Below are positions 1 through 64,000 of a DNA stretch of 64,000 nt, in pieces. The translations under genes were made by a program, and so were the position numbers. The notes beneath the pieces are model-generated. The model ran no database searches. It was not told where the DNA came from and was given only the letters and a program-made list of their open reading frames with translations. The stretch is from Escherichia phage VEc20. Every line of letters begins with the position of its first letter. Within the stretch, counting starts at the first letter, position 1. Location: the sequence record MN022785.1; one strand, given 5' to 3'.

Positions 1-2178
1 TTAGGCCGCAAGGGCCTTCATAGTTTTAGCGATTTGAGAAACTTCATCATCACTTAAAGAGTTGCGATATCCGATGAAGTCGGAAACAATACGGAATTTC
101 TTGGTAAACTCAGCAACCATTTTATCACTGTTTTTTGAAGCATTATTTGATAATACATCAAAAAGATTAGTTACTGTCCAGATGTCATGACCGATGGTAT
201 CTTTTCCACCATTAAAATATACACCGCGCAATGAACTAACTATATTAGCGAGTCGTGTATATTCTTCAGAAACTTCATCTGTACTGAAGTACTTCATCAT
301 AAAATCTAGTTCAGGATACTTGATAATTTTATCAATATATCGTTGAGCTGAACTTGAATAACCTACGTACTTATCATAATCTACATCATCAAAAGCATCT
401 ACATATAAATCACGCAGAGTTTCAAAAATACATTGGCACTGACCGAGTTCTTTTACCTTTTTCTGCAAAAGCGGACGAATAACATAAAACTCATTAATGC
501 CAATAAGATTAGCCATACGAATCAAAATATTCATAGATGGATGACAAAGAGATGTAGTACCATCCATAGAGAAAATATCAGAACGATGCATATACGCTAC
601 ATACCCAGTAATTTCATCTGCTTCTGATGTGAGCGTAAATAATTCCTCTTTTTCCCAGCGCCCGTCTTTAATTTCAAACTTAAATGCTGTAGCAGCTTTA
701 GGACGAGGAGCTTTACTTTTAACTACCTTTGGAATATAGCTTTTAACTAAAGCTTCAATTTCTGACAAATAATGAATGTTAACTTCATCACTTTCAAACA
801 TCGCCATAATATCAGGAAGCAAATCAATCTGCGATTCTACTTCTGGATTAATAAACAGAAGGCGTTCGTTGTGATGAATATTCAAAGTGTTATTAAATTC
901 ACTATCATCTAACGCATGTGCTAATCCACGGACAATATTAACACGATTTTTAATATTATCAATAACGATATTAATTTTTGTTGCATTAATACCAAACAGA
1001 CGATAACTTGATGCAACGGCTGAAGTTTCATGACTTTGCTTAATGCGCTTCAGTCGAGGGTCAAGATTTACTTCATACACAACTCCTGCATTGCATAACT
1101 TACTATCAGGTTCAAACATGCTTTGCATCTTCTTATATGACAGATTTTTAGTCGTAAATTTGACTGAATTACTAATCATATAATCTCGAGCAGAATACCC
1201 CATCTTCATCAATTCACGATATGTATGACGGGGAGATGTGGATTCTTTAAATCGTTTTACATCTTCATTAAATGCTTTCTCACTGAGTTCTTTAACTCGT
1301 TCAATAATATTTTTACGAGTACGATCATCCAGTGAAAGAGCCTCGCGAGATGGAGCAATATCAAGTGAACCCATTGGAAACTTAATGTAATTCACTTCAT
1401 TGCGAATGCTTAGCCAGTTACGGTCTCTAATAACACCATCGATAGGATAAACAATACCGCCATAGATAGCATATAATCCACCACGATCAGGCCAGTATCT
1501 TTCTGGATTTACACCGTAATAGTCATCAAAATCCGGAAAATAATCAATTTCGCGGTCAAGACCATTAATGATAGCCAAATCTTTGAATGGTCGCATGATA
1601 TAAGAAACTTCATAAGCAAAGTTTCTAAAGTCTTTTTCTTCAACTGGAACTACGATTTCAATACCAGTTTTATCATCTGGACCCATTTCTTTTACGAATG
1701 TAGGTTTAATCTGTGGACCATCACCATCCATGTAAGCTACATAACCACGAATTTCACCTTTATGATACGAAGTAATACTAAATGTATCAGTATAACTAAA
1801 CGGAGATTTAGAACCTAAACCAAACCCGCCAATAAAGTCATTAGATTCAGCCTTAGATGAACTGAAGTATGAATTATATAACCCAGGAGAATTATCATCA
1901 CCCTGAATATCAAAATCACTCATACCCGGACCAAAATCTCGACAAACAAATCGCGGATCTAATCGTCCTGGAACTTGTATGATAAATTTTTCAGGATTTC
2001 CATTAAGTGCATGGGCATCAATCATATTAGTAATTAATTCACGGACTACTGCACGAATCTTGTTTGTATACAAATCAGATGACAGAATTTTAAATACTTT
2101 AGGAGATGCTGTGATGCTAAATGCTTTTGATTTAGAACCATTGCCAAGAATTGTTTCTTTTTCAGTGGTGATAATCAT
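1..2178 (-). CDS. rIIA: rIIA membrane-associated protein (Rex exclusion target)
   Basis: 725-aa ORF, N-terminus [14 protein letters not shown] and length match T4 rIIA; stop at window pos 1-3. Confidence 0.9.
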
Positions 2179-2188
2179 AATTTCCTCA

Positions 2189-2392
2189 TTAATTCATATT
2201 ACGCTTAATAACTTCAGCAACTTCTAGTAATTCATCTTTAGTTGCAGTGTCGGATTGAATTTTATCTCTAATATCTTTAAAGCGGTTTTTAAATTCTTCG
2301 GCTTCTCCCATATCGAAAAAGCGTTGAATGATTCTATATTCTCGATGAACTGCTTTATCAAAAAGTTCTAAATTTACTTTATATGATTTCAT
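2189..2392 (-). CDS. hypothetical protein (rIIA.1 position)
   Basis: 67-aa ORF directly upstream of rIIA, same strand. Confidence 0.6.
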
Positions 2393-2416
2393 TTCAATAT
2401 CCTCATTTGCCCAATT

Positions 2417-2448
2417 AATTATATCACATCCTTGTGGTAAAGTAAACT
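2417..2448 (-). promoter_or_regulatory. T4 early-type promoter (-35 GTTTAC, 17-18 nt, TGaTATAAT) driving rIIA.1/rIIA
   Basis: revcomp reads GTTTAC-tttaccacaaggatgtg-ATATAAT between gene 39 stop and rIIA.1 start. Confidence 0.6.
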
Positions 2449-4267
2449 ACTGGCTCATCCATTCTTTACGAAGGTCAGCATTATCTCCCATGAGCATTTC
2501 AAAAAGCTCTTTCCAGTTCTCAGGAAGTTTAACAACATCATATACTGGATTTTGAATCATCTCACGATATTCAGATTTTTCCAAAGAGCCAAGTCCTTTA
2601 ATATAACGGATGCTATGTTTAGGTAGAGCATCTTTAGCACTCTCATATTCAGCGACTGTATAAAACCATTCTTGTTTTTTACCAATCTGTGCGATGATTA
2701 CAGGAGTTTTGACAAAGCGAATTCGTCCTTGCTCAAACAGTTCTGGCCAATTACTAAAAAATCCAAGCAGAGAAGGATAAATGCTTCCTAGGCCATCATG
2801 GTCAGCATCAGTCATAATAGCGATATTATGATAATTCAAGTTTTCAGCTTTTTCACCGAGAACTAATCCAGTGATTGCGCAAATATCAAATAGTTCTTTG
2901 TTTTTAAGCATATCTGCATAAGACATACCCCAACTGTTGAGAACTTTACCGCGCAATGGATAACCACCGTGAAGTTCTTTATCACGAACATCAATAAGAT
3001 ATCCGATAGCCGAATCACCCTCAGTCAAGAAAAGAGTAGTGTCAGCATCTTTACCACAAAGATTCGCTTTGATATGTTTATGAACCTTAGCTTTAGATGC
3101 CTTTTTAGCTGCTTTAGTTTCTGCTGCTTTTTCTGCCGCCAATTTACGAGCCAAAGCAGCTTCAATAATTGGCATCAGAATTGCTTCATTATTCAAAATA
3201 GCACGTGAAATCTTTTTAGCATCAAGCTGAATATGACTACGGATTTCACCAAATGGAGAAGTCAAACGCTCTTTAGTTTGAGAATCAAATCGCATGTTTT
3301 TCATATCACGAACAAACATAACGATTGTCAAACATTCTTTAACGCGTGCTTTAGTCACATCAATTTTGAACTTACGTTTGATTTGTGGAATAAGGTCTTC
3401 ACAAATATCATCCATAACGCAGTCAATATGATGGCCACCATTCTTAGTATGAATGTTATTGACGTATGTTAATTGACGAAAACCATCCGGTGAACGACCA
3501 ACCGCAATAGAGCAATTTTCTTGTTCTTGAACAATAGCATGCTCATCATATTGGCGTGCATATTTCTTAAAATTGCCCTGAACCTTTTTACCATTAAAGG
3601 TAAATTGAATATCAGGATAAACTACTGCAAGTGTCTGGAGACGATCTAGTGTAATGTCAAGATAAACTTGGGACAGCTCATTAGTTTCAAATGACATAAA
3701 ATCAGGAATGAAAGTAACACGAGTTCCTTTCCATTTTCCAGGAATAGTTTCCCATGATTTATTTTCCATGCCATTTGAACAACGAACTACAATATTATTT
3801 TGACCATCACCAGTTTCACCGACAAACATCACAGAAAAAATGTTTGTCAAACTAGAACCAACACCATTCATACCGCCAGTGACGCGTTCTTTATCATCAC
3901 CAAAGTTACCACCTGCTTTTGGAATAGTCCATGCAGCAACAGGACCAGGAATTTCTTCACCGGTAGGTGTTTTAACCATCGCTTGTGGAATACCGCGACC
4001 GTTATCTTCAACTGTTACTTGATTGTTTTTAATAGTAACATTAATTTTATTTGCGAATTTAAACTTAGTACGAATACCTTCATCTACTGAGTTATCGATA
4101 ATTTCATCAATAAGCTTAACAAGACCAGGTACATACTGAACACTTTCCCATTTACCAAACAGAAAGCGCTCATGCATTTCATTAGCGGAAGAGCCAATGT
4201 ACATGCCGCTACGCTTTTTGATATGTTCAATATCGCTCAGAATTTTAATTTCATTCTTAATCATCAC
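2447..4267 (-). CDS. 39: DNA topoisomerase II large subunit, uninterrupted (gp39 + gp60 equivalent in one ORF)
   Basis: 606-aa ORF; GHKL ATPase motifs (VEDNGRGIP, GGNFGDDKERVTGGMNGVGSS) plus TOPRIM-like C-terminal part; no internal gap or stop. Confidence 0.9.
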   Translation of the reverse strand: MMIKNEIKILSDIEHIKKRSGMYIGSSANEMHERFLFGKWESVQYVPGLVKLIDEIIDNSVDEGIRTKFKFANKINVTIKNNQVTVEDNGRGIPQAMVKTPTGEEIPGPVAAWTIPKAGGNFGDDKERVTGGMNGVGSSLTNIFSVMFVGETGDGQNNIVVRCSNGMENKSWETIPGKWKGTRVTFIPDFMSFETNELSQVYLDITLDRLQTLAVVYPDIQFTFNGKKVQGNFKKYARQYDEHAIVQEQENCSIAVGRSPDGFRQLTYVNNIHTKNGGHHIDCVMDDICEDLIPQIKRKFKIDVTKARVKECLTIVMFVRDMKNMRFDSQTKERLTSPFGEIRSHIQLDAKKISRAILNNEAILMPIIEAALARKLAAEKAAETKAAKKASKAKVHKHIKANLCGKDADTTLFLTEGDSAIGYLIDVRDKELHGGYPLRGKVLNSWGMSYADMLKNKELFDICAITGLVLGEKAENLNYHNIAIMTDADHDGLGSIYPSLLGFFSNWPELFEQGRIRFVKTPVIIAQIGKKQEWFYTVAEYESAKDALPKHSIRYIKGLGSLEKSEYREMIQNPVYDVVKLPENWKELFEMLMGDNADLRKEWMSQ

Positions 4268-4316
4268 TTATCCTCGTTTGGTTTCGGGAATATTATACTC
4301 CGGTAATCATAAAGCT

Positions 4317-4335
4317 AAAGGCCCGAAGGCCTTTT
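4317..4335 (-). terminator. GC stem-loop (aaaggcc-cgaa-ggccttt), UUCG loop on transcript
   Basis: perfect 7-bp stem with 4-nt loop overlapping stop of ORF 4334..4603, upstream of gene 39. Confidence 0.45.
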
Positions 4336-4603
4336 ATTTAAAACGGATAGTCGAATCCTTGAAGAATAGACCAGAACACACGGTTCCTTCTACTTTCTGC
4401 CCAGTAGGTCCAATAGCACGAAATCCAGTATGTTGGAAATCATTTTCAGAGCAACCGAACCAGTTGTATCCAGTGATTTCAATATTAGTAAAACCACTTG
4501 AAGATAAAACTTTGGTTGCATTATCAGCATCAGTACATCCTGCTAAAGACACTGCTAATACTAATGCTGCGATAGAACGATTAATATATTTCATAGTTTT
4601 CAC
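4334..4603 (-). CDS. putative lipoprotein (39.1 position)
   Basis: 89-aa ORF; N-terminal signal peptide with lipobox LAGC. Confidence 0.6.
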   Translation of the reverse strand: MKTMKYINRSIAALVLAVSLAGCTDADNATKVLSSSGFTNIEITGYNWFGCSENDFQHTGFRAIGPTGQKVEGTVCSGLFFKDSTIRFK

Positions 4604-4971
4604 TTAAATTTAATGGCTTGAAGGAGACTAATAATTCTCAAGCGACTTCTTTCATCTTTAACCGTAAATGAAAGAGGGTCACCAGATTTCATAGTGATAG
4701 TGCATTCAAAATCAAAACCTTCGGGGACTTCTTCGAATAGGTCAAATTCTTCATCATATATTAGAACATTACTCTGAAAACTGTGAAGAATTTTTCCATC
4801 ATTTCCAGATGCTGTACTAATCATTGTAACATTATTACCTTTCATATCTTCAACGATAAATTCGCTTGTAGATATTACGGCATTAATAGAACCATTCCTA
4901 TAAATAGCAGAAAATAGATATTTCTGTTCTTCACCTTCACGAATGCGATATTTCTTACCGATTTTAAACAT
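4600..4971 (-). CDS. hypothetical protein
   Basis: 123-aa ORF, start overlaps stop of next ORF. Confidence 0.55.
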   Translation of the reverse strand: MFKIGKKYRIREGEEQKYLFSAIYRNGSINAVISTSEFIVEDMKGNNVTMISTASGNDGKILHSFQSNVLIYDEEFDLFEEVPEGFDFECTITMKSGDPLSFTVKDERSRLRIISLLQAIKFK

Positions 4972-4973
4972 AA

Positions 4974-5150
4974 TTACCCTTTAAGTAAGTCGTAAAATCC
5001 ACCATTCACATGCTTAGGAGCAGAAGGCCGACGAGTAGACAGACGATGACATTTAGGGCAAACATCATTTTCTCGTTCAGAAATCTTTTTAATTTTTTCA
5101 TATTCATGCCCGCAATCTTCGGATTGGCATTTATAATCATACATTGGCAT
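4974..5150 (-). CDS. small zinc-ribbon protein (CxxC...CxxC), 58 aa
   Basis: hand-translated MPMYDYKCQSEDCGHEYEKIKKISERENDVCPKCHRLSTRRPSAPKHVNGGFYDLLKG; below ORF-track cutoff; stop 2 nt from next start. Confidence 0.45.
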   Translation of the reverse strand: MPMYDYKCQSEDCGHEYEKIKKISERENDVCPKCHRLSTRRPSAPKHVNGGFYDLLKG

Positions 5151-5152
5151 AA

Positions 5153-5572
5153 TTATTCCTTAAAGTGTGCTTTCAACATCTGATACAAGGACCATGCTTG
5201 TTCATTATTTTCAATAGTAACTTTCATGATCGGGAATTCTGTGAAATCTTCTATTTGTTCTTGCTCTTCCTGCTCTTGTTCTTCAGCTGCCTGATATGGA
5301 TTTTCCACTTCATTAAAGAACTCAGCTTCGCTCGTTGAAAGCCAAATAAAATCTTCATCCAAAATATCTTTACCGGAGGATAACGCCAATCTTCCAGTAG
5401 ATGTCACAATTTTAGTAGGACGACCAAGATGGTCAATATCTATAACTTTAAAAGGTTCCATACCTAAACGCCGCGCATAGATTCCGTTATCAGTATGGTC
5501 TTTAATAAAATTTTCTTGAGCTTGTTTATTTTTAAATTGATACCATTTATTAACTTCAAATTTAATAGCCAT
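5153..5572 (-). CDS. hypothetical acidic protein (goF position in T4 order)
   Basis: 139-aa ORF with [10 protein letters not shown] acidic tract; name positional only. Confidence 0.5.
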
Positions 5573-5787
5573 TAATAAATTTCCTTCCAGTAAGTTGTAC
5601 CATCTTCAGTGATTTCACGAAATACACCGTAAATTGGTTGTTTATCCCCAACCTTTTCATACACATAAACCGAAGTCAAGTGAGTAAACTTAGCAGTGTG
5701 TTCCTTTTGAACTACTACCAAATCTGGATCGAATAACACATCTTCAAATTCGTCATTAGTGCAGTTCTGAACAATTTTACGTTTCAT
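5572..5787 (-). CDS. hypothetical protein (cef position in T4 order)
   Basis: 71-aa ORF; positional. Confidence 0.5.
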
Positions 5788-5866
5788 TACAATTTCCTCG
5801 TTAATTGAACATTGGAGCGATGCGTTTCAGAAGAGTAGCAGCACCTTTGGCAAATTTTCCATTTTA

Positions 5867-5909
5867 TTCTCCAAATTATTTTCTATATCAGTAGTTGATA
5901 TTGATATAG
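5867..5909. repeat. 13-bp perfect inverted repeat (atcagtagttgat / atcaactactgat) with 17-nt loop
   Basis: read directly; sits in 170-bp non-coding gap between the two flanking ORFs. Confidence 0.7.
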
Positions 5910-5959
5910 TACCATAATCAACTACTGATGTATATAGTTTTATGAAAAAATTTTAAACT

Positions 5960-6451
5960 TTATGCATAGCGAGCTTTGCTATAGTGTTTAATCCAACTTT
6001 CAGGAATGACTTTGTATGTTCCTAAAAATACCGCGTTGTATAACTTAACGCCATCTTCTACCCATTGATCAGTAATGTATGCACACATAGCGCGAGTACG
6101 CCGAGGAAGTGGTTGTCCACCTTCGGTAAATTCAAACTCATAAGGAGCAATGAACTTGATAGCTTGACCAAGTTTCCACTTAAAGTCTACACCTACATGC
6201 GAAGTATCAATCGTTTCAATTCCTTTAGCAGGAACAGCTTTCAAAAACGCAGGCTCAAGAAATTTCCATCGAACATAACCAAACTGGGGCTTAGACATTC
6301 CATCTTTAGCAATGATACGTACTTTTACTTCAGAATCTTCATCTTTAACACCGTGTTTAAGCTGAATGCTTACAACTTCGACCAATTTTCCTGCTGCTTT
6401 AGAACGGGATTTATCAGATACACGAGCAATTTCGCCGATATTAATATTCAT
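5960..6451 (-). CDS. MotB-like protein (positional)
   Basis: 163-aa ORF at motB position; C-terminal domain shared with ORF 6525..7028. Confidence 0.55.
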   Translation of the reverse strand: MNINIGEIARVSDKSRSKAAGKLVEVVSIQLKHGVKDEDSEVKVRIIAKDGMSKPQFGYVRWKFLEPAFLKAVPAKGIETIDTSHVGVDFKWKLGQAIKFIAPYEFEFTEGGQPLPRRTRAMCAYITDQWVEDGVKLYNAVFLGTYKVIPESWIKHYSKARYA

Positions 6452-6524
6452 AATTATCTCTCACTTGTTAAAAAGGTTTTATACTCCACAGGACCATTAT
6501 ACTCTGATCCCAAGAGTTTGTAAA

Positions 6525-7028
6525 CTAGCTTACACGAACATTAATCACTGCGCTGCGAGGAACGACAGAATACTCTCCAGCATGAACTACATTAAGAAGT
6601 TCAACGCCATCTTCAATCCACTGGTCAGTTACCCAACCGCCGACCGGATTCGCGAATGGACGACGAATGTAAACTGCCTTACACAACAAATCAGTCGGGT
6701 CTTCAATTTTTTCAACTGGTGCCACATACATAGAAACTAAATCCATATCAATATGGGATTTTTCCTGTTCTTCTTTTTCAATTTCTGTCAATAGACTAAA
6801 ATCTTTTTCATAAATAAGAAGCGATGACACCATTCCATAATAGTTTCTAATTTCAATATACATCATGCCGATAAGAATTCCGCTATTAACACTAATAACA
6901 GTAAAAGGATATCCGCCAGTTAAAGCAAGAAGTTCACAAAACTTATTATGAGCTGTATTAGACAGTACCGGAAAATTCTTAATTTCATCAAATTTTTTCA
7001 ATTGATAAACAGCATTATTTTTAATCAT
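6525..7028 (-). CDS. hypothetical protein, paralog of ORF 5960..6451 (shared C-terminal domain)
   Basis: 167 aa; C-terminus DQWIEDGVELLNVVHAGEYSVVP vs DQWVEDGVKLYNAVFLGTYKVIP. Confidence 0.55.
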   Translation of the reverse strand: MIKNNAVYQLKKFDEIKNFPVLSNTAHNKFCELLALTGGYPFTVISVNSGILIGMMYIEIRNYYGMVSSLLIYEKDFSLLTEIEKEEQEKSHIDMDLVSMYVAPVEKIEDPTDLLCKAVYIRRPFANPVGGWVTDQWIEDGVELLNVVHAGEYSVVPRSAVINVRVS

Positions 7029-7038
7029 AATTTTCTCT

Positions 7039-7539
7039 TTAATCTAAGGTAATAAAGCCTTTTAATTCGGCATGCGATTTGCGGAACATTACTTGATGTC
7101 CGCCAATGATAACTTGGTCATCTGGTACTTCGTATACAGCAAGATAAAATCCTTTCGAAGCTAATTCTTCACGCTCTTCTCGTGTGAACCATCTCATCAT
7201 ATCATATTCGCTAGCGAAAGCAAAATGATAAAGAGCTATAAACCATCCTGGAATATGATATTCTACTCCAACATAATCTTTCTTGAACTTAGTATTAATT
7301 ACTATATTAGCGTTTTTAACTAATAGTTTATCTTCGTGTGGTAAAGGAATTCTTTTATTATTATCGCTATGATGCATAAAATTAGGTCTGTCATAACCTA
7401 CGTGTAATAGCCACTCTTCGCTCCATGAATCTATTATACTCCTGTACGGCGTTATTTGAACACAAAGATTTCGACGTATTGTTATAGCATCTTCATAATC
7501 AAGAATACTAAACGATGATTCAACACGATAAATTTTCAT
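7039..7539 (-). CDS. hypothetical protein
   Basis: ORF track 7039..7578; start trimmed to ATG at 7539 with GAGGA RBS because the 5' extension overlaps promoter. Confidence 0.5.
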   Translation of the reverse strand: MKIYRVESSFSILDYEDAITIRRNLCVQITPYRSIIDSWSEEWLLHVGYDRPNFMHHSDNNKRIPLPHEDKLLVKNANIVINTKFKKDYVGVEYHIPGWFIALYHFAFASEYDMMRWFTREEREELASKGFYLAVYEVPDDQVIIGGHQVMFRKSHAELKGFITLD

Positions 7540-7563
7540 TTTATTATCCTCAGTAGCTATGGT

Positions 7564-7596
7564 GTTATAATACCACAACTAACCGAGGAAGTAAAC
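7564..7596 (-). promoter_or_regulatory. T4 early-type promoter
   Basis: GTTTAC -35 and GGTATTATAA -10 region on minus strand. Confidence 0.45.
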
Positions 7597-7602
7597 AACT
7601 TT

Positions 7603-8286
7603 TTATCGTTTTGTTGGAAGAGACAGAGGATCGCACTCTTCCTCTGACGGAGCATCTTCAAGACCCATAGCGTATCGCAAAGCATACTTCATCATCAGGA
7701 TGTCTTTCGCACAGTCATGAATAGAATCATGCGCAACGAATCCATCTAAAGTTCCTTTTGGAAGAGGACACGTGGTCATATCACGAACAAGCAGAAGTGC
7801 TTCAATTCTGGTACGAATATCACGCTGATTCCAGAATTTACATGGTTCTAACTTAAATGTGTCAAGCTCATTCTCAGAAACACCATTAAAACGTTGAATA
7901 TCACGAATAAGATCGACTAAAATTGGAAAATCAAACGACATTCCACGGCACCAGCCTTGAGATTTCCAAGGATCGATATTATGTGCATTGATGTAATCAT
8001 TAAATTTTGCAATACCATCGATAGTGCTTACATCTTCATCTGATGGTGCAATATTTTTTCGAGCTTCAGGAGATTGATTCTTCCACCATTCGATAGTGCT
8101 TTTAGTAAAAAGACGATGTCCTTTTTGGCTTTTTAAATCAAACTTGATTTTAATGCCGCGTGAAACTAATTCATCAAATGTTTCAACTACTTCTGGATTA
8201 GGGTCAAAGGCAATAACAGCCAAATCAATAACAGCTGCCTTTTCACCGCTTCCCATTGTTTCAAAATCTATAATAAAATCAAACAT
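7603..8286 (-). CDS. dexA: exonuclease A (DEDD 3'-5' exonuclease)
   Basis: 227-aa ORF, size and position match T4 dexA; acidic catalytic motifs (DFETMG). Confidence 0.8.
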   Translation of the reverse strand: MFDFIIDFETMGSGEKAAVIDLAVIAFDPNPEVVETFDELVSRGIKIKFDLKSQKGHRLFTKSTIEWWKNQSPEARKNIAPSDEDVSTIDGIAKFNDYINAHNIDPWKSQGWCRGMSFDFPILVDLIRDIQRFNGVSENELDTFKLEPCKFWNQRDIRTRIEALLLVRDMTTCPLPKGTLDGFVAHDSIHDCAKDILMMKYALRYAMGLEDAPSEEECDPLSLPTKR

Positions 8287-8528
8287 TAAATTTTCCTCGC
8301 TAAATCGCGAATTTGGCCTACAGTATAGTCTTGAATATAAACTTTATTAATAGGTTCATCAATAAATTTTGCCATAGATTCAATATCTTTTTGCATCTCT
8401 TCAAGACTGTATATTATCTTTAAAGCTTTTTCGCGAATAGTAATATTTTCAGGACCAGAATTTTTCTCAATGACAGCTTTAACATTTGTCATAAGAGATT
8501 TAAACTGACACCAACTTAATTCAATCAT
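8286..8528 (-). CDS. hypothetical protein (dexA.1 position)
   Basis: 80-aa ORF. Confidence 0.5.
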   Translation of the reverse strand: MIELSWCQFKSLMTNVKAVIEKNSGPENITIREKALKIIYSLEEMQKDIESMAKFIDEPINKVYIQDYTVGQIRDLARKI

Positions 8529-8781
8529 TAATAATCGCCTTATAAAGATAGCTAATTTCGCCTAAAATATAATCATTGATTGTAACAGTTTTCACTTCAC
8601 CGCAAAAGAATTCTAACGCAATCAAATCTCGTTCAATTTCTTCCAATTGAAGCATTAACTTGCCTGATTCAATTTTCACGTTTTTGCGATTTTTACTATA
8701 AGCTATTTCATAAATTTCGCTCACTTTATCTTGAAGCAGATAAAACTGGTCTTTAGTTATTTCCACGAATAGCTTCCTCAA
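8521..8781 (-). CDS. hypothetical protein (dexA.2 position)
   Basis: 86-aa ORF. Confidence 0.5.
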   Translation of the reverse strand: MRKLFVEITKDQFYLLQDKVSEIYEIAYSKNRKNVKIESGKLMLQLEEIERDLIALEFFCGEVKTVTINDYILGEISYLYKAIIND

Positions 8782-9013
8782 ATTTAATCAGCAGCTTACA
8801 GACACTTTCATCTAATGTAATTACCGTGTCTGTATTACTATGATATGATTGTTTTTCAATTCGTTTAATTGCTAGTATAGTATCACTTATAAGATTAAGT
8901 TTATAAAGGAGCTCAGCTCCTGTTACCATAACACTGAGGTTATCTTGCTTATCAGTATGCTTCTTTATACCATCTATTAGACGATTTAAATATTTTGAAT
9001 TGATGTTAATCAT
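8753..9013 (-). CDS. hypothetical protein
   Basis: 86-aa ORF. Confidence 0.45.
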   Translation of the reverse strand: MININSKYLNRLIDGIKKHTDKQDNLSVMVTGAELLYKLNLISDTILAIKRIEKQSYHSNTDTVITLDESVCKLLIKFEEAIRGNN

Positions 9014-9019
9014 ATATCC

Positions 9020-10339
9020 TCACACATAAAACACATCATAACGACCACGAGTAACACCAACATAAAGAAGCTGCTGAGCTAGTTCAGCGTCTGCATAATG
9101 AATACAAGGCGTATAAATGAAAGCACGGTCTACAGACATACCTTGAGCTTTATGGAATGTTGATGCAGGAAGTGCTTTCACTTTACTAAACTGTGATTTA
9201 GCATCCCAAAAATCACTCCATGGAGCTTTTCCGCCTTTGTTCCAATTTTTATAAGTTTCTGCCGTTTTACCTAAAAATAGGTTAAACTTATATAACTCTT
9301 CATCAGATGAAATTATTTTAATCTTTTCACGATAATATTCATCATCGCCGTAAGTTTCTACTGTTAAATCCCAATGACGAATTAAGTATTCTCCAGGAAC
9401 ACCACGAGCTTTAACAAACGTCGATGTATACTCTGCTTCTATAATACGAACTAATTGTCCGTTATTAAAAATAATTTCTGACACAGGCTTTCCATCAATT
9501 TTATATGTTTTAATTAATGGTTCCTGCATTACAATAATTTCACCGACAATAAAATCTTTATCAGTTTCAAAAATCTTTTTACGAATAATGCTATTTAACT
9601 TGTCAACAGATTTATTTGTAAATGCCATTACGCGATTTTCAAACAAATCGTCTAGTGATTTTACGATTGAAAAATAATTTACCATAAAATCGCGTAAAGC
9701 GGTATCACCAGTAAATCCACGTACTCCATGGCCGTCAACAACTTTATCATAAATCCACTTACCGTTGCGAACATCAGTAGCTACATCAATAATAGGAGCA
9801 TTACTGCGTTTAACTTCAGTGAGTTCACACTGATAAAAATCTTTATGTGTAAAGAATGGACTGATATAAGCAGTATTTTCTCCTGGGTCAACAGGTCTAA
9901 TTTGCTTATTATCACCTATTCCAATTATAGTACACCACGGCGGGATAGTTGAAAGCAGAATTTTAAATAGCTTTCTATCATACATTGACACTTCATCGCA
10001 GATTAATACCCTGCATTTAGCTAAATCTGGTACTTCCTTCTGCTCAAAGAGGACATTTTCTTCATATGTTACAGGGTTAATTTTAAGAATACTATGAATA
10101 GTACTTGCTTCTTTCCCTGATAGTTTTGAAAGAATCTTTTTAGCTGCATGAGTAGGAGCTGCTAAAATAATACCAGTTTCACCCGTAGATATTAAAGCTT
10201 CAATGATGAACTTAGTAAGAGTAGTCTTACCGGTACCGGCAGGTCCATTAATAGTTACATGATGTTTCTTTTCTTTAATAGCCTTCATAACAATGTTAAA
10301 GGCATTTTTCTGGCCTTCGGTCAAATCATCAAATGTCAT
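9020..10339 (-). CDS. dda: Dda DNA helicase (SF1B)
   Basis: 439-aa ORF; Walker A GPAGTGKT; sequence recognisable as T4 Dda. Confidence 0.9.
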   Translation of the reverse strand: MTFDDLTEGQKNAFNIVMKAIKEKKHHVTINGPAGTGKTTLTKFIIEALISTGETGIILAAPTHAAKKILSKLSGKEASTIHSILKINPVTYEENVLFEQKEVPDLAKCRVLICDEVSMYDRKLFKILLSTIPPWCTIIGIGDNKQIRPVDPGENTAYISPFFTHKDFYQCELTEVKRSNAPIIDVATDVRNGKWIYDKVVDGHGVRGFTGDTALRDFMVNYFSIVKSLDDLFENRVMAFTNKSVDKLNSIIRKKIFETDKDFIVGEIIVMQEPLIKTYKIDGKPVSEIIFNNGQLVRIIEAEYTSTFVKARGVPGEYLIRHWDLTVETYGDDEYYREKIKIISSDEELYKFNLFLGKTAETYKNWNKGGKAPWSDFWDAKSQFSKVKALPASTFHKAQGMSVDRAFIYTPCIHYADAELAQQLLYVGVTRGRYDVFYV

Positions 10340-10647
10340 CGTAAATTCCCTGCAATTGGTATACTAACAATACGCCCAGTATCTAAAATTCGCTGATATA
10401 ATCTTTGCGTGTCTACGTCAGGCTTAACATGTTTAACTTCTATTTTATTAAACCAAAATTTACGTGGAGTCTCAACTAATCTTGGAATTCCTTTACCTAA
10501 AGCTAGTCGATACTGCTCTTTAAGAGTGGTAAATACTTTATCAGCAATCTTCCATTCAAAAAATACAGCAGGACGATGTTCATCAAGTGGAACTGGCGCC
10601 GTAAATCCGTCTTTGTCTCGGTAAACTATCGCATATACATAAACCAT
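10336..10647 (-). CDS. hypothetical protein (dda.1 position)
   Basis: 103-aa ORF. Confidence 0.55.
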   Translation of the reverse strand: MVYVYAIVYRDKDGFTAPVPLDEHRPAVFFEWKIADKVFTTLKEQYRLALGKGIPRLVETPRKFWFNKIEVKHVKPDVDTQRLYQRILDTGRIVSIPIAGNLR

Positions 10648-10648
10648 A

Positions 10649-11395
10649 TTATCCTCGGATAAGTTTAAAAATTGAACAATTTAGCGGGTATCCTCTTTTC
10701 AGTTTAAGTTTATCAATAAAAGACAAGTTTTGATACCGCTCTACACCTTGAATAATTTTATCACACATATCATATTGCATTTCTGCTTCTGACAACTTTT
10801 TCACAGTTTTCCAATCCGAGCCTTTAAGAAGAACGTTCAATTTAACAACTTCAGTTCCTTCTGCTATACGAGAACCATCAATACGAGCTTTGAGTGCTAC
10901 AATCGTTAGCTTAACGTCAGAGGTCTGTTTTGATTTAGAAAGCTGAGAAATGTGCTCAATTCGGTTTTCACGTTTTTTCTGTATAGCTTTAATTTGATTA
11001 TAAGTCTTTTTGATTTTAGCCCATTTCTTTTCATCTAAATTTAGTTTATAAACTTTTTTCGCAGATGAACGACCAATTCGCAAAGCAAATAAATCACGCT
11101 TTTCAATCAACTCTTCTAAAGTATAATCAGAACGAAATGTATTGTACTTTTTCTTTACTGCAATAACATTCCCTTTAATGTATCCAACGTTATTATCAAA
11201 ACGTTCTAATGATAATTTCTCTCCTTCAATACGATTATCAAAAGGTTCTCCCGAGTAAGCACAAACTTTCTGATCTAAAATGTTCTTAATGTAATTGAAG
11301 TCTAAGTTAAAATCTTTAGAACGTCTTTTTGCAGATGCCTGAGTATGCTCTAGACGACGTTTAATTTTACGAATTTGGTTATTAGACAGCTTCAT
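10649..11395 (-). CDS. hypothetical basic protein (srd position in T4 order)
   Basis: 248-aa ORF between dda.1 and modA; positional. Confidence 0.5.
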   Translation of the reverse strand: MKLSNNQIRKIKRRLEHTQASAKRRSKDFNLDFNYIKNILDQKVCAYSGEPFDNRIEGEKLSLERFDNNVGYIKGNVIAVKKKYNTFRSDYTLEELIEKRDLFALRIGRSSAKKVYKLNLDEKKWAKIKKTYNQIKAIQKKRENRIEHISQLSKSKQTSDVKLTIVALKARIDGSRIAEGTEVVKLNVLLKGSDWKTVKKLSEAEMQYDMCDKIIQGVERYQNLSFIDKLKLKRGYPLNCSIFKLIRG

Positions 11396-11427
11396 ATTTT
11401 TCTCACATCTTACGGACGGTTAACTAC

Positions 11428-11461
11428 TTATACTATAACATTTTTACTTTAACTTGTAAAC
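11428..11461 (-). promoter_or_regulatory. T4 early-type promoter upstream of ORF 10649..11395
   Basis: GTTTAC, 17 nt, TGTTATAGT on minus strand. Confidence 0.45.
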
Positions 11462-11471
11462 AACTTTATGA

Positions 11472-11500
11472 AAAATGCTTTAAAACTTTCATGGTATAAT
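11472..11500 (+). promoter_or_regulatory. plus-strand MotA-box middle-promoter-like element (aaaaaTGCTTTA, 12 nt, TATAAT), antisense to modA
   Basis: TGCTTTA at 11476-11482, 12-nt spacer, TATAAT at 11495-11500 preceded by TGG. Confidence 0.35.
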
Positions 11501-11517
11501 GAATCTAAGTCCTTCCA

Positions 11518-12120
11518 TTATAGATTAAATCCTTCAAAATCAAGAGTATAGATAGTATATGTTGAATACTTTTTGTACTCATATCTATCTGCAATTCTAA
11601 ATACACTTCCAGCTGGTATCATTACTTCTTGTTCATCTGAAACTAATTCCATATTACGATAACGATGACTATCCGGAAACTTAAAGTTTGGATTGTATTC
11701 TTTACAGCGTAGAGCTTTTATAGCATACTCCTGGAAATTGAATACCATAGGAGCTTTGAATTCAAAAATAACTTGTGTGTTATACTCTAAACCGGAAGCA
11801 AAATGTAGAGCTATATTTTTATCATATGAAGCTGATACTACTTTATCAAATATAATAGTATCAATTCCTTGATTTAACACCTGCTTAGTCTCAGCTGGAA
11901 CACCTCTCCAAAGAGGTTTATCGTTTGGAACCAAACGAGATTTGATTATTTCATTTAACCAAGAATGATCGTCTGGTTTATTAGTAATACAATGAATTAA
12001 AAGTTCAATTTCAGATAAATTAAACCCTTCAGAAAGTAATTCTTCACGAATAGAAGCACGCACCGATGCATCCATTGATTTTATTTTAAAATCTTTTAGT
12101 TGCATTACTGAGTATTTCAT
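11518..12120 (-). CDS. modA: ADP-ribosyltransferase ModA
   Basis: 200-aa ORF, size and position match; tandem with 207-aa ORF. Confidence 0.7.
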   Translation of the reverse strand: MKYSVMQLKDFKIKSMDASVRASIREELLSEGFNLSEIELLIHCITNKPDDHSWLNEIIKSRLVPNDKPLWRGVPAETKQVLNQGIDTIIFDKVVSASYDKNIALHFASGLEYNTQVIFEFKAPMVFNFQEYAIKALRCKEYNPNFKFPDSHRYRNMELVSDEQEVMIPAGSVFRIADRYEYKKYSTYTIYTLDFEGFNL

Positions 12121-12740
12121 TCAACTACCTCAATATCATAAACTTTAAATGTTCCAAATGAATCGTGTAATTTTTCTTTTGAAATAGAAGTTATTCTATA
12201 CTTTCCAATTGGAATCATCCATTCTTGTTCACGCACAATCATCATTAAGTTATCAGTACGCTCTGAATCTAGCCCATCAGTATCTTCATACGTGTACTTA
12301 AACTCAGTATTAGGAGAAGAAAGTATAATATCGCTGATATGGTCAGAATAATTAAAAGCTTTATCAGTTTTTAAGCGAAATATTATTTCAGTGAAATATT
12401 CAGCATAAGAAAAAGAACACGCTGTATGCAAACTAGTAGTAAATGAATCTACTCTGTTCGTTGAAAACACTTCTCCAACTTGTAAATCTTTAATGAGTTC
12501 TTTTGTCGATTTTGATATACCACGATATAGCTGATAAGGCGATTTAGTTAAATGCTTTTTAACGATTTTATTCAACTGCTGATGAAGAGCTTCATTCTTT
12601 TTGGCTTCCATACATTGCCAAAGAACTGACTGCTCAAAGTCAGTAAATTTTTCACAGACTTTTTTATACATATCATATTGAAAATCGACACTTTCAGCTT
12701 TTATAGATAACTGTTCAACATCTGCGAGATTAATAATCAT
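12117..12740 (-). CDS. modB: ADP-ribosyltransferase ModB
   Basis: 207-aa ORF, size and position match T4 modB. Confidence 0.7.
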   Translation of the reverse strand: MIINLADVEQLSIKAESVDFQYDMYKKVCEKFTDFEQSVLWQCMEAKKNEALHQQLNKIVKKHLTKSPYQLYRGISKSTKELIKDLQVGEVFSTNRVDSFTTSLHTACSFSYAEYFTEIIFRLKTDKAFNYSDHISDIILSSPNTEFKYTYEDTDGLDSERTDNLMMIVREQEWMIPIGKYRITSISKEKLHDSFGTFKVYDIEVVE

Positions 12741-12768
12741 GATAGCCTCCGTATACTTCAGAAGCTAT

Positions 12769-12796
12769 CATATCATCGTTAGAAAGGAAAGTAAAC
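12769..12796 (-). promoter_or_regulatory. T4 early-type promoter upstream of modB
   Basis: GTTTAC, 17 nt, TGATATGAT. Confidence 0.45.
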
Positions 12797-12807
12797 AACT
12801 TTTTGAA

Positions 12808-12990
12808 TTATTTTGCCCAGGGAGCCCAAGGCGGAGGGTCAAGATGGTATGAAGCTAGTTCTTCTAGAAGAGCATCTGGGGCTTCAATTCCATAATTCTG
12901 TAATACTATACGGTACTCTTTCTTATAATCACTAGAATCATTCTGGATATTCATAGAATGATTATCTTCTAACATCTCAAATAAATCCAT
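12808..12990 (-). CDS. hypothetical protein
   Basis: 60-aa ORF. Confidence 0.45.
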   Translation of the reverse strand: MDLFEMLEDNHSMNIQNDSSDYKKEYRIVLQNYGIEAPDALLEELASYHLDPPPWAPWAK

Positions 12991-12998
12991 ATTAATTC

Positions 12999-13469
12999 CT
13001 AGCGATAAAAACCAAAATAACGATTAGCTTCAATAATCTTTCTTTCTTCTTCGGACATTCTCCAGCGTAGTCCAACGTCAAAATGAGCCCAGACCATCTT
13101 AACAAATGCATTTATATCTTTAATATCTTCAATAATGAATGTTTTACTTTTCGAAGGTTGACTCGCTAATTTAACTTTATCATCTTCAAACAGGTCAAAA
13201 AGACCATATTCATGAGCTCTTTTATAGCCTTTAATAGTTAAAGCTTCAGAAGAAGAAAACGGTGAATCAGTATTCTGCAAAATATCTTCAGTATGCTTTA
13301 TAATTAGAATAATATTTTCTGGATATTTTCTTTCTTTTATATCTTTAATTAAAAAATCCGGATTTTCTGCTAAAGGAATAATTAATGAGCATTTTTTATC
13401 AAGTGCATTTACTGATTTACCTTCTTTAGACATAAATTCTATTGAATAATGTTTTGCTACTTCAATCAT
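12999..13469 (-). CDS. hypothetical protein
   Basis: 156-aa ORF. Confidence 0.55.
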
Positions 13470-13626
13470 GTGATTTCCTTTTGCCTACTAATGGGCCGTC
13501 AGGAATTTTGTTTTCCTGGATATATTTCTCATTTTCTTCCATCATTTTACTGCCAATTTTAAGAAGCAAATCCAGTGCTTCATTTGCTTTAGCCTTGGCC
13601 TCTTCTAGCGTCATATCTCTGTTCAT
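13462..13626 (-). CDS. hypothetical small protein (54 aa)
   Basis: hand-translated; ATGA overlaps at both ends. Confidence 0.35.
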
Positions 13627-13826
13627 GATTTATCCCCATAGATATCTCTCATCAATTTAAGCGCTGAGCGTTCTAATTTCTTTTCTTTCTCAGCACTAAT
13701 CATTGATTTCATCCATTCTTCTGATTCGTTCTGCATTTCTTTATTTGCTTGTTCAACCCAACCATCATCAATATACATCGAGTTTGGTCTATTGAACCAT
13801 TCAAGCATCTTCTTCAGAGCTTTCAT
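13623..13826 (-). CDS. hypothetical protein
   Basis: 67-aa ORF. Confidence 0.5.
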
Positions 13827-14298
13827 TTGTTTTACCTAAAACAACAGTAGGAGCATCATCAAATTCATGAATTTTGAGCAAATTTGGATGTAAACTATTC
13901 CATACAGAAGAAATAAAGTATGATAAAGCATCTTCACTCGCAATTATAAATTTATTTCCTTTATCTATTTTCCAACTATATACTGAATCGTACGAATAAA
14001 AAGATAAAGGTTTATCATTATATTGTTCTGCGCTAACATTAATGTATTCTGATTTAGTAAATGCTTCAATTGCTCTAAACGGAATATTTGGTACAGTTTC
14101 AATAATACCAATCTTTTTAAGTTTTATTTCAGCATCTTCTGGAACTGGCATTGAAACGAAATTTTCTACGAGATACATTGGGTCACAATAACCCTTATCA
14201 ATCATTACTGCTACAGTAATTGGAACATCTTTAGCAAATGACAAACTATTACTGCTAATATACATTTCAAACAAAATCGCTTCCATAATTTTCCTCAA
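13801..14298 (-). CDS. hypothetical protein
   Basis: 165-aa ORF. Confidence 0.55.
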
Positions 14299-14633
14299 TC
14301 ACAAGATGTAGATGAACAACTAGAATCACAAGAACTTCCACATGAATCGCCCGTCCACACATGAACAGGAACATTAGTATCATATGAATCAGAACTAGAC
14401 TGTGTATTCTGCGTATTAGATGATGTAGGTGTTGACCAACGCCAAGGATTTTTATAATATTCCTGGGCTTCTTCATAAGTCATAGTAACTGCTTCTACTG
14501 TTCCATCTCCCATATAAACATATTCAACTACAGTTAAAGGAAGGTAGTCATTTGAAATAGGAACTACACCTTCTCCGGGAGTTGTAGAGAAAAAATCCGT
14601 AAAGAAACTTTTAAACCAATTAAAGATAAACAT
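14295..14633 (-). CDS. small membrane-anchored protein with Cys/Ser-rich C-terminal tail
   Basis: ORF track 14295..14678; start trimmed to ATG 14633 (TAATG overlap); hydrophobic N-terminus, tail [18 protein letters not shown]. Confidence 0.5.
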
Positions 14634-14845
14634 TACAAAAAGCCTCTTTGAAATTCGACTCTTTGAAATCCACCCCAATCAGTGTATCGCATTTCAGCAT
14701 TGAACTCGACTGAACCATCTGCATGCATCATGAATGAATGCGTGACGATATCACAATCCCAGCTTTTCATACCCCATTTATCAGAGATAGCTTTATCAAG
14801 AACCTTCTGGAGGTCTTCATTTGGTTTAATCCAACGATTTAACAT
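14633..14845 (-). CDS. hypothetical protein
   Basis: 70-aa ORF with GAGGAG RBS. Confidence 0.55.
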   Translation of the reverse strand: MLNRWIKPNEDLQKVLDKAISDKWGMKSWDCDIVTHSFMMHADGSVEFNAEMRYTDWGGFQRVEFQRGFL

Positions 14846-14870
14846 AGTGTTCTCCTCTATAAGATATTTT

Positions 14871-14902
14871 TATTATACCACACTCATTTTGACATGTAAA
14901 CC
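14871..14902 (-). promoter_or_regulatory. T4 early-type promoter (GTTTAC, 18 nt, TGGTATAAT)
   Basis: perfect extended -10 on minus strand upstream of ORF 14633..14845. Confidence 0.55.
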
Positions 14903-14914
14903 ATAAAATGAAAA

Positions 14915-14936
14915 AAGGAATCCCGGAGGATTCCTT
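14915..14936 (-). terminator. rho-independent terminator after soc
   Basis: 9-bp stem aaggaatcc/ggattcctt, loop cgga, followed on minus strand by UUUUUCAUUUU. Confidence 0.6.
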
Positions 14937-14943
14937 AAATTAT

Positions 14944-15180
14944 TTAACCATCTATTGATGTAGGCGTAAACATTGCAGCATTCTTAGTTTTCCAGTCAGC
15001 TGCATCAGAAACTACAGTAGAATATGCTGCCTTTTCAGAAGGAAAGGTCTGATAATGAGAATCTGCAATACGATGCTCGTTAGAATAGATTTCAAACGGA
15101 ACAGAAACTTCCATACCTTTAACTTCTTTGCCTTCACCTGCTGGATGAGTAAAGGTCTTTATATTAACGAAACCACCCAT
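14944..15180 (-). CDS. soc: small outer capsid protein Soc
   Basis: 78-aa ORF; VNIKTF and HYQTFPSEKAAYSTV segments recognisable as Soc. Confidence 0.8.
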   Translation of the reverse strand: MGGFVNIKTFTHPAGEGKEVKGMEVSVPFEIYSNEHRIADSHYQTFPSEKAAYSTVVSDAADWKTKNAAMFTPTSIDG

Positions 15181-15210
15181 AATAAACTCCTTTATTGTTT
15201 AATTACAGGT

Positions 15211-15218
15211 GTATTTAT
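15211..15218 (-). promoter_or_regulatory. T4 late promoter TATAAATA upstream of soc
   Basis: plus strand tatttata = revcomp TATAAATA, about 30 nt upstream of soc ATG. Confidence 0.6.
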
Positions 15219-15389
15219 ATCAATCTTCAATGAAAACTTGTGCCAGGAATTCATGCTCATCTTGAATTTGTTTATATAAAGCCATTACAGCATTTATGTT
15301 AGAGCTATCTACTTTAAGTTGATAAGCATACCACTCATGTAAATTAATTAAAGCTTTTTGACGTCTAATAAATTCTTCTTTGGATATTT

Positions 15390-15599
15390 TCATTTTGAAT
15401 GCTCTATAATTAATTTTAAGGCTTCTTCACTGACAAAAATTTCGTCAGGACCTTTTTCTACAACCCAATCAACCCAATCAACCATACGAAGCTGATTAGA
15501 AAAGAGCTCACATACGAGCTCCTTGTCATAATCTTTAAATAGCTGGTCAATACGCTTCTTGCGGGCTTTCTTGAGCTGGCGTTTATTTAAACGAGCCAT
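15390..15599 (-). CDS. hypothetical basic protein
   Basis: 69-aa ORF between soc and 56. Confidence 0.5.
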   Translation of the reverse strand: MARLNKRQLKKARKKRIDQLFKDYDKELVCELFSNQLRMVDWVDWVVEKGPDEIFVSEEALKLIIEHSK

Positions 15600-16117
15600 T
15601 AATATCCTCTGTCTTGACGAGCGAAGTTTTCAGCATTTTTCAGATAATAAAGTTTAAAGATTTCCTCAGCTGACATTCCAAGAGCAATGAATTTATTCAT
15701 GAAAAAGTGAAATTGATCAATCAGTTCAAATTTAATTTCAAGCTGATCTTCGGGAGATAAATCTTGAATTTTCTTGGATTGCATTTCAGAATAACGTTTC
15801 TTCCAAGGTTTCCATACGGCAGAAGCTTCTTTTTCACCATTACTCATACCACCAAGAGAAGTATATAGCTCGCGAGTTTCATCTGCGATATAATCGTCTT
15901 GGTTTCGCAACCAAGCAAGAACTTCTCCTGCAGTTTCAAGTGAATCAGGATGACGATTTGTTTCTGGTTTATCATTAGCCAAACGAATCTGTAAAGACCG
16001 CTGCATATCAAGCATAACCTGCAATGGGTCAATATTGTGCATAATATTCTCAGCATATGCACGAGTTGCTTTATCAACACCTTCGATCAAATGAGCACAT
16101 TCATTAAAGTGAGCCAT
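15599..16117 (-). CDS. 56: dCTP pyrophosphatase gp56 (MazG-like)
   Basis: ORF track 15599..16210; true start taken as MAHFNECAHLIEG at 16117 with GGA RBS. Confidence 0.85.
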   Translation of the reverse strand: MAHFNECAHLIEGVDKATRAYAENIMHNIDPLQVMLDMQRSLQIRLANDKPETNRHPDSLETAGEVLAWLRNQDDYIADETRELYTSLGGMSNGEKEASAVWKPWKKRYSEMQSKKIQDLSPEDQLEIKFELIDQFHFFMNKFIALGMSAEEIFKLYYLKNAENFARQDRGY

Positions 16118-16188
16118 TATTTTTCCTTTCAATTCATGGATTAATAGATTAATTATACAATAAATATATAAAGCAATAAGGAGGACAT

Positions 16189-16389
16189 ATGGTACAAAAA
16201 TTAATGGCACTTGTTAATGCCATAAAAGGTAATAAGAAACGTATAGCTTTTACTATTTCTGCTATGATAGGAATTTTACTTTGGAATTTTGTTCTATCAC
16301 CTGTTGCAATTGCACATGGTATTAATATTCCAGTAGTTACTCTTGATACATTCGTAGATTTAGCATTTGCTTTAGTTGGGTTAATTTAA
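16189..16389 (+). CDS. small hydrophobic protein on plus strand (66 aa)
   Basis: canonical SD AAGGAGG 4-5 nt before ATG; hydrophobic segments; divergent from flanking genes. Confidence 0.45.
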   Translation: MVQKLMALVNAIKGNKKRIAFTISAMIGILLWNFVLSPVAIAHGINIPVVTLDTFVDLAFALVGLI

Positions 16390-17414
16390 ATCTTGGCATA
16401 TTTAGATAACCGCATTTTAGCCATCAACCCCTGGGCAATATTATTTTTCATATATTCCATAATTTGTTCAGGGGTTGCACCTTCCTTTCTAATCATATCA
16501 TTAACATCTTTTGATTTCCAGGGAGATTTATCCCAAAACATAACCCTTTCTCCTGCATCAACTAATTTAGTCATTCGCTTAATAGTGTCAGGATGACGAG
16601 GTTCATTATCTAAAACCCACACACGTCTATCTTTAAATGGAACAACTTCTAGGTCTAATTGACCACCTGTAATAGCTATACCATTTTCAATAAAAAGTGA
16701 ATCTATAGGTCCTTCTAGAACATATACATCACCATCTTTAACTCGTTCGACTCCATAGATTTTTGTTGCCTCAGGATAAGCTTTGATGGTGATATATTTT
16801 TGAGGAGCATCTTTCTTTAATGCACGTCCTTGAAAAGACTCAGCTTTTCCATTAGCATTATAAATTGGAATAACAAGACGAGGCTCAGGTATTTCCTTTT
16901 TATATGTTCCTGGTGCTATACTATTAACTAATTTAGGCCATTCAGTTGTAAACCAAAGATATTTCCATTTATCCTTTGGAATACAACGAGCTTTTACGTA
17001 TTTTATAATTGGATGGTCTTCCGCCAATTTATCTAGTCTAATGCATGACGGAAGAGATTTAATTATTTTCTTCTCAGGTTGTTTAGGAAGTTCTTTAGGT
17101 TTTTCTACTGGACGACTTTTACCTTTTTCTTTTCTTATTTCAAAGATATACTCACGATATAAATCAGGTTCAAACTCCTTTAAATATATTCCGATTGGTG
17201 CATGATAGTTACAGTTATAACAATGAATATTTCCTTCATTATTATCACCATAATACCATCCACGAGCTTTATTCTGGTCGGTTTTTGAATCTCCACAAAC
17301 AGGGCATCTAAACCGCAATTTAAAAGTTGAACTATTATTTACTTGTGTGAATTTAGGTAAATGAGCTAATGCACGATACGCAAACTCATTATCAATCCAA
17401 GGTATTGATGACAT
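16386..17414 (-). CDS. 61: DNA primase gp61
   Basis: 342-aa ORF; zinc-ribbon CPVCGDSK...CYNC and TOPRIM-like core; recognisable as T4 gp61. Confidence 0.9.
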   Translation of the reverse strand: MSSIPWIDNEFAYRALAHLPKFTQVNNSSTFKLRFRCPVCGDSKTDQNKARGWYYGDNNEGNIHCYNCNYHAPIGIYLKEFEPDLYREYIFEIRKEKGKSRPVEKPKELPKQPEKKIIKSLPSCIRLDKLAEDHPIIKYVKARCIPKDKWKYLWFTTEWPKLVNSIAPGTYKKEIPEPRLVIPIYNANGKAESFQGRALKKDAPQKYITIKAYPEATKIYGVERVKDGDVYVLEGPIDSLFIENGIAITGGQLDLEVVPFKDRRVWVLDNEPRHPDTIKRMTKLVDAGERVMFWDKSPWKSKDVNDMIRKEGATPEQIMEYMKNNIAQGLMAKMRLSKYAKI

Positions 17415-17416
17415 TT

Positions 17417-17581
17417 TTACTCTTCTTTTTCTTTAGATTCCTCTTTTTTCTTTTTAGGAATCTGCTCAGGACCTTTATTTACTACAGAGCCTGACGTTGT
17501 TCCAGTAGAGATATTTTCAGGATTACCACCTGAATCTCCAGCGACCATATCTTCTTTGATAAATTCTTTATATGTTTTCAT
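17417..17581 (-). CDS. hypothetical protein (61.1 position), 54 aa
   Basis: hand-translated MKTYKEFIKEDMVAGD...; stop adjacent to gene 61 start. Confidence 0.4.
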   Translation of the reverse strand: MKTYKEFIKEDMVAGDSGGNPENISTGTTSGSVVNKGPEQIPKKKKEESKEKEE

Positions 17582-17582
17582 A

Positions 17583-17939
17583 TTAACCTCTATTCATAAA
17601 AGCATTAAAAATTTGGTCATCAATAGATGGTGCAGTAATATTTTCTGCATCATTTAGCAAATCATTAATTTCATCAGATAGCATAACACATGTACCTTTA
17701 TTTCCTGTAATTGTTACTGCGCAATTACGAACGTTTTCTTTATTAAATTTTAGGTTAATATTTTCGTAATGAAAATCCTTTAATGCTGAATATATTTTTA
17801 AAATAAAATTGTCTTTTACTACAATAAACCCAACCTCACTATTAAAACGTGGTTCATGGAAACTGTAATAAACCTTTTCATCTATAAAATCGTATGAAAT
17901 TTTTTCCATTTTTAAATATGAAAATTCAGAACTATACAT
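17583..17939 (-). CDS. hypothetical protein (61.2 position)
   Basis: 118-aa ORF. Confidence 0.55.
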   Translation of the reverse strand: MYSSEFSYLKMEKISYDFIDEKVYYSFHEPRFNSEVGFIVVKDNFILKIYSALKDFHYENINLKFNKENVRNCAVTITGNKGTCVMLSDEINDLLNDAENITAPSIDDQIFNAFMNRG

Positions 17940-17951
17940 ACTAACCTCTAA

Positions 17952-18245
17952 TTACTCACCTACCACTTCAGCGATGATATTTTTGTTATTAAAGTTTTTA
18001 TCGCAATACAGAACATAATTATACTACATTACACCACCAGACTTAAGCTGTTTTTGCACTTCGGCTTTCATTTCAGGACGATCGCGCTCAACGATATTCA
18101 TAATATCTGCTTCAATTTGAGTTTCAACCTCAGTCTGATCAGCAGTCATAGACCATTCGCACAAATCTTTATCATAACCTGCCATAGCAGGCTGAGCAGC
18201 ACAAGAAGATAAAGCAAAAATTGTAGCAAAGATAAATTTTTTCAT
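17952..18245 (-). pseudogene. sp: spackle (61.3) homologue interrupted by in-frame TAG at codon 74
   Basis: 73-aa ORF with signal peptide ends at TAG (18024-18026); 23 more in-frame sense codons (YNYVLYCDKNFNNKNIIAEVVGE) run to TAA just before next gene's RBS; total 97 codons. Confidence 0.55.
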
Positions 18246-18271
18246 GATAATCTCCTCAGCAGTTTATGTTT

Positions 18272-18303
18272 ATATAGTATCTCAATTTCCAACAAAAGTA
18301 AAC
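18272..18303 (-). promoter_or_regulatory. T4 early-type promoter upstream of spackle homologue
   Basis: GTTTAC, 18 nt, TACTAT. Confidence 0.45.
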
Positions 18304-18305
18304 AG

Positions 18306-18563
18306 TTATTTTAAAACTTCTGCGTAATCACATGTTACAAACTGTTTCTCTAGCTTAACGATCTTACGAAAATACCTTTTACACTGACGAATCTGTCGCT
18401 TCGTAGGACGTACAGCAAACTTAATAAATTCAACTCGACCAAATGGAGGACTTTCTTCTGCTGGAATATCTAACACCAATTCCCACGTATCTGAAATAAG
18501 TGCTTTGAATTGCGTATTTTTCCTGACGTTATACGGAGTAGGTTTAAATAAAACAATATGCAT
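18306..18563 (-). CDS. hypothetical protein (61.4 position)
   Basis: ORF track 18306..18605; start trimmed to internal ATG to avoid overlap with dmd. Confidence 0.45.
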   Translation of the reverse strand: MHIVLFKPTPYNVRKNTQFKALISDTWELVLDIPAEESPPFGRVEFIKFAVRPTKRQIRQCKRYFRKIVKLEKQFVTCDYAEVLK

Positions 18564-18564
18564 A

Positions 18565-18747
18565 TTATCCTCGGCAATCCACTTCACACACTTTCTTGTC
18601 ATCAATGAAAGCTTTAACTAATGCTTTATTAACTTCGGCATATTGAGTAGTAGCCCATTGAACGTCATCTTTCATCATTGTAGTTTCTTTAGTAAACATG
18701 CTTTCATTCTTAAACCACCCCATAAAAACTACCTTTACCAATTCCAT
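18565..18747 (-). CDS. dmd: Dmd (61.5), inhibitor of host RnlA/LsoA toxins
   Basis: 60-aa ORF immediately downstream of gene 41; size and position match. Confidence 0.7.
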   Translation of the reverse strand: MELVKVVFMGWFKNESMFTKETTMMKDDVQWATTQYAEVNKALVKAFIDDKKVCEVDCRG

Positions 18748-18805
18748 AACAATCTCCTCATTTAACCAACAAGACTACTATACCATAGTCTTGTCAGCTT
18801 GTAAA

Positions 18806-20233
18806 CTAAAATTTTAATTCATTTGCCAAAGCATCTAACTGAGCTCGAGTGGATTCATTTCTTTGATAGCGATTCTGCTCAGCCTGAATCTGTTGTGAAC
18901 CTGCTACTTCGTTCACTTCAGTTGGAGTAGAATCTTGTTCAATTTCTACCCATTTTTGATTTCCTTTTTGAACACCCATCAAAAACTTATTCCATTTGTT
19001 CTTATCACCATATCGTGATTTGATTTGCTTAATGAGTTGTTGTTCAGCAGCTGCTAGCTCCTCGGTTTCAATGACCGCAAGCATAAAATCGGCTGTTGCT
19101 GGAAGACCAGCAGATTCTGCAATATCGCTCATGTTAACATCAGAAGAATCCCAAGCCTGTTTACCAACCTGTGCTGCAGTCCAAAGAACAGTTTCGGTTT
19201 CAACAGCAAGAGCACGCAATTCCTCTGCAATAGCTTTAACAGTTGTGTAACTATTTTCTGAATAAACTCTAATGCGGCAAGATTTACAAATACCTAGATA
19301 GTCGACAATAATGATTGTTGGAACAAAATTCTTCTTGAGCTTCAATTCGTTTAAAAGTGATCGAAATGTATTAGCGTCTGCTCCACCAGTAGGATATTGC
19401 TTAACGATTAAACGACCAAGGGTAGATTTCTCACGCCATTTTTCCATTTTTCCTTTATATTCAGCGTAAGAAATATGCCCATCATCAATGTCATCAAGAG
19501 AAACATCAAGCATGTTAGCGTCAATACGCTTAGCACAGACTTCTTCTGCCATTTCCATGGAAATGTAAAGAACGTTATGACCAAGCTGCAAATAATCTGC
19601 TGCTAATGAACAAAGTCCTAATGATTTACCGACGTTAACGCCAGCCATTAAAACGTTCAGTGTTCCAGTCTCAGCTCCGCCTTTAGTAATTTTGTTTAGA
19701 ATTCTGAGTTTAAATGGAACCTTACGAGCTTTATTCATATAAGATAGCCAACGTGCTTCATAGTCATCCATCCAATCATGGCCAACGTAGCTATCAAATG
19801 AAATTGATAATGCTTGGCGCATGATGTCAGGAATAGCACCTACATCTGGCATTTTCTTATTTCGTTTTTCTGGAGGAAGCTCAGCATTGGTTTGAATTTC
19901 GATTATTTTAGACGTAGCATTAAACATCGCCCTTTGCTGAACATATTTTTCTGTTTCTTTTATTAACCAGCTGTGGTCTTCTGGAGAATCAGCCAGTTTT
20001 GAAATAAGTGTTTTTACACCAGAATATTCTGTTTCAGTAAATGAACTATTTTCTAATGCAACATTTAACGCATTAATAGATGGAACGCTATGATACTCAT
20101 TAACATGAGATTTAATTAATTTGAATGTATTTTTAGCTGGACCACTTTCAAAATATTCTGAATCCATATATGGCCAAACTTTTGAAAAATAAGCTTGATC
20201 AAATATGAGATGAGAAAGAATAATTTCTACCAC
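18806..20233 (-). CDS. 41: replicative DNA helicase gp41 (DnaB-like)
   Basis: 475-aa ORF; Walker A GVNVGKS; size matches T4 gp41. Confidence 0.9.
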   Translation of the reverse strand: MVEIILSHLIFDQAYFSKVWPYMDSEYFESGPAKNTFKLIKSHVNEYHSVPSINALNVALENSSFTETEYSGVKTLISKLADSPEDHSWLIKETEKYVQQRAMFNATSKIIEIQTNAELPPEKRNKKMPDVGAIPDIMRQALSISFDSYVGHDWMDDYEARWLSYMNKARKVPFKLRILNKITKGGAETGTLNVLMAGVNVGKSLGLCSLAADYLQLGHNVLYISMEMAEEVCAKRIDANMLDVSLDDIDDGHISYAEYKGKMEKWREKSTLGRLIVKQYPTGGADANTFRSLLNELKLKKNFVPTIIIVDYLGICKSCRIRVYSENSYTTVKAIAEELRALAVETETVLWTAAQVGKQAWDSSDVNMSDIAESAGLPATADFMLAVIETEELAAAEQQLIKQIKSRYGDKNKWNKFLMGVQKGNQKWVEIEQDSTPTEVNEVAGSQQIQAEQNRYQRNESTRAQLDALANELKF

Positions 20234-20242
20234 ACTTACTCC

Positions 20243-20605
20243 TTAAAAGAATTTAAATTTTTTCTTTGACCTTTTATTAAATGCATCTTGCAGTTGCATT
20301 GTAATACATTTTTCTACATGAGGAGCTAACTCAGCTTTTCTTTCTTGGTCAAGAACAGCAAAGTCCATTACAACCTTTCCATCAACCCAATCCAGTTTAG
20401 TTACATACACTATATGTGTAGAACCATCTTCTAGTTTAATGACAATCTCCTGGATAACATTTTCCATAGCGGATTTAATTATCTTAAGAGATTCATTAAA
20501 AAGACGTTCTTTTCTTTCTTCTTCCCCCTCCGAAGAGGGGGATTCATCGATAATTTCTAGATCTAAATCTAAATCATCTTTATTCATTAAATTCTTCCAT
20601 ATCAC
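20243..20605 (-). CDS. 40: gp40 head-assembly accessory protein (positional)
   Basis: 120-aa acidic ORF between 41 and uvsX. Confidence 0.6.
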   Translation of the reverse strand: MIWKNLMNKDDLDLDLEIIDESPSSEGEEERKERLFNESLKIIKSAMENVIQEIVIKLEDGSTHIVYVTKLDWVDGKVVMDFAVLDQERKAELAPHVEKCITMQLQDAFNKRSKKKFKFF

Positions 20606-21761
20606 TTAACTGTTCTAGGTCAGTTTCTAAATCAGCAGCTGATTTACTTTTACTTTCTGGAGATTTAAATTTTTCAACCTTTGAGTTAATCAATTCATCA
20701 ACTTCAGCTTCAACAATTTCATTACTATCAATAGCACCTAACTGATAAGCACGTTTAATAGCATCTCGGAATGGTTGATGCTTAAATAAAGGACCCCAGA
20801 ATGTAGTGCAGTTGGTATCTTTTGCACGCCAAGATTTTTCTTCGCGAATCATCTCACCGGTTTCTTCATCAAGAAATTCACGGGCATACCAGCCATTTTT
20901 AGGTTTTACTACAAATCCTAATTCTAGAGCCATATCTAACAATCCAGAATAAGGATCGATACCACCGTCAAATTTAACATCAATAAAGAATTTACTTTTT
21001 TCTTTAACGGTACGAGATTTTTCTACATTTAGAACAAATTGATACCCCTGAAGATCAGAACCATCTTTAATCTGACGTTTACCGATAATGAATACAGTAT
21101 CAGCCGAATACATTACGCCTGTACCACCTGTCATCACGGTTTTACTAAACATTTCAATTGTTTCAATTGTATGGTTAACCGCAACACACGGAATATTTTT
21201 AATGCTAAAATAAGGAGTAACGATACGGAATAATGACTTCAGTGATTTAGCACGAGTCATATCTGCCACAGATTTTTCATTCAAGGCATCTTCCGTTTCT
21301 TTCTTAGAAGCCATATTACCAATTGAGTCGATGAATACTATAACCTTTTCACCACGCTCAATAGCTTCAAGCTGATTCACCATATCAATTTTCAGCTGTT
21401 CAACTGATTGAATTGGCGTATGAATTACACGTTCCGGGTCAACTCCCATGGATCGCAAATAAGCTGGAGTAATACCAAATTCGCTATCATAGAATAGACA
21501 AACCGCGTCAGGATATTTGTTCAAATATGCCGCAACCATAGTCAAAGACATATTTGATTTAAAGTGTTTAGAAGGCCCTGCGAAAATAGTTAAACCAGAC
21601 TGCATACCGCCATCAATCGCACCAGAAATAGCAATATTCAGCATTGGAATTTTTGTACGGATTACATCCTTTTCATTAAAGAATTTAGATGTAGTCAGTT
21701 CAGCAGTCATTTTAGAAGTGGAAGCTTTAATCAAACGGGATTTTAAATCTGCAATAGACAT
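20580..21761 (-). CDS. uvsX: UvsX recombinase (RecA-like)
   Basis: 393-aa ORF; Walker A GPSKHFKS; near-identical to remembered T4 UvsX. Confidence 0.95.
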   Translation of the reverse strand: MSIADLKSRLIKASTSKMTAELTTSKFFNEKDVIRTKIPMLNIAISGAIDGGMQSGLTIFAGPSKHFKSNMSLTMVAAYLNKYPDAVCLFYDSEFGITPAYLRSMGVDPERVIHTPIQSVEQLKIDMVNQLEAIERGEKVIVFIDSIGNMASKKETEDALNEKSVADMTRAKSLKSLFRIVTPYFSIKNIPCVAVNHTIETIEMFSKTVMTGGTGVMYSADTVFIIGKRQIKDGSDLQGYQFVLNVEKSRTVKEKSKFFIDVKFDGGIDPYSGLLDMALELGFVVKPKNGWYAREFLDEETGEMIREEKSWRAKDTNCTTFWGPLFKHQPFRDAIKRAYQLGAIDSNEIVEAEVDELINSKVEKFKSPESKSKSAADLETDLEQLSDMEEFNE

Positions 21762-21814
21762 TCATTTTTTCCATAGGCATCATTATATTTTCCTCACTGG
21801 TTAAAGATAGAGTA

Positions 21815-21838
21815 ATTATAACACAATAAATTTAGGCA
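21815..21838 (-). promoter_or_regulatory. MotA-box-like middle promoter upstream of uvsX
   Basis: minus strand TGCCTAA (one mismatch to TGCTTTA), 11 nt, TATAAT. Confidence 0.35.
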
Positions 21839-22681
21839 TTAATCAACTGCTATTGGATGAATAGCATTAAACTTATGAAATGCTTCTGATTTTTCTTTAC
21901 GTGAAACGCACATGCGAAGAACCTTTAATGGCTCGTCTTCTTCACCCAACGATTTTCGTTTTTCAATATTAGAAGTTTTCCAACGAGCTTGCTCTGGAAA
22001 CTCTCTATTGATTTGCTCAAGCGCTCTATTATGTTTAGAATTACTACGAATTGAACTGCACCCGCCAGGAGCTTGTGCTTTTCCAGATACAACCAGATAT
22101 TTGAACAAGGCCAAATGCGGATAACCTTGATTAATTAAATTGAGAAATGCATACATATCTTCGCACAAATCAATTTTTCCATACCCAATTTGTTCTGTCG
22201 TAAGTTTTCCAAGGTCATACCATGTATTCGTGAATCCATATGAGTTTTCACGATAATTGCCCCAAGATGAAGTAATTTTAAAAATTGGTAGACGAGCATG
22301 ACCGTGATAATACCCGCAATCCATGGCATCTTCAACGTATTGAATTAATTCATAGAACTGTTCACGAGTTAATTGATTAATTTTATCTACACGCCGTTTA
22401 TCGTCTCTCTTTCGTATTGAACTCATACGAATAGTAGTATCATCATCAATCATCCAGATTCGTTGACCTGCATACATATCAGTAATTGCTTTACGAGTAC
22501 CGGCAATTCCATTAACATCATCAGGAATAGTTACAATTTTAGCTCTAGACCCATAAGCATCATAATAAGCTTTTTCTTCGTGTTCACGCACTACAATATG
22601 GGGTTCATAATCAGTCGGAAACATATTAAGGGCAGAAACTGCCCCTACACGCTGATAACTTGGAATTACGAATTGAATCAT
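21839..22681 (-). CDS. GT-A-fold glycosyltransferase (DxD motif), possibly a beta-alpha glucosyltransferase acting on HMC DNA
   Basis: 280-aa ORF at the beta-gt position; WMIDDDTTIRM motif; not the 351-aa T4 beta-gt. Confidence 0.6.
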   Translation of the reverse strand: MIQFVIPSYQRVGAVSALNMFPTDYEPHIVVREHEEKAYYDAYGSRAKIVTIPDDVNGIAGTRKAITDMYAGQRIWMIDDDTTIRMSSIRKRDDKRRVDKINQLTREQFYELIQYVEDAMDCGYYHGHARLPIFKITSSWGNYRENSYGFTNTWYDLGKLTTEQIGYGKIDLCEDMYAFLNLINQGYPHLALFKYLVVSGKAQAPGGCSSIRSNSKHNRALEQINREFPEQARWKTSNIEKRKSLGEEDEPLKVLRMCVSRKEKSEAFHKFNAIHPIAVD

Positions 22682-23319
22682 TTAAGTGCCTTACATTTGT
22701 CAAAATGGTATCTTGTCATATTTGGCCCACGTCCTTTTAGTCCGCAATGCGGACATATTTTTTCTATCAAATTATGAGGTTTTCCTTTACGATTTTTAGA
22801 CATCGTTTCTTTAATTATTTTAGCTTTTTCTACGCCAAAAATTTCTTCATAAGTTTTACCAGAATTTTCCTTGGCTCGATTTATAATTCCATATGCCTGC
22901 TCATTTTTACCATACATTGGATTACCTTCGCCTTTCATTCTTTTAGAATGATCAGGACGCTTGATTCCACGAAAGGCATTTCCGCACTTATATCTTTCTT
23001 CTGGAGATAGTTTTTTACCGTACATTCCATTTAATTTGCCTGGAAAACTTCCTCCCCATGCTTCATTCTTTAAATTATATGAATCCGGACAATTAGCAGC
23101 ATCTAAACAAGTTAAAATAATTTCTTCAACCTGTCTAAACATTGGTCCTTCATATAATATTTCTTTATTAAAGGATTTTATTCCATATTTCTTTTTAGCA
23201 TGTTGCCAAACTACACCCGAACCATCATAATTCGGGTTGTGACCATCATGACTTCCTATATACCACTTTTTAGTTTTAGGATGTTTATACTTATAAACAT
23301 GTGGCACATTTACTTCCAT
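22678..23319 (-). CDS. GIY-YIG homing endonuclease (Seg-like) with NUMOD3-type DNA-binding repeats
   Basis: 213-aa ORF; N-terminal VYKYKH...KWYIGSHDG; repeats GKLNGMYGKK and GEGNPMYGKN; overlaps both neighbours. Confidence 0.75.
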   Translation of the reverse strand: MEVNVPHVYKYKHPKTKKWYIGSHDGHNPNYDGSGVVWQHAKKKYGIKSFNKEILYEGPMFRQVEEIILTCLDAANCPDSYNLKNEAWGGSFPGKLNGMYGKKLSPEERYKCGNAFRGIKRPDHSKRMKGEGNPMYGKNEQAYGIINRAKENSGKTYEEIFGVEKAKIIKETMSKNRKGKPHNLIEKICPHCGLKGRGPNMTRYHFDKCKALK

Positions 23320-24050
23320 TTTCCAGTATAATCCTTTTTAGCAATATGAGTCTCACCGGTGTTCCACCAATGGTCAACTAAATAAAACTGATTTTCGTAC
23401 ACATGAAGACTTCCAACGTTCCATATAATAGAACCTGCTTTATATTGCCGCGATGGGTCGCCTGCATTCAAATCAGATACTAATTTATCTAGTACGTATT
23501 TTTGCCAAGCATAATCATTACGATAGCCTGCCCAGCAATCATTGCTTCTCATGCTAACAACCGCATTGACTTTCTTATCACGAATCAGGTACTGTACTGT
23601 ATTAGTACACATGAAATCTGACATACCATCTTTATTGTAGTCAAATTGCATGGATGGACGAGTATAAATCATGATACCACGTCGAGAATCAGGATTTTGA
23701 CCAAGTTCAGCTAAACACATATCATACTGGGCATAGTTATCTTCTGACCAAATAGCCCAACCATAATTCGAGTTAATTTCGCCTTTAGAAGATGCTACCT
23801 GCTGCCAAATCTTTGGTGTTTCACCTGGAATATCTTTAACGAACAAGCTCTTAGATTTATACCATTCAAGTTCACGCTGAATGTATTCATCATTAAGAGC
23901 GCCAAAAATAAACGGTTCATCTGCTATAAATGATGCGCCAATAATTTCAATAGTTTTAACGCCAGTTTTATCAACTACGAAATCTTTTTCTTTTAATGCA
24001 AGCCCCAAATGAAGACGGATTTCTTCAACTGTCATAGAGTCATTAATCAT
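23310..24050 (-). CDS. 42: dCMP hydroxymethylase gp42
   Basis: 246-aa ORF; thymidylate-synthase-like fold; size matches T4 gp42. Confidence 0.9.
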   Translation of the reverse strand: MINDSMTVEEIRLHLGLALKEKDFVVDKTGVKTIEIIGASFIADEPFIFGALNDEYIQRELEWYKSKSLFVKDIPGETPKIWQQVASSKGEINSNYGWAIWSEDNYAQYDMCLAELGQNPDSRRGIMIYTRPSMQFDYNKDGMSDFMCTNTVQYLIRDKKVNAVVSMRSNDCWAGYRNDYAWQKYVLDKLVSDLNAGDPSRQYKAGSIIWNVGSLHVYENQFYLVDHWWNTGETHIAKKDYTGKWK

Positions 24051-24057
24051 TTAAACC

Positions 24058-24207
24058 TCAATTGATGCATTCATATTTAAATTGTAACAGTAATAAACCC
24101 CACCCTATGATAAGAGTTGGAATCATAGCAGGAACTGTTACGCTATAGTATATACTTATTATAACCATCAAGATTAAAAGCAATGCTGCTATAATTTTGC
24201 TTTTCAT
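24058..24207 (-). CDS. small membrane protein (49 aa)
   Basis: hand-translated MKSKIIAALLLILMVIISIYYS...; ATGA overlap with imm stop. Confidence 0.35.
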   Translation of the reverse strand: MKSKIIAALLLILMVIISIYYSVTVPAMIPTLIIGWGLLLLQFKYECIN

Positions 24208-24455
24208 TCCTTCTCTCTGATGATAATTACTTGATTTGGCTGTGCAGACTTTTTAGTTTCACCCGCAATTGACCAAATAAATGTAATAAACCAACCAATA
24301 ATTGACCAGTTAAACAGTAAAGATGTGAAAAAGATTCCTACTGTCGATTTTGACCCACGCATCAAGGCGATAAACCATGGAAGCATGTATATAATAATAG
24401 CCAACACACCTGAAACTAAAACCATAAAAATTGAACCTGCTACTAAAGTTTCCAT
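24204..24455 (-). CDS. imm: Imm, superinfection immunity membrane protein
   Basis: 83-aa ORF with two transmembrane segments; size matches T4 Imm. Confidence 0.85.
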   Translation of the reverse strand: METLVAGSIFMVLVSGVLAIIIYMLPWFIALMRGSKSTVGIFFTSLLFNWSIIGWFITFIWSIAGETKKSAQPNQVIIIREKE

Positions 24456-24462
24456 GTTTTCC

Positions 24463-24855
24463 TCACTTAGTCAAATTTTTTACACATGAATTATAAGAAT
24501 TCACTACATACTCCATAGGAGCATTTTTACCTGTACGCCACTGGTAATTATTAGCCCAATTTGCCCAAAGTTCAGCGCAGTAGTTTTCAATTTTTTCTTC
24601 GCGTGTAATTACATCTGAATTACGATATGCTTGAGCAGATTCATCTGGACGAATAGCTTCGTCAAAATTCGCCTGCATTTGTTCTACTGTTTGCTTTGGA
24701 GCTTCTTTATAACACTTGACATTAGGATTATAAAATTTGCTTGAACAGTTTACAATTTTTCCTGCATCAGACTGATTTACTACCGGTCCTTGAGCTACAC
24801 AACCAGTAAGACCTAATGCAATAACCAAAATAGCGATTTTCATTTCATTCTCCAA
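24463..24855 (-). CDS. putative lipoprotein (imm.1 position)
   Basis: 130-aa ORF; signal peptide with lipobox LTGC. Confidence 0.6.
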   Translation of the reverse strand: MENEMKIAILVIALGLTGCVAQGPVVNQSDAGKIVNCSSKFYNPNVKCYKEAPKQTVEQMQANFDEAIRPDESAQAYRNSDVITREEKIENYCAELWANWANNYQWRTGKNAPMEYVVNSYNSCVKNLTK

Positions 24856-24876
24856 ATCCGTATTAGTTGATAGTTG

Positions 24877-24908
24877 TATAGTACCATGGAAGAACAGTCT
24901 TGTAAACA
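24877..24908 (-). promoter_or_regulatory. T4 early-type promoter (GTTTAC, 18 nt, TGGTACTAT)
   Basis: part of repeated promoter module also seen near 50102 and 52021. Confidence 0.55.
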
Positions 24909-24993
24909 GTTTTGTGAAAAATTTTTTAGGGAATTCTAAGGGTCCAGAATCATCTGTTTTTCATAAGTATAGATTTATATTACTTGTATGAAA

Positions 24994-25013
24994 AAGGGAC
25001 CCGGAGGTCCCTA
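24994..25013 (-). terminator. stem-loop terminator after gene 43 (agggacc-cgga-ggtccct)
   Basis: 7-bp GC stem followed by U-tract on minus strand. Confidence 0.55.
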
Positions 25014-25024
25014 GATTTATTCTA

Positions 25025-27721
25025 TCAGCCAAACAGGAAGTCTAACGAAGCTTTTTCTTCATAGTCCATACCAGCCGATTCACACATACCCGCAAGCGGT
25101 TTAACAAACGATTTTTGGAACAAAGTTGAGTAGTCAATCCAAGATAGTACATCAGAACGAATTTCTTTTGGAAGTTCTGTGCCCGACGGCCAAGCAATGC
25201 ACTTGTCACCAAATGGATTTCCTTCACGCAATGGAAGAACCATTACTTTATTTCCATCCAAAATTGGAGCTACACCCAGACCACTAACAGCTCGACGATA
25301 AGTTAGCACACCGCGAATATGGAACGGGCATTTAAATCCTGGCCAACCTTTATCATCATATTTCGCTATATCGTTCGCAGTTTTTACTTCAGCAATAACT
25401 TTATAGTCGAGTTGACGATATTCTTTCTCGAAGTTCTTGTAATATTCTTGGACAGACTCTTCACCTTCCTGAAGAATACGACGAATACTTTCTTCGAGAG
25501 CTTCTTGCACTGCTTTTGGTGTTGAACTCTGCTGAGTTTCCATACCCATGATTTTTAGATGTGGTTCAGCAAATCGCTTATCTTCCATATCATAAACGTT
25601 CAGAGCATAACGCTTTTTCGCTTTCCAAAATCCGCCAACGCCCTTTGAACCAAGCGGAGGGCAAGAAATAGCTTCACGGTCCATATGCATCAGATGCTCG
25701 CGGTTATTCATATAATCACATAACTCACGATATGCAACATCAATCATAGGTTCCATCTTTTTCTTACCGAACTGATTCATGAATTCAACCAAATCGTTCT
25801 GCTCTTTGAATCGGTCAAGACCTACTTTTTCAATAACTTTATCTACACAAACATATACCGAATCAGTATCACCTGCTGCAATGAAATCTTCGCCATTAGT
25901 TCCGCATACTTTATTCAGATATTCATTAATTTTACGAGCAATCCACTGAATACCGACTTGGCCAAAAATTGTGATAGCAGTAGCATTTCGCAAATCATAG
26001 TAACGGAAATGAATATTACCAAGAGCACCATAAAGACTGTTAATGAGAATTTTACGGTTCAGCTGATTTGTGTTAGCAAGTGTAGCAGCTTTTTCACATT
26101 CCTCAATCAGACTATTGAGAACAGATTCAGTATAATTCGACAGTTCATTTAAGAAATCATCACTGAACTTAACATATCGTTCAACTTCTGGTTTAGTTGA
26201 ACAAGACCCTGCGCCTTTCATAATAATCTTTTTAATAGCTTCGGCATTCATTTCTTCAGCGAACATTTTCTTTTTCCAGTCTTTACGCTGGAAAAATACT
26301 TTAGCGATTTCCTTTGGAATGATACCTTCTTGATGCTTATCATACATCCATCCATTCGGAGAACAAGAATATTCATCACTTGGTTTAGGAGCTGTTCCTG
26401 CGATATATTCATGAATTGGATGAACTTTAAACTGCCCACGAATAGTCTCAGGACTAATGTTAACCTGACGAATAATGCTAGGATACAGAGACGTCAAGTC
26501 AAAACTCATAATATATCGACGAGCAATTGGTTTAGGTTCAAATACAAATGCACCCGGAAAACTCTGTTTAACATGCGAACCTTGTTGAGGAATAACCTTG
26601 TGTTCACCTTTCAATGAGTTAAAAATAATAGCATCCCAAGTTTTAATAGGACTCATTACACCAGAAAAAGGCATTTTAGCATAATAAGACATACTTAAAA
26701 CTAGATCGATAAACCCGCGAATTTTATCAATTGCTTGAACTGATTCTACGTCAATGATGTTATAACTAATATATCGCTGATGATTAGTCTCACGAAGTTT
26801 ATTAATAGGACCATCGTACGGTAATTTACCTTTTTTGGTTTCATGTTGAGCAACTGATTCCAAAGAGAATGACGGCAAATTAGTAAATGCGAATTTCTTA
26901 TACAAATCTAAATAATCAAGAATAGATACGCCATCAATAGAATAAATTTCTTTGCTACCGTACATATTTTGAATTAGTTTAGATTTTACCCGACCGATTG
27001 GAGAGAAACGTTTCATACTGCGTTCACCGAGAACCATTTTAACGCGATTCATGATATACGGAACGTCAAATCCCTCAATATTCCAACCAGTAAAAATAGC
27101 AGGTCGTTTCTGTTCCCAGAGATTAATATATTCCATGAGCATATCACGCTCATTATCAAATGGCATATAAATTACTCGGTCAAGAATTTCTTGAGGAACT
27201 TCATCACCACCTTCACAGTCAAGCTTAGCAGCTAACTTTGCATCCCATTTTGATACTGAACCGTACATTGAATTCAAAAGGTCGAAAACATAAAAACGAT
27301 CGTCAATTGAATCATAATGAGTGATAGCATCAATTTCATATTCAGCTTTCATTGGGTCAGGAAATTTATCACCAGTAACCTCAATGTCACAGTTAGCTAC
27401 ACGAACAAATTTTCGGTCATAAACAATTTCTGAACCATACGTATCACTGATATAAGCGAGTTTAAAATCGTTCATACCAAGAGCTTCGAGACCGATGTCT
27501 TCCATTCGCTTCATCCAATCTCGAGCATCTTTCATTGATTGAAATTTTTGAGGAGCGCAATTTTTACCATAAATGTCTTTGTACTTTGACTCTTCCTTAC
27601 AATGCCTAAACATAGTTGGAAGATATTCTACTTCACGAGTACGTTCCTTTCCGTTTTCATCAATATAACGTTCAACAATGTTATTTCCGACTGTTTCGAT
27701 AGAGATATAAAATTCTTTCAT
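25025..27721 (-). CDS. 43: DNA polymerase gp43 (family B)
   Basis: 898-aa ORF; exonuclease and polymerase motifs (e.g. AAGDTDS); length matches T4 gp43. Confidence 0.95.
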   Translation of the reverse strand: MKEFYISIETVGNNIVERYIDENGKERTREVEYLPTMFRHCKEESKYKDIYGKNCAPQKFQSMKDARDWMKRMEDIGLEALGMNDFKLAYISDTYGSEIVYDRKFVRVANCDIEVTGDKFPDPMKAEYEIDAITHYDSIDDRFYVFDLLNSMYGSVSKWDAKLAAKLDCEGGDEVPQEILDRVIYMPFDNERDMLMEYINLWEQKRPAIFTGWNIEGFDVPYIMNRVKMVLGERSMKRFSPIGRVKSKLIQNMYGSKEIYSIDGVSILDYLDLYKKFAFTNLPSFSLESVAQHETKKGKLPYDGPINKLRETNHQRYISYNIIDVESVQAIDKIRGFIDLVLSMSYYAKMPFSGVMSPIKTWDAIIFNSLKGEHKVIPQQGSHVKQSFPGAFVFEPKPIARRYIMSFDLTSLYPSIIRQVNISPETIRGQFKVHPIHEYIAGTAPKPSDEYSCSPNGWMYDKHQEGIIPKEIAKVFFQRKDWKKKMFAEEMNAEAIKKIIMKGAGSCSTKPEVERYVKFSDDFLNELSNYTESVLNSLIEECEKAATLANTNQLNRKILINSLYGALGNIHFRYYDLRNATAITIFGQVGIQWIARKINEYLNKVCGTNGEDFIAAGDTDSVYVCVDKVIEKVGLDRFKEQNDLVEFMNQFGKKKMEPMIDVAYRELCDYMNNREHLMHMDREAISCPPLGSKGVGGFWKAKKRYALNVYDMEDKRFAEPHLKIMGMETQQSSTPKAVQEALEESIRRILQEGEESVQEYYKNFEKEYRQLDYKVIAEVKTANDIAKYDDKGWPGFKCPFHIRGVLTYRRAVSGLGVAPILDGNKVMVLPLREGNPFGDKCIAWPSGTELPKEIRSDVLSWIDYSTLFQKSFVKPLAGMCESAGMDYEEKASLDFLFG

Positions 27722-27739
27722 AGATATTCCTTAGTTTAT

Positions 27740-27757
27740 AGCCCGAGTTATTAGGCT
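27740..27757 (-). promoter_or_regulatory. putative gp43 translational operator hairpin upstream of SD
   Basis: minus strand AGCC-taataactcg-GGCT about 18 nt upstream of gene 43 ATG, next to AAGGA SD. Confidence 0.35.
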
Positions 27758-27779
27758 CTTGATATATTATACTCCAATT

Positions 27780-27797
27780 AAGGGGCCGAAGCCCCTT
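27780..27797 (-). terminator. GC stem-loop (aggggc-cgaa-gcccct)
   Basis: perfect stem with UUCG-type loop; weak U-tract, may be RNA-stability element. Confidence 0.4.
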
Positions 27798-27799
27798 GC

Positions 27800-28021
27800 T
27801 TAAATTAGTACTATTTGTCGGGTGAAAATTGTCAATCCATCTGCATTAATTGACTTAACGACCGCGGTAAAGTGTTTTTGTTCTGGGTGAACTAATTTTT
27901 GAAATTCTACCTGAAATTTTAGTTGAAGGTTTTCTGGTAAATCGAAAAGTGTTTCTGTTGCAGAAAGATTATATTTTTCTTTAAGAGACGCCATGTATTC
28001 TTGCGGAGTTATAGCAGTCAT
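27800..28021 (-). CDS. hypothetical protein
   Basis: ORF track 27800..28063; start trimmed to ATG 28021 next to regA stop. Confidence 0.45.
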   Translation of the reverse strand: MTAITPQEYMASLKEKYNLSATETLFDLPENLQLKFQVEFQKLVHPEQKHFTAVVKSINADGLTIFTRQIVLI

Positions 28022-28022
28022 A

Positions 28023-28391
28023 TTAATTACCAATCGTATATTTAGGAACGAGTTTCCATTCATGTTTTTGTTTAAAAGAAATAACTCGGAAGTTATTAGT
28101 TAAATCTTTCATAAAAGTTCTTTGACCAGGAACGATTTCAATCAGTCCCCAATCTTCTAATAGCCATGCAATCGAATCACGACGAACTTCATCTTCTTCT
28201 GTCATTTCAACTTGACGACCATCCATACGAAGCATTTCTTTAAAATGAACGATATAGTATAGTCCTTTTTTCTGAAGAATATGACAGGACTGATACAGAA
28301 CTTTATCTTTATTATTAGCAATTCCCATACGAGTCAAAGTTTCTTTTACTTTCAGAAAATCTTCAGGTTTTTTAAGAGTAATTTCAATCAT
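28023..28391 (-). CDS. regA: RegA translational repressor
   Basis: 122-aa ORF; size and position match. Confidence 0.85.
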   Translation of the reverse strand: MIEITLKKPEDFLKVKETLTRMGIANNKDKVLYQSCHILQKKGLYYIVHFKEMLRMDGRQVEMTEEDEVRRDSIAWLLEDWGLIEIVPGQRTFMKDLTNNFRVISFKQKHEWKLVPKYTIGN

Positions 28392-28392
28392 T

Positions 28393-28956
28393 TTACCATT
28401 CCAATGCTAGTTTTTTGAGTTGTTTCTGTTCTTTTACGTTCTTAGTCACTTCTTTCAAAAAATCATCCGTGACTAAACCTTTTAGTTCTTTTAATACTAA
28501 AGGAAGTTTTCCATTTTTAGTAAGAATTGATTTATAGTTAATTGCATCATTTGTATTAACTTGATACCGCTTAGCAAGTAACTTAATAATCAATACTTCG
28601 GTGGAATCTTCAACCAGTTTTGCCCATTTACCATATCTTTTACCACGAGGAACTGCAGCCATTAGATAATTAAAATGAGCTTCATCACTTAAGCCTGATC
28701 CAATTAAATTCATAGCATATACAGCTGGCATGCACTCTGGAAATTGTGATAATGCATTTTCAACCATGAATTTTGAATAATCTTTTTGGGCAATTGAGCA
28801 TTTAGTTTTATTATTAATAGCTCCAATTATTTCAAAAAATTCATTTTCAGCTTTTTCTTTAAAAGAATCAGCAGCAGATTGGACAGCTGTCCAATCTTTT
28901 GAATACCAAGCAACTTGATGCTCGTTTAATTGAATATCATCTTCAAATAAGCTCAT
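28393..28956 (-). CDS. 62: clamp loader small subunit gp62
   Basis: 187-aa ORF; size and position match. Confidence 0.85.
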
Positions 28957-28957
28957 A

Positions 28958-29917
28958 TCACTTCCACTGCATTTCGCATGCTAATTGAATGAAAAGATAA
29001 GCTAAATGCAATTCAGTATTAGCTGCAATACCATGATACTGATTATTTTCGCCGACAATTTCGTACATACGAATAATACTCTGTGGTGTTACACGTGAAT
29101 AGATTTCTTCGGCAAGTTTACCCACGAACCACGAATAATCGGCTGCATATTTTGGTGCTAAAGCTCTGAGTTGTTTAACATCTTTATTTTTGAGAGACTC
29201 AAGAACATCATCAATAGCACCACGATCGTTAGTAACCAGTGATAAAATACCAGCATCCAAAACACCTTTAGATGAATAACTATCGAGCTCGCCAATAGTT
29301 TTACGAAAATCAGGAAAATTCTTTTTAACCAAAGCTGCTACAACTTTCATATCAGCTATAGCAATACCTTCATGTTTACAGATTTCAGTCAATCGACGAA
29401 TCATCTGCTTCATCATTTCAATTTTATCTTCATCGGTCGGTTGACCGAACGTAATAACTCGGCAGCGTGACTGAAGTGGTTTAATAATACCATCAATATT
29501 GTTAGCAGTAATAATAATACTACAGTTTGAACTATAAGCTTCCATAAAGGAACGAAGATGTCGCTGAGATTCTGCTAAACCTGAGCGGTCAAATTCATCA
29601 ATAACGATTACTTTTTGACGACCATCAAATGAAGCTGCACTCGCAAAATTAGTTAAAGGACCACGAACGAAATCAATTTTACAGTCTGATCCATTTACAA
29701 ACATCATATCAGCATTTACATCATGACACAATGCTTTTGCTACAGTTGTTTTACCTGTTCCTGGAGAAGGAGAATGAAGAATAATATGTGGAATCTTACC
29801 TTTACTTGTAATAGATTTAAAGGTTTCTTTATCAAAGGCGGGAAGAATACATTCATCGATAGTAGATGGACGATATTTCTGTTCAAGAATGTGTTCTTTT
29901 TCATTTACGGTAATCAT
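28958..29917 (-). CDS. 44: clamp loader ATPase gp44
   Basis: Walker A SPGTGKTT; start taken as MITVNEKEH (319 aa) rather than the 5-codon-longer ORF-track start. Confidence 0.9.
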
Positions 29918-29949
29918 AATTTCCTCATTCAAGTTTTAGTGTAAATTAT

Positions 29950-29967
29950 AAAGGGCCGAAGCCCTTT
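29950..29967 (-). terminator. GC stem-loop (aaagggc-cgaa-gcccttt); identical copy at 34660
   Basis: 7-bp stem with 4-nt loop between genes 45 and 44. Confidence 0.45.
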
Positions 29968-29968
29968 A

Positions 29969-30655
29969 TTAAAAATCGTGGGTAGAATCAGCTTCAAGAG
30001 CTACTACATAATTCGCATGTTCACCTTCAAATTTAGCAGCGCCTTGTTTACCTTTTGCCCAAAGCAGAAGTTTATAATTTCCTGGTTGCATTTTCATATT
30101 TGCCATATTGATAATGAAATTAAATGTATTTTCACCATCATAATCACCAAGAGTCAAAGAATATTTAACACGTGTCAAAGCAGAATCTTCTACTTTATTA
30201 AAACCGTTAATTACGATTTTACCTTCTTTTACCGTGATAGCAATTGTATCAATTTGCAGACCACGAGATACACGCAACAGCTGTTGAAGGTCTTCAGCTT
30301 TAATTTCGGTAACAACAGATGCTACCGGGAATGGAATTGGTTTATTAGGAGCAACTACTGTACTCGGATCGGCTGCTGGCCAAAAAATTGTTGAGCGGGC
30401 ATCAGCAATTTTAATATTTCCATCTTCTGACTGGGAAATTTCTGCATCATCATTAACTAGAGACAGAATACCGAGAAAACCGTTCAAATCGTAAATTGCT
30501 ACATCAAAATCAATAACGTCAGAAATATTTGCTTCCGCATAAGTTGTACCATTAACTGCGCGAGTCATAATAAATTGACCTGATTTAAGCATAATACCAG
30601 AGTTAATAGTAGCGAAATTTTTAAGCAGAGCAGTAGTATCTTTAGACAGTTTCAT
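29969..30655 (-). CDS. 45: sliding clamp gp45
   Basis: 228-aa ORF; size and position match. Confidence 0.9.
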   Translation of the reverse strand: MKLSKDTTALLKNFATINSGIMLKSGQFIMTRAVNGTTYAEANISDVIDFDVAIYDLNGFLGILSLVNDDAEISQSEDGNIKIADARSTIFWPAADPSTVVAPNKPIPFPVASVVTEIKAEDLQQLLRVSRGLQIDTIAITVKEGKIVINGFNKVEDSALTRVKYSLTLGDYDGENTFNFIINMANMKMQPGNYKLLLWAKGKQGAAKFEGEHANYVVALEADSTHDF

Positions 30656-30684
30656 GTAATTTCCTTCAATTCAAATGAGATTTA

Positions 30685-30709
30685 ATTTTATAACTAATTA
30701 AATAAAGCA
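30685..30709 (-). promoter_or_regulatory. MotA-dependent middle promoter upstream of gene 45
   Basis: minus strand tTGCTTTA, 12 nt, TAAAAT. Confidence 0.5.
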
Positions 30710-30710
30710 A

Positions 30711-31100
30711 TTAACGATTAAAATCAGCTGCGATTGTTTCGGCAACAATTTGAGCAGCAACAATCAGACGTTCATCTGCATTGCCGCAATATTCATCTTC
30801 AAGGCGTTCACCACATGAAGTCATAATAAATTTAGCACCGGCGTTTAGGGATTCTGTAGTATGTTTGCGCATTAGTTCAATCCATTTATTACTTACTTCA
30901 CGATCGATAGCTTCATAATACGCATGACGAGCAGGTGCAGATTTAATTTTGTTCTGAATAACTTCCATTGCGTTATCAGAAAGAGACAAAACCCATGCTC
31001 GACGAATTTTATTTTGGTTTTGTGGATTTGATTCAGAACGCACGTGTTTTGGCTGAATATCTTTTACATCAACAGTATAATTCACAGTAATTTTAGTCAT
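30711..31100 (-). CDS. rpbA: RNA polymerase-binding protein RpbA
   Basis: 129-aa ORF; size and position match. Confidence 0.75.
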
Positions 31101-31109
31101 AATACACCT

Positions 31110-31298
31110 TTAGTCATAATAATCAGTAACAGTCCAAGCTTCATTTCTGTTGGACATTATTTTCGTATATTCTGCTTTAAATGCATTCTTAAGCATAGAT
31201 TCAGTAACTATATGCTCTTCATTAGAAAAATTATTTCTCAGAATATATCGTTTTATTTCAGGAATAGTTAATAGATGCTGTCCAGTTGAATATTCCAT
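31110..31298 (-). CDS. hypothetical protein (45.2 position)
   Basis: 62-aa ORF. Confidence 0.55.
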   Translation of the reverse strand: MEYSTGQHLLTIPEIKRYILRNNFSNEEHIVTESMLKNAFKAEYTKIMSNRNEAWTVTDYYD

Positions 31299-31353
31299 GT
31301 TTTTCCTCCATAGAGATTATACTCTAATAAATTAAAGCATAATCTCTTATAAA

Positions 31354-33036
31354 TTAAACCATTACAGTAAATCGACCAACTTTCTTCATTTGAAGATGCT
31401 GACCGTATGCTTGTGGGTCATGGTCTCTATGCGAAATAACAAAAACATTAGTATTTTTTAAACTATCTAAAATAGTTGAAATAGCTTTTACACCTTCAAC
31501 GTCGGTAGCTGAATCAAAAACTTCATCAAGAATTAGTGTGTTTATTTTAACACCTGAAACTTTTTCAGCAATATCACGCCAAGTAAATAAAAGAGCAATA
31601 TCAATTCGTGCTTTTTCACCTTGACTGAATGAAGCATAACTAAAATCTTCACGACCACGGGATTTAATTGTCTCATTAAATTCTTCATCTAATGTAAACA
31701 CATAATCCGCTTCCATTATTTTAAGATAATGGTTAATCTGCTTATTAAATAATGGAATGTACTTTTTAATAATAGCACCTTTAATACCAGAATCTTTGAG
31801 CATATCAGTCAAAATTCCTCGGTGGTATTTTTCCATTACTAAATTAGTTTTTGTCTTAACAATTTTATCAAGTTCTTCTTGAAGCAGTGCTATTTCATCA
31901 GCATGGTCAATAAACTCAGAAGATGCTTTTTCTATAGCCGCTTTAACTTTTTTAGCTTTATCTACCGTCGTGATTAGAGATTGCTTTTTATTGCGAATAT
32001 CATTTGCCAACGACTGCTGGGTTTTAATATTATCTCGGTATTCATCAACAAGAACTTTTAAATTATCACGATGTGTTGAAAGCTGTTCAAACGAATGTGT
32101 GCATTCAGAAACTTTATCTTTAATTTTAGAAACAACTTTATCACCGGAACTTAATTGTGACAAGCAGGTTGGACATAATCCACCTTCGTGATACATATTA
32201 ATGACTTTATTATATGAGTCAATTTTTGATTTAATTAAAACTGCTTCTTGACCGATTTTATTAAATGCATCAGTCGGGTCTTCATCTAAAACAATATTAA
32301 CTAATCTTTCATTAGCTTTTTCTATTTCCGATTTTAGCGTTCTAGCTTCTTTTGCCAAATCATCATACATATTTTGCAGACGAGTAAGATTGTCACCCGT
32401 TAATTTTTTCTGGCGTTCAACGTTATCATTATATATTTTAATTTGTTGGATAATACTATCTTTTTTAACGTCAAGCACTTGGTTTTGTGAATTTAATTCA
32501 CGTATTAGTGCTTTATTAAGCTTATCCATTTCAGCTAATGTTCCTACCTCAAGCAGGTCTTCCACAAGCTTTCTTCGCGCAGGGGTCGACAAACCCATGA
32601 AAGGGGTATACCCTGCTGTACCAAGGACAACAATCTGCTTGAAACTGGCATATGACATTCCGATAAGCTGTTCAAATTCTGCTTGGAAATCTTTACTGCT
32701 GGCAGATTCATTAAGACGTGTACCGTTAACGGTGATTTCAAAAACGTTCGGTTTTTGTCCTCTTTTGATATAGTACTTTTTCTCATCATATTCCATCCAC
32801 AGTTCAACTAAAAGTTCTTTCTTATTTGTGCTGTTTATTAATTGGCCTTTCTTTACATCACGAAATGGCTTGCCAAAAAGCCCAAATGTGATGGCTTCTA
32901 ACATAGTAGACTTACCACCGCCATTTCGTCCAGTAATAAGAGTTTTTTGAACCTTATCTAATTGAATGTCAATAGGATTTCCACCTACTGACATTATATT
33001 TTGATACCTAACTCGGTTTAGTTTAAAATTCTTCAC
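31354..33036 (-). CDS. 46: recombination nuclease subunit gp46 (Rad50/SbcC-like ATPase)
   Basis: 560-aa ORF; Walker A GRNGGGKST, central coiled coil, C-terminal signature region. Confidence 0.9.
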   Translation of the reverse strand: MKNFKLNRVRYQNIMSVGGNPIDIQLDKVQKTLITGRNGGGKSTMLEAITFGLFGKPFRDVKKGQLINSTNKKELLVELWMEYDEKKYYIKRGQKPNVFEITVNGTRLNESASSKDFQAEFEQLIGMSYASFKQIVVLGTAGYTPFMGLSTPARRKLVEDLLEVGTLAEMDKLNKALIRELNSQNQVLDVKKDSIIQQIKIYNDNVERQKKLTGDNLTRLQNMYDDLAKEARTLKSEIEKANERLVNIVLDEDPTDAFNKIGQEAVLIKSKIDSYNKVINMYHEGGLCPTCLSQLSSGDKVVSKIKDKVSECTHSFEQLSTHRDNLKVLVDEYRDNIKTQQSLANDIRNKKQSLITTVDKAKKVKAAIEKASSEFIDHADEIALLQEELDKIVKTKTNLVMEKYHRGILTDMLKDSGIKGAIIKKYIPLFNKQINHYLKIMEADYVFTLDEEFNETIKSRGREDFSYASFSQGEKARIDIALLFTWRDIAEKVSGVKINTLILDEVFDSATDVEGVKAISTILDSLKNTNVFVISHRDHDPQAYGQHLQMKKVGRFTVMV

Positions 33037-33296
33037 AAAAGATTCCTTTTAATGTATCTTTTAGACCATTCTATCATATCATCATAATCTAAAAAGTATT
33101 CATCAAATTCAGCCATGCAAACAACGCCTTGTGCTGTTTTTGATGTAATATAAATTATTCCAACATATCTAGAATCTTCTTCGGTATAATCAATGTTTGC
33201 TATGAATTCATCATTAATGTCAAATGTCGAAAACTTCACAGTATGCATCCTTAATACAAGATACGGCCATATCTCGTAATGACTTAGGTGTGTCAT
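33033..33296 (-). CDS. hypothetical protein (46.1 position); start uncertain
   Basis: 87-aa ORF; overlaps next ORF by 77 nt. Confidence 0.4.
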   Translation of the reverse strand: MTHLSHYEIWPYLVLRMHTVKFSTFDINDEFIANIDYTEEDSRYVGIIYITSKTAQGVVCMAEFDEYFLDYDDMIEWSKRYIKRNLL

Positions 33297-33483
33297 TATC
33301 TAAAATGTTGAAGTTAAAGGACACAGCCCAGTCAGTGCAGACCGTAACCTTTTTAATACAATTATCTTCAACCTCTAGCGGTTCAAACCAATATTCAATA
33401 ATTTCTTTATGCCCAATATCATCTTTTACTTCGCATTCAAAATGCTGACTCATCATAACATTTTTAAATTCATCAAAAGTCAT
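33220..33483 (-). CDS. hypothetical protein (46.2 position)
   Basis: 87-aa ORF. Confidence 0.45.
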   Translation of the reverse strand: MTFDEFKNVMMSQHFECEVKDDIGHKEIIEYWFEPLEVEDNCIKKVTVCTDWAVSFNFNILDNDTPKSLRDMAVSCIKDAYCEVFDI

Positions 33484-34499
33484 TGTGTTGCCTCTACATA
33501 TAGCTGATTTGCATATTGAATAAGTGCTTCACGGTCAGAATCGGTGATGTCTGGAATTGCATTAATGTATTCTTCCATCAATGTCTGAAGCGATTGAACT
33601 TCAACTTCTTCACTGTCATCTGACTCGACAGAGTTATCAATCTTTGACACAACTCGTAATGAATGCACAACTTTCTCTAGTTCAGATTCGAACTTCGTCA
33701 GATTTTTGTCTACTTCAGTTACTATAACACGTACTGATAGATTTGTAAAATCTTTATAGTCAATTTTTCCTTTAAATGGATAATGAATTCTACGATGCCA
33801 GGTAGTATTATTTGGAATAAATTCCATTCGTTCTGTTTCTGTATCAAACATCCAGAACCCACGAGGGTCATTCTCGTCACCTGCTGTTAGTGTCCATGGT
33901 GTCCCAATATATCTGACGTTAGCAGCCTCAGAAATAGTATGGAAGTGACCAGACCACACTTCTTTATAAGTCTTAAGGAAATCAGGTTCAAGACCATGAG
34001 ATTTCATTCCTTTATAAAAATAAAATCCATTCAGTTCCCAGTGACCAACACAAAAAGAAGCAGATGAAGTTTTGATATGCTCAAGAATTTCACCAGTATT
34101 TTCTTCACACATCCAAGGAATTAAATCAATTAAACATCCGTCAAAATCTACTGTAGTAGGCTTATCATATACTTTAACATTAGGATATTTAGCCAAAAGC
34201 TCAGTAGAGGCATTTGGATGCATTACATTTTTATAGTGGAGATCGTGATTTCCTACAATAGTATGTAATGTGATTCCAGCACCATCAAGCATTTGAACTA
34301 TTTCACGGGCAAACTCCATAGTTTTATGCGTGATTGCTTTTCGCACATCAAAAATATCACCATATTGAATCCATACAGTAATTCCATTTTTCTTAGAATA
34401 TTCTATCGCTTGCTTAATTCCATCAATTTGAATACCGCGAATCCACTCATCATCAGCTTTAACGCCTAAATGCCAATCACCTAAATTTAAAATTTTCAT
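33480..34499 (-). CDS. 47: recombination nuclease subunit gp47 (Mre11/SbcD-like phosphoesterase)
   Basis: 339-aa ORF; metallophosphoesterase motifs (GDWH, GNHD). Confidence 0.9.
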   Translation of the reverse strand: MKILNLGDWHLGVKADDEWIRGIQIDGIKQAIEYSKKNGITVWIQYGDIFDVRKAITHKTMEFAREIVQMLDGAGITLHTIVGNHDLHYKNVMHPNASTELLAKYPNVKVYDKPTTVDFDGCLIDLIPWMCEENTGEILEHIKTSSASFCVGHWELNGFYFYKGMKSHGLEPDFLKTYKEVWSGHFHTISEAANVRYIGTPWTLTAGDENDPRGFWMFDTETERMEFIPNNTTWHRRIHYPFKGKIDYKDFTNLSVRVIVTEVDKNLTKFESELEKVVHSLRVVSKIDNSVESDDSEEVEVQSLQTLMEEYINAIPDITDSDREALIQYANQLYVEATQ

Positions 34500-34636
34500 A
34501 TATCAAGAACCGTCATTGAAATGCAAAATAAAATTATTGAAATAAACCCATCTGGTGTGCTAAAGAAACCAATCCAGCATGCTCTAGTGAATAGATAAAA
34601 TGCAAGAAAAAGTATCACATATCCAAGAAATATCAT
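34496..34636 (-). CDS. small membrane protein (46 aa)
   Basis: hand-translated MIFLGYVILFLAFYLF...; stop overlaps gene 47 ATG. Confidence 0.3.
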   Translation of the reverse strand: MIFLGYVILFLAFYLFTRACWIGFFSTPDGFISIILFCISMTVLDI

Positions 34637-34659
34637 TATATCAAACTCCGTATAAAGCT

Positions 34660-34677
34660 AAAGGGCCGAAGCCCTTT
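34660..34677 (-). terminator. GC stem-loop, same sequence as 29950..29967
   Basis: aaagggccgaagccctttatt repeated exactly. Confidence 0.45.
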
Positions 34678-35878
34678 ATTTTGTAATAATGTCAAACTGT
34701 TCTTTAAAGCAGAAGCTTGAATCTTGATGCTGATACAAAAATTCATATGCTTTTTCTCGCTCACGGTCATAAAGAGCTCGGTCAGATGACAGTTCTTTAA
34801 TACGTTCAAACGTTGATTCCATATCATTTTCATCAAACCAAATGATACCGCTATCATGCGAGGTCAAAGGAGTATTATCAACACGGAATTTTAAATTTTC
34901 GCCAGTAGATTTCCAAAATACCGGAATTGTTCCACATGCACCAAGCTCGAGATGAGTATATTCTAAAGAACGTTGCAGATATTTTTTATCCAACTTACTC
35001 AACTGATAACCAAATCCGGATTTACTCATGCGTTCAAGCATTTCGCTATTTACATAACGGTCAAGAATTTGCGTTGGCAAATTAGGAGCAATTTTAATTT
35101 GGTCTACTTGATGAAGACGATAATACTCGTATGGAATTCCTTTTTCTTTAATAGGAATGAACGCTGGAGAACGTTCCAGACCTTCCATAATAGTACTTAG
35201 TCCTGCAGGTTTAAGATGTTTTTCATGAAAATCAAACATCTGATAAAAACCTTTCCATGTAGTCGTACGACCAATCCAACGGTTGATATTCATGTTAATT
35301 TCAGAAACATCTTTCCAGTAGGTTGACCGAACCTTCGCAATATCCATAGGAGGCTGAAAGTTATATACTGTCGGTGCTTCTTCAATATCATCAAACAGAG
35401 AAACAGTTTCTGGATACCATTCTTTCATCAGAACTTTATTAAAATCACCATTATCAGAATGACTAAAAATAACATCAGCTCGACGAACAGTTTCTTCTAA
35501 TCCCAAATTTCGACGCAAAGAAAGAGAAGAATGGTCATGTTGATAAACTACAACACGAACAGAAGGTTTAATGTTATCAATAATTTTTTTATAGTTATTA
35601 ATAGTGTCTTCTTCAACTGAAGTAGCAGGAACTGAATTGATAATTAGAATATCACAATCATTTACCAGCTTAAGTGTTTTATCGTATTCTTTTGCCAATA
35701 AAACCGGAATTGAAAATGATTTATAATCATGCGCACAGTTACGAGTAAATGATTTATCTTTGGCATAAACCAAAGTTACTTCATGACCATTTTTAATAAA
35801 CCAATCACGTTGCTCAAGTGAGAATTTTGTTACACCACAACCTTCAAGACCTCGAGCCATAAAAATACATACTTTCAT
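34676..35878 (-). CDS. agt: DNA alpha-glucosyltransferase
   Basis: 400-aa ORF; length and position match T4 alpha-gt. Confidence 0.85.
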   Translation of the reverse strand: MKVCIFMARGLEGCGVTKFSLEQRDWFIKNGHEVTLVYAKDKSFTRNCAHDYKSFSIPVLLAKEYDKTLKLVNDCDILIINSVPATSVEEDTINNYKKIIDNIKPSVRVVVYQHDHSSLSLRRNLGLEETVRRADVIFSHSDNGDFNKVLMKEWYPETVSLFDDIEEAPTVYNFQPPMDIAKVRSTYWKDVSEINMNINRWIGRTTTWKGFYQMFDFHEKHLKPAGLSTIMEGLERSPAFIPIKEKGIPYEYYRLHQVDQIKIAPNLPTQILDRYVNSEMLERMSKSGFGYQLSKLDKKYLQRSLEYTHLELGACGTIPVFWKSTGENLKFRVDNTPLTSHDSGIIWFDENDMESTFERIKELSSDRALYDREREKAYEFLYQHQDSSFCFKEQFDIITK

Positions 35879-35901
35879 TTAATATCCTCTTTGTTTTGGT
35901 T

Positions 35902-35929
35902 TATTTTACCAAAAATTTATAAAGCAATA
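35902..35929 (-). promoter_or_regulatory. MotA-dependent middle promoter upstream of agt
   Basis: minus strand TGCTTTA, 11 nt, TAAAAT. Confidence 0.45.
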
Positions 35930-35948
35930 TAGGAGCCGAAGCTCCTAT
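35929..35948 (-). terminator. GC stem-loop (aggagc-cgaa-gctcct)
   Basis: perfect stem, UUCG-type loop. Confidence 0.4.
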
Positions 35949-36136
35949 CCACATAATACGCCATACAGAGGCTCGTTAGAACTTTTAAATTTTATGCGCT
36001 TATATTTTATAGTTCCTTCTGCTTTAGCTTTATCATGAGACTCTTTAAAGCGTCTCATCATTTCCTCTTGAGAGGAACGAATTTTATTATAATCTATTTC
36101 AGAAGTCTGGTGTTCATCTTTCATAACTGCCACCAT
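35945..36136 (-). CDS. hypothetical protein
   Basis: 63-aa ORF. Confidence 0.45.
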   Translation of the reverse strand: MVAVMKDEHQTSEIDYNKIRSSQEEMMRRFKESHDKAKAEGTIKYKRIKFKSSNEPLYGVLCG

Positions 36137-36327
36137 TTTTTGACTTGATAAGAATCAACCCACACTTTCATATTGGGGTCTGCTCTTACAATAGGAGGAT
36201 TAACTTCTTTAATTGAACTATCATGGTATTCTTTTTCAGAAATTTTCACACAAAGATGACCATTCAAAGATTCAGTAAATCCTGCATTAATTTTAAGACG
36301 CTTGAATTTTACGTGTGTAAGCATCAA
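36121..36327 (-). CDS. hypothetical protein
   Basis: 68-aa ORF. Confidence 0.45.
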   Translation of the reverse strand: MMLTHVKFKRLKINAGFTESLNGHLCVKISEKEYHDSSIKEVNPPIVRADPNMKVWVDSYQVKKWWQL

Positions 36328-36610
36328 TCATATCCTCAATCTGCGATCTAGTAGTCTTCCAAAGAATACTGATGAGTTCATCGTTATATGGCTGTTTCAG
36401 AATATCCCGACTTTTCTTGATAGCATATTCGTATTGAGCAAAATTATTGTTTTCAGCTGCGATCTGAGCGTGCTTATAAAGACGATTCAGTTCGCGTTTG
36501 TTTTTAGACAATAACTTATTTGCTTTTCTTTCTGCTTCAAGACGGTTCTTTTCTTCAATAGAAGAAATAAGCTTTTCCACTTCATCATTAATTTCGGGTT
36601 TATCAGTCAT
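36293..36610 (-). CDS. hypothetical protein
   Basis: 105-aa ORF. Confidence 0.5.
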   Translation of the reverse strand: MTDKPEINDEVEKLISSIEEKNRLEAERKANKLLSKNKRELNRLYKHAQIAAENNNFAQYEYAIKKSRDILKQPYNDELISILWKTTRSQIEDMIDAYTRKIQAS

Positions 36611-36611
36611 A

Positions 36612-36830
36612 TTATTTCTCTAATATAAAATAAAAATCATCATCTGTTAAATGATACCTGTAATTTAATTCTACACCATTAGATTTAAAAGCGGTATCAT
36701 ACGGATTTTCTGGATCAATATCAATGTCAAGAGCTAAAACTTCCCTGAGATACATTTTAAGTAAATAGGGAATAGCTTCAACTTCAGGTATTTCTTCCAA
36801 GAATCCGGAGAGGTTAATCGTTAGCCTCAT
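36612..36830 (-). CDS. hypothetical protein
   Basis: 72-aa ORF. Confidence 0.5.
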
Positions 36831-37371
36831 ATAAAAAATCCAAACTAGGAGAATCGTCTACAACACTTTTCTTTTCAGCCCCCGGTGTTCTATAGGTTGA
36901 TTCTTCGTAATGCGTCATTTTATCGTAGATGTCTTGAATAAAAGTTTCATCTACTAACGCAACCATATCGTCGTCACGACTGTCATAGACATTGTGAACG
37001 AAGTAACTGTATTTCTTTGCAACTTCCTTACGTTCTTTTTTAATACGTTGGACGAATGCATTAAAACAAGCTTGAGTTATATATGCATGCGGGTTTTTAT
37101 ATTTCGTTTCATCAAAATTGTGAAGCCCCTTAATAGAAGCTTCTATACCATCTGCAATCATTTCTTGTTTCCAAGACTGGGTGTATCCTGAAAAGTTGAA
37201 ACGTTTAGATAAGCCTTCTGCAATAAGCATAATGGCTAATCCGATAGTATCATTCTGACGAACTACTTTATTTGGGTCTTTATTATTTGCTAATTCTGTT
37301 TTCCAATCAATAATAGCTTGTAAAAGCTCTTTATTGTTTACGTAATTATATTTAGGCTTAGTTTCTGACAT
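36814..37371 (-). CDS. 55: late-transcription sigma factor gp55
   Basis: start taken as [13 protein letters not shown] (185 aa); recognisable as T4 gp55. Confidence 0.9.
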
Positions 37372-37449
37372 TTTCACCTCTTAGCTCAATTCATAGATCT
37401 ATTATATCATAATATTTGAAGATCTATCTTAAAGCATAGAGGATATCAG

Positions 37450-37719
37450 TTATCTAAGTAAACAGTATGCTTGGAACACTTTTTCCATCATCTTTTTAAA
37501 TTCATGAATATCTATGTAATGACTAGTTAAATCAGCATGATATAAAAAGTCTAAAAACTTTTCATGTGTACTAACATATTCACTTTCATTTAATTCAGAA
37601 ACATGGCTTTCCCAATATCCAACACCAGTCTTATTTGGGAAAAATGAAATTTTCATGTATTTGTCAACATAGAAAATGCCATAATTTTCAATAGTAATAG
37701 AAATATTAATAAATTTCAT
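37450..37719 (-). CDS. hypothetical protein
   Basis: 89-aa ORF. Confidence 0.5.
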   Translation of the reverse strand: MKFINISITIENYGIFYVDKYMKISFFPNKTGVGYWESHVSELNESEYVSTHEKFLDFLYHADLTSHYIDIHEFKKMMEKVFQAYCLLR

Positions 37720-37931
37720 ACATTCATCAACTTAGCCGCTTCAAGAGCTGCATCTAGTGAATCAAATTGATCAACATATTCAATCAATTCGCCGTAATTA
37801 GCATATAGCCACCATTGGCTAAATTCATACTCAAGGATGAATCCGTTTCCTTCAATTTGAGTTAAACCAATGCCATTTGTATTTACTTCATACCCAGCAA
37901 GACGTAAATCGTTAATAAGAGCTTCGTTCAT
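37716..37931 (-). CDS. hypothetical protein
   Basis: 71-aa ORF. Confidence 0.5.
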   Translation of the reverse strand: MNEALINDLRLAGYEVNTNGIGLTQIEGNGFILEYEFSQWWLYANYGELIEYVDQFDSLDAALEAAKLMNV

Positions 37932-37933
37932 AA

Positions 37934-38260
37934 TTATACCTTAGTAATTTTCAGGTCTGCAAATTTTTTCTTGCGTTGATTTTTCATGCGACGAATAGTT
38001 TTATCGGAAATTTCATGCTTTTGATAAGCTTTAGATTCTACACCAAAAGCTTTAACATCAAATTCTGACAAGATATATTGAACCAACAATTCACGGACAG
38101 TATTGCGTCCAATCTTCTGATCATTCTGTTTCATCGTCTGATGAAGCTCTTTTTCCCATTTATCCAAAATTTGAGGAGTTACAATATCGCCTTTTTCTAG
38201 CAAAGAAACTACTTTATCATATGCGTAAGAATTAATGACGTTTTTAATTTGAATAGTCAT
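37934..38260 (-). CDS. hypothetical protein
   Basis: 108-aa ORF. Confidence 0.5.
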   Translation of the reverse strand: MTIQIKNVINSYAYDKVVSLLEKGDIVTPQILDKWEKELHQTMKQNDQKIGRNTVRELLVQYILSEFDVKAFGVESKAYQKHEISDKTIRRMKNQRKKKFADLKITKV

Positions 38261-38298
38261 ACATTATCCTCAATTACGTTAAAATTTTATTATCCAAA

Positions 38299-38314
38299 AA
38301 GGGCCGAAGCCCTT
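38299..38314 (-). terminator. GC stem-loop (aagggc-cgaa-gccctt)
   Basis: perfect stem, UUCG-type loop. Confidence 0.4.
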
Positions 38315-38513
38315 AGCTAAACTTTTTGGCACCCTTCCAGCCTTCGTACATCATTGCGACTGACAATGACAAAGCTCCTTCACATGCTGCATACTTATTA
38401 TTCCAGAACCAATTTAGAAAAACTTCATCCTCAATACCATTGTGTTTCATGTTCTGGAAAAATTTGGCGCGTTCTTCAGCAATTCGCTGCGATAATTTAG
38501 ATTCAGGATTCAT
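38313..38513 (-). CDS. hypothetical protein
   Basis: 66-aa ORF. Confidence 0.5.
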   Translation of the reverse strand: MNPESKLSQRIAEERAKFFQNMKHNGIEDEVFLNWFWNNKYAACEGALSLSVAMMYEGWKGAKKFS

Positions 38514-38645
38514 TTAAATTTCCCAATTACCATTTTCATCAATAAATTTAATCCAGTCATTTACTGACCACTTAGTTGTATCGCCTTTTGGAGTAACATT
38601 TAAAGTATATAACCCCTGCTTAAAAAGCATTCGTTTGATATTCAT
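38514..38645 (-). CDS. hypothetical small protein (43 aa)
   Basis: ORF track 38514..38729 trimmed to ATG 38645 with GAGGAAAAT RBS. Confidence 0.4.
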   Translation of the reverse strand: MNIKRMLFKQGLYTLNVTPKGDTTKWSVNDWIKFIDENGNWEI

Positions 38646-38652
38646 ATTTTCC

Positions 38653-38946
38653 TCAGCTATAACGATAACACTCGTTTGATTTACGTTTAGCAACTCGTTG
38701 AGAAGTATTGTAATCAAAATCATCGTCAATGTAAACTGATTTTTTCAACTTTCTTACTTCACCACGTAATTGGCGATTTAGCTCATCTTTAACTTCTGAA
38801 TCGATGCCTTTCATTCTACGCCATTTATCAGAGCGAAAAATGTTTTCAACCATATCTTTATGACTTACACCATCAGGAGCTTTACGCTTTCCGAAATAGT
38901 CATAATCACGAACTTTCAAGTCTTTACGACGATACGTTTTACCCAT
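38653..38946 (-). CDS. hypothetical basic protein
   Basis: ORF-track start is GTG at 38991; ATG at 38946 with AAGGA RBS preferred. Confidence 0.45.
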   Translation of the reverse strand: MGKTYRRKDLKVRDYDYFGKRKAPDGVSHKDMVENIFRSDKWRRMKGIDSEVKDELNRQLRGEVRKLKKSVYIDDDFDYNTSQRVAKRKSNECYRYS

Positions 38947-39115
38947 GGAGTTTAATTTCCTTAGCAACTGAACTAAATACAGCACGATCACAAATCAAGC
39001 GTTTATTCCATTTAAGTAAAGTATAGTGAACCTCAAAATCATCTACTGCTGTAACAATAACGATATGTCCATTAACACGATAATACTGATCTCTTTTAAT
39101 CTCTTTATTAACCAT
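38939..39115 (-). CDS. hypothetical small protein (58 aa)
   Basis: hand-translated MVNKEIKRDQYYRVNGHIVIVTAVDD...; GAGGA RBS; downstream of promoter 39142..39175. Confidence 0.4.
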   Translation of the reverse strand: MVNKEIKRDQYYRVNGHIVIVTAVDDFEVHYTLLKWNKRLICDRAVFSSVAKEIKLHG

Positions 39116-39141
39116 ATCAAATCCTCAAAGGTAATTCATGT

Positions 39142-39175
39142 GTTAATAATACCATAGTTTGAACTCGTTGTAAAC
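39142..39175 (-). promoter_or_regulatory. T4 early-type promoter (GTTTAC, 18 nt, TGGTATTAT)
   Basis: promoter half of a promoter + stem-loop module. Confidence 0.5.
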
Positions 39176-39256
39176 AACTTTGTGAAAAATATTTTAGGGA
39201 ATGATAAGAAAGGAACGATAACTTAGAATGGTAATATACAGAATGTGAGAAAGAAA

Positions 39257-39270
39257 GGCCCAGAGGGCCC
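39257..39270 (-). terminator. short GC stem-loop followed by U-rich tract
   Basis: ggcc..ggcc stem, UUUCUUUCUC downstream on minus strand. Confidence 0.35.
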
Positions 39271-39273
39271 GTC

Positions 39274-39597
39274 TTAATCTTCTATGATATCTCTATCATA
39301 TCCAAGTGAAATGAGAGTTTCTTTGAAGTGTTTAATGTTCTTTTGTCTAGAATCATTAATAAAAATGACTGGATAACGAATGTTAAGAGATGTGAATCCA
39401 GCGCGTTTAGCAAGAGATACAATCAGCGGACGATCATACTCAATCTTACCATTATTTGTAAGAACTTTATAGAAAGTAAAAGGAGCATTGAGCTCCTTTA
39501 GAAGTTTTGTAACTGATTGACATCCAGGACAACGACCTACTTCATCTGGAATTCCATAGACTTCAATCTTATTCTTTAAGTTCGAGTTTTGTTCCAC
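39274..39597 (-). CDS. glutaredoxin/NrdH-like redoxin (CPGC), start codon uncertain
   Basis: C-terminal 100 residues of the 150-aa ORF carry CPGC; no in-frame ATG after upstream ORF stop, GTG at 39597 with AAGGAA RBS proposed. Confidence 0.5.
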   Translation of the reverse strand: MEQNSNLKNKIEVYGIPDEVGRCPGCQSVTKLLKELNAPFTFYKVLTNNGKIEYDRPLIVSLAKRAGFTSLNIRYPVIFINDSRQKNIKHFKETLISLGYDRDIIED

Positions 39598-39880
39598 GAG
39601 AAATAATTCCTTGGTAAGCCCAATAAGGAGGATTAACAGAATCCTCGCCAGAGTTTTCTTCAGGAAAATAAACCTGGATAACAAATCCAGATGCATCAAA
39701 GGTAAAATAAACCGTAGGCAGTTCACCTAACAATTCGGCACGAGCATTAATTTCTTCGAGATCTCGTTCACGTCCAGCCCAAAAACTAGGATTTAGACTA
39801 CATTCGTAAAAATAATAGTCATTACCGAACATATCAAAACCCTTCCAACTCTCTACCACATACCGCTCAAAACTAATCAT
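39569..39880 (-). CDS. hypothetical protein
   Basis: 103-aa ORF. Confidence 0.5.
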   Translation of the reverse strand: MISFERYVVESWKGFDMFGNDYYFYECSLNPSFWAGRERDLEEINARAELLGELPTVYFTFDASGFVIQVYFPEENSGEDSVNPPYWAYQGIISRGTKLELKE

Positions 39881-39882
39881 AA

Positions 39883-40098
39883 TTAAGCCTTTTTATCAAG
39901 AACAGAATTCAGCTTGTTAGTAATTTTATCCAGACGCTCATTGAACTCGCTAGAAGATAAACCCTTTTCTGGAGAAATCAAACTAATCACGAAAAATATA
40001 GCAATAAAAGGAATAAGGAAAATAGCTCCAACTGCCATAAACAGAAAGAATGTTACAGTTGTAAGAAAATCAGCTAAACCTTTACGAAATTTATACAT
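39883..40098 (-). CDS. small membrane protein
   Basis: 71-aa ORF with two hydrophobic segments. Confidence 0.5.
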   Translation of the reverse strand: MYKFRKGLADFLTTVTFFLFMAVGAIFLIPFIAIFFVISLISPEKGLSSSEFNERLDKITNKLNSVLDKKA

Positions 40099-40213
40099 AT
40101 TTTACCCTTAATTGATTAACCAAGCATTGATAAGCACTAAACTATACTGCGAATAAAATTCTGGACCAAAATGAAAAATCATATCATTTATAGTATCCAT
40201 AATGTAATTCAAT

Positions 40214-40684
40214 TTAATCATGTTTCCACACCCCATCGGTATTTGACCAAAGCCGCTGATTATCTGATCCTCTCCACAGCTTTTTGGTCGGAAGATTTTT
40301 CTCATACTTCCCATCAATAATAACATCAACATATTTAAGCATTTCTAGTTGTTTAATATCTTCAAACTTATATCCTGTCCACAACCAAATGCTTTTATTT
40401 GGATAAAGATTTTTTACTGTTTGAACAATGCAATGAATAACATCTCGATTATCAGGATAGAGAGGGTCTCCTCCAGTTATAGTTAATCCTTCTATATAAT
40501 CATTATTCAAACATTCAATTAATTGTTCTAGTGTTTCACCAGTGAATGGAATACCATTTCTAGCATTCCATGTTGATTTATTATAACACCCTTCGCATTT
40601 ATGCAAACAACCTGTAACGAAAAGAACGACCCTGCAACCAGGGCCATTCACAAAATCGCAAGGATAAAATCTATCATAATTCAT
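40214..40684 (-). CDS. nrdG: anaerobic ribonucleotide reductase activating protein NrdG (radical SAM)
   Basis: 156-aa ORF; Cys cluster CLHKCEGC. Confidence 0.85.
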   Translation of the reverse strand: MNYDRFYPCDFVNGPGCRVVLFVTGCLHKCEGCYNKSTWNARNGIPFTGETLEQLIECLNNDYIEGLTITGGDPLYPDNRDVIHCIVQTVKNLYPNKSIWLWTGYKFEDIKQLEMLKYVDVIIDGKYEKNLPTKKLWRGSDNQRLWSNTDGVWKHD

Positions 40685-42498
40685 TGATGCTTAACCCTAT
40701 GCATGATTTCTTTATTTTTGCCGAGATTAAATCCGCGTTCGTTCGGATTTCCCAAATAACCACACGTTCTTCTTATTGTATTCATCTTTTTAGGATCAGT
40801 TTCTCCACAAATAGAACAAACAAATCCGTTTTCAGTAGGAGTCATTTCATGGGTACTTCCGCATGTAAAACATTTATCCACTGGCATATTAACACCAAAA
40901 TAATCTAAATGTTGTGCAGCATAATCCCATACGGCCTCAAGACCTTTCAAGTTATTTTTCATATCAGGAAGTTCAACATAAGAAATGTGACCACCTGTCG
41001 CAATGAAATGATATGGCGCTTCACGAGAAATCTTTTCAAACGGAGTAATATTTTCTTCTACTGAGACATGGAAACTGTTAGTGTACCAGCCTTTATCGGT
41101 AACATCTTTTACGCTTCCATATTTTTCTGTATCGAGTTTACAGAAGCGATAACAAAGGTTTTCAGCAGGAGTCGAATATAAACTAAAAGCAAATCCGGTT
41201 CTTTCAGTCCACTGTTTAAGATGAGCATTCATTTTAGTTAAAATTTCTCGTCCAATATCACGACCGACAAGAATATTCAATTCGTGAATACCAATGTATC
41301 CTAAAGACACTGAACTTCTACCGTTTTTAAATAACTCAATTATATCGTCATCAGGTTTAAGACGAACCCCAAATGCACCTTCTTGGTAAAGAATAGGAGC
41401 AACAGTAGCTTTAACTCCTTTTAAGGAACTAATTCTACACATCAAAGCTTCAAAACATAAATCCATTCGTTCATTGAACAATTCAACAAATTTCTGTTCA
41501 TTGAACTGTGTTCCAATATAAGAATCTAACGCGATGCGAGGAAGATTCAGTGTTACAACACCAAGATTATTACGTCCATCAAGAATTTCATTACCAGTCG
41601 AATCTTTCCATACGCCCAAGAAACTACGGCAACCCATTGGAGAAACAGGAATAGATGAGCCGGTGATAGCTTTATTGTTCTTAGCTGAAATAATATCAGG
41701 ATACATCCTTTTGCTTGCACACTCTAAAGCAAGCTGCTTAATATCATAGTTCGGATCGTCTTTATAAAGATTAACGCCTTCTTCAACGAACATAACAAGC
41801 TTAGGGAAAATAGGAGTTATCCCATCACGACCGAGACCTTTAATACGATTTTTCAGAATTGCTTTCTGAATCATTCGTTCAGTCCAGTCAGTTCCCGTAC
41901 CAAATGTAATTGTTACAAAAGGAGTCTGTCCGTTTGAACTAAAGAGAGTATTTACTTCATATTCATAAGCTTGGAATGCATCGTATACATCTTTTTCTGT
42001 TTTAGATTGAGCATAATTCAACGCATCAGCGATTTGCCATTTTTCTGCATCCTCAATATGTTTTGCATAGGTGCGTTTAACATAAGGAGAAAGTACTTTA
42101 TCGACATTAGCAAATGTAGTTCCGCCATATTGGTGAGAAGCAACCTGTGCAGTAATTTGTGCCATAATTGCAGTAGCAACACCGATTGATTTAGGAGTTT
42201 CAATCTGTGCATTACCAAGCTTAAATCCGTTTTCAAGCATTCCTTTTAAATCTACTAAACAACAATTAGTAAATGGAAGAGCAGGGGAATAATCAATATC
42301 ATGGAAATGAATAATTCCGCTTTCATGCGCTTTCATAATAAAAGACGGGACCATATTTTTGGCAATGTGTTTAGACACAATACCAGCCATAAGGTCCCGT
42401 TGAGTTGGAAAAACACGAGAATCTTTATTAGCATTCTCGTTTAAAAGGTCTTTATTAGTTTTATGAATCAATCCTTCAATTTCTTTTTCAATTGTCAT
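40681..42498 (-). CDS. nrdD: anaerobic ribonucleoside-triphosphate reductase NrdD, intron-less
   Basis: 605-aa continuous ORF; C-terminal zinc ribbon CFTCGS...CSICG and glycyl-radical region. Confidence 0.9.
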   Translation of the reverse strand: MTIEKEIEGLIHKTNKDLLNENANKDSRVFPTQRDLMAGIVSKHIAKNMVPSFIMKAHESGIIHFHDIDYSPALPFTNCCLVDLKGMLENGFKLGNAQIETPKSIGVATAIMAQITAQVASHQYGGTTFANVDKVLSPYVKRTYAKHIEDAEKWQIADALNYAQSKTEKDVYDAFQAYEYEVNTLFSSNGQTPFVTITFGTGTDWTERMIQKAILKNRIKGLGRDGITPIFPKLVMFVEEGVNLYKDDPNYDIKQLALECASKRMYPDIISAKNNKAITGSSIPVSPMGCRSFLGVWKDSTGNEILDGRNNLGVVTLNLPRIALDSYIGTQFNEQKFVELFNERMDLCFEALMCRISSLKGVKATVAPILYQEGAFGVRLKPDDDIIELFKNGRSSVSLGYIGIHELNILVGRDIGREILTKMNAHLKQWTERTGFAFSLYSTPAENLCYRFCKLDTEKYGSVKDVTDKGWYTNSFHVSVEENITPFEKISREAPYHFIATGGHISYVELPDMKNNLKGLEAVWDYAAQHLDYFGVNMPVDKCFTCGSTHEMTPTENGFVCSICGETDPKKMNTIRRTCGYLGNPNERGFNLGKNKEIMHRVKHQ

Positions 42499-42968
42499 TT
42501 TAAACTCTTTCTAAGCTGCTTCTTAAATGAAGCTATTAACTGTGTTTTGGTGTCAGATTCATTATATTCAAATCCTCTTTGAAGCATCTCGGCCATCATT
42601 TCCTCTTTTCCTAAACGAGAAAATTCCTTTGATTTATCTCCAACAAAGTTAGGGTGAATATTATTTTGGGTGTAATCGGATTTTAAATAAGTAAGTAAAT
42701 TTTCTAACCATTCAAGATAATCAACACCTTGTCCCTTTAAGCCAGAACGATTAAATTTGTGCTTCATTTGACCTTCTGCAGCATTGCAGAGATTACAAAG
42801 CAATCCACGTACCTTTCCTGCTTTTGGTCCATTTAATTCATGGTCATGGTCGAGGTGATTAGCTTGAACATCAGGATTTAGTTCTCGTTGGCAAATTAAG
42901 CATTTACCGTTTTGTGCATTATAAAATTTTTGTTTTTCTTCTTTGTATAATTTGCCAGTCAATAACAT
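42495..42968 (-). CDS. 49: endonuclease VII gp49 (Holliday junction resolvase)
   Basis: 157-aa ORF; zinc-binding cysteines; size matches T4 gp49. Confidence 0.85.
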   Translation of the reverse strand: MLLTGKLYKEEKQKFYNAQNGKCLICQRELNPDVQANHLDHDHELNGPKAGKVRGLLCNLCNAAEGQMKHKFNRSGLKGQGVDYLEWLENLLTYLKSDYTQNNIHPNFVGDKSKEFSRLGKEEMMAEMLQRGFEYNESDTKTQLIASFKKQLRKSLK

Positions 42969-43010
42969 AATAAAACCCTTACCTTAAATAGATAAGGGTA
43001 TTTATTATTT

Positions 43011-43057
43011 TTAAGTATTGTAAAACATTCGATGCAATCGTTTATACTGTCGAATCA
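43011..43057. repeat. imperfect direct repeat copy 1 (about 46 bp); copy 2 at 43224..43269
   Basis: about 40 of 46 positions identical between copies. Confidence 0.7.
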
Positions 43058-43187
43058 TCTTTTTAGTAGGACGAGAATAGGTTCCTACGCAAGTGGTCAT
43101 ATGAGGGTCCGTAGAATGTCCTTTAATAAAAAGTTTCCAAACCTTACCGCCATTTAACTTTTCAGTATAAACCAATTCGGTTTTCAT
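43011..43187 (-). CDS. hypothetical small protein (58 aa) whose C-terminal 14 residues duplicate the pin C-terminus
   Basis: hand-translated; ends IRQYKRLHRMFYNT vs pin IRQYKRLHQMFYNT. Confidence 0.35.
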   Translation of the reverse strand: MKTELVYTEKLNGGKVWKLFIKGHSTDPHMTTCVGTYSRPTKKMIRQYKRLHRMFYNT

Positions 43188-43199
43188 TAAAATGTCCTG

Positions 43200-43298
43200 T
43201 CAGAAAAAGAATTTTGAGTTTTTTCAAGTATTGTAAAACATTTGATGCAATCGCTTATATTGCCGAATCTTTTGGTCAGAAAAAGAAATTTGAGTTTC
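43200..43298. repeat. duplicated pin 3'-end segment: 23-bp B-repeat (43200-43222, 43276-43298) flanking A-repeat copy 2
   Basis: tcagaaaaagaattttgagtttt vs tcagaaaaagaaatttgagtttc. Confidence 0.65.
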
Positions 43299-43709
43299 AA
43301 GCCATTCAATGTACTCTGCGGCAGCTTGCATCAGGTTACCTTCATAGCCATCGTTATTTTCTTGTGCAGCTAATTTAGCTAATGCGTATGAAATACGTTC
43401 ACCTTGAAAATCGGCTTTAGGCTTCTGAACAACTTGATTAGTTCTCTCTACAACTTCCTCGATTTCACCATTTTCAACGGATTCAGTATTCCACAAACAC
43501 CAATACGTAATTGGCTTATCATAGATGTTAATAATCTTTCCGTCGGAAAGTTCAATTTCAACAATTCCAGTGTCAGGCTCTATATCATCTTCACATTCTT
43601 TTGCAAGTTCACGAACTTTAAAGACAGTACCTGCACTAAGTTCCGGCCAGTAATTACATAGCCCTGTATCAATACGATTAATTCTAAACCACTTATCTAC
43701 TGTAATCAT
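43224..43709 (-). CDS. pin: Pin, inhibitor of host Lon protease
   Basis: start taken as MITVDKWF (161 aa); ORF track gives TTG-start 167-aa version. Confidence 0.7.
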   Translation of the reverse strand: MITVDKWFRINRIDTGLCNYWPELSAGTVFKVRELAKECEDDIEPDTGIVEIELSDGKIINIYDKPITYWCLWNTESVENGEIEEVVERTNQVVQKPKADFQGERISYALAKLAAQENNDGYEGNLMQAAAEYIEWLETQISFSDQKIRQYKRLHQMFYNT

Positions 43710-43828
43710 GTCCCATCTCCATATCAATTAAGTCATTTATCGTTGGTTCATTATATACTGTTTCTTCATCAGTGTAAACCGGTTCTTCCGGCTCTGGCTC
43801 TACAGTTTCCCATCTAGCCGCCCACCAA

Positions 43829-44002
43829 GGTTTAACCCCGAAGCTTATTAAGTTCTTCATAATCAATCCAGGATTCTAATCCTGATGGCAAATCAGATTC
43901 AATTTCCCAAAGAAGTTCTTCAATTTTATGAAGACGATCTAGTTCTTCGGCTGGAATAGTAACCATTGACGGAGTTCTTGATACATTAATATCGTAAATC
44001 AT
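43829..44002 (-). CDS. hypothetical small protein (57 aa)
   Basis: hand-translated MIYDINVSRTPSMVTIPAEELDRLHKIEELLWEI... Confidence 0.3.
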
Positions 44003-44004
44003 AT

Positions 44005-44220
44005 TTACCCCAATTTAACCATACAATCGCCGTATTTCCACTTAGAAATAGACTTTTCACCGTTAGAATAATAAACTTCGAGTTTAGCACGATTATTTTT
44101 AATTTGAATAACCTTGGCTGTCATCAAAGTTCCATACCCATAATAAACTGCAACTTCATCACCTACATATACCGCGCTTCCGCGGTAATCATGAATATAG
44201 TCAGTTCCTTCGAGCATCAT
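44005..44220 (-). CDS. hypothetical protein
   Basis: 71-aa ORF. Confidence 0.5.
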   Translation of the reverse strand: MMLEGTDYIHDYRGSAVYVGDEVAVYYGYGTLMTAKVIQIKNNRAKLEVYYSNGEKSISKWKYGDCMVKLG

Positions 44221-44480
44221 TTAAAGTATTCCCGCAATTGATCAAATCCACCAATATGACTTCCATCAGGAGCAAATACCTGAGGCATTGTCAAGCCTAT
44301 TTGAGTATCACGACCTAGTTTAGTCAGAAGCTCAGCGATTTTCTCATCATCAAAAACACCTTTTTCCGGCATAATATTGATAAATTCAAACGGCTGTTTC
44401 TTCACAGTCAAAAGACGTTTTGCATTATCACAATACACACATTTATGGATGTTGCTATCATAACCATATACTTTAAACAT
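44217..44480 (-). CDS. nrdC: thioredoxin/glutaredoxin NrdC
   Basis: 87-aa ORF with CVYC active site; matches T4 thioredoxin. Confidence 0.85.
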   Translation of the reverse strand: MFKVYGYDSNIHKCVYCDNAKRLLTVKKQPFEFINIMPEKGVFDDEKIAELLTKLGRDTQIGLTMPQVFAPDGSHIGGFDQLREYFK

Positions 44481-44481
44481 A

Positions 44482-44724
44482 TTATTCCTTAATTCCTAGT
44501 ACTTGTTTAAAAGTCTCGTCGTAATCAAGACTTTGGCCCGTTTGTTCTTTATGTTTGTATATAATATCACTTACTTCTGATAGCATATTTTTATATGAAC
44601 GAGTTAAAGCAGATTTAAGCACGCTGTATCTATCAGGAAATTTACCGTGTTCATTATAATAAGCTATTGCTAATTCACGGACTGCCTTTTCAGCAGCCTC
44701 CATATATTCTTTACGCTTGGTCAT
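44482..44724 (-). CDS. hypothetical protein (nrdC.1 position)
   Basis: 80-aa ORF. Confidence 0.5.
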
Positions 44725-44726
44725 TT

Positions 44727-45116
44727 TTAATCCAAAATATTATTAGGCATTGGTTGAACACTCACAAGTTCTTTAAAGAACTCAGTAGAGTCAGGCAATT
44801 TAACCATTTCCGGAGCATGCTTACTGAATTTATGTTTACATTGACGGCATTTATATTCAAGCTCTGGTTTACGCCAGTTAATCAACTGAACTTGTTCAGT
44901 ACCGCATTCAGGGCAATTAGGAACGTTTTTAGAAGCTCTTTCACGTCGTTCAACCATAGCCATAATAGCATCCCATGCTGGAGGTTTAAAATCTAAATCG
45001 TCGCAGCCGTGAATCTTTCCACGCATTTCCATATCATCTTCCTCACCAGCCATAATAATTTTAATTAGACTAGAATTACTTGAAGCTGCAATGTCTTCTA
45101 ATAAACGCTTTTTCAT
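44727..45116 (-). CDS. zinc-finger protein (CPECG...CRQCKH)
   Basis: 129-aa ORF. Confidence 0.5.
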
Positions 45117-46042
45117 TTCAATACCTCAATAGCATTACGTAAACCATTTGCTTTTGCATTAAGAGCTTTTAACAATTTGGTGTGTTCTGCAATTTGGGCT
45201 TCAACTTCAATCAAACGGGCATTGAGATATTCACGTTCTTCACTCAGATTATCAACCTTTTCTACTTTAGGCTCTTTTACAACTGTCTTATATGTATTAG
45301 GGTTCTTCAGTTTAATTAGAATGCGTGAACTGTATAACATTGAACCATTATCTTCGGTTTCGTCATACATTTCCACTACGTCCATAATTTTTAACATCAT
45401 GCGGAGTTTATAAGACAACGAACGAATAGTTTTGTTGTGCTTATTAATTTCTTTAGCTGTCATGGTGCCAAGATTACGTGAGTAATAATAAGGAACCTGG
45501 ATATTAATTAATACTGATGAACCACCTGGCTTGTGTGTTACTTCATCAGCAATAACCCAATCCTTAACATGAACTGTATTTGTACGGTCATCGCCCGCGG
45601 TAAATAGTTTACGAGCATGCTTAAAAAGCATATTCACTTGGTCATTGAATTGACAAGCGAATTTATCAGCAAATTTAGTTTCGGGAATGGTAGATAACCA
45701 ATCAGCCAAATGGGTCTTTTTAACATCGTTAACAATAGTAAATTCAACCAAATCGGTTATAGATGTCGCAGTTTTAATGAATCTCGGCTTCATAAAGTTT
45801 TTAATGTTATCGCGAGCTACAGTAGAAGATAACATACGAGAACGTTTAAACCATTCAAGTAAATTGCCTAACGAATGAGAATAAGCGTTCTGAGTATCTT
45901 TACAGATATGATTTTCCTGGCCAACATACTGAAGGAAATCACGAAGAATATTATTGATTACTGCTCTGTGTCCTATCTGATAATCACGATGTTTAGTAAT
46001 AAGACTGTCAAAATAATCAATATAATGTTTACGAGTTTTCAT
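45113..46042 (-). CDS. paralog-family protein with C-terminal coiled coil (member 1 of 4)
   Basis: 309 aa; shares LF-K--RKL--GDD-like core motif with following three ORFs. Confidence 0.55.
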   Translation of the reverse strand: MKTRKHYIDYFDSLITKHRDYQIGHRAVINNILRDFLQYVGQENHICKDTQNAYSHSLGNLLEWFKRSRMLSSTVARDNIKNFMKPRFIKTATSITDLVEFTIVNDVKKTHLADWLSTIPETKFADKFACQFNDQVNMLFKHARKLFTAGDDRTNTVHVKDWVIADEVTHKPGGSSVLINIQVPYYYSRNLGTMTAKEINKHNKTIRSLSYKLRMMLKIMDVVEMYDETEDNGSMLYSSRILIKLKNPNTYKTVVKEPKVEKVDNLSEEREYLNARLIEVEAQIAEHTKLLKALNAKANGLRNAIEVLK

Positions 46043-46096
46043 GTTCTTCTCACTTGGTTAATGGTTTATACTCCGAGCCATCCTTGGCTTTAAATT

Positions 46097-47098
46097 TTAC
46101 TTAATTAACTGTAAAGCTTGTTCAAGACGATCCAGGCGATTAACAGATTCTTCCCAAATCCTTTTAGCCTGCTCATATTCTTTCTGTGCTTTATTAGAAA
46201 TTTCTAGAACTTCTTTATAAGCTTTTTCTAATGCAATAACTTCTGGACGAATTTCTACCGGTTCAGGTGAATCATCAAGATTATCCATTAGTTCCTCAAG
46301 GGTAGTTTCTTCTTTAGGAGTATTCACAATTTCATCACATTTTTGTTGGTAAATTTCTTTATCAGTCGGTGAGTACGCACACTTTACTTCACGAAGACTA
46401 ACTACAATTTTATATCCTTCCCAACCGCATATATTCTTAAAAGGATAAGTATGAATATTTTCTACCGTTTCCATACAAAGTAATGCAGTCTCTAACTGAC
46501 GAGTTGTATCACTAGCAATTGAGAAAAATTTATTAATGTTCTTTTGATTAGCTTCTGGTGTAAAAAATTCATAATTCACAAAAATAGCTGCTTTATTTTT
46601 ATCAAGTTCATATTCTTTTATGATAATCATATCAGAAGCCAAAGGATGAATTTGACGATAATCGCCATAACATAATTTAGAAGCTGATTTTAGAATTTGC
46701 TTCTTGAAAAGTCTAAAATTACTAATCCAACGACGAGTAAAAATATTCTCAGGGTCTTCTTTATTATTAAGATGATAAGAATTAACATCACCGAACCAAC
46801 TGTATCCTACTACATCTTTGGTTCGTTTAATTTCTTTCCCAAAATTACTAAGAATATCTTGATTAACTAAATATGAAAGAAGACGAGACCCTTTAAAGGT
46901 TTCCTTAATATCATCTTTATCTACACGACTAGAAATTTTATGAACTTCATGAATAAATTTGCTGGAAGAAACAATACTTGCATCAGTATTGTTGAGCCAC
47001 TGATTGATAATAGAAAGAACACTATTCTGACTAGACATAGGTTTAACTTTATCATCAATAACGCTATTGAATGATTTGATATATTCGTTACGAGTCAT
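46097..47098 (-). CDS. paralog-family protein with C-terminal coiled coil (member 2 of 4)
   Basis: ORF track 46097..47149 trimmed to ATG 47098 with GAGGAG RBS; motif FRLFKKQILKSASKL. Confidence 0.55.
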   Translation of the reverse strand: MTRNEYIKSFNSVIDDKVKPMSSQNSVLSIINQWLNNTDASIVSSSKFIHEVHKISSRVDKDDIKETFKGSRLLSYLVNQDILSNFGKEIKRTKDVVGYSWFGDVNSYHLNNKEDPENIFTRRWISNFRLFKKQILKSASKLCYGDYRQIHPLASDMIIIKEYELDKNKAAIFVNYEFFTPEANQKNINKFFSIASDTTRQLETALLCMETVENIHTYPFKNICGWEGYKIVVSLREVKCAYSPTDKEIYQQKCDEIVNTPKEETTLEELMDNLDDSPEPVEIRPEVIALEKAYKEVLEISNKAQKEYEQAKRIWEESVNRLDRLEQALQLIK

Positions 47099-47128
47099 AT
47101 TAATCTCCTCAGTAGAAAGTAAGAACAT

Positions 47129-47156
47129 TATACCACATCCTTGTGGCAAAGTAAAC
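47129..47156 (-). promoter_or_regulatory. T4 early-type promoter, near-identical to rIIA.1 promoter at 2417..2448
   Basis: GTTTAC-tttgccacaaggatgtg-GTATAAT. Confidence 0.55.
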
Positions 47157-48175
47157 TAGTTCAGTGCATTTAGTGCATTGTTCAATTTAGAACGTTGCTT
47201 CGTGAGATTTTTGACTTTTTCTTGAGCTTTTTCTAGCATCTTTTCAGCTTCTAGCACTTCATTAGTTGCTTTAACGAGTTCATCATCTACTGCCTTGATA
47301 GACTTCTCAATCGCATCCGCGTGCCATTTTTCAACAGGTTTAAGACTCGGATTTTCAATAGGAAGAAAATTCACTTTATTGAATTTCCATGCATCTTTAT
47401 TACCTGAGCTATACATCCAAAATTTAGGATCGTTTGATGAGCAATTAGATAAATTTAAGTTATCTTGCACTTCCTGCTTTTTCTCTTGCGGGACTTCATC
47501 CTTTCTCAAAAAATCGTATTTAAATGAAACGATCATATCAAGTTCATACGTTGTTGTATGTTCCCAATTTCGCTCAAAATGAGGTAAAATCTTAGACTGA
47601 ACAGCGGCAACAACATCCATATACTTAAATGCTTCTGTCAACTGTGATTTAAGGCATTCACAAATTGAAAGAGAATTTTTTGTATTAGGTTTAAAGCTAA
47701 TTCGTGCAGTTCTATTATTTTCTTTTAATGGTCTTACTTCCATCTGAAGAGTATAACCATCAAATTTCAGGTTCTTTAAGTTAATGTCAGAACCTTTTAA
47801 TCGACTAGCCGTCGACAAAATTTGCTTTAATTGTTTACGGAATAGAGCAATAAATCTCCATTCAAGACGGTAATGATTTGGATTAAAAAATCCTGTTGAT
47901 AAATCAACCTTACTCTGACCAACGCCTTGAACAAATAGAGGATTTTTATAATCAATAGTTTTACAGAAATCGGTGAGCTGTTCGCGAGCAGTCATTTGCG
48001 TAATATATCCAGCTTTATCAAAATGTCGCAGCCATTCACTGCTATTCATATACTTAAAGTGAATGGAACTATTAACTCTATCAGGGTCTAAATTATTTTG
48101 GCACAAAAATGTCATAACATCACGAGTATAACTGGCATTACGAACCATATCTTCAATTTGAGAACGAGTTTTCAT
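47156..48175 (-). CDS. paralog-family protein with C-terminal coiled coil (member 3 of 4)
   Basis: 339 aa; motif FIALFRKQLKQILSTASRL. Confidence 0.55.
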   Translation of the reverse strand: MKTRSQIEDMVRNASYTRDVMTFLCQNNLDPDRVNSSIHFKYMNSSEWLRHFDKAGYITQMTAREQLTDFCKTIDYKNPLFVQGVGQSKVDLSTGFFNPNHYRLEWRFIALFRKQLKQILSTASRLKGSDINLKNLKFDGYTLQMEVRPLKENNRTARISFKPNTKNSLSICECLKSQLTEAFKYMDVVAAVQSKILPHFERNWEHTTTYELDMIVSFKYDFLRKDEVPQEKKQEVQDNLNLSNCSSNDPKFWMYSSGNKDAWKFNKVNFLPIENPSLKPVEKWHADAIEKSIKAVDDELVKATNEVLEAEKMLEKAQEKVKNLTKQRSKLNNALNALN

Positions 48176-48183
48176 GGTGTTCC

Positions 48184-49089
48184 TTAAGATTTAAGTAAAT
48201 CAACAATTTTAATTAACTTTTCACGCTCAGATTTAGCTTTACTACTCAATCCAGATAGTCTGAAAATTTCATCATCATATTGTTGAATAGAAATATTCAG
48301 CTCTTCAATCTGTTTATTAAAATAATCAATTTGTTCAGAATGTTTTTCGTTACTACGAACTGGTACAGGTTTTGTAGGCAATTTAGTTGAACTGGATTCA
48401 TCCGGGCGATAAATTAAAATACAATTTGAACCAATCGGGCATTTAGCACCAGACACATATTCTAGTGTTCCAGCTTCTTTTAAAACTTCAAAAGCTAAAC
48501 GGAGATGATGACCCATATTGACATAATCTGTAGAGTGAGCTCTGATATAATAATCATCTCCACGAGTACTAAATTTAAAGCATTTAAGGTCTTCTGTATT
48601 ATTAGTTTTAAAAATCATTTGTTTATCTAGACCTTTAGCTAATCGAGCACCTAATGCTAATAATCGTCGTTGATTTTCCCATAAATCCGCAATCATTTGA
48701 TCGAATGACAATTTCGGCATTAGTCGACCATAAAGGTCATATCCTTTATTATAATTGCGAAGAATTTCACTCGCGTTAATACGAGACAACGCTCCAATTT
48801 TATTAAGGGCTTTCATGATGCGATTAGATAAACTCATTCCAGACCCGTTTGTTCGCTGTAAATGTTTTTCTAATCCAAATCCAATATCAACTTTAAATTT
48901 ATCTAAAATTTTGGCATGAACATCTCTGTCAATAACATTCAAATCCAAAGTTGGGTTAAATCTATGAAAAAATTTATCTGGCTCTCCACGACGAAGTACA
49001 GTCCATTCATTCATCATTTTTTTATTAACTAAAGATTTAATTACTGCATTGACATTATTAATTACTACTGACATATTTTCCTCACTCAA
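48184..49089 (-). CDS. paralog-family protein with C-terminal coiled coil (member 4 of 4)
   Basis: 301 aa; motif RRLLALGARLAKGLDKQ. Confidence 0.5.
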   Translation of the reverse strand: MSEENMSVVINNVNAVIKSLVNKKMMNEWTVLRRGEPDKFFHRFNPTLDLNVIDRDVHAKILDKFKVDIGFGLEKHLQRTNGSGMSLSNRIMKALNKIGALSRINASEILRNYNKGYDLYGRLMPKLSFDQMIADLWENQRRLLALGARLAKGLDKQMIFKTNNTEDLKCFKFSTRGDDYYIRAHSTDYVNMGHHLRLAFEVLKEAGTLEYVSGAKCPIGSNCILIYRPDESSSTKLPTKPVPVRSNEKHSEQIDYFNKQIEELNISIQQYDDEIFRLSGLSSKAKSEREKLIKIVDLLKS

Positions 49090-49490
49090 TTTTCAATTTT
49101 ACTAAATACGCAGAATATAATGGAAAAGACTATATAAGCACCACACACAGATTGAACTAATACCATTCCAAAGAACCAAACAATATTATCAAACCATGTC
49201 TGTTTTACGTCGAAAGGACGTAAACTTACAGTAATATTATCACCTTTTTCTATTGAAGAATACATCTCCGGTGAAATATATTCGCTAAATCTATAACCGT
49301 CTTTGAGTTCATATACAGCAATAAACGATAAACTAGACCCCTTTCCTTGAGTTCCTGTAAGGGTATTAACTACAGTAACATCATAATCTTTATAATGCAT
49401 ATAATCATTAATAGCATAATAACCATATGCAACTACTACACATAAACAGCATATCAATAAATTCAATCTTTTAATTATCAACTGTTTCAT
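49086..49490 (-). CDS. membrane protein
   Basis: 134-aa ORF with N- and C-terminal transmembrane segments. Confidence 0.55.
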   Translation of the reverse strand: MKQLIIKRLNLLICCLCVVVAYGYYAINDYMHYKDYDVTVVNTLTGTQGKGSSLSFIAVYELKDGYRFSEYISPEMYSSIEKGDNITVSLRPFDVKQTWFDNIVWFFGMVLVQSVCGAYIVFSIIFCVFSKIEN

Positions 49491-49545
49491 AATAATCTCA
49501 ATTAAAAGGGCTTAGAACCATTATACCATCCTTGGTATAAAGCGG

Positions 49546-50073
49546 TTATGCGAGTACCGTCTTTAACCGTTCTTCAAACTTCCGAAGAGTATTCTGGCGT
49601 TCAGCTCTTTGCTTTTTGTAAGTTTCAATACGCTCTGAAATGAGAGTGTATCGTTCATTTACTGATTCTTTCATAAAATCAGGAATTTCACGAGAAGCTT
49701 TAATCTCATCAAATTTATCAATAACAGCTTGCTCTTCAGCAATTAAGTTATCATACATCAAAATATCTTTCTTGATGAACTCAATATCTTCTTGAGTTAC
49801 ACGAGATAACTTAGATGCTTTATCCTTTTTGTAATGTTCATTAGTATCACGAGACCAGTGTAATGTACGATTTTTATTCGTATTCTTGTAAATTTCTACA
49901 ATACCAATCTCATCGATAATAACGATCCAATTCCAACGGGATTTGTAAATTTGTCCTCCATCAACCGTGATTTCACCTCCGATTGAGATGTCATTAAAGA
50001 ACTTGCTTTGCGCTTCAGATTTAAATTTACCATCGTTGTAATTTACCAGGTTGAAAATATCTTTAGCGTTCAT
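49546..50073 (-). CDS. hypothetical protein
   Basis: ORF track 49546..50133 trimmed to MNAKDIF at 50073 with GGAGG RBS. Confidence 0.5.
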   Translation of the reverse strand: MNAKDIFNLVNYNDGKFKSEAQSKFFNDISIGGEITVDGGQIYKSRWNWIVIIDEIGIVEIYKNTNKNRTLHWSRDTNEHYKKDKASKLSRVTQEDIEFIKKDILMYDNLIAEEQAVIDKFDEIKASREIPDFMKESVNERYTLISERIETYKKQRAERQNTLRKFEERLKTVLA

Positions 50074-50101
50074 TTTGTGTTCCTCCGTAGTTGATAGTTG
50101 T

Positions 50102-50131
50102 ATAGTACCACAGAGGAACAGTCTTGTAAAC
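50102..50131 (-). promoter_or_regulatory. T4 early-type promoter (GTTTAC, 18 nt, TGGTACTAT)
   Basis: about 45-bp module near-identical to 24870-24915 and 52012-52058. Confidence 0.55.
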
Positions 50132-50133
50132 AA

Positions 50134-50448
50134 CTAAAAGAAACTTCTTTCACAATTTTTTCCACTAAACCATGCGCTAACCGCTTTCTTAGTCTCAGGA
50201 GCAGTGTTATCCATAAACCATTCAAAGGCAGCCTTTTTATGATTCTGGAGGGCTTCTCGGGCTTTAATCTGCTCACGGTCTATTAACACTAACATATGAG
50301 CCTTTCTTGTCACCAGGGGCTTCTTATGATTTTTTGAATACTCCCAATCATTTGTCCATCGCATCGTTGTTGCGAATTGAAGTACAGCTTCTTTAATCTT
50401 AGTTTCGTAAATTTCACGAGCCTTTGAGTATAACATCATTACCTCCAT
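50134..50448 (-). CDS. hypothetical protein
   Basis: 104-aa ORF. Confidence 0.5.
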   Translation of the reverse strand: MEVMMLYSKAREIYETKIKEAVLQFATTMRWTNDWEYSKNHKKPLVTRKAHMLVLIDREQIKAREALQNHKKAAFEWFMDNTAPETKKAVSAWFSGKNCERSFF

Positions 50449-50538
50449 TTACCAGTTTAATTCTAGTCATCTTTTTAATGGCAGTCCATATAATCTATTT
50501 CTGAACTGCCTTTTTGTCTTAGAAGTCCTCTTATGAAT

Positions 50539-51519
50539 TTATTTCAGAAGAGTAACCTCAGCGATTTCTTCCCAACCGTTTTTGTCGGTCATAATAAAGT
50601 CAGCAAGATAAAGAGCAGTACGCAGTGAAACATTACGTAAACGGTTAACATTGACTTTCATCCATGATAATGCTTTATAAGTTTCTTCATCAGAAAGACC
50701 GCGCTTTTGCATCATGTCGGTTGAAAGAATAACATCTTCAACCCTGACCATAATTTCTTCATTAGTGTGAACACCCAAATCTAAATAAACTGAGCGGGAC
50801 ACTAATGCTTGTAAATGTGGAGCAAGTTTAGTACCACGGTCTAATTCGCGGTCAATGTCAACGTTTGTGATAAAAACAATCGTTCCTTTAAATTCAAACT
50901 CACGCTCAATGCCTTTTTCTTCTAAGTAAGAAGATGCGGTGCTCCAGCAGACTTTGCGGGTCTCTCCGGTGTCCAGAGCAGCTTTCAGAAGATTAAGAAT
51001 GTCCATATCAGAGAAAACATCCACATCATCAATCAAAAGGACAGAATTCTCTTCACGATTATTCCAAAGCTGTTCATAAAGACCGATACCGGAGATTTTA
51101 CCGTTAATGCTTTTATATTCAATGTATCCATTATCATTTGCTTTATTCAAAGCTTTATCTAAAGAATACGTTTTACCAATACCCGCCGCACCAGAGATAA
51201 TTAATGAACGAATGTTTCCGTTAATAATACCATTCGTCATCATTCCCATAACATTAAATCTTTTATTAATGCGGGTTTTCATATCTTCATATGATTCTTT
51301 AACTTCTTCAACTTTTACACCATCATATGAAATGTCTGATTTGTAAACCCAAACACCGCGACGCTTACCGTCAATTTCAACAAAAACTTTACCATCTCCT
51401 TGTGCATCCACCGGAGCATTATCTGGGAACCATTCACCTAAGAGCTCAAAAGTTCCAGAGATTTCTTTACCAAAGTAGATACCCTTATTGATAGTTACAG
51501 TTTTCATTTTATTCTCCAA
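50539..51519 (-). CDS. P-loop AAA-type ATPase of unknown function
   Basis: 326-aa ORF; Walker A GAAGIGKT, Walker B VLLIDDVD. Confidence 0.65.
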   Translation of the reverse strand: MENKMKTVTINKGIYFGKEISGTFELLGEWFPDNAPVDAQGDGKVFVEIDGKRRGVWVYKSDISYDGVKVEEVKESYEDMKTRINKRFNVMGMMTNGIINGNIRSLIISGAAGIGKTYSLDKALNKANDNGYIEYKSINGKISGIGLYEQLWNNREENSVLLIDDVDVFSDMDILNLLKAALDTGETRKVCWSTASSYLEEKGIEREFEFKGTIVFITNVDIDRELDRGTKLAPHLQALVSRSVYLDLGVHTNEEIMVRVEDVILSTDMMQKRGLSDEETYKALSWMKVNVNRLRNVSLRTALYLADFIMTDKNGWEEIAEVTLLK

Positions 51520-51542
51520 TTTTACATTTGTTTTGATAGGGT

Positions 51543-51573
51543 AATAGTATCACACTACTACCCTGCTGTAAAC
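51543..51573 (-). promoter_or_regulatory. T4 early-type promoter upstream of AAA ATPase
   Basis: GTTTAC, 18 nt, TGATACTAT. Confidence 0.45.
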
Positions 51574-51576
51574 AAT

Positions 51577-51840
51577 TTATTTTAATGTTTGCCAAATTTT
51601 TACTGCTTCGCGACGAGATACTTCTACAGCTCCAAGTTCTACAGCTTTTTGGCGTCGCCGAGCGTGTAAGTCATAATGTTTAATGCGTTTATCTTGAAAC
51701 CAAGAACGTTTCATTCCTATTGCTTCTGCCATTTCGTGAAGCTCTTCAATATCTCCATCAGTGAACATATGACAATTTTTAGTTGGATGACCGCGAAGTT
51801 TCCATCCATGATTCATTAAAACATCTACGTAAACTGTCAT
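51577..51840 (-). CDS. hypothetical protein
   Basis: 87-aa ORF. Confidence 0.5.
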   Translation of the reverse strand: MTVYVDVLMNHGWKLRGHPTKNCHMFTDGDIEELHEMAEAIGMKRSWFQDKRIKHYDLHARRRQKAVELGAVEVSRREAVKIWQTLK

Positions 51841-51986
51841 TGATTCTTCTCCAAATAAGTTTCGATAATTTTCTGGGCGAGATAAACCGCGTTATCTTCA
51901 GTTGCGTCTTCTAAGAAACTTTCAAAACACTCTGAAATTTCTTCTGTATCAATCAACTTTTTTACTTCAATTGGTGTAATTTTCAT
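51837..51986 (-). CDS. hypothetical small acidic protein (49 aa)
   Basis: hand-translated MKITPIEVKKLIDTEEISECF...; ATGA overlap with next gene. Confidence 0.35.
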   Translation of the reverse strand: MKITPIEVKKLIDTEEISECFESFLEDATEDNAVYLAQKIIETYLEKNQ

Positions 51987-52020
51987 TTTGTTTTCCGTTT
52001 AAGTGTTTGTTTTGATAGTT

Positions 52021-52052
52021 GTATAGTACCATAAAGCTTTATGCTTGTAAAC
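52021..52052 (-). promoter_or_regulatory. T4 early-type promoter (GTTTAC, 18 nt, TGGTACTAT)
   Basis: promoter half of a promoter + stem-loop module. Confidence 0.5.
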
Positions 52053-52054
52053 AA

Positions 52055-52085
52055 CTTTGTGAAAAATTTTTGAAATAAAAAAGGG
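52055..52085. repeat. 31-bp exact direct repeat copy 1 (ctttgtgaaaaatttttgaaataaaaaaggg); copy 2 at 52675..52705
   Basis: identical 31-mers 620 bp apart, flanking ORF 52111..52611. Confidence 0.8.
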
Positions 52086-52106
52086 GACCTCTAGGGCCCC
52101 TTTTAT
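52085..52106 (-). terminator. stem-loop (aaaagggg ... ccccttttt)
   Basis: 8-bp stem with 10-nt loop, U-tract on both sides. Confidence 0.4.
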
Positions 52107-52110
52107 GCTT

Positions 52111-52611
52111 TTATTCCATTTCTATTATATGCATGCTCTTTTTGCTATCAAAATATATGTTTTTAACTGTTAACTCCGAATTAATTGGCAATAAAAACTC
52201 TCTTTCATAATCCACCATAGAAAGATTATCATAAAGCTTATTAAGCTTATCATCATCAATCTGGCCAGATTCTTCAATTGCGATTAAATTTTCTAAAATT
52301 TCAATCATAGCAGTTGAATAGTCAAAAACGTTTGCATTTTTTAACACTATTAAAACATTAGTCATATAGCGTTCTGCCGCAAATGTTTCAGCTATATGAG
52401 ATTCACTACTAAAGGAAGTTATTCTTTTAAATTTGATTCTCCTATTAACTTCAAACTTATAAGATAGTACTTCCTCTATTGTAAGTCCTCTAAAAAGCAC
52501 GTCTTTAATCTCAAGTTTGTCTTTAATGTAATCATTAACACGCTTATGATTAAAATCATTAATTTTGTTGCCAAGGCATTTCATTAAAATATGCATTGTG
52601 TTTCTCTTCAA
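52111..52611 (-). CDS. hypothetical protein in promoter/stem-loop cassette
   Basis: 166-aa ORF with own early promoter, flanked by hairpins and 31-bp direct repeats. Confidence 0.55.
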   Translation of the reverse strand: MKRNTMHILMKCLGNKINDFNHKRVNDYIKDKLEIKDVLFRGLTIEEVLSYKFEVNRRIKFKRITSFSSESHIAETFAAERYMTNVLIVLKNANVFDYSTAMIEILENLIAIEESGQIDDDKLNKLYDNLSMVDYEREFLLPINSELTVKNIYFDSKKSMHIIEME

Positions 52612-52643
52612 TTTTTAAAGAACAATTAATTAACTACAAATAT

Positions 52644-52673
52644 ATTATAATATGCTTTATGATAGAAGTAAAC
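52644..52673 (-). promoter_or_regulatory. T4 early-type promoter (GTTTAC, 17 nt, TTATAAT)
   Basis: upstream of ORF 52111..52611. Confidence 0.5.
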
Positions 52674-52674
52674 C

Positions 52675-52705
52675 ACTTTGTGAAAAATTTTTGAAATAAA
52701 AAAGG
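52675..52705. repeat. 31-bp exact direct repeat copy 2
   Basis: identical to 52055..52085. Confidence 0.8.
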
Positions 52706-52721
52706 GAGCCCGAAGGCTCCC
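52704..52721 (-). terminator. GC stem-loop (gggagcc-cgaa-ggctccc)
   Basis: perfect 7-bp stem, UUCG-type loop, after nucleotidyltransferase gene. Confidence 0.45.
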
Positions 52722-52723
52722 TA

Positions 52724-53737
52724 TCATTTATAATAACTTCGGTGGTTTTCAAGATAGACCTTCTCAAGGAAGTCATCCCAGAAACCCATGTCCACTTTTT
52801 GCTGCATACCGTTCTTAGAAGCTTCAGTAGATGCTGCTTCTACTTGATCGACCACATCTTCCAAAAACTCTTGAACGGTTTTAAATGGATGTTTACCCAA
52901 CTTCACGTCGAGAATAAATGGAGCGTCTTGAAGTGGATAAATCAAGTCGCCAGTTTTGTAAATTTCCAATAGTTGGAGTCCACCACGGCAAGCATGACTC
53001 AAAGCTTTCCAGTTAATACCTTCATTGGCTTCGGCCTTACGAGCACGTTCACCATATTCAGCATCTAATTTGTTCAGTGACTGCTTAAGCTCAATAAGAG
53101 AAAGAGTTGTCTGATATTTACGACCCAACACAGTGTAGAACGTTTGTGGACCTGTTTTCTCATGATTATGGAACACCCATTCACAGAATTCATTTTCTGG
53201 AAGACGATGCTTAATATCTTCAACTTTAGTGCGGCGCTGCTTAATAGAACCATCTTCTTGGTAATCAACCCATTGCTCGGGGATTTGATTAACTACTTTC
53301 AATACATCACGTAATGCAGCCAAACGAGAACCCTTAACGCCGTATTTAGAAGCTTGCTTACGGACATATCCTAAATATGATTTCATGTTAGTCGTATAAA
53401 AACGAGAACGATTGTCTTGAATAAACTTCCATACATCAGGCAAATCTGATTTAACCACTAGCTCAGGTGGAGTGTGAAGCATATCCAACGCTACAGTTTC
53501 ACCATCTGCTGCTAATTTAAAGAAATATTTAAGACTGTATAGTTCATGGTCAATATCATCTTTAGTGTTTTTAGATGATGTGTTGTTAGTGTTTTTACTC
53601 ATATGCTCTTTGACATTTCCGATAAGAATATCGCGAGCAGGAGGAACAAAGATTTCTTTAAAATCGACATCAGATTCTGGTGTAGAAGTTCCATAAAGAT
53701 GACTACCAAAATAACTTTTCATTACTGTTTTCATCAT
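52724..53737 (-). CDS. Pol-beta-superfamily nucleotidyltransferase of unknown function
   Basis: 337-aa ORF; N-terminal GSHLYGTSTPESDVDF fits GS-x(9-13)-DxD motif. Confidence 0.55.
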   Translation of the reverse strand: MMKTVMKSYFGSHLYGTSTPESDVDFKEIFVPPARDILIGNVKEHMSKNTNNTSSKNTKDDIDHELYSLKYFFKLAADGETVALDMLHTPPELVVKSDLPDVWKFIQDNRSRFYTTNMKSYLGYVRKQASKYGVKGSRLAALRDVLKVVNQIPEQWVDYQEDGSIKQRRTKVEDIKHRLPENEFCEWVFHNHEKTGPQTFYTVLGRKYQTTLSLIELKQSLNKLDAEYGERARKAEANEGINWKALSHACRGGLQLLEIYKTGDLIYPLQDAPFILDVKLGKHPFKTVQEFLEDVVDQVEAASTEASKNGMQQKVDMGFWDDFLEKVYLENHRSYYK

Positions 53738-54195
53738 TCAGCCTTATATTCAATAACAGGACACACTTTAGCTTTACGAGCTTTTAAAAATTCAACGATA
53801 ATCGATTTCTTGGGTTGAATAGGAGGTAAACCTTTATTTTTCCTATCAATGTTTTCTACGTGTAAAGCATAATCCTTTTTCCATTTATAATCTTTATATT
53901 TTTCACGCAAATGTACAGGAATAACAAATGAACCAATAATAAGTAAAACAAGCAAAATGGCAAGTATAAATGCTGATGGAAGCAAAGTCCATAAACTACC
54001 GAAAATAAGCCATCGTTGTAAGCTTTCTGCACAAATAATTGTTAGCCCTACGAGTATAGCACACCCAAAAATAGAAACGAAAAATGTAGGGATAACAATA
54101 GACCAAAAATATGCGCATAGTGTCTTAGGTCGTTGCCATTCATCGTTAAACAATTTGAATAATTTATAGTGCCAAGAGTTTTCATTAATAATCAT
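53734..54195 (-). CDS. integral membrane protein
   Basis: 153-aa ORF with about 3 transmembrane segments; ATGA overlap with nucleotidyltransferase. Confidence 0.55.
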   Translation of the reverse strand: MIINENSWHYKLFKLFNDEWQRPKTLCAYFWSIVIPTFFVSIFGCAILVGLTIICAESLQRWLIFGSLWTLLPSAFILAILLVLLIIGSFVIPVHLREKYKDYKWKKDYALHVENIDRKNKGLPPIQPKKSIIVEFLKARKAKVCPVIEYKAE

Positions 54196-54197
54196 AA

Positions 54198-54719
54198 CTA
54201 TCCTTTCATTGAAGGCGTAACAGTTGTTAAATACTTAATCATAGCTTCAGCTTCTGATTTTGATAGTGAAATTTCTCCATTGTTTTGACGAATAGAAATA
54301 AAATCCGGATGACGGTCACCACCAGCTTTTAAAACACACATATAAGTATCAGTTTCATCTTCAATATTTGAAATGATTGAAGCAGTTCCACATGAATGCG
54401 GTTTTTGATAAATCAATACAGCTTTTCTTCCGCCATTTGACTGTTCATAAACTTTTAATACATCAAACAAATCACTTCTTTTATCAATAGCTAAAATGTT
54501 ATTTTCATCTTCAATGTTAAATCCTTCGGATACTTCATAAAGTGTCACCCATAAATCGCCAATATCAATAACAGCGTTCACTTTTCCATGACTTTCAAGA
54601 GCATGACAAATTTTCTTGATTTCGTCATAACTCATTTTAATAATATCATCTCCTTGAATAAGAAAGATGTCATTTTTAAATTCAACACGAATTAAACCAC
54701 TTCCACTTGAAATAAACAT
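54198..54719 (-). CDS. hypothetical protein, tandem paralog A
   Basis: 173 aa; C-terminus SKSEAEAMIKYLTTVTPSM resembles next ORF. Confidence 0.5.
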   Translation of the reverse strand: MFISSGSGLIRVEFKNDIFLIQGDDIIKMSYDEIKKICHALESHGKVNAVIDIGDLWVTLYEVSEGFNIEDENNILAIDKRSDLFDVLKVYEQSNGGRKAVLIYQKPHSCGTASIISNIEDETDTYMCVLKAGGDRHPDFISIRQNNGEISLSKSEAEAMIKYLTTVTPSMKG

Positions 54720-54725
54720 ATTTCC

Positions 54726-55283
54726 TCACTTTGAAATCATAGTTGGAATGACAGAATCAAGATAAGTCTTTAGTGCAATAGCTTCGTCTTTGGTAAATGT
54801 GACAATATGTGATCGAAAATCGTCGATTTGGCGAATAGTTAAGACATCTCCCTCTTCATAACATTTTGATACATTTAAAAGAGTTTCATCATTCTGATTG
54901 CAAGAGTTAGTAATAATAGCATTGCAATTTTTGAGCCATTTTAAACTATGTTTTCTTTCATTAGAATAATAAAAATATTTAATCTTAGCTATAAAACTAT
55001 CCCAATGGATAACTGATAAACACATTGACTCACTTTTAATATTAAATCCTGGGCATGAAGAATAAAAATGAATTTTGTGCTCATCATTGATACTTACTAT
55101 TTTATCAGTATAAGGATATTCAATTTGGGTTAAATGAATGATTTCACTAGGCGTAAAATATAGCATATCGTCTTCTTGCGTCAAACGATACATGTTATTT
55201 ACTTTTTCTATAGCCAATTCACCAAAAAGCGGACTAACTTCTAATACTAATCGTTTCATATTGATTCTCTTCGACTCACTCAC
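54726..55283 (-). CDS. hypothetical protein, tandem paralog B
   Basis: 185 aa (GTG start in ORF track); C-terminus TKDEAIALKTYLDSVIPTM. Confidence 0.5.
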   Translation of the reverse strand: MSESKRINMKRLVLEVSPLFGELAIEKVNNMYRLTQEDDMLYFTPSEIIHLTQIEYPYTDKIVSINDEHKIHFYSSCPGFNIKSESMCLSVIHWDSFIAKIKYFYYSNERKHSLKWLKNCNAIITNSCNQNDETLLNVSKCYEEGDVLTIRQIDDFRSHIVTFTKDEAIALKTYLDSVIPTMISK

Positions 55284-55408
55284 AATTACATACTCCTTTG
55301 AATAATATCAATAATGTTGTTCACCAGATTATAAGTAAACATTGGGTAATTATATTGAATCATTACATACACAACAAACAAAACTTTCATTCTCTTCTCC
55401 TTGACAGT

Positions 55409-55448
55409 TGACAAGATTACTATACCATAACCTTGCCAACTTGTAAAC
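55409..55448 (-). promoter_or_regulatory. T4 early-type promoter (GTTTAC, 18 nt, TGGTATAGT)
   Basis: upstream of ORF 54726..55283. Confidence 0.45.
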
Positions 55449-55450
55449 CG

Positions 55451-55624
55451 TTAAATGTTGTTTTCAATAAAATTCTGAAGCTTTGTGTGAGCATCAACCA
55501 TGATTTTCATTTCTTCTTTGGCGAAAGCTGTACCTCTTTCCCGAGAAGAACACTCATAGTCAGAAACTGCATTAGCATATTCTTCAATTAGTTTCATTAA
55601 AAACATCTGCTTTTCAGTTTTCAT
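55451..55624 (-). CDS. small protein (57 aa), MKTEKQ paralog 1
   Basis: hand-translated MKTEKQMFLMKLIEEYANAV...; RBS GGTGGAACA. Confidence 0.35.
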   Translation of the reverse strand: MKTEKQMFLMKLIEEYANAVSDYECSSRERGTAFAKEEMKIMVDAHTKLQNFIENNI

Positions 55625-55808
55625 TGTTCCACCTAATCATTTCAAGATATTGAACTAACTTAGCTTTAGATTTATCCAAATCCTTTTTAGCTGCTTCTAT
55701 ACCATCGTATGAATATCCTTCACAATGCTCAACTGCTAATTGATATGAATCTATTTCAATATCACGTGCTAATTTAATGATTTTTTCAAACTGTTCGCGT
55801 GTTAGCAT
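55614..55808 (-). CDS. hypothetical protein
   Basis: 64-aa ORF. Confidence 0.5.
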   Translation of the reverse strand: MLTREQFEKIIKLARDIEIDSYQLAVEHCEGYSYDGIEAAKKDLDKSKAKLVQYLEMIRWNNEN

Positions 55809-55810
55809 AC

Positions 55811-56014
55811 TTACACTCTCGTATTATGATCGATAATTTCATCAAGAAACATATCTAACGCTTCTATAGCATTATCCACTTTAGTTTCAAAGTCTTTAAT
55901 GCCTTTATTCGAAATACCCGATGAATACCAAGCAAAGTCAATCAGCTCTTCATCTGCTTTGCGAATTGAAGCCACTAATTCCTTAATTTTATCCGCTTGC
56001 TTTTCAGTTTTCAT
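55811..56014 (-). CDS. small protein (67 aa), MKTEKQ paralog 2
   Basis: ORF track 55811..56050 trimmed to [12 protein letters not shown]; RBS GGTGGAATA. Confidence 0.4.
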   Translation of the reverse strand: MKTEKQADKIKELVASIRKADEELIDFAWYSSGISNKGIKDFETKVDNAIEALDMFLDEIIDHNTRV

Positions 56015-56202
56015 TATTCCACCACATATGAAAGAGAGAATATTGCACACGCCATGTGAGTTGCAACTTCATCACACATATTATAACGTTTCTTGAGAAG
56101 TTCTACAAGTTCTTCACTAGTAACTTCATCCATGTCGACGAAAAAATCACCATTAATGATGACGTAGATATTTCCTTCTTGATTAAGTGCTTCAATTTTC
56201 AT
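56014..56202 (-). CDS. hypothetical acidic protein
   Basis: ORF track 56014..56247 trimmed to ATG 56202 (GAGGAG RBS) because extension overlaps promoter. Confidence 0.45.
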
Positions 56203-56227
56203 GATGTTCTCCTCTTTATCCGATGGT

Positions 56228-56260
56228 TGTATAGTACCACAGCTCAAACGGAAAGTAAAC
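56228..56260 (-). promoter_or_regulatory. T4 early-type promoter (GTTTAC, 18 nt, TGGTACTAT)
   Basis: promoter half of a promoter + stem-loop module. Confidence 0.5.
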
Positions 56261-56275
56261 CGGTAAAATGAAAAA

Positions 56276-56293
56276 AGTCTCCCGAAGGAGACT
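56276..56293 (-). terminator. GC stem-loop (gtctcc-cgaa-ggagac)
   Basis: perfect stem, UUCG-type loop. Confidence 0.45.
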
Positions 56294-56297
56294 AATG

Positions 56298-56684
56298 TTA
56301 TTCGAGGGAAAGAAGATACTTACTCTGGTAAAACATTCCAGTAATATCATCTATCGTGCTTTGGATGGCTGGAGGCATTTCTTTATAAATGCTGTTAGAT
56401 TGGTCTAGTATACGATCAATCATTTTAATTGTGTCGGTAGGAAGTTTACTGGCATCTGGAATTGAAGGTGTGTATTTTCTACCAGAATACCCCAAATATT
56501 GCTCACCAAATTTATCAATCAAATCTGGCAACTCGGAGAAAATAAAATCGTATGCTTTGTGTCTAGCATAACTTTTAGTTTCAAAATGTGCAGAATGAAA
56601 ATAAGCTTGTGCAGCCATTAATAAACCTAAGTATTCATCTGCCTTTGAAGGTTTTCCACTTTGTGAAAAGTCGCTGAATTTCAT
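56298..56684 (-). CDS. hypothetical protein (rI.-1 position)
   Basis: 128-aa ORF. Confidence 0.55.
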
Positions 56685-56974
56685 TCAGTCTCCAATTTAA
56701 TGTTCATAATTCTAGCGTATGATTGTGCCATCTCCGCGCCTCGTTCTATACATTCAAAATCAGAAGAGCACGGGTCATTTTTATAGGTCGTTCTCATAAA
56801 ACTATAGAATTGTTCAGACGATTCTACGCTTTTATTTTCAAAAAGTGTATAAACGTGCCTAATACCAGATTCCATAAATTTATCAAAATGAGGATCGACA
56901 TTCGCTTCAATCGGTGGAGATAAAGCAAACGCTAATCCTAGCATGGCAAATAGTGCCGTTGCTTTTAAGGCCAT
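56681..56974 (-). CDS. rI: RI lysis-inhibition regulator (antiholin)
   Basis: 97-aa ORF with N-terminal signal-anchor; size and position match. Confidence 0.75.
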   Translation of the reverse strand: MALKATALFAMLGLAFALSPPIEANVDPHFDKFMESGIRHVYTLFENKSVESSEQFYSFMRTTYKNDPCSSDFECIERGAEMAQSYARIMNIKLETE

Positions 56975-56986
56975 AAAGGCCTCCTA

Positions 56987-57199
56987 TCATTTTTGTCCTG
57001 TATTTACTTTATGCCGATGCACGGCCTTAACTTTATCAAGGTATTTTTCAAAATTTCGCAATCTAGTATAGTCTGCCGGAGATTGGTTGAGTGATACTTC
57101 TCGACGCAAAGCTGAAATGATATTTCCAACTTCCCTACGAATTTCATCTAATTGAAGCACAGTAAGATTGCGAAGTTGCTTTTCAGTTAATTGTAGCAT
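56987..57199 (-). CDS. hypothetical protein (rI.1 position)
   Basis: 70-aa ORF with AAAGGGG RBS. Confidence 0.5.
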
Positions 57200-57224
57200 A
57201 TATACCCCTTTAGTTAGATAAACC

Positions 57225-57232
57225 TATTTATA
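57225..57232 (-). promoter_or_regulatory. T4 late promoter TATAAATA upstream of rI.1/rI
   Basis: plus strand tatttata about 26 nt upstream of ATG at 57199. Confidence 0.5.
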
Positions 57233-57241
57233 ACTTTTGCA

Positions 57242-57823
57242 CTAACCGAGCTTTTTAGTTAATTCATTCCAATGTTTTCTACACAAAGAAACATAAATTT
57301 CATCACCAATACAGATTTGATTACCTTCTTTAACGGGTGTTCCATCTTCCATTAATCGAGCTGTCATAATAGCTTTTTTACCACAATGACAAACTGCCTT
57401 TAGTTCAATAAGTTTATCTGCAATCGCTAAAAGTTCTTTAGAACCTTCAAACAATTTTCCAGCGAAATCAGTCCTTAATCCATAAGCCATAACAGGAACA
57501 TTATATGTATCAACAATTCGACTTAATTGATGCACTTGTTCAGTTTTTAAAAACTGGGCTTCATCTACAAATACGCAATGAATATCTTTTTGTGCTTCAG
57601 CCCATTTATAGAACTCGAAAATATCCATATCATCTGTAATAATATTCGCTTCCTGTTTAATTCCAATGCGAGAAACAACTTCACAGACAGAATCGCGAGT
57701 ATCAATAGCGGGTTTAAGAACTAATACACTCATTCCACGTTCTTTATAATTATGTGCGGCAGTCAAAAGAGAAGCAGATTTTCCAGCATTCATTGCTGCA
57801 TAAGTAAAAATTAAACTCGCCAT
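57242..57823 (-). CDS. tk: thymidine kinase
   Basis: 193-aa ORF; P-loop AMNAGKS and C-terminal zinc-binding cysteines. Confidence 0.9.
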   Translation of the reverse strand: MASLIFTYAAMNAGKSASLLTAAHNYKERGMSVLVLKPAIDTRDSVCEVVSRIGIKQEANIITDDMDIFEFYKWAEAQKDIHCVFVDEAQFLKTEQVHQLSRIVDTYNVPVMAYGLRTDFAGKLFEGSKELLAIADKLIELKAVCHCGKKAIMTARLMEDGTPVKEGNQICIGDEIYVSLCRKHWNELTKKLG

Positions 57824-57832
57824 ATCACCTTC

Positions 57833-58018
57833 TTAAAGCGTATTCACATAAGCTATTAATTCATTTTCTTTCTTATCAAACCGATCAGCAAATTCTTCCT
57901 GCTGTTCGGGAGATAACGGGCCGTATTCATCATAAAAGGTGTTTGCTTCTGTATGCTCATCTAGAAGTTCATGGATAAGCTCAAATAATTTATCTTTTTG
58001 TTCTTTACTCAGACTCAT
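57833..58018 (-). CDS. hypothetical acidic protein
   Basis: 61-aa ORF. Confidence 0.5.
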   Translation of the reverse strand: MSLSKEQKDKLFELIHELLDEHTEANTFYDEYGPLSPEQQEEFADRFDKKENELIAYVNTL

Positions 58019-58188
58019 ATATTAATTTCCAAAAGTTTTAAAATAATTCGCTTTTGCTTAAATATTTCCACAGTTAAATGATCAGTATCTTTTTGACCGA
58101 TTCCAATGACAAAACCTTTATTAACAGCGAGTTCAATTAAATTATCAAGCTCACGTAACACTTCGTATTGTAACTCAAAACTATTCAT
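58015..58188 (-). CDS. hypothetical small protein (57 aa)
   Basis: hand-translated MNSFELQYEVLRELDNLIELAVNKGF...; stop overlaps next ATG. Confidence 0.35.
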   Translation of the reverse strand: MNSFELQYEVLRELDNLIELAVNKGFVIGIGQKDTDHLTVEIFKQKRIILKLLEINI

Positions 58189-58397
58189 TTTGGTTTACCT
58201 TCTTTAACGAAATCTGGATAAAGATAAAATCCCGAATAAAATCCTTCACCTTTATGATTGATGCATCCTTTATTAGAACAATAGCACCAATAATCGAAAT
58301 CACAAACCATTTCATCGTTGCATAAAGCAAAAACAACCGGCCATTTACACTTTTCGCAGTGGGCATTTTTAAGAATACTAGTTTGGCTCATAACCAT
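58185..58397 (-). CDS. Cys-rich zinc-binding protein
   Basis: 70-aa ORF with about 8 cysteines (CEKCKW...CDFDYWCYCSNKGC). Confidence 0.5.
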   Translation of the reverse strand: MVMSQTSILKNAHCEKCKWPVVFALCNDEMVCDFDYWCYCSNKGCINHKGEGFYSGFYLYPDFVKEGKPK

Positions 58398-58615
58398 GTC
58401 ACCTTCAAGCAGTATTCTTCTACATGCTGTTTACGACCTTTCTTATCAATAAAGGTATATTCAACGAATGTTCCAATGTAGTCTTTATCTACATCATGCG
58501 GACTATTAATTGGACATTTAGTACGGCAAATGCGTTCCCATTGACGAATAATTACTGCCTTATTCTTTGGGTCATATGGATGTGGATAATGTATATTCAT
58601 AATAACGGTTCCCAA
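58388..58615 (-). CDS. hypothetical protein
   Basis: 75-aa ORF. Confidence 0.5.
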   Translation of the reverse strand: MGTVIMNIHYPHPYDPKNKAVIIRQWERICRTKCPINSPHDVDKDYIGTFVEYTFIDKKGRKQHVEEYCLKVTWL

Positions 58616-59064
58616 TCAACAATCACAATTTCTAATTTAGAGGAATATGTATCTAAAATCCCCTCAATAATATCCCAGTTCCCTTTACCTATGCCTGCAC
58701 CAATCCTAGGCATATAGATTGTAGGTTTAATCAGTTTATTTTCACCAAACTCATTTAATTCTAACATACAATTCATTAAAGCGGAATACTCAAAATTTGG
58801 CCCTGGTTGAAATTGAGTATAAAGATTAAAGCAGTAAGCTTTATGAGTCCTAAAGTATTTTTCATAAACTGAGTAAGAACCAAGTTTAGTTACATCACCC
58901 CATTCAGTCTGTAATTTATCAGCTTCCAAAATTTTAGGGAAAGCTTTGGTTAATTGACCCGCTACGCCTGAACCCATAGTATGAAAACAATTACATCCAT
59001 GCGCAATATTTTTACCTTCAGCGAAAAGGGCGACAATATCGCCCTTGATATATTTTACAATCAT
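58597..59064 (-). CDS. macro-domain protein (ADP-ribose binding/hydrolase-like)
   Basis: 155-aa ORF; motifs HGCNCFHTMGSGVAG and PRIGAGIGKG typical of macrodomains. Confidence 0.6.
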   Translation of the reverse strand: MIVKYIKGDIVALFAEGKNIAHGCNCFHTMGSGVAGQLTKAFPKILEADKLQTEWGDVTKLGSYSVYEKYFRTHKAYCFNLYTQFQPGPNFEYSALMNCMLELNEFGENKLIKPTIYMPRIGAGIGKGNWDIIEGILDTYSSKLEIVIVDWEPLL

Positions 59065-59408
59065 CTAGTACTCAATCCTCGATTATAAGAATCTACCAAA
59101 CGGTCAACCATTGAATGACAAGCGGCTTTATCTTTCTCCTCCGCAACTGAACATTCTAAGGTATTCCACTTTTTAGCATATCGTTTTAATAATGTATCGT
59201 TTTTGTATCTGCTTGATTTATCTCTTTCTCCGTCTTTATATGCATATATTAATTTCTGTGCAAATTCAGCTTGGCATGCTTTATTTTTCCCACAATAATC
59301 TGCCGCAGTGCGGTTTACATATTCTCTAATTTCAGTATATGATGTATCTGCTGACGCAGAAGCAGAAAATGAAATTAATCCTATACATAAAACCAAAATT
59401 TTAGTCAT
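59061..59408 (-). CDS. secreted protein (vs position)
   Basis: 115-aa ORF with cleavable signal peptide. Confidence 0.5.
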   Translation of the reverse strand: MTKILVLCIGLISFSASASADTSYTEIREYVNRTAADYCGKNKACQAEFAQKLIYAYKDGERDKSSRYKNDTLLKRYAKKWNTLECSVAEEKDKAACHSMVDRLVDSYNRGLSTR

Positions 59409-59946
59409 TTACTATTTCCAAAAGTTTATTATTTTTAAGGTAATTAGCCTTTTCTAGGACTTCAGAAGCATATTTAGAACCTGCTTTAACATTCCATCCC
59501 GAATTATAAGAGGATATTGCTTTTCTTATATCGCCCTTATGTATATTTAACCAATAAGAAAGTTCAATGTACGCCCAGGAAGCTGAATTGGATCGTTTAT
59601 TCAACATTCTTTTTATTTCAGCATCGGTCATATTATAACCAAGTTCCTTAACTCTTGCTCGCATAGTAGGCAAATAATTTTGGAACATTCCATAAGCGTG
59701 ATGCTTTGGTTTAGGTTTTAAATTAACTCCGCCAGAGCTTTCTTGCCATAAAATAGCAGCCATTATATGACCTAATCCGCTCTTGTGGATATTTTTGTGT
59801 GTTTTATATTTTCCATCCTTAGAAAATTGTTCCCCGAATTGATACGCGTAACGCATGTTATCGAGTTGGACATTACTGAAAGTATGCTCGGAGCTATGTG
59901 CCATCATTGAAATGGCCAATAGACCAGCGAGTAGTGCTTTTCTCAT
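59401..59946 (-). CDS. secreted lytic-transglycosylase-like protein
   Basis: 181-aa ORF; signal peptide; QESSGG...YGMFQ resembles SLT catalytic motif. Confidence 0.5.
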   Translation of the reverse strand: MRKALLAGLLAISMMAHSSEHTFSNVQLDNMRYAYQFGEQFSKDGKYKTHKNIHKSGLGHIMAAILWQESSGGVNLKPKPKHHAYGMFQNYLPTMRARVKELGYNMTDAEIKRMLNKRSNSASWAYIELSYWLNIHKGDIRKAISSYNSGWNVKAGSKYASEVLEKANYLKNNKLLEIVND

Positions 59947-59953
59947 GCTTACC

Positions 59954-60415
59954 TCATTGAGTTTTAATTACTGCTTTAGAAGCCTTTCCTGGTAAACGAC
60001 GACTATTGATAATTGCCATCCTGCACTGAAGTGACGGGTCTTTGAACTTCGCATTAGGTTTACAAACTGTAAATCCAAGCCAAAGATTTCCATCTGTGAT
60101 TTCTAAACGTCCAGGACGATATTCAACCCCATCAATAAAATCCTCGTCAATATCAGGACGCGGAGGCATACTCAGGAATTCATTAACTTCTAAAACATGG
60201 TCTTTTATTTTATGGAATAATTCAAAAACGTATGTCTCATCAATCTCCCGTTGAATTGCGCGATCAAGAAGATGTTGAGAATATTTTAGATGAAACGATG
60301 AGACTCCTGCTGCTTTTGATGCCTCACGAATCTCATTGTTAATTTGACGAAACTCCGACTCAAAGTGACGACGAAGCTTATTTCGACGGATAAAAACTTC
60401 TGTATTGATAGTCAT
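59954..60415 (-). CDS. regB: RegB endoribonuclease
   Basis: 153-aa ORF; size and position match. Confidence 0.8.
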   Translation of the reverse strand: MTINTEVFIRRNKLRRHFESEFRQINNEIREASKAAGVSSFHLKYSQHLLDRAIQREIDETYVFELFHKIKDHVLEVNEFLSMPPRPDIDEDFIDGVEYRPGRLEITDGNLWLGFTVCKPNAKFKDPSLQCRMAIINSRRLPGKASKAVIKTQ

Positions 60416-60442
60416 GTTATTCTCCTCTTAACTGATAGAAAA

Positions 60443-60472
60443 ATTATACCACAGTCAAGAGGAAAAGTAAAC
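60443..60472 (-). promoter_or_regulatory. T4 early-type promoter upstream of regB (GTTTAC, 18 nt, TGGTATAAT)
   Basis: perfect extended -10. Confidence 0.55.
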
Positions 60473-60474
60473 AG

Positions 60475-60795
60475 TTATTCTTTAAATCTAATCAATTTAT
60501 TCATAGACTTTGAAACTTCTGCACGAACCTCATGTAGATTTTTGAGCTGTTCAAGACGCTGCGTATAGTAAGCAATTTCATCTTCTTCGAGACAGTCCTG
60601 TGAATCTTCTTTAAGATACCGTGCATAGTCCTGGAAAGCGTTACGGACTACTTCCTGGAAGTCATCAAGACTTTGAATTTTCTTAGGAGCAGCAGACACA
60701 CGACGAGGGGCAGTATAATACTCATAACCAAACCCTGCGCTTAATTGAGCCATTAGTATTTTTCCTCTGGTTGGAACACAGCACGACAAGCCCAC
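60475..60795 (-). CDS. hypothetical protein (vs.3 position)
   Basis: 106-aa ORF. Confidence 0.5.
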
Positions 60796-61055
60796 ATACT
60801 GGCTTCTTTGAGTTTCGTTTTAGCAATAGCTAACTGATCGAGGCTTTCAGCATAATTCTTCGCGAGTTCAAAGTCTTCGCAATCGTCCCACGCTTCCCAG
60901 AATTCATCATATAAAGCATCAAAGATAAGTCCTAAACGAACTTCAGCGTCTTTAATAGCATTTACTTTACCGATTTTTTCGTCGGTATGTGGTTTATAAC
61001 CCTTAATATCTTCAATCATATTTGACTTCCTCACCAGTGCATAAATCGTATTCAA
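60753..61055 (-). CDS. hypothetical protein (vs.4 position; T4 vs.4 is the anti-CBASS sponge Acb2)
   Basis: 100-aa ORF; assignment positional only. Confidence 0.45.
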
Positions 61056-61233
61056 CTAAACGAATAGGTTCATGAATGCCATATCCCTGAACAGAAATTT
61101 CTGTCGTAGGATAAATTCCATCAATATCACCCATATTCCAGGCTTCATTAAATTGCTGTTCGCCTGAATTACTAAACCACTCGGCGAAAGCATTTAGCAC
61201 ATCTTCAGAACCTTCAATAATTATCTTTGCCAT
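61012..61233 (-). CDS. hypothetical protein
   Basis: 73-aa ORF. Confidence 0.5.
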   Translation of the reverse strand: MAKIIIEGSEDVLNAFAEWFSNSGEQQFNEAWNMGDIDGIYPTTEISVQGYGIHEPIRLVEYDLCTGEEVKYD

Positions 61234-61595
61234 TACAAACTCTCGGTAAAGGTACGAGCGATAACGTCGCGCTGCTGTTCCGGAGTCAGAGAGTTAAAGC
61301 GAACTGCATAACCGGATACACGGATGGTCAGCTGCGGATATTTTTCCGGATGCTTAACTGCATCTTCCAGAGTTTCACGACGCAGAACGTTAACGTTCAG
61401 GTGTTGACCACCTTCAATTTTAACTGTAGGCTGTGGCTCAATTTCAATTTCACGGGCATGCAAACCATAGAAAATTTCTGGGTCTACAAAAGAGTCCTCT
61501 TTAAAGGTTTTAGAAACGATAATTCGTGCTTGAATACCATCTTCAAAATAAATAGTGCCTTTGTGTGTGCCTTCAAGAATTTGATATGCTTTCAT
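61233..61595 (-). CDS. autonomous glycyl radical cofactor (GrcA/YfiD-like)
   Basis: 120-aa ORF; C-terminal [59 protein letters not shown] matches E. coli GrcA radical domain. Confidence 0.85.
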
Positions 61596-61602
61596 ATAAA
61601 CC

Positions 61603-61983
61603 TCAATTAGAAAATAAATTTATCCAAGATTGTTCTTTAATTAAAAACGGCTCAGAATCATATGCCATTAAACTTTGCGTAATTAATCCTTTAAAAGGTC
61701 CATCAATAAATTCCATGGTAAAATACGGAATTTTATTCATTAATCTTGCATTAGGAGCAGTGCACAAAACTCTGCATCCTTTGAATACGCCTTTTTGTAA
61801 TTTGTATTGCTTGGGATAAAATTCGCTCAAAATGTTATTTTTTGCCAAAATTTCAAAATGATTCACCAATTTATTTTTAATAGTTTTTGGTGAAAAATAA
61901 AGATATTCGAAAAGCTGAGTGTCTGTCATCATTGCATTCCGATTACGAAAAACTGTGGACGAGTAATACCACCAATGCAACAT
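61603..61983 (-). CDS. hypothetical protein
   Basis: 126-aa ORF. Confidence 0.5.
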
Positions 61984-62516
61984 TTAATATTACAGCAGCA
62001 GTGTACAGTGTCAATATGGACACTATAAATCTTATCCATATCAGGAGATTTGACAGGCTCATCAATTATATACAAAATTCGCGAAAGCGATAAACCTCTG
62101 AACTTGCTTCCTTTATTACCAATAAAACTGCGCACAGAATCAGTAAATAAACGAAAACGTATATCATCATTAGAATAACGCGAAAATTCCTTTTTAATAT
62201 TATCTGCGGAAATTTTAGCGTAAGCTGAAGTATTAGAAAGAACAATAACTGTTCCACCGTCATACAACCAATTAGCGGCAAAATTAGTTACTGCAGTTGA
62301 TTTACCAGATTGACGCCCACCATCTAGTCGAAGTGTACAATACTGTTTAAGTAAGTCTTCAAATGGCGGGATATATTCGTTTTTACAAATTTCTTCTACT
62401 CTAGCATCAGAATGGTGTGTAAAAGCATTCATCAGGGATAGATAAGGACCAGTTAAAAATGTTCTCATTTTGTTCTCTCTAGGTTTGGGCCATTCCATGG
62501 CGCATGAATTGTCCAT
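61929..62516 (-). CDS. small P-loop NTPase
   Basis: 195-aa ORF; Walker A GGRQSGKST, Walker B ILYIIDEP; C-terminal Cys cluster. Confidence 0.5.
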   Translation of the reverse strand: MDNSCAMEWPKPRENKMRTFLTGPYLSLMNAFTHHSDARVEEICKNEYIPPFEDLLKQYCTLRLDGGRQSGKSTAVTNFAANWLYDGGTVIVLSNTSAYAKISADNIKKEFSRYSNDDIRFRLFTDSVRSFIGNKGSKFRGLSLSRILYIIDEPVKSPDMDKIYSVHIDTVHCCCNIKCCIGGITRPQFFVIGMQ

Positions 62517-62613
62517 TTCTGTATTTACCCATTACCGCACTTGGGCTCGACCTTATTACAGGTTGGCGGGAATCCCTCACAGAATCATGAGGTCCAGGTT
62601 ATTCCCATGTTAT

Positions 62614-63030
62614 TTAAATGTAAATATTTTTGCCGTAATACTTATACCAGTGTGGCTTCATTAAAATTTTTTCATCGAGTCGTTGTTGACTCAACTTAAT
62701 AGCTGATTTGCATGGATTATAATCATTTTTCCATTCTACTGGAATATCGCTGATGTCAGGAACTTCAGTATCTTTTATACTGAACCCGCGTTTTAAGCAT
62801 TCCGTTATAATGTCCGATTGACGCTTTCGCAAAAATTCTAACTTATCGTAAAAGAAAGTAACATGACCAGAACCTAAAATAAATTTAGAAGATATTTTAA
62901 AATCTTTAACGCGCTTACCGTTTGCCACATGCTTACGAACTATACCAAAAACACGCGGCAATTCACGGTATTCTGCGATTAAATGTTGATCAGCAAGTTC
63001 AGATACTAAAGTCAAATTAATACGAGTCAT
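62614..63030 (-). CDS. denV: endonuclease V (pyrimidine-dimer DNA glycosylase)
   Basis: 138-aa ORF; N-terminus [17 protein letters not shown] recognisable. Confidence 0.9.
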
Positions 63031-63049
63031 TTTATCCCTCCAAGTAACT

Positions 63050-63085
63050 GTGAATATACTATCACAATTCTAGGAGAAAGTAAAC
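63050..63085 (-). promoter_or_regulatory. T4 early-type promoter upstream of denV
   Basis: GTTTAC, 18 nt, TGATAGTAT. Confidence 0.45.
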
Positions 63086-63089
63086 AACT

Positions 63090-63620
<531 letters not shown>

Positions 63621-64000
63621 TTAAAAGAGGCTGTTCATTATTCGGTAAAGTGAAGGACCCATCACATATTGCCACTGAGTACGAGGAATAAGAGCAAAAG
63701 CATCCATCTCTGGAATCATAACGCCATCTTTATTTTCAAAATAAGACTCGCAATGGCAATTTCTAAACATCTTATGCTCTACTGGAATCGTATAATAAAA
63801 TAACTGTAAGTCTTTATTACTAGAATATTTAAATACACCTAGGTCTTCTAGAAGGTCTGGATTATAATTGCTAAAACCGGTCTCTTCTAAGCATTCTCTT
63901 TTTGCAGCTTCCAGTGCATTCAAATCAGAACTTTCTACACGTCCCTTTGGAATATCCCAGCGATGTGCCATCATTCCAGGCTTACGAGAACCAGTAACCC
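63621..64000 (-). CDS. nudE: Nudix hydrolase NudE, 5' end truncated by window
   Basis: Nudix box AKRECLEETGF; ORF open to window end. Confidence 0.75.
   Translation of the reverse strand, partial: VTGSRKPGMMAHRWDIPKGRVESSDLNALEAAKRECLEETGFSNYNPDLLEDLGVFKYSSNKDLQLFYYTIPVEHKMFRNCHCESYFENKDGVMIPEMDAFALIPRTQWQYVMGPSLYRIMNSLF

Follow-up and report, generated by a model that had tools for sequence, protein, structure and literature searches.

Gene 39 of Escherichia phage VEc20 is the uninterrupted form of the Tequatrovirus topoisomerase II large-subunit gene

Within the 64-kb stretch of the Escherichia phage VEc20 genome analyzed here (64,000 nt, hereafter the window), positions 2447..4264 of the minus strand almost certainly represent Tequatrovirus gene 39 in its parental, uninterrupted form, that is, a gene which has not been invaded by the mobA cassette found in T4 and which is translated normally. 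The single uninterrupted ORF described at 2447..4267 in an initial annotation is present, and lies on the minus strand. This arrangement is no notable deviation, since the uninterrupted form is the majority and parental state: gene 39 of VEc20 is the already described standard form, and a nearly identical protein has a solved structure. The coding region and its start are delimited by the following features.

2447..4264, minus strand: coding sequence of gene 39 ('60plus39'), the GyrB-like ATPase plus Toprim large subunit of the phage topoisomerase II, 605 aa (ORF list, Pfam, PHROG and identity to T4/T2/T6)
2449..2447, minus strand: stop codon of gene 39
4265..4267, minus strand: in-frame GTG one codon 5' of the ATG, origin of the 606-aa count and probably not the start
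4271..4275, minus strand: Shine-Dalgarno sequence GAGGA, 6-7 nt 5' of the gene 39 ATG, presumably the ribosome-binding site

The ORF list of the window holds a single ORF at 2447..4267 on the minus strand, which counts 606 aa from GTG. With stop codons expected at ~7.9% of codons from the base composition of the window, a stop-free run of 605 codons has a probability of ~3e-22, and the gene 39 ORF is therefore not a chance occurrence. The length of 606 aa given in the initial annotation applies to a count from the GTG, whereas the likely ATG start yields 605 aa. This ATG (4264..4262) is the codon right after the GTG, and it is very likely to be the start of gene 39 on three grounds: it yields a protein beginning with MIKNEIKIL..., the same N-terminus as that of T4 gp39; the gene 39 CDS of Yersinia phage PYps32T and of T2 are annotated from ATG with 605 aa (at the identical coordinates, 2447..4264, in T2); and the GAGG of the Shine-Dalgarno sequence (4275..4272) is 7 nt away from the ATG but only 4 nt from the GTG. 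The same GTG-ATG pair is also found in T4 and T2, both of which have the CDS annotated from ATG. Although GTG can serve as a start codon and no other in-frame start lies between it and the upstream stop, translation from 4267 to give a 606-aa product is quite improbable, considering that the Shine-Dalgarno spacing is better for the ATG and that the gene is annotated or expressed from ATG in T4, T2, PYps32T and T6 alike. For annotation use, the data support a single 605-aa gene 39 whose start is the ATG at 4264.

The gene 39 product matched PHROG 543 ('DNA topoisomerase II large subunit') over its full length (E=1.5e-295). Pfam searches identified the GHKL ATPase domain (HATPase_c, 38.4 bits versus a cut-off of 26.4), the transducer domain (DNA_gyraseB, 51.1 bits versus a cut-off of 27) and the C-terminal associated domain (TOPRIM_C, 30.5 versus a cut-off of 29). 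The Pfam Toprim model itself stayed below its gathering threshold (17.5 versus 23.1 bits), which is compensated by the presence of the E...DxD motif and by the match to the T6 structure. In addition to the motifs given below, the motif scan located DNGRG and GMNGVG in gp39.

4079..4105, minus strand: N-box of the GHKL ATPase, EIIDNSVDE, aa 54-62 (motif scan; Pfam HATPase_c)
3272..3280, minus strand: QTK loop of the transducer domain, aa 329-331 (motif scan; Pfam DNA_gyraseB)
3008..3022, minus strand: Toprim catalytic glutamate motif EGDSA with E415 (motif scan)
2792..2809, minus strand: Toprim acidic motif DADHDG (D486, D488, D490, G491), contiguous (motif scan, codon reading)

The best match in the PDB was 8ylu_C (T6 gp39), aligned over residues 1-605; human Topo II alpha/beta and yeast Topo II matched at E~1e-56 to 1e-59, and ParE/GyrB at 1e-36 to 1e-48. 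Chain C of 8YLU is the large subunit of T6 topoisomerase II, in which E415, D486 and D488 are the Toprim metal ligands, with residue numbers equal to those encountered here (PMC11461880). The order GHKL ATPase, transducer and Toprim is shared with cellular GyrB/ParE and with the N-terminal half of eukaryotic Topo II. In contrast to these cellular enzymes, the phage enzyme employs a short GyrA-like partner (gp52, 442 aa). A tblastn search for gp52 gave no match in the 64-kb window, as predicted by synteny, since gene 52 sits ~4 kb beyond rIIB in T4, T2 and RB14, that is, outside the range of this window.

The enzymatic activity of VEc20 gp39 can be predicted from its near-identity to the characterized T6 enzyme. 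Conventional translation would provide the GHKL ATPase, the transducer and a complete Toprim domain on a single 605-aa polypeptide. This subunit and gp52 would be expected to assemble, as their T2 and T6 counterparts do, into an ATP-dependent type IIA topoisomerase of A2B2 composition. From what is established for the T4 topoisomerase, such an enzyme would relax DNA but not supercoil it.

Comparison with T4 shows the same enzyme subunit, made there as two polypeptides from a split gene and here as one. By blastp, residues 2-474 of the window protein (GTG numbering) correspond to T4 gp39 1-473 with 98.3% identity, and residues 473-606 (GTG numbering) to T4 gp60 27-160 with 94.8% identity (E=4e-95). 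The initial annotation had proposed that the ORF covers gene 39, the mobile segment and gene 60, and that its C-terminal ~160 aa align with gp60; the homology to gp39 and gp60 is borne out, but the mobile segment is absent and the part homologous to gp60 amounts to only about 128-134 residues. T4 gp39 ends in 43 residues, and gp60 begins with ~26-31, that are encoded by the cassette and are missing from the VEc20 protein.

At the DNA level, window 4595..2847 aligned with T4 5660..3911 at 96.4% identity and window 2782..2100 with T4 2793..2111 at 98.1% identity, whereas between 2847 and 2782 only a stretch of 46 nt (2838..2793) aligned, at 78%, with T4 2899..2854. The break of the alignment at 2847/2846 and its restart at 2782 indicate that T4 has swapped 64 parental nucleotides (2846..2783) for ~1.1 kb. 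The components of this T4 insert are the tail of gp39, mobA/60.1, the head of gp60, 'homR' (a diverged version of the segment that was replaced) and the 50-nt gap. Manning & Atkins (bioRxiv 10.1101/2022.08.31.505936) describe a 64-nt deletion, a homR at 67-81% identity and, in the T4 clade, 9 further cassette-derived nucleotides past the gap; the size of the replaced segment and the homR divergence seen here agree with their figures. Outside the junction, the 91 nt 5' of gene 39 are identical in the two phages, and the region past the stop is nearly so. The two relevant sites in the window are as follows.

2783..2846, minus strand: 64-nt parental segment, in whose place T4 carries the ~1.1-kb mobA cassette (CTE, mobA, NTE, homR, 50-nt gap), as given by the alignment break
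2791..2792, minus strand: position of the T4 UAG stop and 50-nt gap, here GGC (Gly491) followed by CTA (Leu492), as given by codon reading

As an allele that is parental in sequence, gene 39 of VEc20 provides a clean reference which delimits the T4 cassette to the nucleotide (2846..2783 replaced).

The absence of the bypass element, as suggested initially, was confirmed at every level analyzed: no UAG stop, 50-nt gap, hairpin or mobA was encountered. Reading the codons across the gene 39 junction gave ATG ACT GAT GCT GAC CAT GAT GGC, CTA GGA AGC (M T D A D H D G, L G S), with neither a UAG stop after the Gly codon nor a 50-nt gap, whereas the T4 sequence reads GAT CAC GAT GGA, then TAG CCTTCGGGCTA...TTGGA, and resumes with TTA GGT TCT. 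T4 thereby possesses matched GGA take-off and landing codons; the VEc20 gene has none, its Gly491 codon being GGC. The T4 take-off hairpin (10 bp, UUCG loop) folds at -14.7 kcal/mol (z -4.71), and none of 200 shuffled sequences folds as well, while the homologous 31 nt of VEc20 fold at -1.3 kcal/mol (z +0.85), in agreement with the hairpin absence that the initial annotation had proposed to verify; an 81-nt context is no more structured than shuffled sequences (z = -0.17). Fuzzy searches on both strands of the whole 64-kb window retrieved neither the 50-nt gap (<=12 mismatches) nor the take-off stem-loop (<=4 mismatches), and tblastn of the intact HY01 MobA on the whole window gave a best E of 0.66. 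When the T4 insert DNA (blastn) and its encoded peptides were compared with the window, matches were restricted to the homR counterpart; among the peptides, the 20-aa homR stretch alone found a match, whereas neither the CTE of 43 aa nor the portion unique to the NTE matched anything in the window. A T4-type split gene carrying the cassette-encoded CTE and NTE was accordingly rejected, given one ORF and no CTE/NTE match.

The proposed T2-type arrangement was also supported. T2 gp39 has 605 aa, the same coordinates, 602/605 identical residues and no indels, the only substitutions relative to T2 being F70L, T173D and I527V. The gene 39 codons of the two phages differ by 64 synonymous and 3 nonsynonymous changes, which indicates strong purifying selection on gene 39. 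More generally, point substitutions alone set the gene apart from the T2/T6/RB14 form, along with ~4% DNA differences that are mostly synonymous and nothing structural, and its neighbors rIIA, rIIA.1 and 39.1 are the same in those phages. Window 2100..4700 is 99.9% identical to PYps32T, ~98% to RB14 and ~97.7% to T6, hundreds more Tequatrovirus records match it, and the same gene is annotated as '60plus39' in RB14. Regarding the junction itself, the 141-nt stretch 2760..2900, within which the 64-nt segment 2846..2783 lies, shares 98.6% identity with T6, and 2760..2880 (121 nt) differs from T2 at 6 positions, 2 of them within 2838..2793.

To count the two forms, the phage collection was searched with a 141-nt query that bridges the insertion point as well as the gap point. 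This junction was contiguous in 435 phage records and broken off at the insertion point in 42, T4 and HY01 among them, so that the uninterrupted form makes up ~91% of the group, and the T4 split gene with its 50-base ribosome hop is the rare exception. As a cross-check in the same collection, the T4 cassette itself was present in 43 records. A longer 2.6-kb query was covered in 495/529 records, a figure which includes T4-type genomes (pieces <=~1.8 kb apart being joined) and is not a count of uninterrupted genes. This is the form that reviews and the 2022 preprint describe as parental, under the names 'Topo2L' or '60plus39'. The topoisomerase II has two subunits in T2 and T6 and three in T4 (PMC11461880).

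Three other readings of the uninterrupted gene were weighed against these data. That a T4-type arrangement was overlooked, as a recoding signal inside the ORF or as a cassette elsewhere in the window, has a negligible probability: nothing speaks for it, the sole resemblance to the T4 insert being the 46-nt homR counterpart (2838..2793), which is ordinary coding sequence, and it is opposed by the continuous frame without a stop, by a hairpin that does not form at the site, by the empty gap and stem-loop searches on both strands and by a tblastn search in which the intact HY01 MobA found nothing better than E=0.66. In a 'hit-and-run' scenario, the cassette would once have split gene 39 and would later have been excised, with re-fusion of the ORF. 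This phenomenon does occur in other clades, and such re-fusion is known from an Aeromonas phage clade (clade 7), in which the fused ORFs retain CTE- and NTE-derived residues (Manning & Atkins, bioRxiv 10.1101/2022.08.31.505936). In VEc20, however, no peptide of the CTE or of the unique NTE matched in the window, the gene is exactly colinear with those of T2 and T6 at 605 aa without indels or extra residues, and the 64-nt segment is of the parental type (98.6% versus T6 over the 141-nt junction) and not of the homR type (78%), all of which renders such a history extremely unlikely.

A clean secondary loss, by homologous recombination of a cassette-bearing ancestor with an uninvaded phage, is somewhat easier to envisage, because Tequatroviruses recombine freely and because gene 39 is 96-99% identical between phages with and without the cassette. 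Nevertheless, positive evidence for it is lacking, it is unparsimonious with ~91% of the records uninvaded, and the identities of 99.9% to PYps32T and ~98% to T6 suggest a nesting of VEc20 among uninvaded genomes; we therefore regard such a loss as having only a small chance of being correct. If it were true, the allele would have the parental sequence without the parental history, and the identity and working of the gene would be unchanged. The reading as an uninvaded, normally translated parental gene is retained.

According to Manning & Atkins (bioRxiv 10.1101/2022.08.31.505936), the MobA nick/recognition region lies inside the 64-nt parental segment, and the 50-nt insert is the protecting feature. 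Since this segment is intact in VEc20 and the nick site is placed within it by the literature, mobA homing would, in mixed infections, presumably find a naive recipient in this phage. Two synonymous differences relative to T2 fall in the MobA recognition region (ATC versus ATT at Ile481, position 2822; GGC versus GGT at Gly491, position 2792). That these would make the allele refractory to MobA nicking, and thus a cassette-free 'immune' allele, is very improbable, because the ~20-30% diverged homR did not stop MobA nicking when the 50-nt insert was absent, according to the account of Bonocora et al. 2011 given by Manning & Atkins (bioRxiv 10.1101/2022.08.31.505936).

Close to the QTK loop, the T4 reference differs from the window at aa 326-328 (window 3281..3289), reading MRLIRQTK where VEc20, T2 and the T4-type phage HY01 read MRFDSQTK. 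In the DNA of T4 gene 39, one nucleotide is deleted and, 8 nt from it, another is inserted (ATTTGATTCT vs ATTGATTCGT), a pair which amounts to a compensating frameshift just before the loop and which is either an error of the reference sequence or a peculiarity of the laboratory strain.

The genes surrounding gene 39 are all on the minus strand, in the order rIIA (1..2178), rIIA.1 (2189..2392), gene 39, 39.1 and more small genes, which is that of T-even phages. Position 1 of the window falls exactly on the rIIA stop codon, where many T-even genome records begin by convention, and the records of T2, T6, RB14 and Sf21 have gene 39 at the same coordinates as the window, which is therefore the opening 64 kb of a deposited Tequatrovirus genome. 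Several putative regulatory elements flank the gene or recur along the window.

4292..4319, minus strand: promoter-like element, with a MotA-box-like TTTAGCTTTA (4319..4310), a 12-nt spacer and TATAAT (4297..4292)
4317..4334, minus strand: cUUCGg-tetraloop hairpin (AAAGGCC-TTCG-GGCCTTT) between 39.1 and 39, identical in T4 and T2
2418..2446, minus strand: candidate sigma-70-like promoter, TTTACT, 17 nt, TG-TATAAT, 10/12 matches
4328, 20535, 27791, 29961, 34671, 35941, 38309, 52715, 56287, minus strand: nine C(UUCG)G hairpins

The 91 nt 5' of gene 39 that are identical to T4 contain the cUUCGg hairpin, TTTAGCTTTA, the 12-nt spacer, TATAAT and the Shine-Dalgarno sequence. Judging from the consensus, 4292..4319 is a putative T4-type middle promoter, and the hairpin at 4317..4334 may act as a terminator or as an RNA-stability element. 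C(UUCG)G hairpins are frequent in T4 intercistronic regions. In the window, hairpins bearing the extra-stable C(UUCG)G tetraloop plus 5-6 additional stem pairs were found at the nine positions given above, on the transcribed minus strand, and once, in a weaker form, on the plus strand. The hairpin at 4334..4317 and the T4 take-off hairpin have the 10-mer GCCTTCGGGC in common. Downstream of gene 39, the first base of the candidate promoter at 2418..2446 adjoins the gene 39 stop codon; the element is directed at rIIA.1/rIIA and is conserved in T4 apart from one substitution.

Upstream, 39.1 (4334..4594, minus strand) encodes an intact protein of ~86 aa whose signal peptide is of the lipoprotein type and which has a lipobox (MKYINRSIAALVLAVSLAGC...). 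In the T4 reference (5394..5675), 39.1 has an altered lipobox (LINS) and is put out of frame by an insertion of 1 nt, as a result of which only the distal 65 aa are annotated in that phage; T4 39.1 thus looks like a decayed copy of the gene that is intact in VEc20. Between 39.1 and 39.2 lies an ORF of 123 aa (4600..4971, minus strand), which belongs to PHROG 622 (function unknown) and weakly matches a goF-like family. The locus is small and variable, comprising only ~100 nt in T4 and being annotated as a shorter 105-aa version in T2.

Follow-up and report, generated by a model that had tools for sequence, protein, structure and literature searches.

The gap between motB and cef is one of the few sizeable non-coding stretches in a T4-type genome, and it raises the question of what it contains and what the long perfect hairpin inside it does. 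The window analysed here, a stretch of 64,000 nucleotides, belongs to a T4-like phage (Tequatrovirus). Over positions 5400-6500 it shows 100% identity to Yersinia phage PYps32T and Escherichia phage BW-1, and this segment has matches in 583 phage records. The non-coding gap of 170 bp that an earlier, sequence-only reading had reported after the gene in motB position was found again and measures 172 bp; the GenBank T4 records NC_000866 and AF158101 list no feature within it. The locus is composed as follows.

6496..6524, minus strand: early promoter upstream of motB, TTTACA-17-TATAAT (promoter scan, 11/12 matches)
6451..5960, minus strand: motB
5788-5959, flanked by minus-strand genes: motB-cef gap, 172 bp
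5787..5572, minus strand: cef, 71 aa (phrog_1354, E = 1.6e-38); no intact gene lies between it and the promoter embedded in the gap
5572..5153, minus strand: goF

A promoter is annotated in phage DalCa at the position equivalent to the motB promoter (6524..6496). As a side observation, MotB (5960-6451) and the product of the next upstream gene (6525-7028), both encoded on the minus strand, have the C-terminal motif …TDQW(I/V)EDGV(K/E)L(Y/L)N… in common and, judging from it, look like paralogues. In several other genera, too, the gene upstream of cef carries the same C-terminus as MotB.

The hairpin is indeed a perfect inverted repeat, with arms of 13 bp (ATCAGTAGTTGAT and ATCAACTACTGAT) and a loop of 17 nt. 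Its coordinates had been given as 5867-5909 and have to be moved by 20 nt, as the element occupies 5887-5929 (arms 5887-5899 and 5917-5929). It is the longest perfect inverted repeat in the 64-kb window (loops of 3-30 nt searched); by itself, its length is only moderately unusual, since 15 of 200 randomisations of the window under a first-order Markov model reach that length at some place. Fold prediction, which the sequence-only reading had proposed as a check, gave -20.2 kcal/mol for the 47-nt sense RNA (z = -5.7), a value that none of 200 shuffles equalled, and -18.8 kcal/mol for the antisense. The predicted fold consists of the 13 bp and an inner 5-bp mini-helix in the loop, with a 2x2 internal loop between them; about 18 bp are stacked in total. 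Four of the 13 stem pairs are G/C, the tail after the stem is AUAUAGAAAAUAAU, there is no T-run on either strand, and a terminator scan gave no site at the hairpin in either direction. The features of an intrinsic terminator, namely a G/C-rich stem, a short loop and a U-tract directly after it, are thus missing. The absence of a clean U-tract had been recognised from the letters alone, as had its consequence that a simple terminator is less likely; the hairpin is not a classical intrinsic terminator, and efficient intrinsic termination is unlikely. An Rfam search at a permissive E-value over the hairpin returned a best match of 21.2 bits against a gathering threshold of 65. The possibility that the arm belongs to a repeat family was dropped after a search of the window at up to two mismatches yielded the two arms and otherwise chance-level matches only.

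Read on the gene (minus) strand, the same stretch consists of an A/T-rich upstream tract, then TATACA, 17 nt and the extended -10 TGgTACTAT. The -10-like tatagtacca that had been pointed out in the loop is present (the + strand loop ATTGATATAGTACCATA contains TATAGTACCA), but this was a reading of the non-coding strand: the motif is the reverse complement of the promoter's extended -10, and the full promoter on the minus strand had been missed. A BLAST search with the gap also matched other places in the same genomes, among them the T4 motA region (Z48569), whose depositors annotated -35 and -10 signals beneath the match. Our region and this annotated T4 motA early promoter are 77% identical over 77 nt with both signals in register. 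TATACA lies under GTTTACA, TGGTACTAT under TGGTACTAT and the 3' arm ATCAACTACTGAT under an identical, equally spaced 13-mer in the leader of motA; upstream, the two promoters share the A/T-rich tract. The motA promoter differs in that no hairpin forms, its spacer ACCAAAGCATACTGTGG lacking complementarity to the leader, and in its consensus -35, GTTTACA.

A promoter matrix built from 20 other early promoters of the window (TTTAC[AT]-N17-TA...) was used to score both strands, 127,854 positions altogether. The site reached 30.9 bits, the best score of any position outside the training set and higher than the median leave-one-out score of the 20 training promoters, while unrelated sequence tops out near 8 bits. 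From the motA alignment together with this score, we conclude that the gap contains an early-type sigma-70 promoter directed towards cef. The consensus scan had passed it over because it matches at 8/12 positions and the cut-off of the tool is 9/12. Its weaker parts are the -35 (TATACA, contributing 4.0 bits compared with a training mean of 9.1) and the upstream tract (6.6 bits compared with 10.5). The imperfect -35 would count against the reading preferred below; Dhakavirus QL01 also uses TATACA upstream of cef. An antisense promoter on the + strand was considered as well and rejected (8.2 bits vs at least 17.6 for real promoters), and neither a MotA-box middle promoter nor a late promoter (TATAAATA) could be found in the sequence by eye.

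The following parts can be distinguished, with TACTAT taken as -12 to -7 for numbering.

5935..5957, minus strand: A/T-rich upstream tract AAGTTTAAAATTTTTTCATAAAAC, counterpart of the UP-like region in T4 early promoters
5929..5934, minus strand: -35 hexamer TATACA, 5/6 to the T4-type TTTACW, aligned with GTTTACA at positions 101-107 of Z48569
5917..5929, minus strand: 5' arm ATCAGTAGTTGAT, the promoter spacer, predicted at -30 to -18
5900..5916, minus strand: loop TATGGTACTATATCAAT, holding the extended -10 (TGg 5914..5912, TACTAT 5911..5906)
5887..5899, minus strand: 3' arm ATCAACTACTGAT, the predicted first 13 transcribed bases; the motA leader has this 13-mer equally far from its -10
5827..5872, minus strand: SD GGAG (5872..5869), ATG (5862..5860) and an 11-codon ORF ending at 5827

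The upstream tract aligns with the tract aaaaattttttcacaaaac of the annotated T4 motA early promoter, and a tract of the form atttttca(c/t)aaag precedes many early promoters in the window. Promoter and hairpin are closely interlocked. The last base of the -35 doubles as the first base of the 5' arm, which is completed by 12 nt of spacer unrelated to that of the paralogous motA promoter, and TACTAT aligns with the annotated motA -10 (positions 125-130 of Z48569). The 5' arm thus covers -30 to -18, the loop -17 to -1 and the 3' arm +1 to +13. Transcription probably starts at about 5899, 7 nt after the -10, as predicted from the spacing. With such a start, the promoter's own RNA would carry the 3' arm only and could not fold the hairpin, which would be left to read-through RNA from motB.

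This composition recalls the promoter-early stem-loops (PeSLs) that Krisch and colleagues described in RB49/phi1 and later in PST/T4 and nt-1/KVP40 (PMC2839356; PMC4122927). A PeSL consists of an AT-rich tract, a sigma-70-like promoter, a variably placed stem-loop that often overlaps the -10, an SD and an ATG; PeSLs cluster in variable regions beside indels (PMC2839356; PMC4122927), and the promoter consensus of the PST/T4 set is TTTACW-N17-TAYWAT (Comeau et al. 2014, PMC4122927). They have been proposed to act as terminators or attenuators of upstream transcription (PMC2839356; PMC4122927) and as recombination sites (Arbiol et al. 2010, PMC2839356). In the only reporter test in the literature, a G/C-rich stem-loop of RB49 lowered the expression of a downstream lacZ as a strong terminator would (PMC2839356). 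All these parts recur in the same order between motB and cef: the A/T-rich tract AAGTTTAAAATTTTTTCATAAAAC at 5957..5935, the promoter TATACA-N17-TACTAT with TGn (-10 and spacing match the consensus, the -35 does so at 5/6 positions), the 13-bp perfect stem enclosing the -10, and an SD with a start codon, whose ORF is an 11-codon remnant here and has 89 aa in RB6. The element likewise belongs to a repeated family, with BLAST matches at two to five places per genome and 23 related promoters in the window, and lies in a variable region beside a gene presence/absence difference. There are differences, too. The -35 deviates from the PeSL consensus as TATACA, and the stem is long (13 bp), A/T-rich and perfect with the whole -10 in a 17-nt loop, whereas RB49 stems pair a G-run with a C-run and the PST set has short AGNA/TCNT stems "just upstream of the promoter". 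Terminator activity was demonstrated for a single stem only, that of RB49.

Our preferred reading, to which we assign a probability of roughly 0.6, is that the hairpin constitutes the stem-loop module of a PeSL-type cassette between motB and cef and marks the boundary of the motB transcript. Of its two parts, the identity of the cassette as a PeSL is very probable from the layout, whereas the mechanism by which read-through RNA from motB would be bounded falls a little short of even odds. The hairpin would accordingly be one module of a composite promoter/stem-loop cassette and not a free-standing RNA element, and, within a known class, an ordinary member that had gone unannotated; the published PST/T4 PeSL list may or may not include the site. 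RNA from the embedded promoter would start at about 5899 with the 3' arm only and would lack the hairpin. In contrast, read-through RNA from the motB promoter, about 600 nt upstream, would carry both arms and could fold into a helix of about -20 kcal/mol with 13 bp and the inner 5 bp. This helix most likely would form the 3' boundary of the motB transcript, be it as a pause or attenuation signal, as a barrier to 3'-exonucleases or as a processing site, and the embedded promoter would restart transcription for cef-goF. RNase III sites have about 20 bp of near-continuous double-stranded RNA; with 13 bp and 5 bp across a 2x2 internal loop, the helix could approach such a substrate. With its perfect arms, the site is also prone to events at the DNA level, the loop inversion found in one phage (see below) being an example. 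On this reading, one of the few non-coding gaps in a T4-type genome would be accounted for by a second promoter for cef-goF, the motB transcript boundary and the scar of a lost gene.

The scar lies 3' of the hairpin, where GGAGAATAAAATG at 5872..5860 provides SD and start codon. The 11-codon ORF that follows is the out-of-frame remnant of an 89-aa gene (phrog_3720, E = 2.6e-46), which has been deleted here and in T4 between AAAATTT direct repeats; an intact copy is present in RB6 (RB6_009), Shfl2, phiD1 and about half the relatives listed (the counterpart of the entry at 5827-5872 is positions 703-972 of comparison sequence L022). The presence/absence difference amounts to about 208 bp. The main stem ends 14 nt before GGAG. 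Only a weak outer helix of seven pairs, which spans two 10-nt internal loops and joins UUUUUCA with UGGAGAA in an extended fold, touches the SD; it is missing from a shorter-span fold.

Conservation, likewise suggested beforehand as a check, is high: the hairpin is base-for-base identical in T4 (NC_000866 6582-6624), and the 71-nt region is kept at 95% identity or more in 491 of 515 phage records. For more distant relatives, the regions upstream of cef homologues were compared in IMG/VR and in named phages, covering eleven other lineages. Most of the T4-like lineages compared again have a stem that lies beside or overlaps the -10 upstream of cef; its sequence is unrelated, and compensatory changes occur. 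They comprise Mosig-, Dhaka-, Kanagawa-, Marfa-, Karam-, Moon- and Gelderlandvirus, Yersinia phage MHG19 and several uncultured IMG/VR lineages. At least eight unrelated stem sequences occur (e.g., GGTGTAGG, TGGTAGGAGC, AGGGCTAT and TTGATGAGACCAT), with arms located between -30 and +7, and a clean compensatory change distinguishes Karamvirus (AGGGCTAT/ATAGCCCT) from Gelderlandvirus (AGGGTTAT/ATAACCCT). In an alignment anchored on the promoter and not on the structure, 73% of the cells pair in the proposed register vs 34-45% with the partner slid, double-change cells number 15 vs 1-8 in the slid registers, and the observed score was reached by none of 500 shuffles. The position of the stem in the other genera follows the -10 box and not the end of the upstream gene. 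A pattern scan of IMG/VR with free arms returned five contigs, all with identical arms and hence uninformative on covariation within the genus. By these data, selection on structure has preserved the stem-loop of such cassettes in at least ten T4-like lineages. Two observations count against the preferred reading: the T4-type stem is a perfect palindrome, by itself uninformative on RNA vs DNA or on the strand, and its register (centre -9, 17-nt loop) differs from that of most other genera (centre -11.5).

Some of the sequences depart from this pattern. Gaprivervirus (EAWsc9, L033 ~295-320) has the hairpin ATAGGG-TTTTTG-CCCTAT upstream of cef without a recognisable -10 or -35, which looks like a degraded ("half") cassette, to judge from its sequence. 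In lineage L020 (1416-1460; IMG/VR UViG_2706795719, with a cef that is 42% identical), a canonical intrinsic terminator, AAAAGAGGT-ttacaag-ACCTCTTTT followed by a T-run, stands upstream of cef; the next promoter takes its -35 from the loop of this terminator and its spacer from the T-tract. The promoter-coupled intrinsic terminators are laid out in this way: -35 and spacer come from the stem-loop and the T-tract, respectively, the -10 follows, and the start site lies about 10 bp downstream of the 3' end (Fletcher et al., bioRxiv 2026, 10.64898/2026.08.19.745784). The motB-cef site resembles these elements in that the hairpin of one unit and the promoter of the next share DNA, but its stem brackets the -10 and no T-tract is present. 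The cef promoter of Dhakavirus QL01 (L025 ~280-330, …ACAGGGTAGTAGTGTGATACTATTACCCTATCAA…) is nearly identical over about 35 nt to the window promoter at 51572, a different locus, which appears consistent with promoter/stem-loop cassettes moving between loci. Finally, phage Pinarejo (PP925831, L023 401-470, orthologous to 5887-5929) has the 17-nt loop exactly inverted between intact 13-bp arms. Since TACTATA within this loop is nearly palindromic, TATACA-N17-TATAGT can still be read on the gene strand after the inversion. The inverted arrangement occurs in no more than two of about 507 records, Pinarejo being the one identified; it may represent a real template-switch inversion or an assembly artefact.

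Hairpins at early promoters are common in the window: 9 of its 23 early promoters fold at -15 kcal/mol or lower, compared with 3% of background segments (binomial p = 1e-8). In these nine, the spacer pairs with the leader and the -10 lies in or beside the loop. At eight of the 23, the downstream SD pairs with bases upstream of +1, often with a TTCCTC-type stretch right after the -35, and such SD pairing is also seen at the cef promoters of Karam-, Moon- and Gelderlandvirus. Both sets are given by the first base of the -35.

63084, 60471, 55447, 51572, 50130, 18805, 7595, 6524, 5934, minus strand: nine hairpin-embedded early promoters
63084, 60471, 56259, 50130, 47155, 12795, 7595, 6524, minus strand: eight SD-pairing early promoters

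At the eight SD-pairing promoters, the ribosome site would be hidden only in read-through RNA. The difference between sense and antisense fold energies is -3.4 kcal/mol at the promoters compared with -1.2 in the background (p = 0.014), a bias that indicates G.U pairs and hence sense RNA. One natural variant is relevant here. Phage SholemSchwarzbard (PP925840, L041) has a single A-to-G change in the 5' arm (ATCGGTAGTTGAT), the only arm variant found; it keeps a G.U pair in the sense RNA (-19.5 kcal/mol) and produces a C.A mismatch in the antisense (-12.9 kcal/mol), one data point. We tentatively suggest, as a generalisation that is rather doubtful at present, that T4-type early promoters lie systematically inside RNA hairpins formed by pairing of spacer and leader, often with a TTCCTC-type anti-SD in the spacer opposite the downstream SD. 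If this were true, the same mRNA sequence would act differently depending on the origin of transcription, and neighbouring early genes would be insulated by a general switch: promoter-proximal transcripts would be open, translatable and sensitive to the RegB nuclease, and read-through transcripts folded and blocked, protected or ended. The motB-cef hairpin would then be one SD-independent instance of such an origin-dependent switch. In such cassettes transcription would start inside or beside the 3' arm, which leaves folding to read-through RNA and makes the old question of the insulation of the densely packed T4 early genes directly testable.

The hairpin might also be a neutral by-product at the DNA level, either a quasi-palindrome perfected by template switching or a recombination site, and matter only as a hotspot of inversion, deletion or cassette shuffling with no function in RNA. 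The leader in common with the motA promoter next to a differing spacer is the pattern expected from templated correction of one arm. The inverted loop of Pinarejo, the adjoining gene that is present or absent between relatives and the recombination at cassettes proposed in the PeSL papers (PMC2839356) point in the same direction. Nevertheless, we regard this explanation as unlikely. In more than ten lineages, this promoter carries stems that are unrelated in sequence and show compensatory changes; the genome is strongly enriched in hairpins built into its promoters; RNA is indicated by the G.U pairs and by the energy bias towards the sense strand; and the neighbouring deletion used the AAAATTT microhomology and not the hairpin. 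The opposite possibility, favoured by the sequence-only reading, is a free-standing RNA processing or stability element, e.g., a site for RNase III or a barrier that shields motB mRNA from 3'-exonucleases, to which the likeness to a promoter would be irrelevant. Such an element would fit the stable helix (-20.2 kcal/mol, about 18 bp stacked as 13 plus 5), the missing U-tract and the location directly after the motB stop codon. It appears quite improbable given a promoter match far above background and in register with an annotated T4 promoter, a stem that follows the -10 and not the upstream gene in other genera, and no Rfam match near threshold (21 bits vs 65). A role in RNA processing or stability in read-through transcripts is possible as part of the cassette reading.

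Hairpins that enclose promoters are known from T4 with a different output. In genes e, soc, 49 and I-TevI, late promoters are nested in hairpins that only longer transcripts fold, hiding the SD (PMC3014915). As in these, the promoter at the motB-cef site lies within the DNA of the 5' strand of the hairpin and its own transcripts would, by the predicted spacing, lack the 5' arm; unlike in these, the promoter is early-type, and the main stem excludes the SD, while their 3' arm hides SD or AUG. The corresponding explanation, a translational insulator that hides the ribosome-binding site in read-through RNA and leaves translation of the downstream ORF to transcripts of its own promoter, gains from this late-promoter precedent, from the SD pairing at 8 of the 23 window early promoters and at three cef promoters of other genera, and from the UUUUUCA/UGGAGAA pairing of the extended fold. 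It is nonetheless very improbable at this site, where neither SD nor AUG is sequestered by the 3' arm: the main stem stops 14 nt short of GGAG, the outer helix with its seven weak pairs and two 10-nt internal loops is gone in the shorter-span fold, and the ORF behind the SD is an 11-codon remnant. The perfect dyad symmetry and the intergenic location after motB would suit an operator to which a dimeric protein binds, or a classical intrinsic terminator on one strand or the other. We consider both hardly credible, as the window holds no further arm copy beyond chance at up to two mismatches, and the stem with 4 of its 13 pairs G/C, the loop of 17 nt, the absence of T-runs from both strands and an empty terminator scan do not describe a terminator. 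The protein-binding site that had been offered as an option from the letters alone is likewise disfavoured, since genera, as well as promoters within one genome, differ wholly in stem sequence and yet keep the structure.

A full-text literature search retrieved no relevant T4 transcript-end map and no mention of the hairpin sequence itself. Elsewhere in the window, the large topoisomerase subunit (2447-4267, minus strand) is encoded by one ORF of 606 aa, compared with the split genes 39 and 60 in T4.

Follow-up and report, generated by a model that had tools for sequence, protein, structure and literature searches.

Why would a T4-type phage carry a canonical middle promoter that points against every gene around it, and what could such a promoter do? 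We examined this question at the srd-modA junction of Escherichia phage VEc20 (MN022785.1), in a window comprising the whole 64,000-nt stretch of DNA analysed, and in T4 and related phages. The window comes from a Tequatrovirus (T4-type phage) which is colinear with T4 and about 98% identical to it across srd-modA-modB, and the srd-modA intergenic region (window 11380-11540) is identical in T4 (NC_000866), where the T4 coordinate is the window coordinate plus 390. The genes of the locus, in window coordinates, are the following:

9020-10339, minus strand: dda
10336-10647, minus strand: dda.1
10649-11395, minus strand: srd
11518-12120, minus strand: modA, encoding an RNA polymerase ADP-ribosyltransferase; in the predicted antisense transcript, +12 to +14 would be complementary to its stop codon
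12117-12740, minus strand: modB

All of these neighbours are on the minus strand, and a plus-strand promoter at this place is indeed, as the preliminary description had it, opposite to every nearby gene. The motA (162967-163602) and asiA (160878-161150) genes are annotated in T4 and both lie outside the 64-kb window. In the T4 records (NC_000866, AF158101) and the related GenBank records that we inspected, no plus-strand feature is annotated at the site; the promoters annotated are minus-strand early promoters.

The plus-strand sequence across the site is gaaaaaTGCTTTAaaactttcaTGgTATAATgaatctAagtcc, in which the following elements can be read (window coordinates):

11471-11475, plus strand: run of A
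11473-11482, plus strand: MotA box AAATGCTTTA, matching (a/t)(a/t)(a/t)TGCTTtA at 10 of 10 positions, with its centre near -30
11476-11482, plus strand: TGCTTTA core of the MotA box
11483-11494, plus strand: 12-nt spacer from TGCTTTA to TATAAT, AAACTTTCATGG
11483-11491, plus strand: the part of this spacer that precedes the extended -10
11492-11500, plus strand: extended -10 element TGgTATAAT (TG at 11492-11493, TATAAT at 11495-11500)
11501-11517, plus strand: discriminator, predicted start (A 11507) and initial transcribed sequence, GAATCT followed from the predicted start on by AAGTCCTTCCA

The consensus of T4 middle promoters is (a/t)(a/t)(a/t)TGCTTtA, separated by 12 ± 1 bp from TAtaaT, and roughly half of the promoters have TGn as well (PMC2988021), and the site has the MotA box, the 12-nt spacing, the TATAAT and the TGn. 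The coordinates and the description of the box, spacer and -10 given previously are a direct reading of the plus strand and are correct. The start, which had been placed near 11507, agrees with where PuvsY and PnrdC.7 have their mapped starts; by this register, A 11507, located 11 nt from the modA stop codon, is the predicted start. The start region made of GAATCT and AAGTCCTTCCA is common to PuvsY, PnrdC.7 and an orphan promoter between genes 3 and 2 of T4.

Matches to the bare consensus are not rare, whereas the complete site greatly exceeds chance expectation. Per shuffled window, 0.29 matches to WWWTGCTTYA-N12-TANNNT are expected, and the window has two, while TGCTTYA-N12-TATAAT occurs once on the two strands of the 64 kb, at the site itself (11476-11500). 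We extracted from T4 the 58 middle promoters identified in Hinton 2010, a list from which the srd-modA promoter is absent, aligned their two blocks, and built a two-block matrix from the 47 that have a recognisable box; the srd-modA site is not among these. When both strands of T4 were scanned with this matrix, the srd-modA promoter ranked first of 337,806 positions with 24.0 bits, compared to 23.0 bits for PuvsY, and the remaining top scorers were nearly all known promoters on the minus strand. The top score in 40 dinucleotide-preserving shuffles of T4 was 21.0 bits, and none reached 23 bits. The original observation is thus confirmed, and with the top rank in T4 it is stronger than first stated. 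We consider it very unlikely that the site is a chance or relic match to the consensus that is inactive in vivo, for instance a PuvsY cassette copied by recombination or a sequence kept for a role of the minus strand, such as that of the 3′ end of modA or of a UP element for srd. The expectation of 0.29 minimal matches per window, the overlap of the A/T-rich part of the MotA box with the UP-like tract of the srd early promoter, and the absence of the site from the compiled list would all fit such a match; however, its score lies above that of every shuffle.

The site is one of a four-member subclass in T4, in which a MotA box is combined with TGGTATAATGnnTCT followed, from the start on, by AAGyCC. 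The sequence TATAATnnnTCTAAG is found behind a MotA box at exactly four places in T4 (pattern TGGTATAATGnnTCTAAGyCC), given here in T4 coordinates:

11885, plus strand: the srd-modA site
53337, minus strand: PnrdC.7
75988, plus strand: the gene 3/2 orphan, an unlisted promoter with the second-best matrix score
115383, minus strand: PuvsY, the promoter of oriF

In both PuvsY and PnrdC.7, the start has been mapped to the A following TCT (T4 115371 and T4 53325, respectively). The site and PuvsY have in common a MotA box of the form TGCTT(t/c)A, the start register, and the identical 21-mer TGGTATAATGAATCTAAGTCC from -15 to +6, which is found in T4 only at these two places; the similarity extends to about +17 (xTCCAxT), and the downstream DNA is A+T-rich in both. 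They differ in that PuvsY has a 13-nt spacer and TGCTTCA, whereas the srd-modA site has a 12-nt spacer and TGCTTTA, and in that PuvsY is codirectional with its neighbours and drives uvsY, whereas the srd-modA site opposes its neighbours and has no ORF downstream. PnrdC.7 carries the signature TGGTATAATGgtTCT followed by AAGcCC, with its start mapped at the same A, but its MotA box (CGCTTTA) is weaker and it is oriented in the sense direction, with the nrdC.7 ORF 20 nt downstream of it. The genes driven by PuvsY are reduced about 100-fold in a motA-am infection (PMC6024815 Table S1), which implies that the PuvsY subclass is strongly MotA-dependent in vivo.

In the window, TGGTATAATGNNTCTAAGYCC is expected 0.00 times by chance and was found twice, at the srd-modA site and at the only other member of the PuvsY-type subclass present there:

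49508-49528, minus strand: PnrdC.7-type middle promoter TGGTATAATGGTTCTAAGCCC, with the box CGCTTTA upstream, located 20 nt upstream of a 134-aa ORF (49086-49490)

A search with the pattern GTATAATGGTTCTRAG returned mostly unrelated chance matches and added nothing to this set.

The gene 3/2 orphan lies outside the window, on the plus strand between genes 3 and 2 of T4 (NC_000866 75965-76000), and reads TAATGCTTTA-13-TATAAT GGGTCTAAGTCCCTTCCATT, with a matrix score of 23.4 bits. Like the srd-modA site, it has the subclass signature (TGGTATAATGGGTCTAAGTCCcTTCCATT), is on the plus strand and faces into an adjoining minus-strand gene, but it faces the late genes 2 and 4 and not early genes. RB69 and VR7 both have a PuvsY copy as well as a copy of the orphan on the gene 3 side. 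In VR7, the orphan promoter remains beside gene 3 despite the insertion of a mob endonuclease gene between genes 3 and 2.

Conservation was examined within the genus by aligning 18 distinct Tequatrovirus sequences, which diverge by up to about 7% over a 501-nt query spanning the region. The stretch from the extended -10 to +10 (11492-11516) is invariant among the 18, the only variation in the MotA box is a T/C exchange at 11481 (TGCTTTA or TGCTTCA) that the consensus allows, and the spacer has two variable positions, 11486 and 11491. Variable columns number 4 of 48 in the promoter half of the intergenic region compared to 20 of 74 in the srd-proximal half, including a 7-nt indel. This indel (ACATCTT, window 11405-11411) lies in the srd 5′ leader and divides the Tequatroviruses into two groups; the spacer of the srd early promoter is also polymorphic among them, at 11448-11452. 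BLAST similarity to other genera ends within the srd leader, beyond which the intergenic DNA is no longer alignable, and an IMG/VR search with ModA returned only six close loci. In other genera, the corresponding location nevertheless holds a MotA-box promoter. It likewise runs opposite to srd and the mod gene, and 0-30 nt separate its start from the stop codon of the mod gene:

Mosigvirus APCEc01: AAATGCTTTA-13-TATAAT GGTTCTGAGTTCC, 22.9 bits
Gaprivervirus VR7 and TH22: TAACGCTTTT-12-TATAAT GGTTCTAAGGTC, 17.7 bits
Enterobacter/Kosakonia CIP9-like phages: 16.6 bits
Pectobacterium phage PM2: 12.9 bits

The TATAAT is kept in all of these (Mosigvirus, Gaprivervirus, the CIP9-like phages and PM2), and the distance from the start to the mod stop codon is maintained at 11-27 nt in VR7 and APCEc01. 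Hence, the position and orientation are conserved in at least five phage groups, two of which, the CIP9-like phages and PM2, have an Srd with only about 35% identity to that of T4. That position, orientation and start-region sequence survive such divergence is our strongest argument that the promoter is used. It also speaks against a chance or relic match, as position and orientation are kept where the flanks have diverged, and so does the occurrence of the same -10 and start sequence in the sense orientation at PuvsY and PnrdC.7, with mapped starts. This sense use implies that the property common to the four members is promoter function and not a reading of the minus strand. In summary, a canonical plus-strand MotA-box promoter antisense to modA and modB is well supported by its sequence, its rank relative to known promoters, its paralogy to two mapped promoters and its conserved position and orientation.

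What the promoter could produce was considered from the DNA downstream of it, where the following transcript is predicted from the promoter:

11507-12740, plus strand: predicted transcript, non-coding, antisense to modA and, if long enough, also to modB

The earlier statement that no plus-strand ORF follows for 1.9 kb is essentially right, in that the plus-strand ORFs downstream are short, non-conserved and mostly begin with TTG (one example, at 11693-11872, encodes 59 aa), and ribosome-binding sites are missing from all of them. No plus-strand ORF with a start codon and ribosome-binding site conserved across five genera was found, and a coding function of this strand was rejected on these grounds. 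A structured small RNA was rejected as well, since the fold of the first 134 nt has a z of -0.01 relative to shuffles and its hairpins are unconserved. Weak terminator-like hairpins are present on the plus strand at 11902-11917 and 11921-11938, and no counterparts of these were found in APCEc01 and VR7. As a separate observation, plus-strand terminator-like hairpins also lie inside minus-strand genes at 12625-12644, 13499-13519 and 13563-13581; together with the two just mentioned, they make up five of the six hairpins detected on both strands, against 0.8 expected in shuffles, and each of the five is weak and without a conserved counterpart in APCEc01 or VR7. The next plus-strand gene after the site in T4 is gene 53, at 77.4 kb. 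With neither a conserved ORF nor a recognisable element downstream, any transcript would lack a coding function and be antisense to modA, as well as to modB if extended that far.

The explanation that we favour, and that we consider probable on the basis of the sequence comparisons, is that the srd-modA site is a genuine MotA/AsiA-dependent middle promoter of the PuvsY/PnrdC.7 subclass, with a non-coding antisense transcript that has a local, cis-acting effect. MotA would bind the box at 11473-11482, and the holoenzyme whose sigma-70 has been remodelled by AsiA (sigma appropriation) would use the extended -10 at 11492-11500. Initiation at A 11507 would then lead to plus-strand transcription into the 3′ end of modA and onward toward modB, giving an untranslated antisense RNA from the early-to-middle switch on. 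Such transcription may locally hinder the early modB-modA transcription that converges on it, and also the srd early promoter at its back, by polymerase collision, occlusion or duplex RNA rather than through a diffusible RNA product. The geometry is that of a cis-antisense RNA, with the promoter opposite its target and a predicted transcript that overlaps modA. We infer that the site fires in vivo and that its transcript has an effect.

Expression data that bear on this effect come from stranded RNA-seq of T4 wild type and motA-am, a knock-down allele, at 5 min only (PMC6024815 Table S1). In the wild-type host, the motA-am mutation had little effect on modA (0.88-fold, p = 0.27) and modB (1.11-fold, p = 0.44), and in the dksA host modA and modB were increased 1.8-fold and 1.6-fold in motA-am (PMC6024815). 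The unchanged modA and modB mRNA in motA-am does not support, and argues against, a strong antisense silencing at the level of mRNA abundance, although this indirect comparison is not decisive, as it uses a knock-down allele and a single time point. Hence, of the antisense reading in the preliminary description, the plus-strand middle promoter antisense to modA and modB stands, whereas the control of the toxic ADP-ribosyltransferases that it implied is not borne out by these mRNA levels. In the same dataset, the sense reads of modA and modB are the lowest of the region at 5 min, about 1,000 compared to 7,000-25,000 for dda.1 and dda, and srd, modA and modB are all up 1.7- to 2.7-fold in the dksA host (PMC6024815).

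The T4 dRNA-seq start-site map (GSE255091) reports 150 starts, 22 of them antisense, and the srd-modA start may be among the 22 antisense starts of this preprint. The “modA-modB” circNC target of the T4 dRNA-seq paper was considered as a candidate antisense RNA and rejected; its RT primer is identical to the plus strand, and the target is thus the sense mRNA. Literature searched for antisense promoters that depend on MotA, for anti-late RNA and for start-site maps of T4 yielded nothing specific.

A different reading concerns the divergent neighbour, the early promoter of srd:

11432-11460, minus strand: srd early promoter, TTTACA (11460-11455), 17 nt, TATAGT (11437-11432), with TG upstream and a start near 11425

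This promoter is annotated as “predicted early promoter” in related records, and its start and the plus-strand start are back to back, 82 bp apart. The zone of its UP element, at about 11463-11484, overlaps the MotA box, which is located at -48 to -57 of the srd promoter. It could be that the transcript is irrelevant and that the selected property is occupancy by MotA and RNA polymerase, which would shut down or tune the srd early promoter, or would block, head-on, early transcription that continues from modA into srd; we regard this as unlikely. In its favour are the back-to-back geometry, with the box in the -48 to -57 zone, and the srd mRNA, which is increased in motA-am (1.48-fold, p = 9e-4, and 1.87-fold in the dksA host), in contrast to modA and modB; the mechanism of early-promoter shut-off is, moreover, stated to be unknown (PMC2988021). 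However, the effect on srd is small and common to many early genes, 44% of which are up at least two-fold in motA-am (PMC6024815). The retention of the VR7 orphan beside gene 3 after the mob insertion is a hint that the anchor there is the divergent neighbour. At the srd-modA site, by contrast, srd and the mod gene are adjacent in all genomes examined, and the two anchors are therefore inseparable.

A role of the site in replication was also considered, given its likeness to PuvsY. The origins oriF and oriG consist of a promoter of the middle mode together with an unwinding element rich in A+T (PMC3016281), and the first of these components is present in the sequence of the srd-modA site. As an oriF-like element, the site would form a persistent R-loop in easily unwound downstream DNA, which would prime a clockwise leading strand or create a recombination hotspot, and the antisense relation to modA would be incidental. 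We consider this quite unlikely, although several features agree with it. Between -15 and about +17, the site almost duplicates the oriF promoter, and the 100 bp downstream fall at about the 8th percentile of stability of T4 50-bp windows, compared to the 8th-20th for oriF. The oriE and oriA origins are annotated at distances of 3-5 kb from the two orphans, the second of which is at T4 76.0 kb. P34i, which is located inside gene 34 and serves oriG, is likewise a middle promoter antisense within a gene. As P34i is MotA-dependent and opposes gene 34, antisense-oriented middle promoters have a precedent; it differs from the srd-modA site in having no TCTAAGyCC start region, in its location inside a late gene and not in an intergenic region beside early genes, and in its demonstrated role in an origin. 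oriF, but not the srd-modA site, is also a documented origin.

Other observations count against an origin. The early origins that genome-wide replication arrays give number five (A, C, E, F and G), none of them at 11.9 kb (PMC3016281), and the annotation puts oriA, which the P56/69 transcript primes, at 16763. The low duplex stability is unspecific: the region from +1 to +100 is 71-73% A+T, but PnrdC.7, which is an ordinary promoter, has a duplex of still lower stability there, and duplex stability thus does not discriminate an origin from ordinary promoters. In addition, the RNA would be C/U/A-rich and not G-rich. An identity of the site with oriA itself was rejected, as oriA is annotated at T4 16763. 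A locally acting antisense promoter of the PuvsY/PnrdC.7 subclass is the reading that we prefer.

The -6 to +6 segments of the subclass were compared across three genera, and the copies inside one genome are closer to each other than orthologues are between genera. In T4 (11885, 75988 and 115383), the segments are GAATCTAAGTCC twice and GGGTCTAAGTCC; in RB69 (L047:9601 and L049:163), they are GGTTTTAGGTCC and GGTTTTAGGTCT; and in VR7 (L042:1737, L044:1013 and L046:975), they are GGTTCTAGACCC, GGTTCTAGACCT and GGTTCTAAGGTC. This within-genome likeness suggests gene conversion between short repeats (concerted evolution), or a co-evolution with a genus-specific partner. It is conceivable, though in our view distinctly unlikely, that the two orphans (T4 11.9 kb and 76.0 kb) and PuvsY/oriF form a dedicated class, whose conserved -6 to +17 region would be read by an agent other than RNA polymerase, either an R-loop or priming mechanism, which would make the orphans unrecognised initiation sites of replication or recombination, or a trans-acting factor recognising the DNA or the 5′ end of the RNA. 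With regard to RB69, its uvsY CDS as annotated (NC_004928, 117104-117598; L047:9105-9599) abuts gene 25 and includes PuvsY (L047:9601, 19.7 bits) and the leader; the true start of uvsY is probably the downstream ATG (GAGAGAATATTATGAAGCTGG), as in T4.

T4 middle transcription is a textbook system, whose promoter catalogue is widely taken as near complete. The best and the second-best matches to its consensus in T4 are nonetheless unlisted, face backward, and are kept from T4 to Pectobacterium and Enterobacter phages. The promoter type is well established, and its antisense orientation is known from P34i/oriG; the srd-modA site itself is absent from the Hinton 2010 list, from the records inspected and from the literature searched. 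The finding bears on how early gene expression is shut off, an open question in PMC2988021, and on the use of R-loops by T4 origins other than oriF and oriG, an open question in PMC3016281. Owing to the close paralogy with the oriF promoter, both ideas can be tested by a few point mutations. If active, the orphan promoters would be a defined and mutable source of antisense transcription timed by MotA, covering the genes of the toxic ADP-ribosyltransferases and also the late genes 2 and 4.

Follow-up and report, generated by a model that had tools for sequence, protein, structure and literature searches.

In the stretch of 64,000 nucleotides of the Escherichia phage VEc20 genome analysed here (hereafter the window), genes 56 and 61 are separated by an intergenic span of 268 bp (16118..16385), a distance that had been given in the initial annotation and that the coordinates confirm. 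The elements found in and around this interval are collected in Table 1. An open reading frame of 66 codons occupies the plus strand between the two genes, and the AAGGAGG motif that the same annotation had placed before it can be read directly from the sequence. The stop codons of this ORF and of gene 61 overlap by 4 bp (16386-16389), and an identical overlap is present in T4, G9062 and moha; in Gaprivervirus the homologue of the ORF and gene 61 do not overlap, being separated by about 110-210 bp. Over the junction region (15400-17600) the window is 100% identical to vB_EcoM_NBG2, a Tequatrovirus and the closest record here. Outside the junction the identity to NBG2 is 93-97%, with several indels, and over the first 25 kb of the window no record of the phage collection exceeds 97% identity.

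Table 1. Features of the junction between genes 56 and 61, in window coordinates
Feature	Position	Strand	Basis and remarks
Gene 56 (dCTPase/dUTPase)	15599..16117	-	ORF list; annotated dUTPase / dCTP pyrophosphatase in NBG2 and relatives; left flank
MotA-type middle promoter of gene 56	16152..16176	-	MotA box TTGCTTTA (16169-16176), 11-nt spacer, -10 TATAAT (16152-16157)
Late-promoter-like motif AATAAATA	16159..16166	+	7/8 of TATAAATA; predicted start near 16172
Shine-Dalgarno sequence AAGGAGG	16178..16184	+	Read directly; 4 nt before ATG
66-aa ORF (dam.1 / RB32ORF030w / phrog_2024)	16189..16389	+	66 aa + stop; predicted small inner-membrane protein
Terminator-like hairpin ATGGCATT-AACA-AGTGCCAT, then TAATTTTTGT	16204..16223	-	Terminator scan; 3' of gene 61, in ORF codons 6-12
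Gene 61 (DNA primase)	16386..17414	-	ORF list and NBG2 annotation; convergent with the 66-aa ORF

The ORF had at first been seen as standing here instead of dam, the gene which, in T4, was said to lie between 56 and 61. The T4 order was given correctly, as the reference record NC_000866 has 56 (16270-16785), dam (16846-17625), a 309-bp unannotated stretch and 61 (17935-18963). That dam-61 gap of T4, however, already carries the same ORF (T4 17738-17938), with 62 of 66 residues identical and all four differences conservative. Coexisting with dam in T4, the ORF is therefore no substitute for it. While it is left without annotation in NC_000866, it is named dam.1 in T4T (HM137666), RB32ORF030w in RB14/RB32 and VR7ORF033w in VR7, and hundreds of other records label it 'hypothetical protein'. 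All these are the same gene as the ORF of the window, at the same position, in the same orientation and convergent with gene 61, and we use the name dam.1 for it below. The difference with dam.1 of T4 is that, in the window, the ORF directly follows the gene 56 promoter, the dam cassette being missing.

A tblastn search retrieved dam.1 from 692 phage records, each time beside the primase gene, about 500 of these records having the Tequatrovirus-type ORF. Its amino acid sequence is 92-97% identical within Tequatrovirus and 46-56% identical to that of Mosigvirus and Gaprivervirus. The same plus-strand slot, between 56 (or dam) and 61, is used in T4, G9062, moha, VR7, TH40, DCP80 and 10 IMG/VR loci. 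Residues 2-66 match phrog_2024, a family with no assigned function, over profile positions 1-65 of 65 (hmmscan E 3.3e-31). The early view of the ORF as a credible plus-strand gene is borne out both by this conservation across three genera and by the RefSeq annotation of NBG2, where it is the sole plus-strand CDS across the first ~72 kb. dam.1 is part of the core neighbourhood of the primase gene, and hundreds of genomes have it annotated already. The family itself is very narrow. Beyond it, we found no homologue: Pfam and NCBIfam gave no match to the dam.1 product, and when 1.84 billion representative proteins were searched with a profile, the six matches were all family members (6 representatives at 50% identity). 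Foldseek against viral models gave the orthologue and, at 23-31% identity, two 63-aa proteins, of which one belongs to an Enterobacter phage. A literature search found no paper on dam.1 or ORF030w, its function or its expression, and nothing usable on ribosome profiling or unannotated small proteins of T4, or on dam in T6.

Is dam.1 translated into a protein? The comparison set comprised 17 loci, reduced to 15 distinct coding sequences, and the reading frame is unbroken at all 17, with a length of 66 or 65 aa. A 63-aa allele exists in vB_EcoM_OE5505, so that the length variants 66, 65 and 63 aa differ by whole-codon steps. In every informative pair dN/dS lies between 0.09 and 0.59, and between genera the frame is still open with synonymous sites near or at saturation (pS 0.59-0.80). 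Variable columns number 45, 21 and 56 at codon positions 1, 2 and 3, respectively, position 2 thus being the least variable, and A-I-K, W32-N33-F34, P38, G44, P48 and V56-D57 are invariant. A frame of 66 codons would stay open by chance in roughly 1% of cases (an estimate made with a stop probability of about 7% per codon). Since the ORF shares only 4 nt with another gene, an overlapping frame is no explanation of this conservation pattern. We conclude, from the way in which the sequence has varied, that dam.1 should be considered a real protein-coding gene.

On the opposite strand, the window and moha both have the gene 61 frame open for 66 codons beyond its stop (minus strand, 16189-16385 in the window); in VR7 this frame contains one stop. 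That gene 61 might be read through its stop codon into the antisense of the ORF was considered and set aside, given this stop in VR7 and the non-overlap of the two genes in Gaprivervirus. The extended open frame probably results from codon usage.

The signals preceding dam.1 have been maintained along with its frame. GGAGG or AAGGAG stands at the equivalent place in all 17 loci, the spacing between the Shine-Dalgarno sequence and the ATG being short in the window (4 nt). In the usual layout of T4 late genes, a late-promoter motif is followed by a short leader with a Shine-Dalgarno sequence. Here, ATAAATA (16160-16166, plus strand) is located 22 nt 5' of the dam.1 ATG, and in the window, T4/G9062, moha and VR7/TH40, that is, in four differing upstream contexts, its distance on the 5' side of the ATG is kept within 18-24 nt. 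The bases immediately 5' of it diverge between dam-less Tequatrovirus, T4, G9062, Mosigvirus and Gaprivervirus, and the base that precedes it is A, G or C, never T, in the lineages compared. In the window as a whole, a region of early genes, ATAAATA is depleted about 4-fold, with 9 sites against 40 +/- 6 expected from shuffles (4900, 6810, 16160 and 61548 on the plus strand; 15212, 42999, 57225, 63598 and 63611 on the minus strand). The copy at 15212-15218 (minus strand) is upstream of soc, where the T4 record has the putative late promoter P(L) 15.32. Late transcription could start from the plus-strand copies at 4900, 6810 and 61548, giving antisense RNA or expressing small genes that lack an annotation.

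Late promoters of T4 have TATAAATA from -13 to -6; among T4-like phages, the T at -13 is reported to be poorly conserved (PMC1524935). No sigma-70-like site was found on the plus strand of the 56-61 interval. Because ATAAATA is kept in four contexts and depleted elsewhere, because it also precedes soc, because position -13 is variable and because the plus strand shows no sigma-70-like site, we infer a putative gp55-type late promoter before dam.1, from which transcription would start near 16172 and give a leader of 17 nt. Like the T4 late promoters, which depend on gp55/gp33/gp45, it would combine ATAAATA with a short Shine-Dalgarno leader at a conserved distance; unlike them, it has A, G or C in place of the -13 T.

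The other promoter of the interval belongs to gene 56. MotA-dependent middle promoters carry (a/t)(a/t)(a/t)TGCTT(t/c)A about 12 nt before a sigma-70 -10 element. We used the search pattern TGCTT[TCA][AC]-N10-14-TAnnnT, which occurs on the 5' side of the gene 56 ATG, at a distance of 34 nt in the window, T4 and G9062 and of 36 nt in VR7. The promoter of the window is the counterpart, with the same geometry, of T4 P(M)16.53, the mot-box and -10 of which are annotated in X01416; in T4 it is the oriA primer promoter, and NC_000866 annotates oriA here. The middle promoter of 56 and the ATAAATA of dam.1 are thus placed back to back, in an arrangement that differs from one lineage to another: ATAAATA falls in the spacer of the gene 56 promoter in the window, overlaps the MotA box or lies upstream of it in VR7 and moha, and is about 950 bp off in T4. 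Its location within the spacer is met only in dam-less Tequatroviruses. We reconstructed no simple history of insertion or deletion for the junction type of the window, in which the order of ATAAATA and MotA box is swapped when compared with T4, moha and VR7.

The terminator-like hairpin of the minus strand is weak (-8.9 kcal/mol, z-score -1.7); its sequence is identical in T4, and nothing clearly equivalent was seen by eye in moha or VR7. In Tequatroviruses, transcription of gene 61 may terminate at this hairpin. The terminator scan found no plus-strand terminator after dam.1, so that a putative dam.1 transcript would continue antisense into gene 61.

We now come to dam itself. That no DPPY-type methyltransferase is encoded in the window, as first reported, was upheld by two approaches. 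A tblastn search with T4 Dam found no homologue in the 64 kb (best E 4.3, over 28 aa), and DPPY is absent from all window ORFs of at least 80 aa, the methyltransferase-motif scan picking up only chance NPPY and SPPF in frames of 103-107 aa. As a positive control of the Pfam search, T4 Dam matched PF02086 (D12 class) at 6.7e-51. For the possibility that dam is located elsewhere in the genome, NBG2 was used as a proxy outside the window, from which it differs beyond the junction. No T4 Dam homologue was found by tblastn in its remaining 102 kb (best E 0.76), so that absence holds across the window and across the rest of NBG2, the latter being that of another phage. As far as its sequence was covered, the phage is without dam at the 56-61 junction and throughout the 64-kb window. 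DpnI/MboI digestion would be a poor measure of its methylation, DNA with glucosyl-hydroxymethylcytosine being resistant to most restriction enzymes.

The window also has segments that are missing from NBG2. An ORF of 213 aa with a NUMOD3 motif, resembling seg-type homing endonucleases (22678-23319, minus strand), lies between the glucosyltransferase gene and 42, a place where NBG2 does not have it. Positions 51519-52668 are likewise missing from NBG2, and code for an 87-aa DUF4031 protein (51577-51840, minus strand) and for a 166-aa ORF (52111-52611, minus strand) with no Pfam match. None of these products (the seg-like endonuclease, the DUF4031 protein and the 166-aa ORF) is a methyltransferase.

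The initial annotation implied that a junction devoid of dam was unusual. This impression is reversed when one counts the records. A junction probe of 136 bp, running from the first part of gene 56 through the intergenic promoters into the beginning of the ORF, has a contiguous match in 293 phage records at 90-100% identity, and T6 and RB14, which are among the phages with this allele, match a 301-bp probe of the whole gap at 97-98%. Dam at 90% identity or above is present in about 182 phage records, T4 and T2 having the gene in the 56-61 slot. The order 56, ORF, 61 without dam is also that of Mosigvirus (moha) and Gaprivervirus (VR7, TH40, DCP80). By this count of 293 versus about 182 records, the dam-less junction is the majority state, hence the commoner allele, among Tequatroviruses. 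In NC_054917.1 (vB_EcoM_G50), the match of the junction probe is confined to its right-hand two thirds and lies (17294-17385) about 1 kb farther on than in dam-less phages; this junction may represent a fourth allele of the 56-dam.1 slot.

When present, dam may come with a companion. In G9062-type phages, a gene of 186 aa (phrog_8706) is placed directly upstream of dam, on the same strand. Its product has a conserved FD...EIK motif and a PD-(D/E)XK nuclease fold, with a match to Pfam DpnII that stays below threshold (E 0.0045). T4 keeps only the last ~21 codons of this gene, at 95% identity, between dam and dam.1, so that its dam looks like what is left of a nuclease-methylase cassette that had two genes. 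The cassette of T4 and T2, the enzyme of which is a D12-class GATC N6-adenine methyltransferase (PF02086), uses the very slot that is seen in the window, where 56, 61 and both divergent promoters remain and the cassette is missing; elsewhere, it is accompanied by the full 186-aa gene (G9062) or by the ~21-codon remnant (T4). There are two gp56 alleles, that of the window being 99% identical to the G9062 protein and about 70% identical to that of T4; the identity of gp61 is 99%. A diverged gp56 beside a gp61 of 99% identity points to a recombination boundary within the 56-dam.1 interval. The breakpoint of the gene 56 allele may be related to SegF homing in T4; segF is missing from the window.

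What the dam.1 product may do has to be approached through its predicted structure. AlphaFold2, run on a shallow alignment, gives helices at 2-12, 16-42 and 52-63, with a pLDDT of 76. Hydropathy is maximal at residues 19-42 (helix 16-42 exceeding 2) and at the extreme C-terminus. All basic residues are found at 4-18, acidic residues are limited to D53 and D57, and the protein ends in ...FVDLAFALVGLI, K and R being absent past residue 18. The model suggests a small inner-membrane protein with a cytoplasmic N-terminus, a single transmembrane helix and a periplasmic tail of ~24 residues, the N-terminus being placed in the cytoplasm because the basic residues are clustered there (positive-inside rule). 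Imm, the RI antiholin and holin T of T4, as well as class II holins, are likewise small, hydrophobic and predicted to lie in the inner membrane with the N-terminus inside, but the dam.1 product has no sequence or profile similarity to any of them. It also differs from these small T4 membrane proteins and from class II holins by its one clear transmembrane helix, by its uncharged C-terminus and by the lack of linkage of its gene to lysis genes. As a best guess, of low confidence, which is drawn from the topology and from the presumed late timing, we would see in it an accessory role in the envelope, in lysis timing or in exclusion, rather than an enzymatic one.

Three other explanations have to be set against this picture. 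One might argue that the ORF is untranslated, and that the interval has been conserved as regulatory DNA or RNA, accommodating the terminator of 61, the gene 56 promoter with its oriA primer or a late antisense RNA directed against the 3' end of 61, the open frame being incidental. This would account for the terminator-like hairpin of the minus strand being within the ORF, for the gene 56 promoter abutting its Shine-Dalgarno sequence, for the convergent overlap with gene 61 in a context where no plus-strand terminator was found, and for the lack of an ORF annotation in the T4 reference record. It would leave aside the fact that the frame remains open at 46-56% amino acid identity over three genera despite near-saturation of synonymous sites, with dN/dS below 1 in all pairs and codon position 2 varying least. 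The Shine-Dalgarno sequence and the ATG are conserved, the invariants (W32-N33-F34, P38, G44, P48, D57) are those expected of a protein, the hairpin is not kept outside Tequatrovirus, and the Gaprivervirus ORF is clear of gene 61. We therefore find this explanation improbable. That dam was lost recently and in this genome alone, by deletion or as an assembly artefact, is hardly conceivable: dam is indeed found at this place in T4 and T2, and the junction looks rearranged when compared with T4, Mosigvirus and Gaprivervirus, with ATAAATA inside the spacer of the 56 promoter, but the same junction is present in 293 independent records, T6 and RB14 included, and the sister genera Mosigvirus and Gaprivervirus are also without dam in the slot.

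The third explanation bears on the product, which could be a second holin or a pinholin-like lysis protein. Class II holins have a size similar to that of the dam.1 product, which is small and hydrophobic and is encoded behind a late-promoter-like motif, and UniProt gives the name 'Holin' to the vB_EcoM_OE5505 orthologue (A0A482MZV5). Yet that name is unreviewed, and dam.1 has no Pfam or PHROG functional match. Further, the charged, usually basic and hydrophilic tail of holins is absent, the C-terminus being hydrophobic and the only charges after residue 18 being D53 and D57; a single clear transmembrane helix is predicted, although holins require no more than at least one; and dam.1 is flanked by 56 and 61, away from the endolysin. 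These phages already possess a holin t, which is annotated, like the spanins, elsewhere in NBG2. Because the C-terminus is hydrophobic and uncharged, because there is a single transmembrane helix and because dam.1 is not linked to lysis genes, we have dropped the holin label, and consider a lysis protein of this kind very improbable.

We can thus understand the locus, with considerable assurance, as that of a Tequatrovirus carrying the common 'empty' allele of an accessory slot between 56 and 61, which holds the middle promoter of 56 and the conserved dam.1. The plus strand provides a self-contained gene, in which ATAAATA, resembling a late promoter, is followed by a leader of 17 nt with AAGGAGG and by the ORF of 66 codons. 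dam is an optional cassette which, when present, is inserted between the two divergent promoters, those of 56 and dam.1. In this scheme dam.1 would be transcribed late by gp55-RNA polymerase from about 16172 (about 17720 in T4), its transcript possibly extending antisense into gene 61 as well. The product would begin with an amphipathic helix and a KGNKKR patch, followed by one transmembrane helix of ~25 residues containing the invariant WNF, then by the periplasmic tail of ~24 residues ending in a short hydrophobic helix, and it would work at the inner membrane late in infection. A more ambitious proposal would make of dam.1 a late inner-membrane protein with a late role in the envelope and a transcript running antisense into the primase-helicase operon, and of T4 dam the remnant of a decayed nuclease-methylase pair. 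We put it forward tentatively, as something possible that we would rather doubt than defend.

The junction is, in the end, an ordinary and already annotated situation, a dam-less allele of a variable slot beside a conserved small gene. For a T-even phage, being without dam is normal, and the contrary impression was false. T4, whose genome is among the best studied, carries a conserved and probably late-expressed gene of a predicted membrane protein that NC_000866 omits. The 56-61 slot illustrates how accessory cassettes, dam with or without a gene of nuclease fold, fit between back-to-back promoters, neither of which is disturbed. If the more ambitious proposal were true, dam.1 could be an undescribed player in lysis timing or inhibition, in superinfection exclusion or in membrane-associated assembly; present in the hydroxymethylcytosine T-even genera, T4 included, it could send late antisense RNA into the primase-helicase operon; and the dam gene of T4 would be the surviving half of a decayed cassette resembling a restriction-modification system.

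Follow-up and report, generated by a model that had tools for sequence, protein, structure and literature searches.

Within the 64,000-nt stretch of Escherichia phage VEc20 analysed here (sequence record MN022785.1, hereafter the window), an open reading frame with a signal peptide ends at a TAG codon and is followed by further sense codons in the same frame. This arrangement raises the question of whether the locus is a Spackle gene (sp, gene 61.3) that has been cut short, and by what. A preliminary description made from the sequence had left four options open, namely a nonsense mutation, a natural pseudogene, a read-through and a sequencing error. The evidence presented below favours a nonsense mutation, and a very recent one, and lends no support to programmed read-through. 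We consider it probable that the TAG represents a genuine, recent amber mutation of Gln74 that abolishes the function of the gene in non-suppressor hosts.

The sp reading frame occupies 17952-18245 on the minus strand, and its direct translation gave MKKFIFATIFALSSCAAQPAMAGYDKDLCEWSMTADQTEVETQIEADIMNIVERDRPEMKAEVQKQLKSGGVM, a stop, YNYVLYCDKNFNNKNIIAEVVGE and a second stop. The truncated ORF (18024..18245, minus strand), which was defined by the ORF list, the translation, the PF25676 profile and the deposited protein QDK04166.1, contains 73 sense codons (18245..18027) and then the premature amber codon at codon 74 (18026..18024), which reads 'cta' on the plus strand and was placed by alignment with relatives. 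The ribosome-binding site GAGGAG (18252..18257, minus strand) is intact in the sequence and identical in NBG2, PYps55T and KarlGJung. The signal peptide, encoded by codons 1-22 (MKKFIFATIFALSSCAAQPAMA; 18180..18245, minus strand), is also intact, with the mature T4 chain 7CN6 aligning to residues 23-97. Beyond the TAG lies the orphaned 3' part of sp (17955..18023, minus strand), which comprises 23 in-frame codons for residues 75-97, is identical to T4 Spackle at 23/23 positions, and includes the NYVLYC motif, Asn76, Cys81 and helix 5 (87-95). The only in-frame start codon in this part is a GTG near its end, so that separate translation would be impossible. The reading frame closes at the ancestral TAA (17952..17954, minus strand), the same end as that of the annotated sp CDSs of NBG2, PYps55T, KarlGJung and DalCa, just ahead of the AGAGG of the next gene (the complement of 17945-17949). 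The preliminary description had reported a signal-peptide ORF of 73 codons ending at TAG, 23 further in-frame codons, a TAA directly before AGAGG and a reconstructed length of 97 codons; all of these, coordinates included, proved to be correct.

With the TAG read as Gln, the 97-aa product was identical to T4 Spackle (PDB 6X6O, residues 1-97) at 95/97 positions (phmmer, E = 2e-61), and it also matched the T4 Spackle structures 6XC0 and 6XC1 and the mature chains 7CN6 and 7CN7. Position 74 in T4 Spackle is Gln. The reconstruction was identical to the protein P0035, the Sp of phages NBG2 and PYps55T. The family profile PF25676 (T4_Spackle) matched the 73-aa ORF with 110.6 bits (cutoff 27; E = 5.9e-32) over positions 1-73 of 96, and the 97-aa reconstruction with 152 bits over all 96 positions. 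The match to T4 Sp and to PF25676 thus supports the assignment to Spackle (61.3) proposed earlier, and the size of 97 codons that had been given for the T4 protein is borne out by a match spanning residues 1-97. It is this homology that led us to accept the split gene as real, as an open tail of 23 codons is by itself unremarkable in AT-rich DNA. T4 Spackle has a 22-residue secretory signal (PMC7650644); the putative signal peptide of VEc20 differs from that of T4 by a single substitution, A13S, and the mature PDB chain begins at residue 23.

The position of the gene agrees with its sequence. The neighbours of sp are T-even early genes (primase 61, small ORFs, 61.4, dmd and helicase 41), and the order of ORFs around it, with the cluster 41 - dmd - 61.4 - sp - ... 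- 61, matches the annotated genomes of NBG2, PYps55T, KarlGJung and DalCa. The window as a whole is a segment of a Tequatrovirus genome that begins near rIIA, and VEc20 is assigned, like PYps55T, to the species Tequatrovirus ecombl75. T4 Spackle (Sp, gp61.3, rIV; UniProt SPAC_BPT4) is the same gene and has the same place in the genome, with 61.4/dmd/41 on one side and the gene 61 cluster on the other. Compared with T4, VEc20 carries A13S and K53E, both of which it has in common with NBG2 and PYps55T, whereas translation in VEc20 halts at codon 74 and residues 74-97 are not made. Judged by sequence, position and signal peptide, the VEc20 gene is a member of the Spackle family. It lacks the family features that are tied to the C-terminal third, that is, the full domain, the disulfide partner and the gp5-binding helices, and is therefore best described as a truncated gene or pseudogene.

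The downstream neighbour on the minus strand (17583..17949; sequence and ORF list) consists of the AGAGG ribosome-binding site (17949..17945) and an intact 118-aa hypothetical gene (17939..17583, with its ATG at 17939..17937), which has full-length matches to CDSs of DalCa and NBG2 and no internal stop. The premature TAG has lengthened the distance from the last translated sp codon to this ATG from 12 nt to 85 nt, and any translational coupling between sp and the 118-aa gene would consequently be lost, which is speculative. No RNA structure occluding the ribosome-binding site of the 118-aa gene was predicted (z = +0.99). We considered and rejected T4 61.2 as the identity of the 118-aa gene; the 208-aa 61.2-type gene of many relatives is absent here. 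Many Tequatroviruses, including APTC-EC-2A (642-1268), have this extra 208-aa gene between sp and the 118-aa ORF, where it shows as two-piece matches spanning about 1,015 nt, the corresponding site in the window being the junction at 17940-17955. It is missing from the window, NBG2, PYps55T and DalCa. In APTC-EC-2A the 208-aa neighbour bears the name 'spackle protein' (UEP18305.1), apparently a mis-annotation.

Comparison with the relatives located the change at a single base. On the coding strand CAG (Gln74) has become TAG; the changed base is 18026, which is A on the plus strand and G in the relatives. The preliminary description had raised CAG as the codon to look for in homologues, and CAG is indeed present in the closest relatives, with Gln74 in T4. 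In a 321-nt alignment of the gene with the three closest relatives, the TAG codon was the sole difference from NBG2. In phage vB_EcoM_NBG2 (Sp, AWM12126.1) the gene and its flanks are identical to those of VEc20 save for base 18026, while in Yersinia phage PYps55T (Sp, QNJ50925.1) they differ at 18026 and at one upstream base; both phages have CAG at codon 74 and an annotated product of 97 aa. Over the 5,366 bp of 13977-19342, base 18026 was the only mismatch to NBG2, and outside this block the identity with NBG2 falls to 97-98%, the usual mosaic level. Over 24 kb, the best match was to another phage, DalCa, at 97.2%. The NBG2-identical block suggests a recently shared or exchanged segment, as is typical of T-even mosaicism, and on the alignments the lesion is a single GC->AT transition on an otherwise unchanged haplotype. 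As the 23 orphaned codons show no further change, there would have been no time for decay, indicating that the mutation is very recent.

The TAG allele was found in VEc20 alone. A 60-nt probe centred on the TAG matched none of 464 phage records at 60/60, and the best matches, which included T4, T2, T4T and RB27, reached 59/60. The exact 30-mer containing the TAG was absent from IMG/VR, where three contigs carry this 30-mer with another base at that position, and a 23-mer containing it had no match in JGI metagenome contigs or GTDB genome contigs. Among about 15 billion proteins, the exact 73-aa product occurred once, as QDK04166.1, "spackle periplasmic protein", of Escherichia phage VEc20, and a literature search found no publication on this phage. 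Down to 55% identity, the protein search yielded 18 clusters of full-length Sp, each of which retains the C-terminus (97 aa, or 107/108 aa with N-terminal extensions), and the NYVLYC motif is near-invariant across the homologues. The preliminary description had named homologues with the same end as the observation that would speak against a split gene; among the Sp clusters down to 55% identity, none ends at codon 73.

Several other short or unusual Sp-like proteins came up in these searches. A protein of the same length (P0019, 73 aa, from a 694-nt ENA contig) was rejected as an equivalent truncation, as about 24 residues are deleted from its interior and its C-terminus is retained. The deletion takes most of helix 2 and helix 3 and leaves the signal peptide intact, so the agreement in length with the VEc20 ORF is coincidental. 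Another protein (P0020, 129 aa, from a 639-nt ENA contig) consists of a segment resembling an ABC permease (PF00528) fused to the N-terminal third of Sp, in all likelihood an artefact of chimeric assembly or of gene calling. A third, P0046 in the T4 Sp cluster, has 80 aa and ends ...QYNYVLY just before Cys81; it stems from a 1,833-nt contig that is labelled Enterococcus faecalis and is not marked partial. It may represent another truncation of sp that arose independently, or else stem from contamination or from a faulty contig. Two partial T4 Sp fragments (P0031 and P0033) likewise carry the E. faecalis label, pointing to T4 contamination in the assemblies concerned.

What the truncation removes can be read from the published structures of the T4 protein. 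Mature Spackle (residues 23-97) is a five-helix bundle with helices at 26-34, 37-55, 57-70, 73-75 and 87-95 (PMC7650644), and it binds the lysozyme domain of gp5 mainly via helices 1, 4 and 5 (PMC7677548). Asn76 of Spackle forms bidentate hydrogen bonds to Leu186 of gp5, and Cys29 and Cys81 form a disulfide (PMC7677548). Gly322 of gp5 packs against Val94 at the C-terminus of Spackle helix 5, where the suppressor mutation G322D acts by a clash (PMC7650644). The sp product of VEc20 loses residues 74-97 and thereby most of helix 4, Asn76, Cys81, helix 5 and the C-terminal tail. Its 73-aa ORF encodes Cys29, while the Cys81 codon lies beyond the TAG, so that neither the disulfide nor the five-helix bundle would be complete (helix limits from PMC7650644). 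Loss of gp5 binding is expected on this comparison, and stable folding is probably lost too.

Genetic evidence from T4 points in the same direction. In the S12 spackle allele just the last nine residues are replaced by unrelated sequence, and the phage still has the sp mutant phenotype (PMC7677548). Together with the published interface, this allele leads us to predict that the truncated Sp of VEc20 would be unable to bind or inhibit the gp5 tail lysozyme. The classical sp/rIV alleles, such as Emrich's S12, likewise hit the C-terminal gp5-binding part in viable phage, and the same phenotype is expected here. The two alleles differ in kind, as S12 exchanges the last nine residues for unrelated sequence, whereas the VEc20 allele is a clean amber that removes 24 residues. 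They differ also in origin, S12 being a selected T4 laboratory mutant and the VEc20 allele standing in the deposited genome of a T4 relative.

These observations are consistent with the following course of events. A single C->T transition on the coding strand, possibly by a deamination-type GC->AT mechanism, would have turned CAG into TAG. In a non-suppressor host translation would end after residue 73, and cleavage of the signal peptide would leave a 51-residue periplasmic fragment (23-73) made up of helices 1-3 and the first residue of helix 4. Such a fragment would be without the parts that Sp requires for clamping the lysozyme domain of gp5, the tail-spike protein, and the phage should behave as Sp-null. 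Sp, the product of gene rIV, functions in superinfection exclusion together with Imm and in resistance to lysis from without and to premature collapse of lysis inhibition (PMC6832632). The expected phenotype of VEc20 would hence be lower resistance to lysis from without, earlier collapse of lysis inhibition (a rapid-lysis phenotype of the rIV type) and partial loss of superinfection exclusion. As overexpressed gp61.3 left the T4 titre unchanged in one study (PMC7650644), the size of any sp phenotype is uncertain. The genes imm, rI, e and rIIA were each mapped at full length and uninterrupted in the window; with imm, rI and e undamaged and sp dispensable, VEc20 should be viable. The allele may have been enriched during laboratory propagation, where r-type variants would easily be picked as large or clear plaques or in high-titre passaging. 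This predicted loss of function draws on the published T4 structures and on the S12 allele.

The readings that compete with a genuine loss-of-function mutation concern the sequence itself, the decoding of the TAG and the function of the shortened product. We think it unlikely that the TAG is a sequencing or consensus error, with a true base that gives CAG or a call at 18026 that reflects a sub-population, even though the TAG allele is known from one public record only and is a singleton difference in a 5.4-kb block that is otherwise identical to NBG2. T-even DNA with glucosyl-hydroxymethyl-cytosine can, moreover, disturb some sequencing chemistries. Against such an error, substitution errors are rare in a high-coverage consensus, and the rest of the window is of good quality. 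When the 213 annotated CDSs of DalCa and NBG2 were mapped by tblastn, about 120 distinct gene ends in the window were covered; no gene looked frameshifted, and in-frame stops appeared in only two, sp and the homologue of DalCa_083. The latter (43832-44026, minus strand) was rejected as a second broken gene, as its 56-aa ORF from the ATG at 44002 is intact; the annotation of DalCa_083 (DalCa 44232-44426) begins at a TTG ahead of the stop of the preceding gene, which produces an artefactual in-frame stop. This leaves sp as the only truly stop-interrupted gene of about 120 mapped, and with about 120 other genes clean, the consensus error rate must be very low. Since these genes are without spurious stops or frameshifts, a random base-calling error at 18026 becomes less likely, yet possible, and a random error that makes a stop in exactly one non-essential gene is likewise possible and not favoured.

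A conditional amber allele, in which UAG is decoded by a supE/glnV-type host suppressor, a phage suppressor tRNA or a near-cognate tRNA-Gln and enough full-length Sp results, appears less likely again. The 23 downstream codons are intact, as this reading would have it, and since the ancestral codon is Gln, a supE (glnV44) host would rebuild exact wild-type Sp at partial efficiency. T-even phages carry tRNA clusters, which lie outside this window; ARAGORN found no tRNA gene in the 64 kb. Efficient suppression throughout the phage is opposed by the normal use of TAG as a terminator: 9/119 mapped genes end in it, among them the essential gene 41 at a distance of about 780 nt. The RNA surrounding and following the sp TAG folded no better than shuffled sequence (z = +0.99), and the TAG is followed by U, an efficient termination context in E. 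coli. The features of a programmed recoding site were thus not seen, as the TAG occurred in 0/464 relatives, there was no stable RNA downstream and the window held no tRNA gene; with the TAG in no relative, it is not a conserved recoding site. Very improbable, in our view, is a working short form of Spackle, in which the 73-aa product would be neo- or sub-functionalised and the 3' remnant irrelevant. The signal peptide, the ribosome-binding site and helices 1-3 are intact, helix 1 supplies part of the gp5 interface, and in GenBank the 73-aa ORF bears no other label than 'spackle periplasmic protein'; however, no homologue of this length ends here, the segment lost is the most conserved half of the gp5 interface, and S12, altered in its last nine residues only, is already mutant. 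The allele is also a singleton with no sign of spread in phage records, IMG/VR, JGI metagenomes or GTDB. There is, finally, a slim chance that the loss or conditional expression of Spackle is adaptive and naturally selected in a wild T-even phage; a faster-lysing variant of the rIV type may then be favoured in its niche, or the allele may be expressed only in suppressor-carrying hosts. Were this so, the codon would amount to a natural on/off switch for superinfection exclusion and for the stability of lysis inhibition.

On the preferred reading, a recent amber mutation, a known gene has almost certainly been knocked out by an ordinary loss-of-function change, and no new biology is involved. 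The scientific weight of the case is small, as Spackle, its structure, its gp5 target and its loss-of-function alleles have been known for decades. Its practical side lies first in annotation. The public record appears to name the 73-aa stub "spackle periplasmic protein", a product name that gives no hint of truncation, and the entry should be flagged as truncated or as a pseudogene. Those who use VEc20, for instance in therapy, in cocktails or in work on lysis timing, should expect weaker resistance to lysis from without, earlier collapse of lysis inhibition and leakier superinfection exclusion. VEc20 and its Sp+ relatives NBG2 and PYps55T would form a natural near-isogenic pair at the sp locus for tests of Sp outside T4, and since the lost codon is Gln, a supE host would offer a clean conditional system.

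A promoter or terminator created by the mutation was also considered and rejected, the scan having shown no promoter-like site at the mutation and no terminator; a TATAAT just after the sp TAG is present in all relatives. The mapping of DalCa and NBG2 genes showed, in addition, how the gene content of the window differs from these two phages. The few CDSs without a match were accessory genes that are absent or divergent; the window lacks DalCa_047 (78 aa), DalCa_082 (106 aa), NBG2_055 (207 aa, located between genes 47 and a-gt) and NBG2_078 (102 aa). Such missing accessory genes are ordinary T-even presence/absence polymorphisms. Beside motA, the region at about 6528-7100 (minus strand) matched DalCa_010/NBG2_010 (182 aa) over 41% of the length at 62% identity and holds a divergent or replaced allele. 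At 39889-40098 and 49092-49490 (minus strand), two small ORFs read past the stops of the NBG2 CDSs 39150-39362 and 48330-48731, with GCT and AAT as the next codons, indicating that gene lengths differ between VEc20 and NBG2 at these two places.
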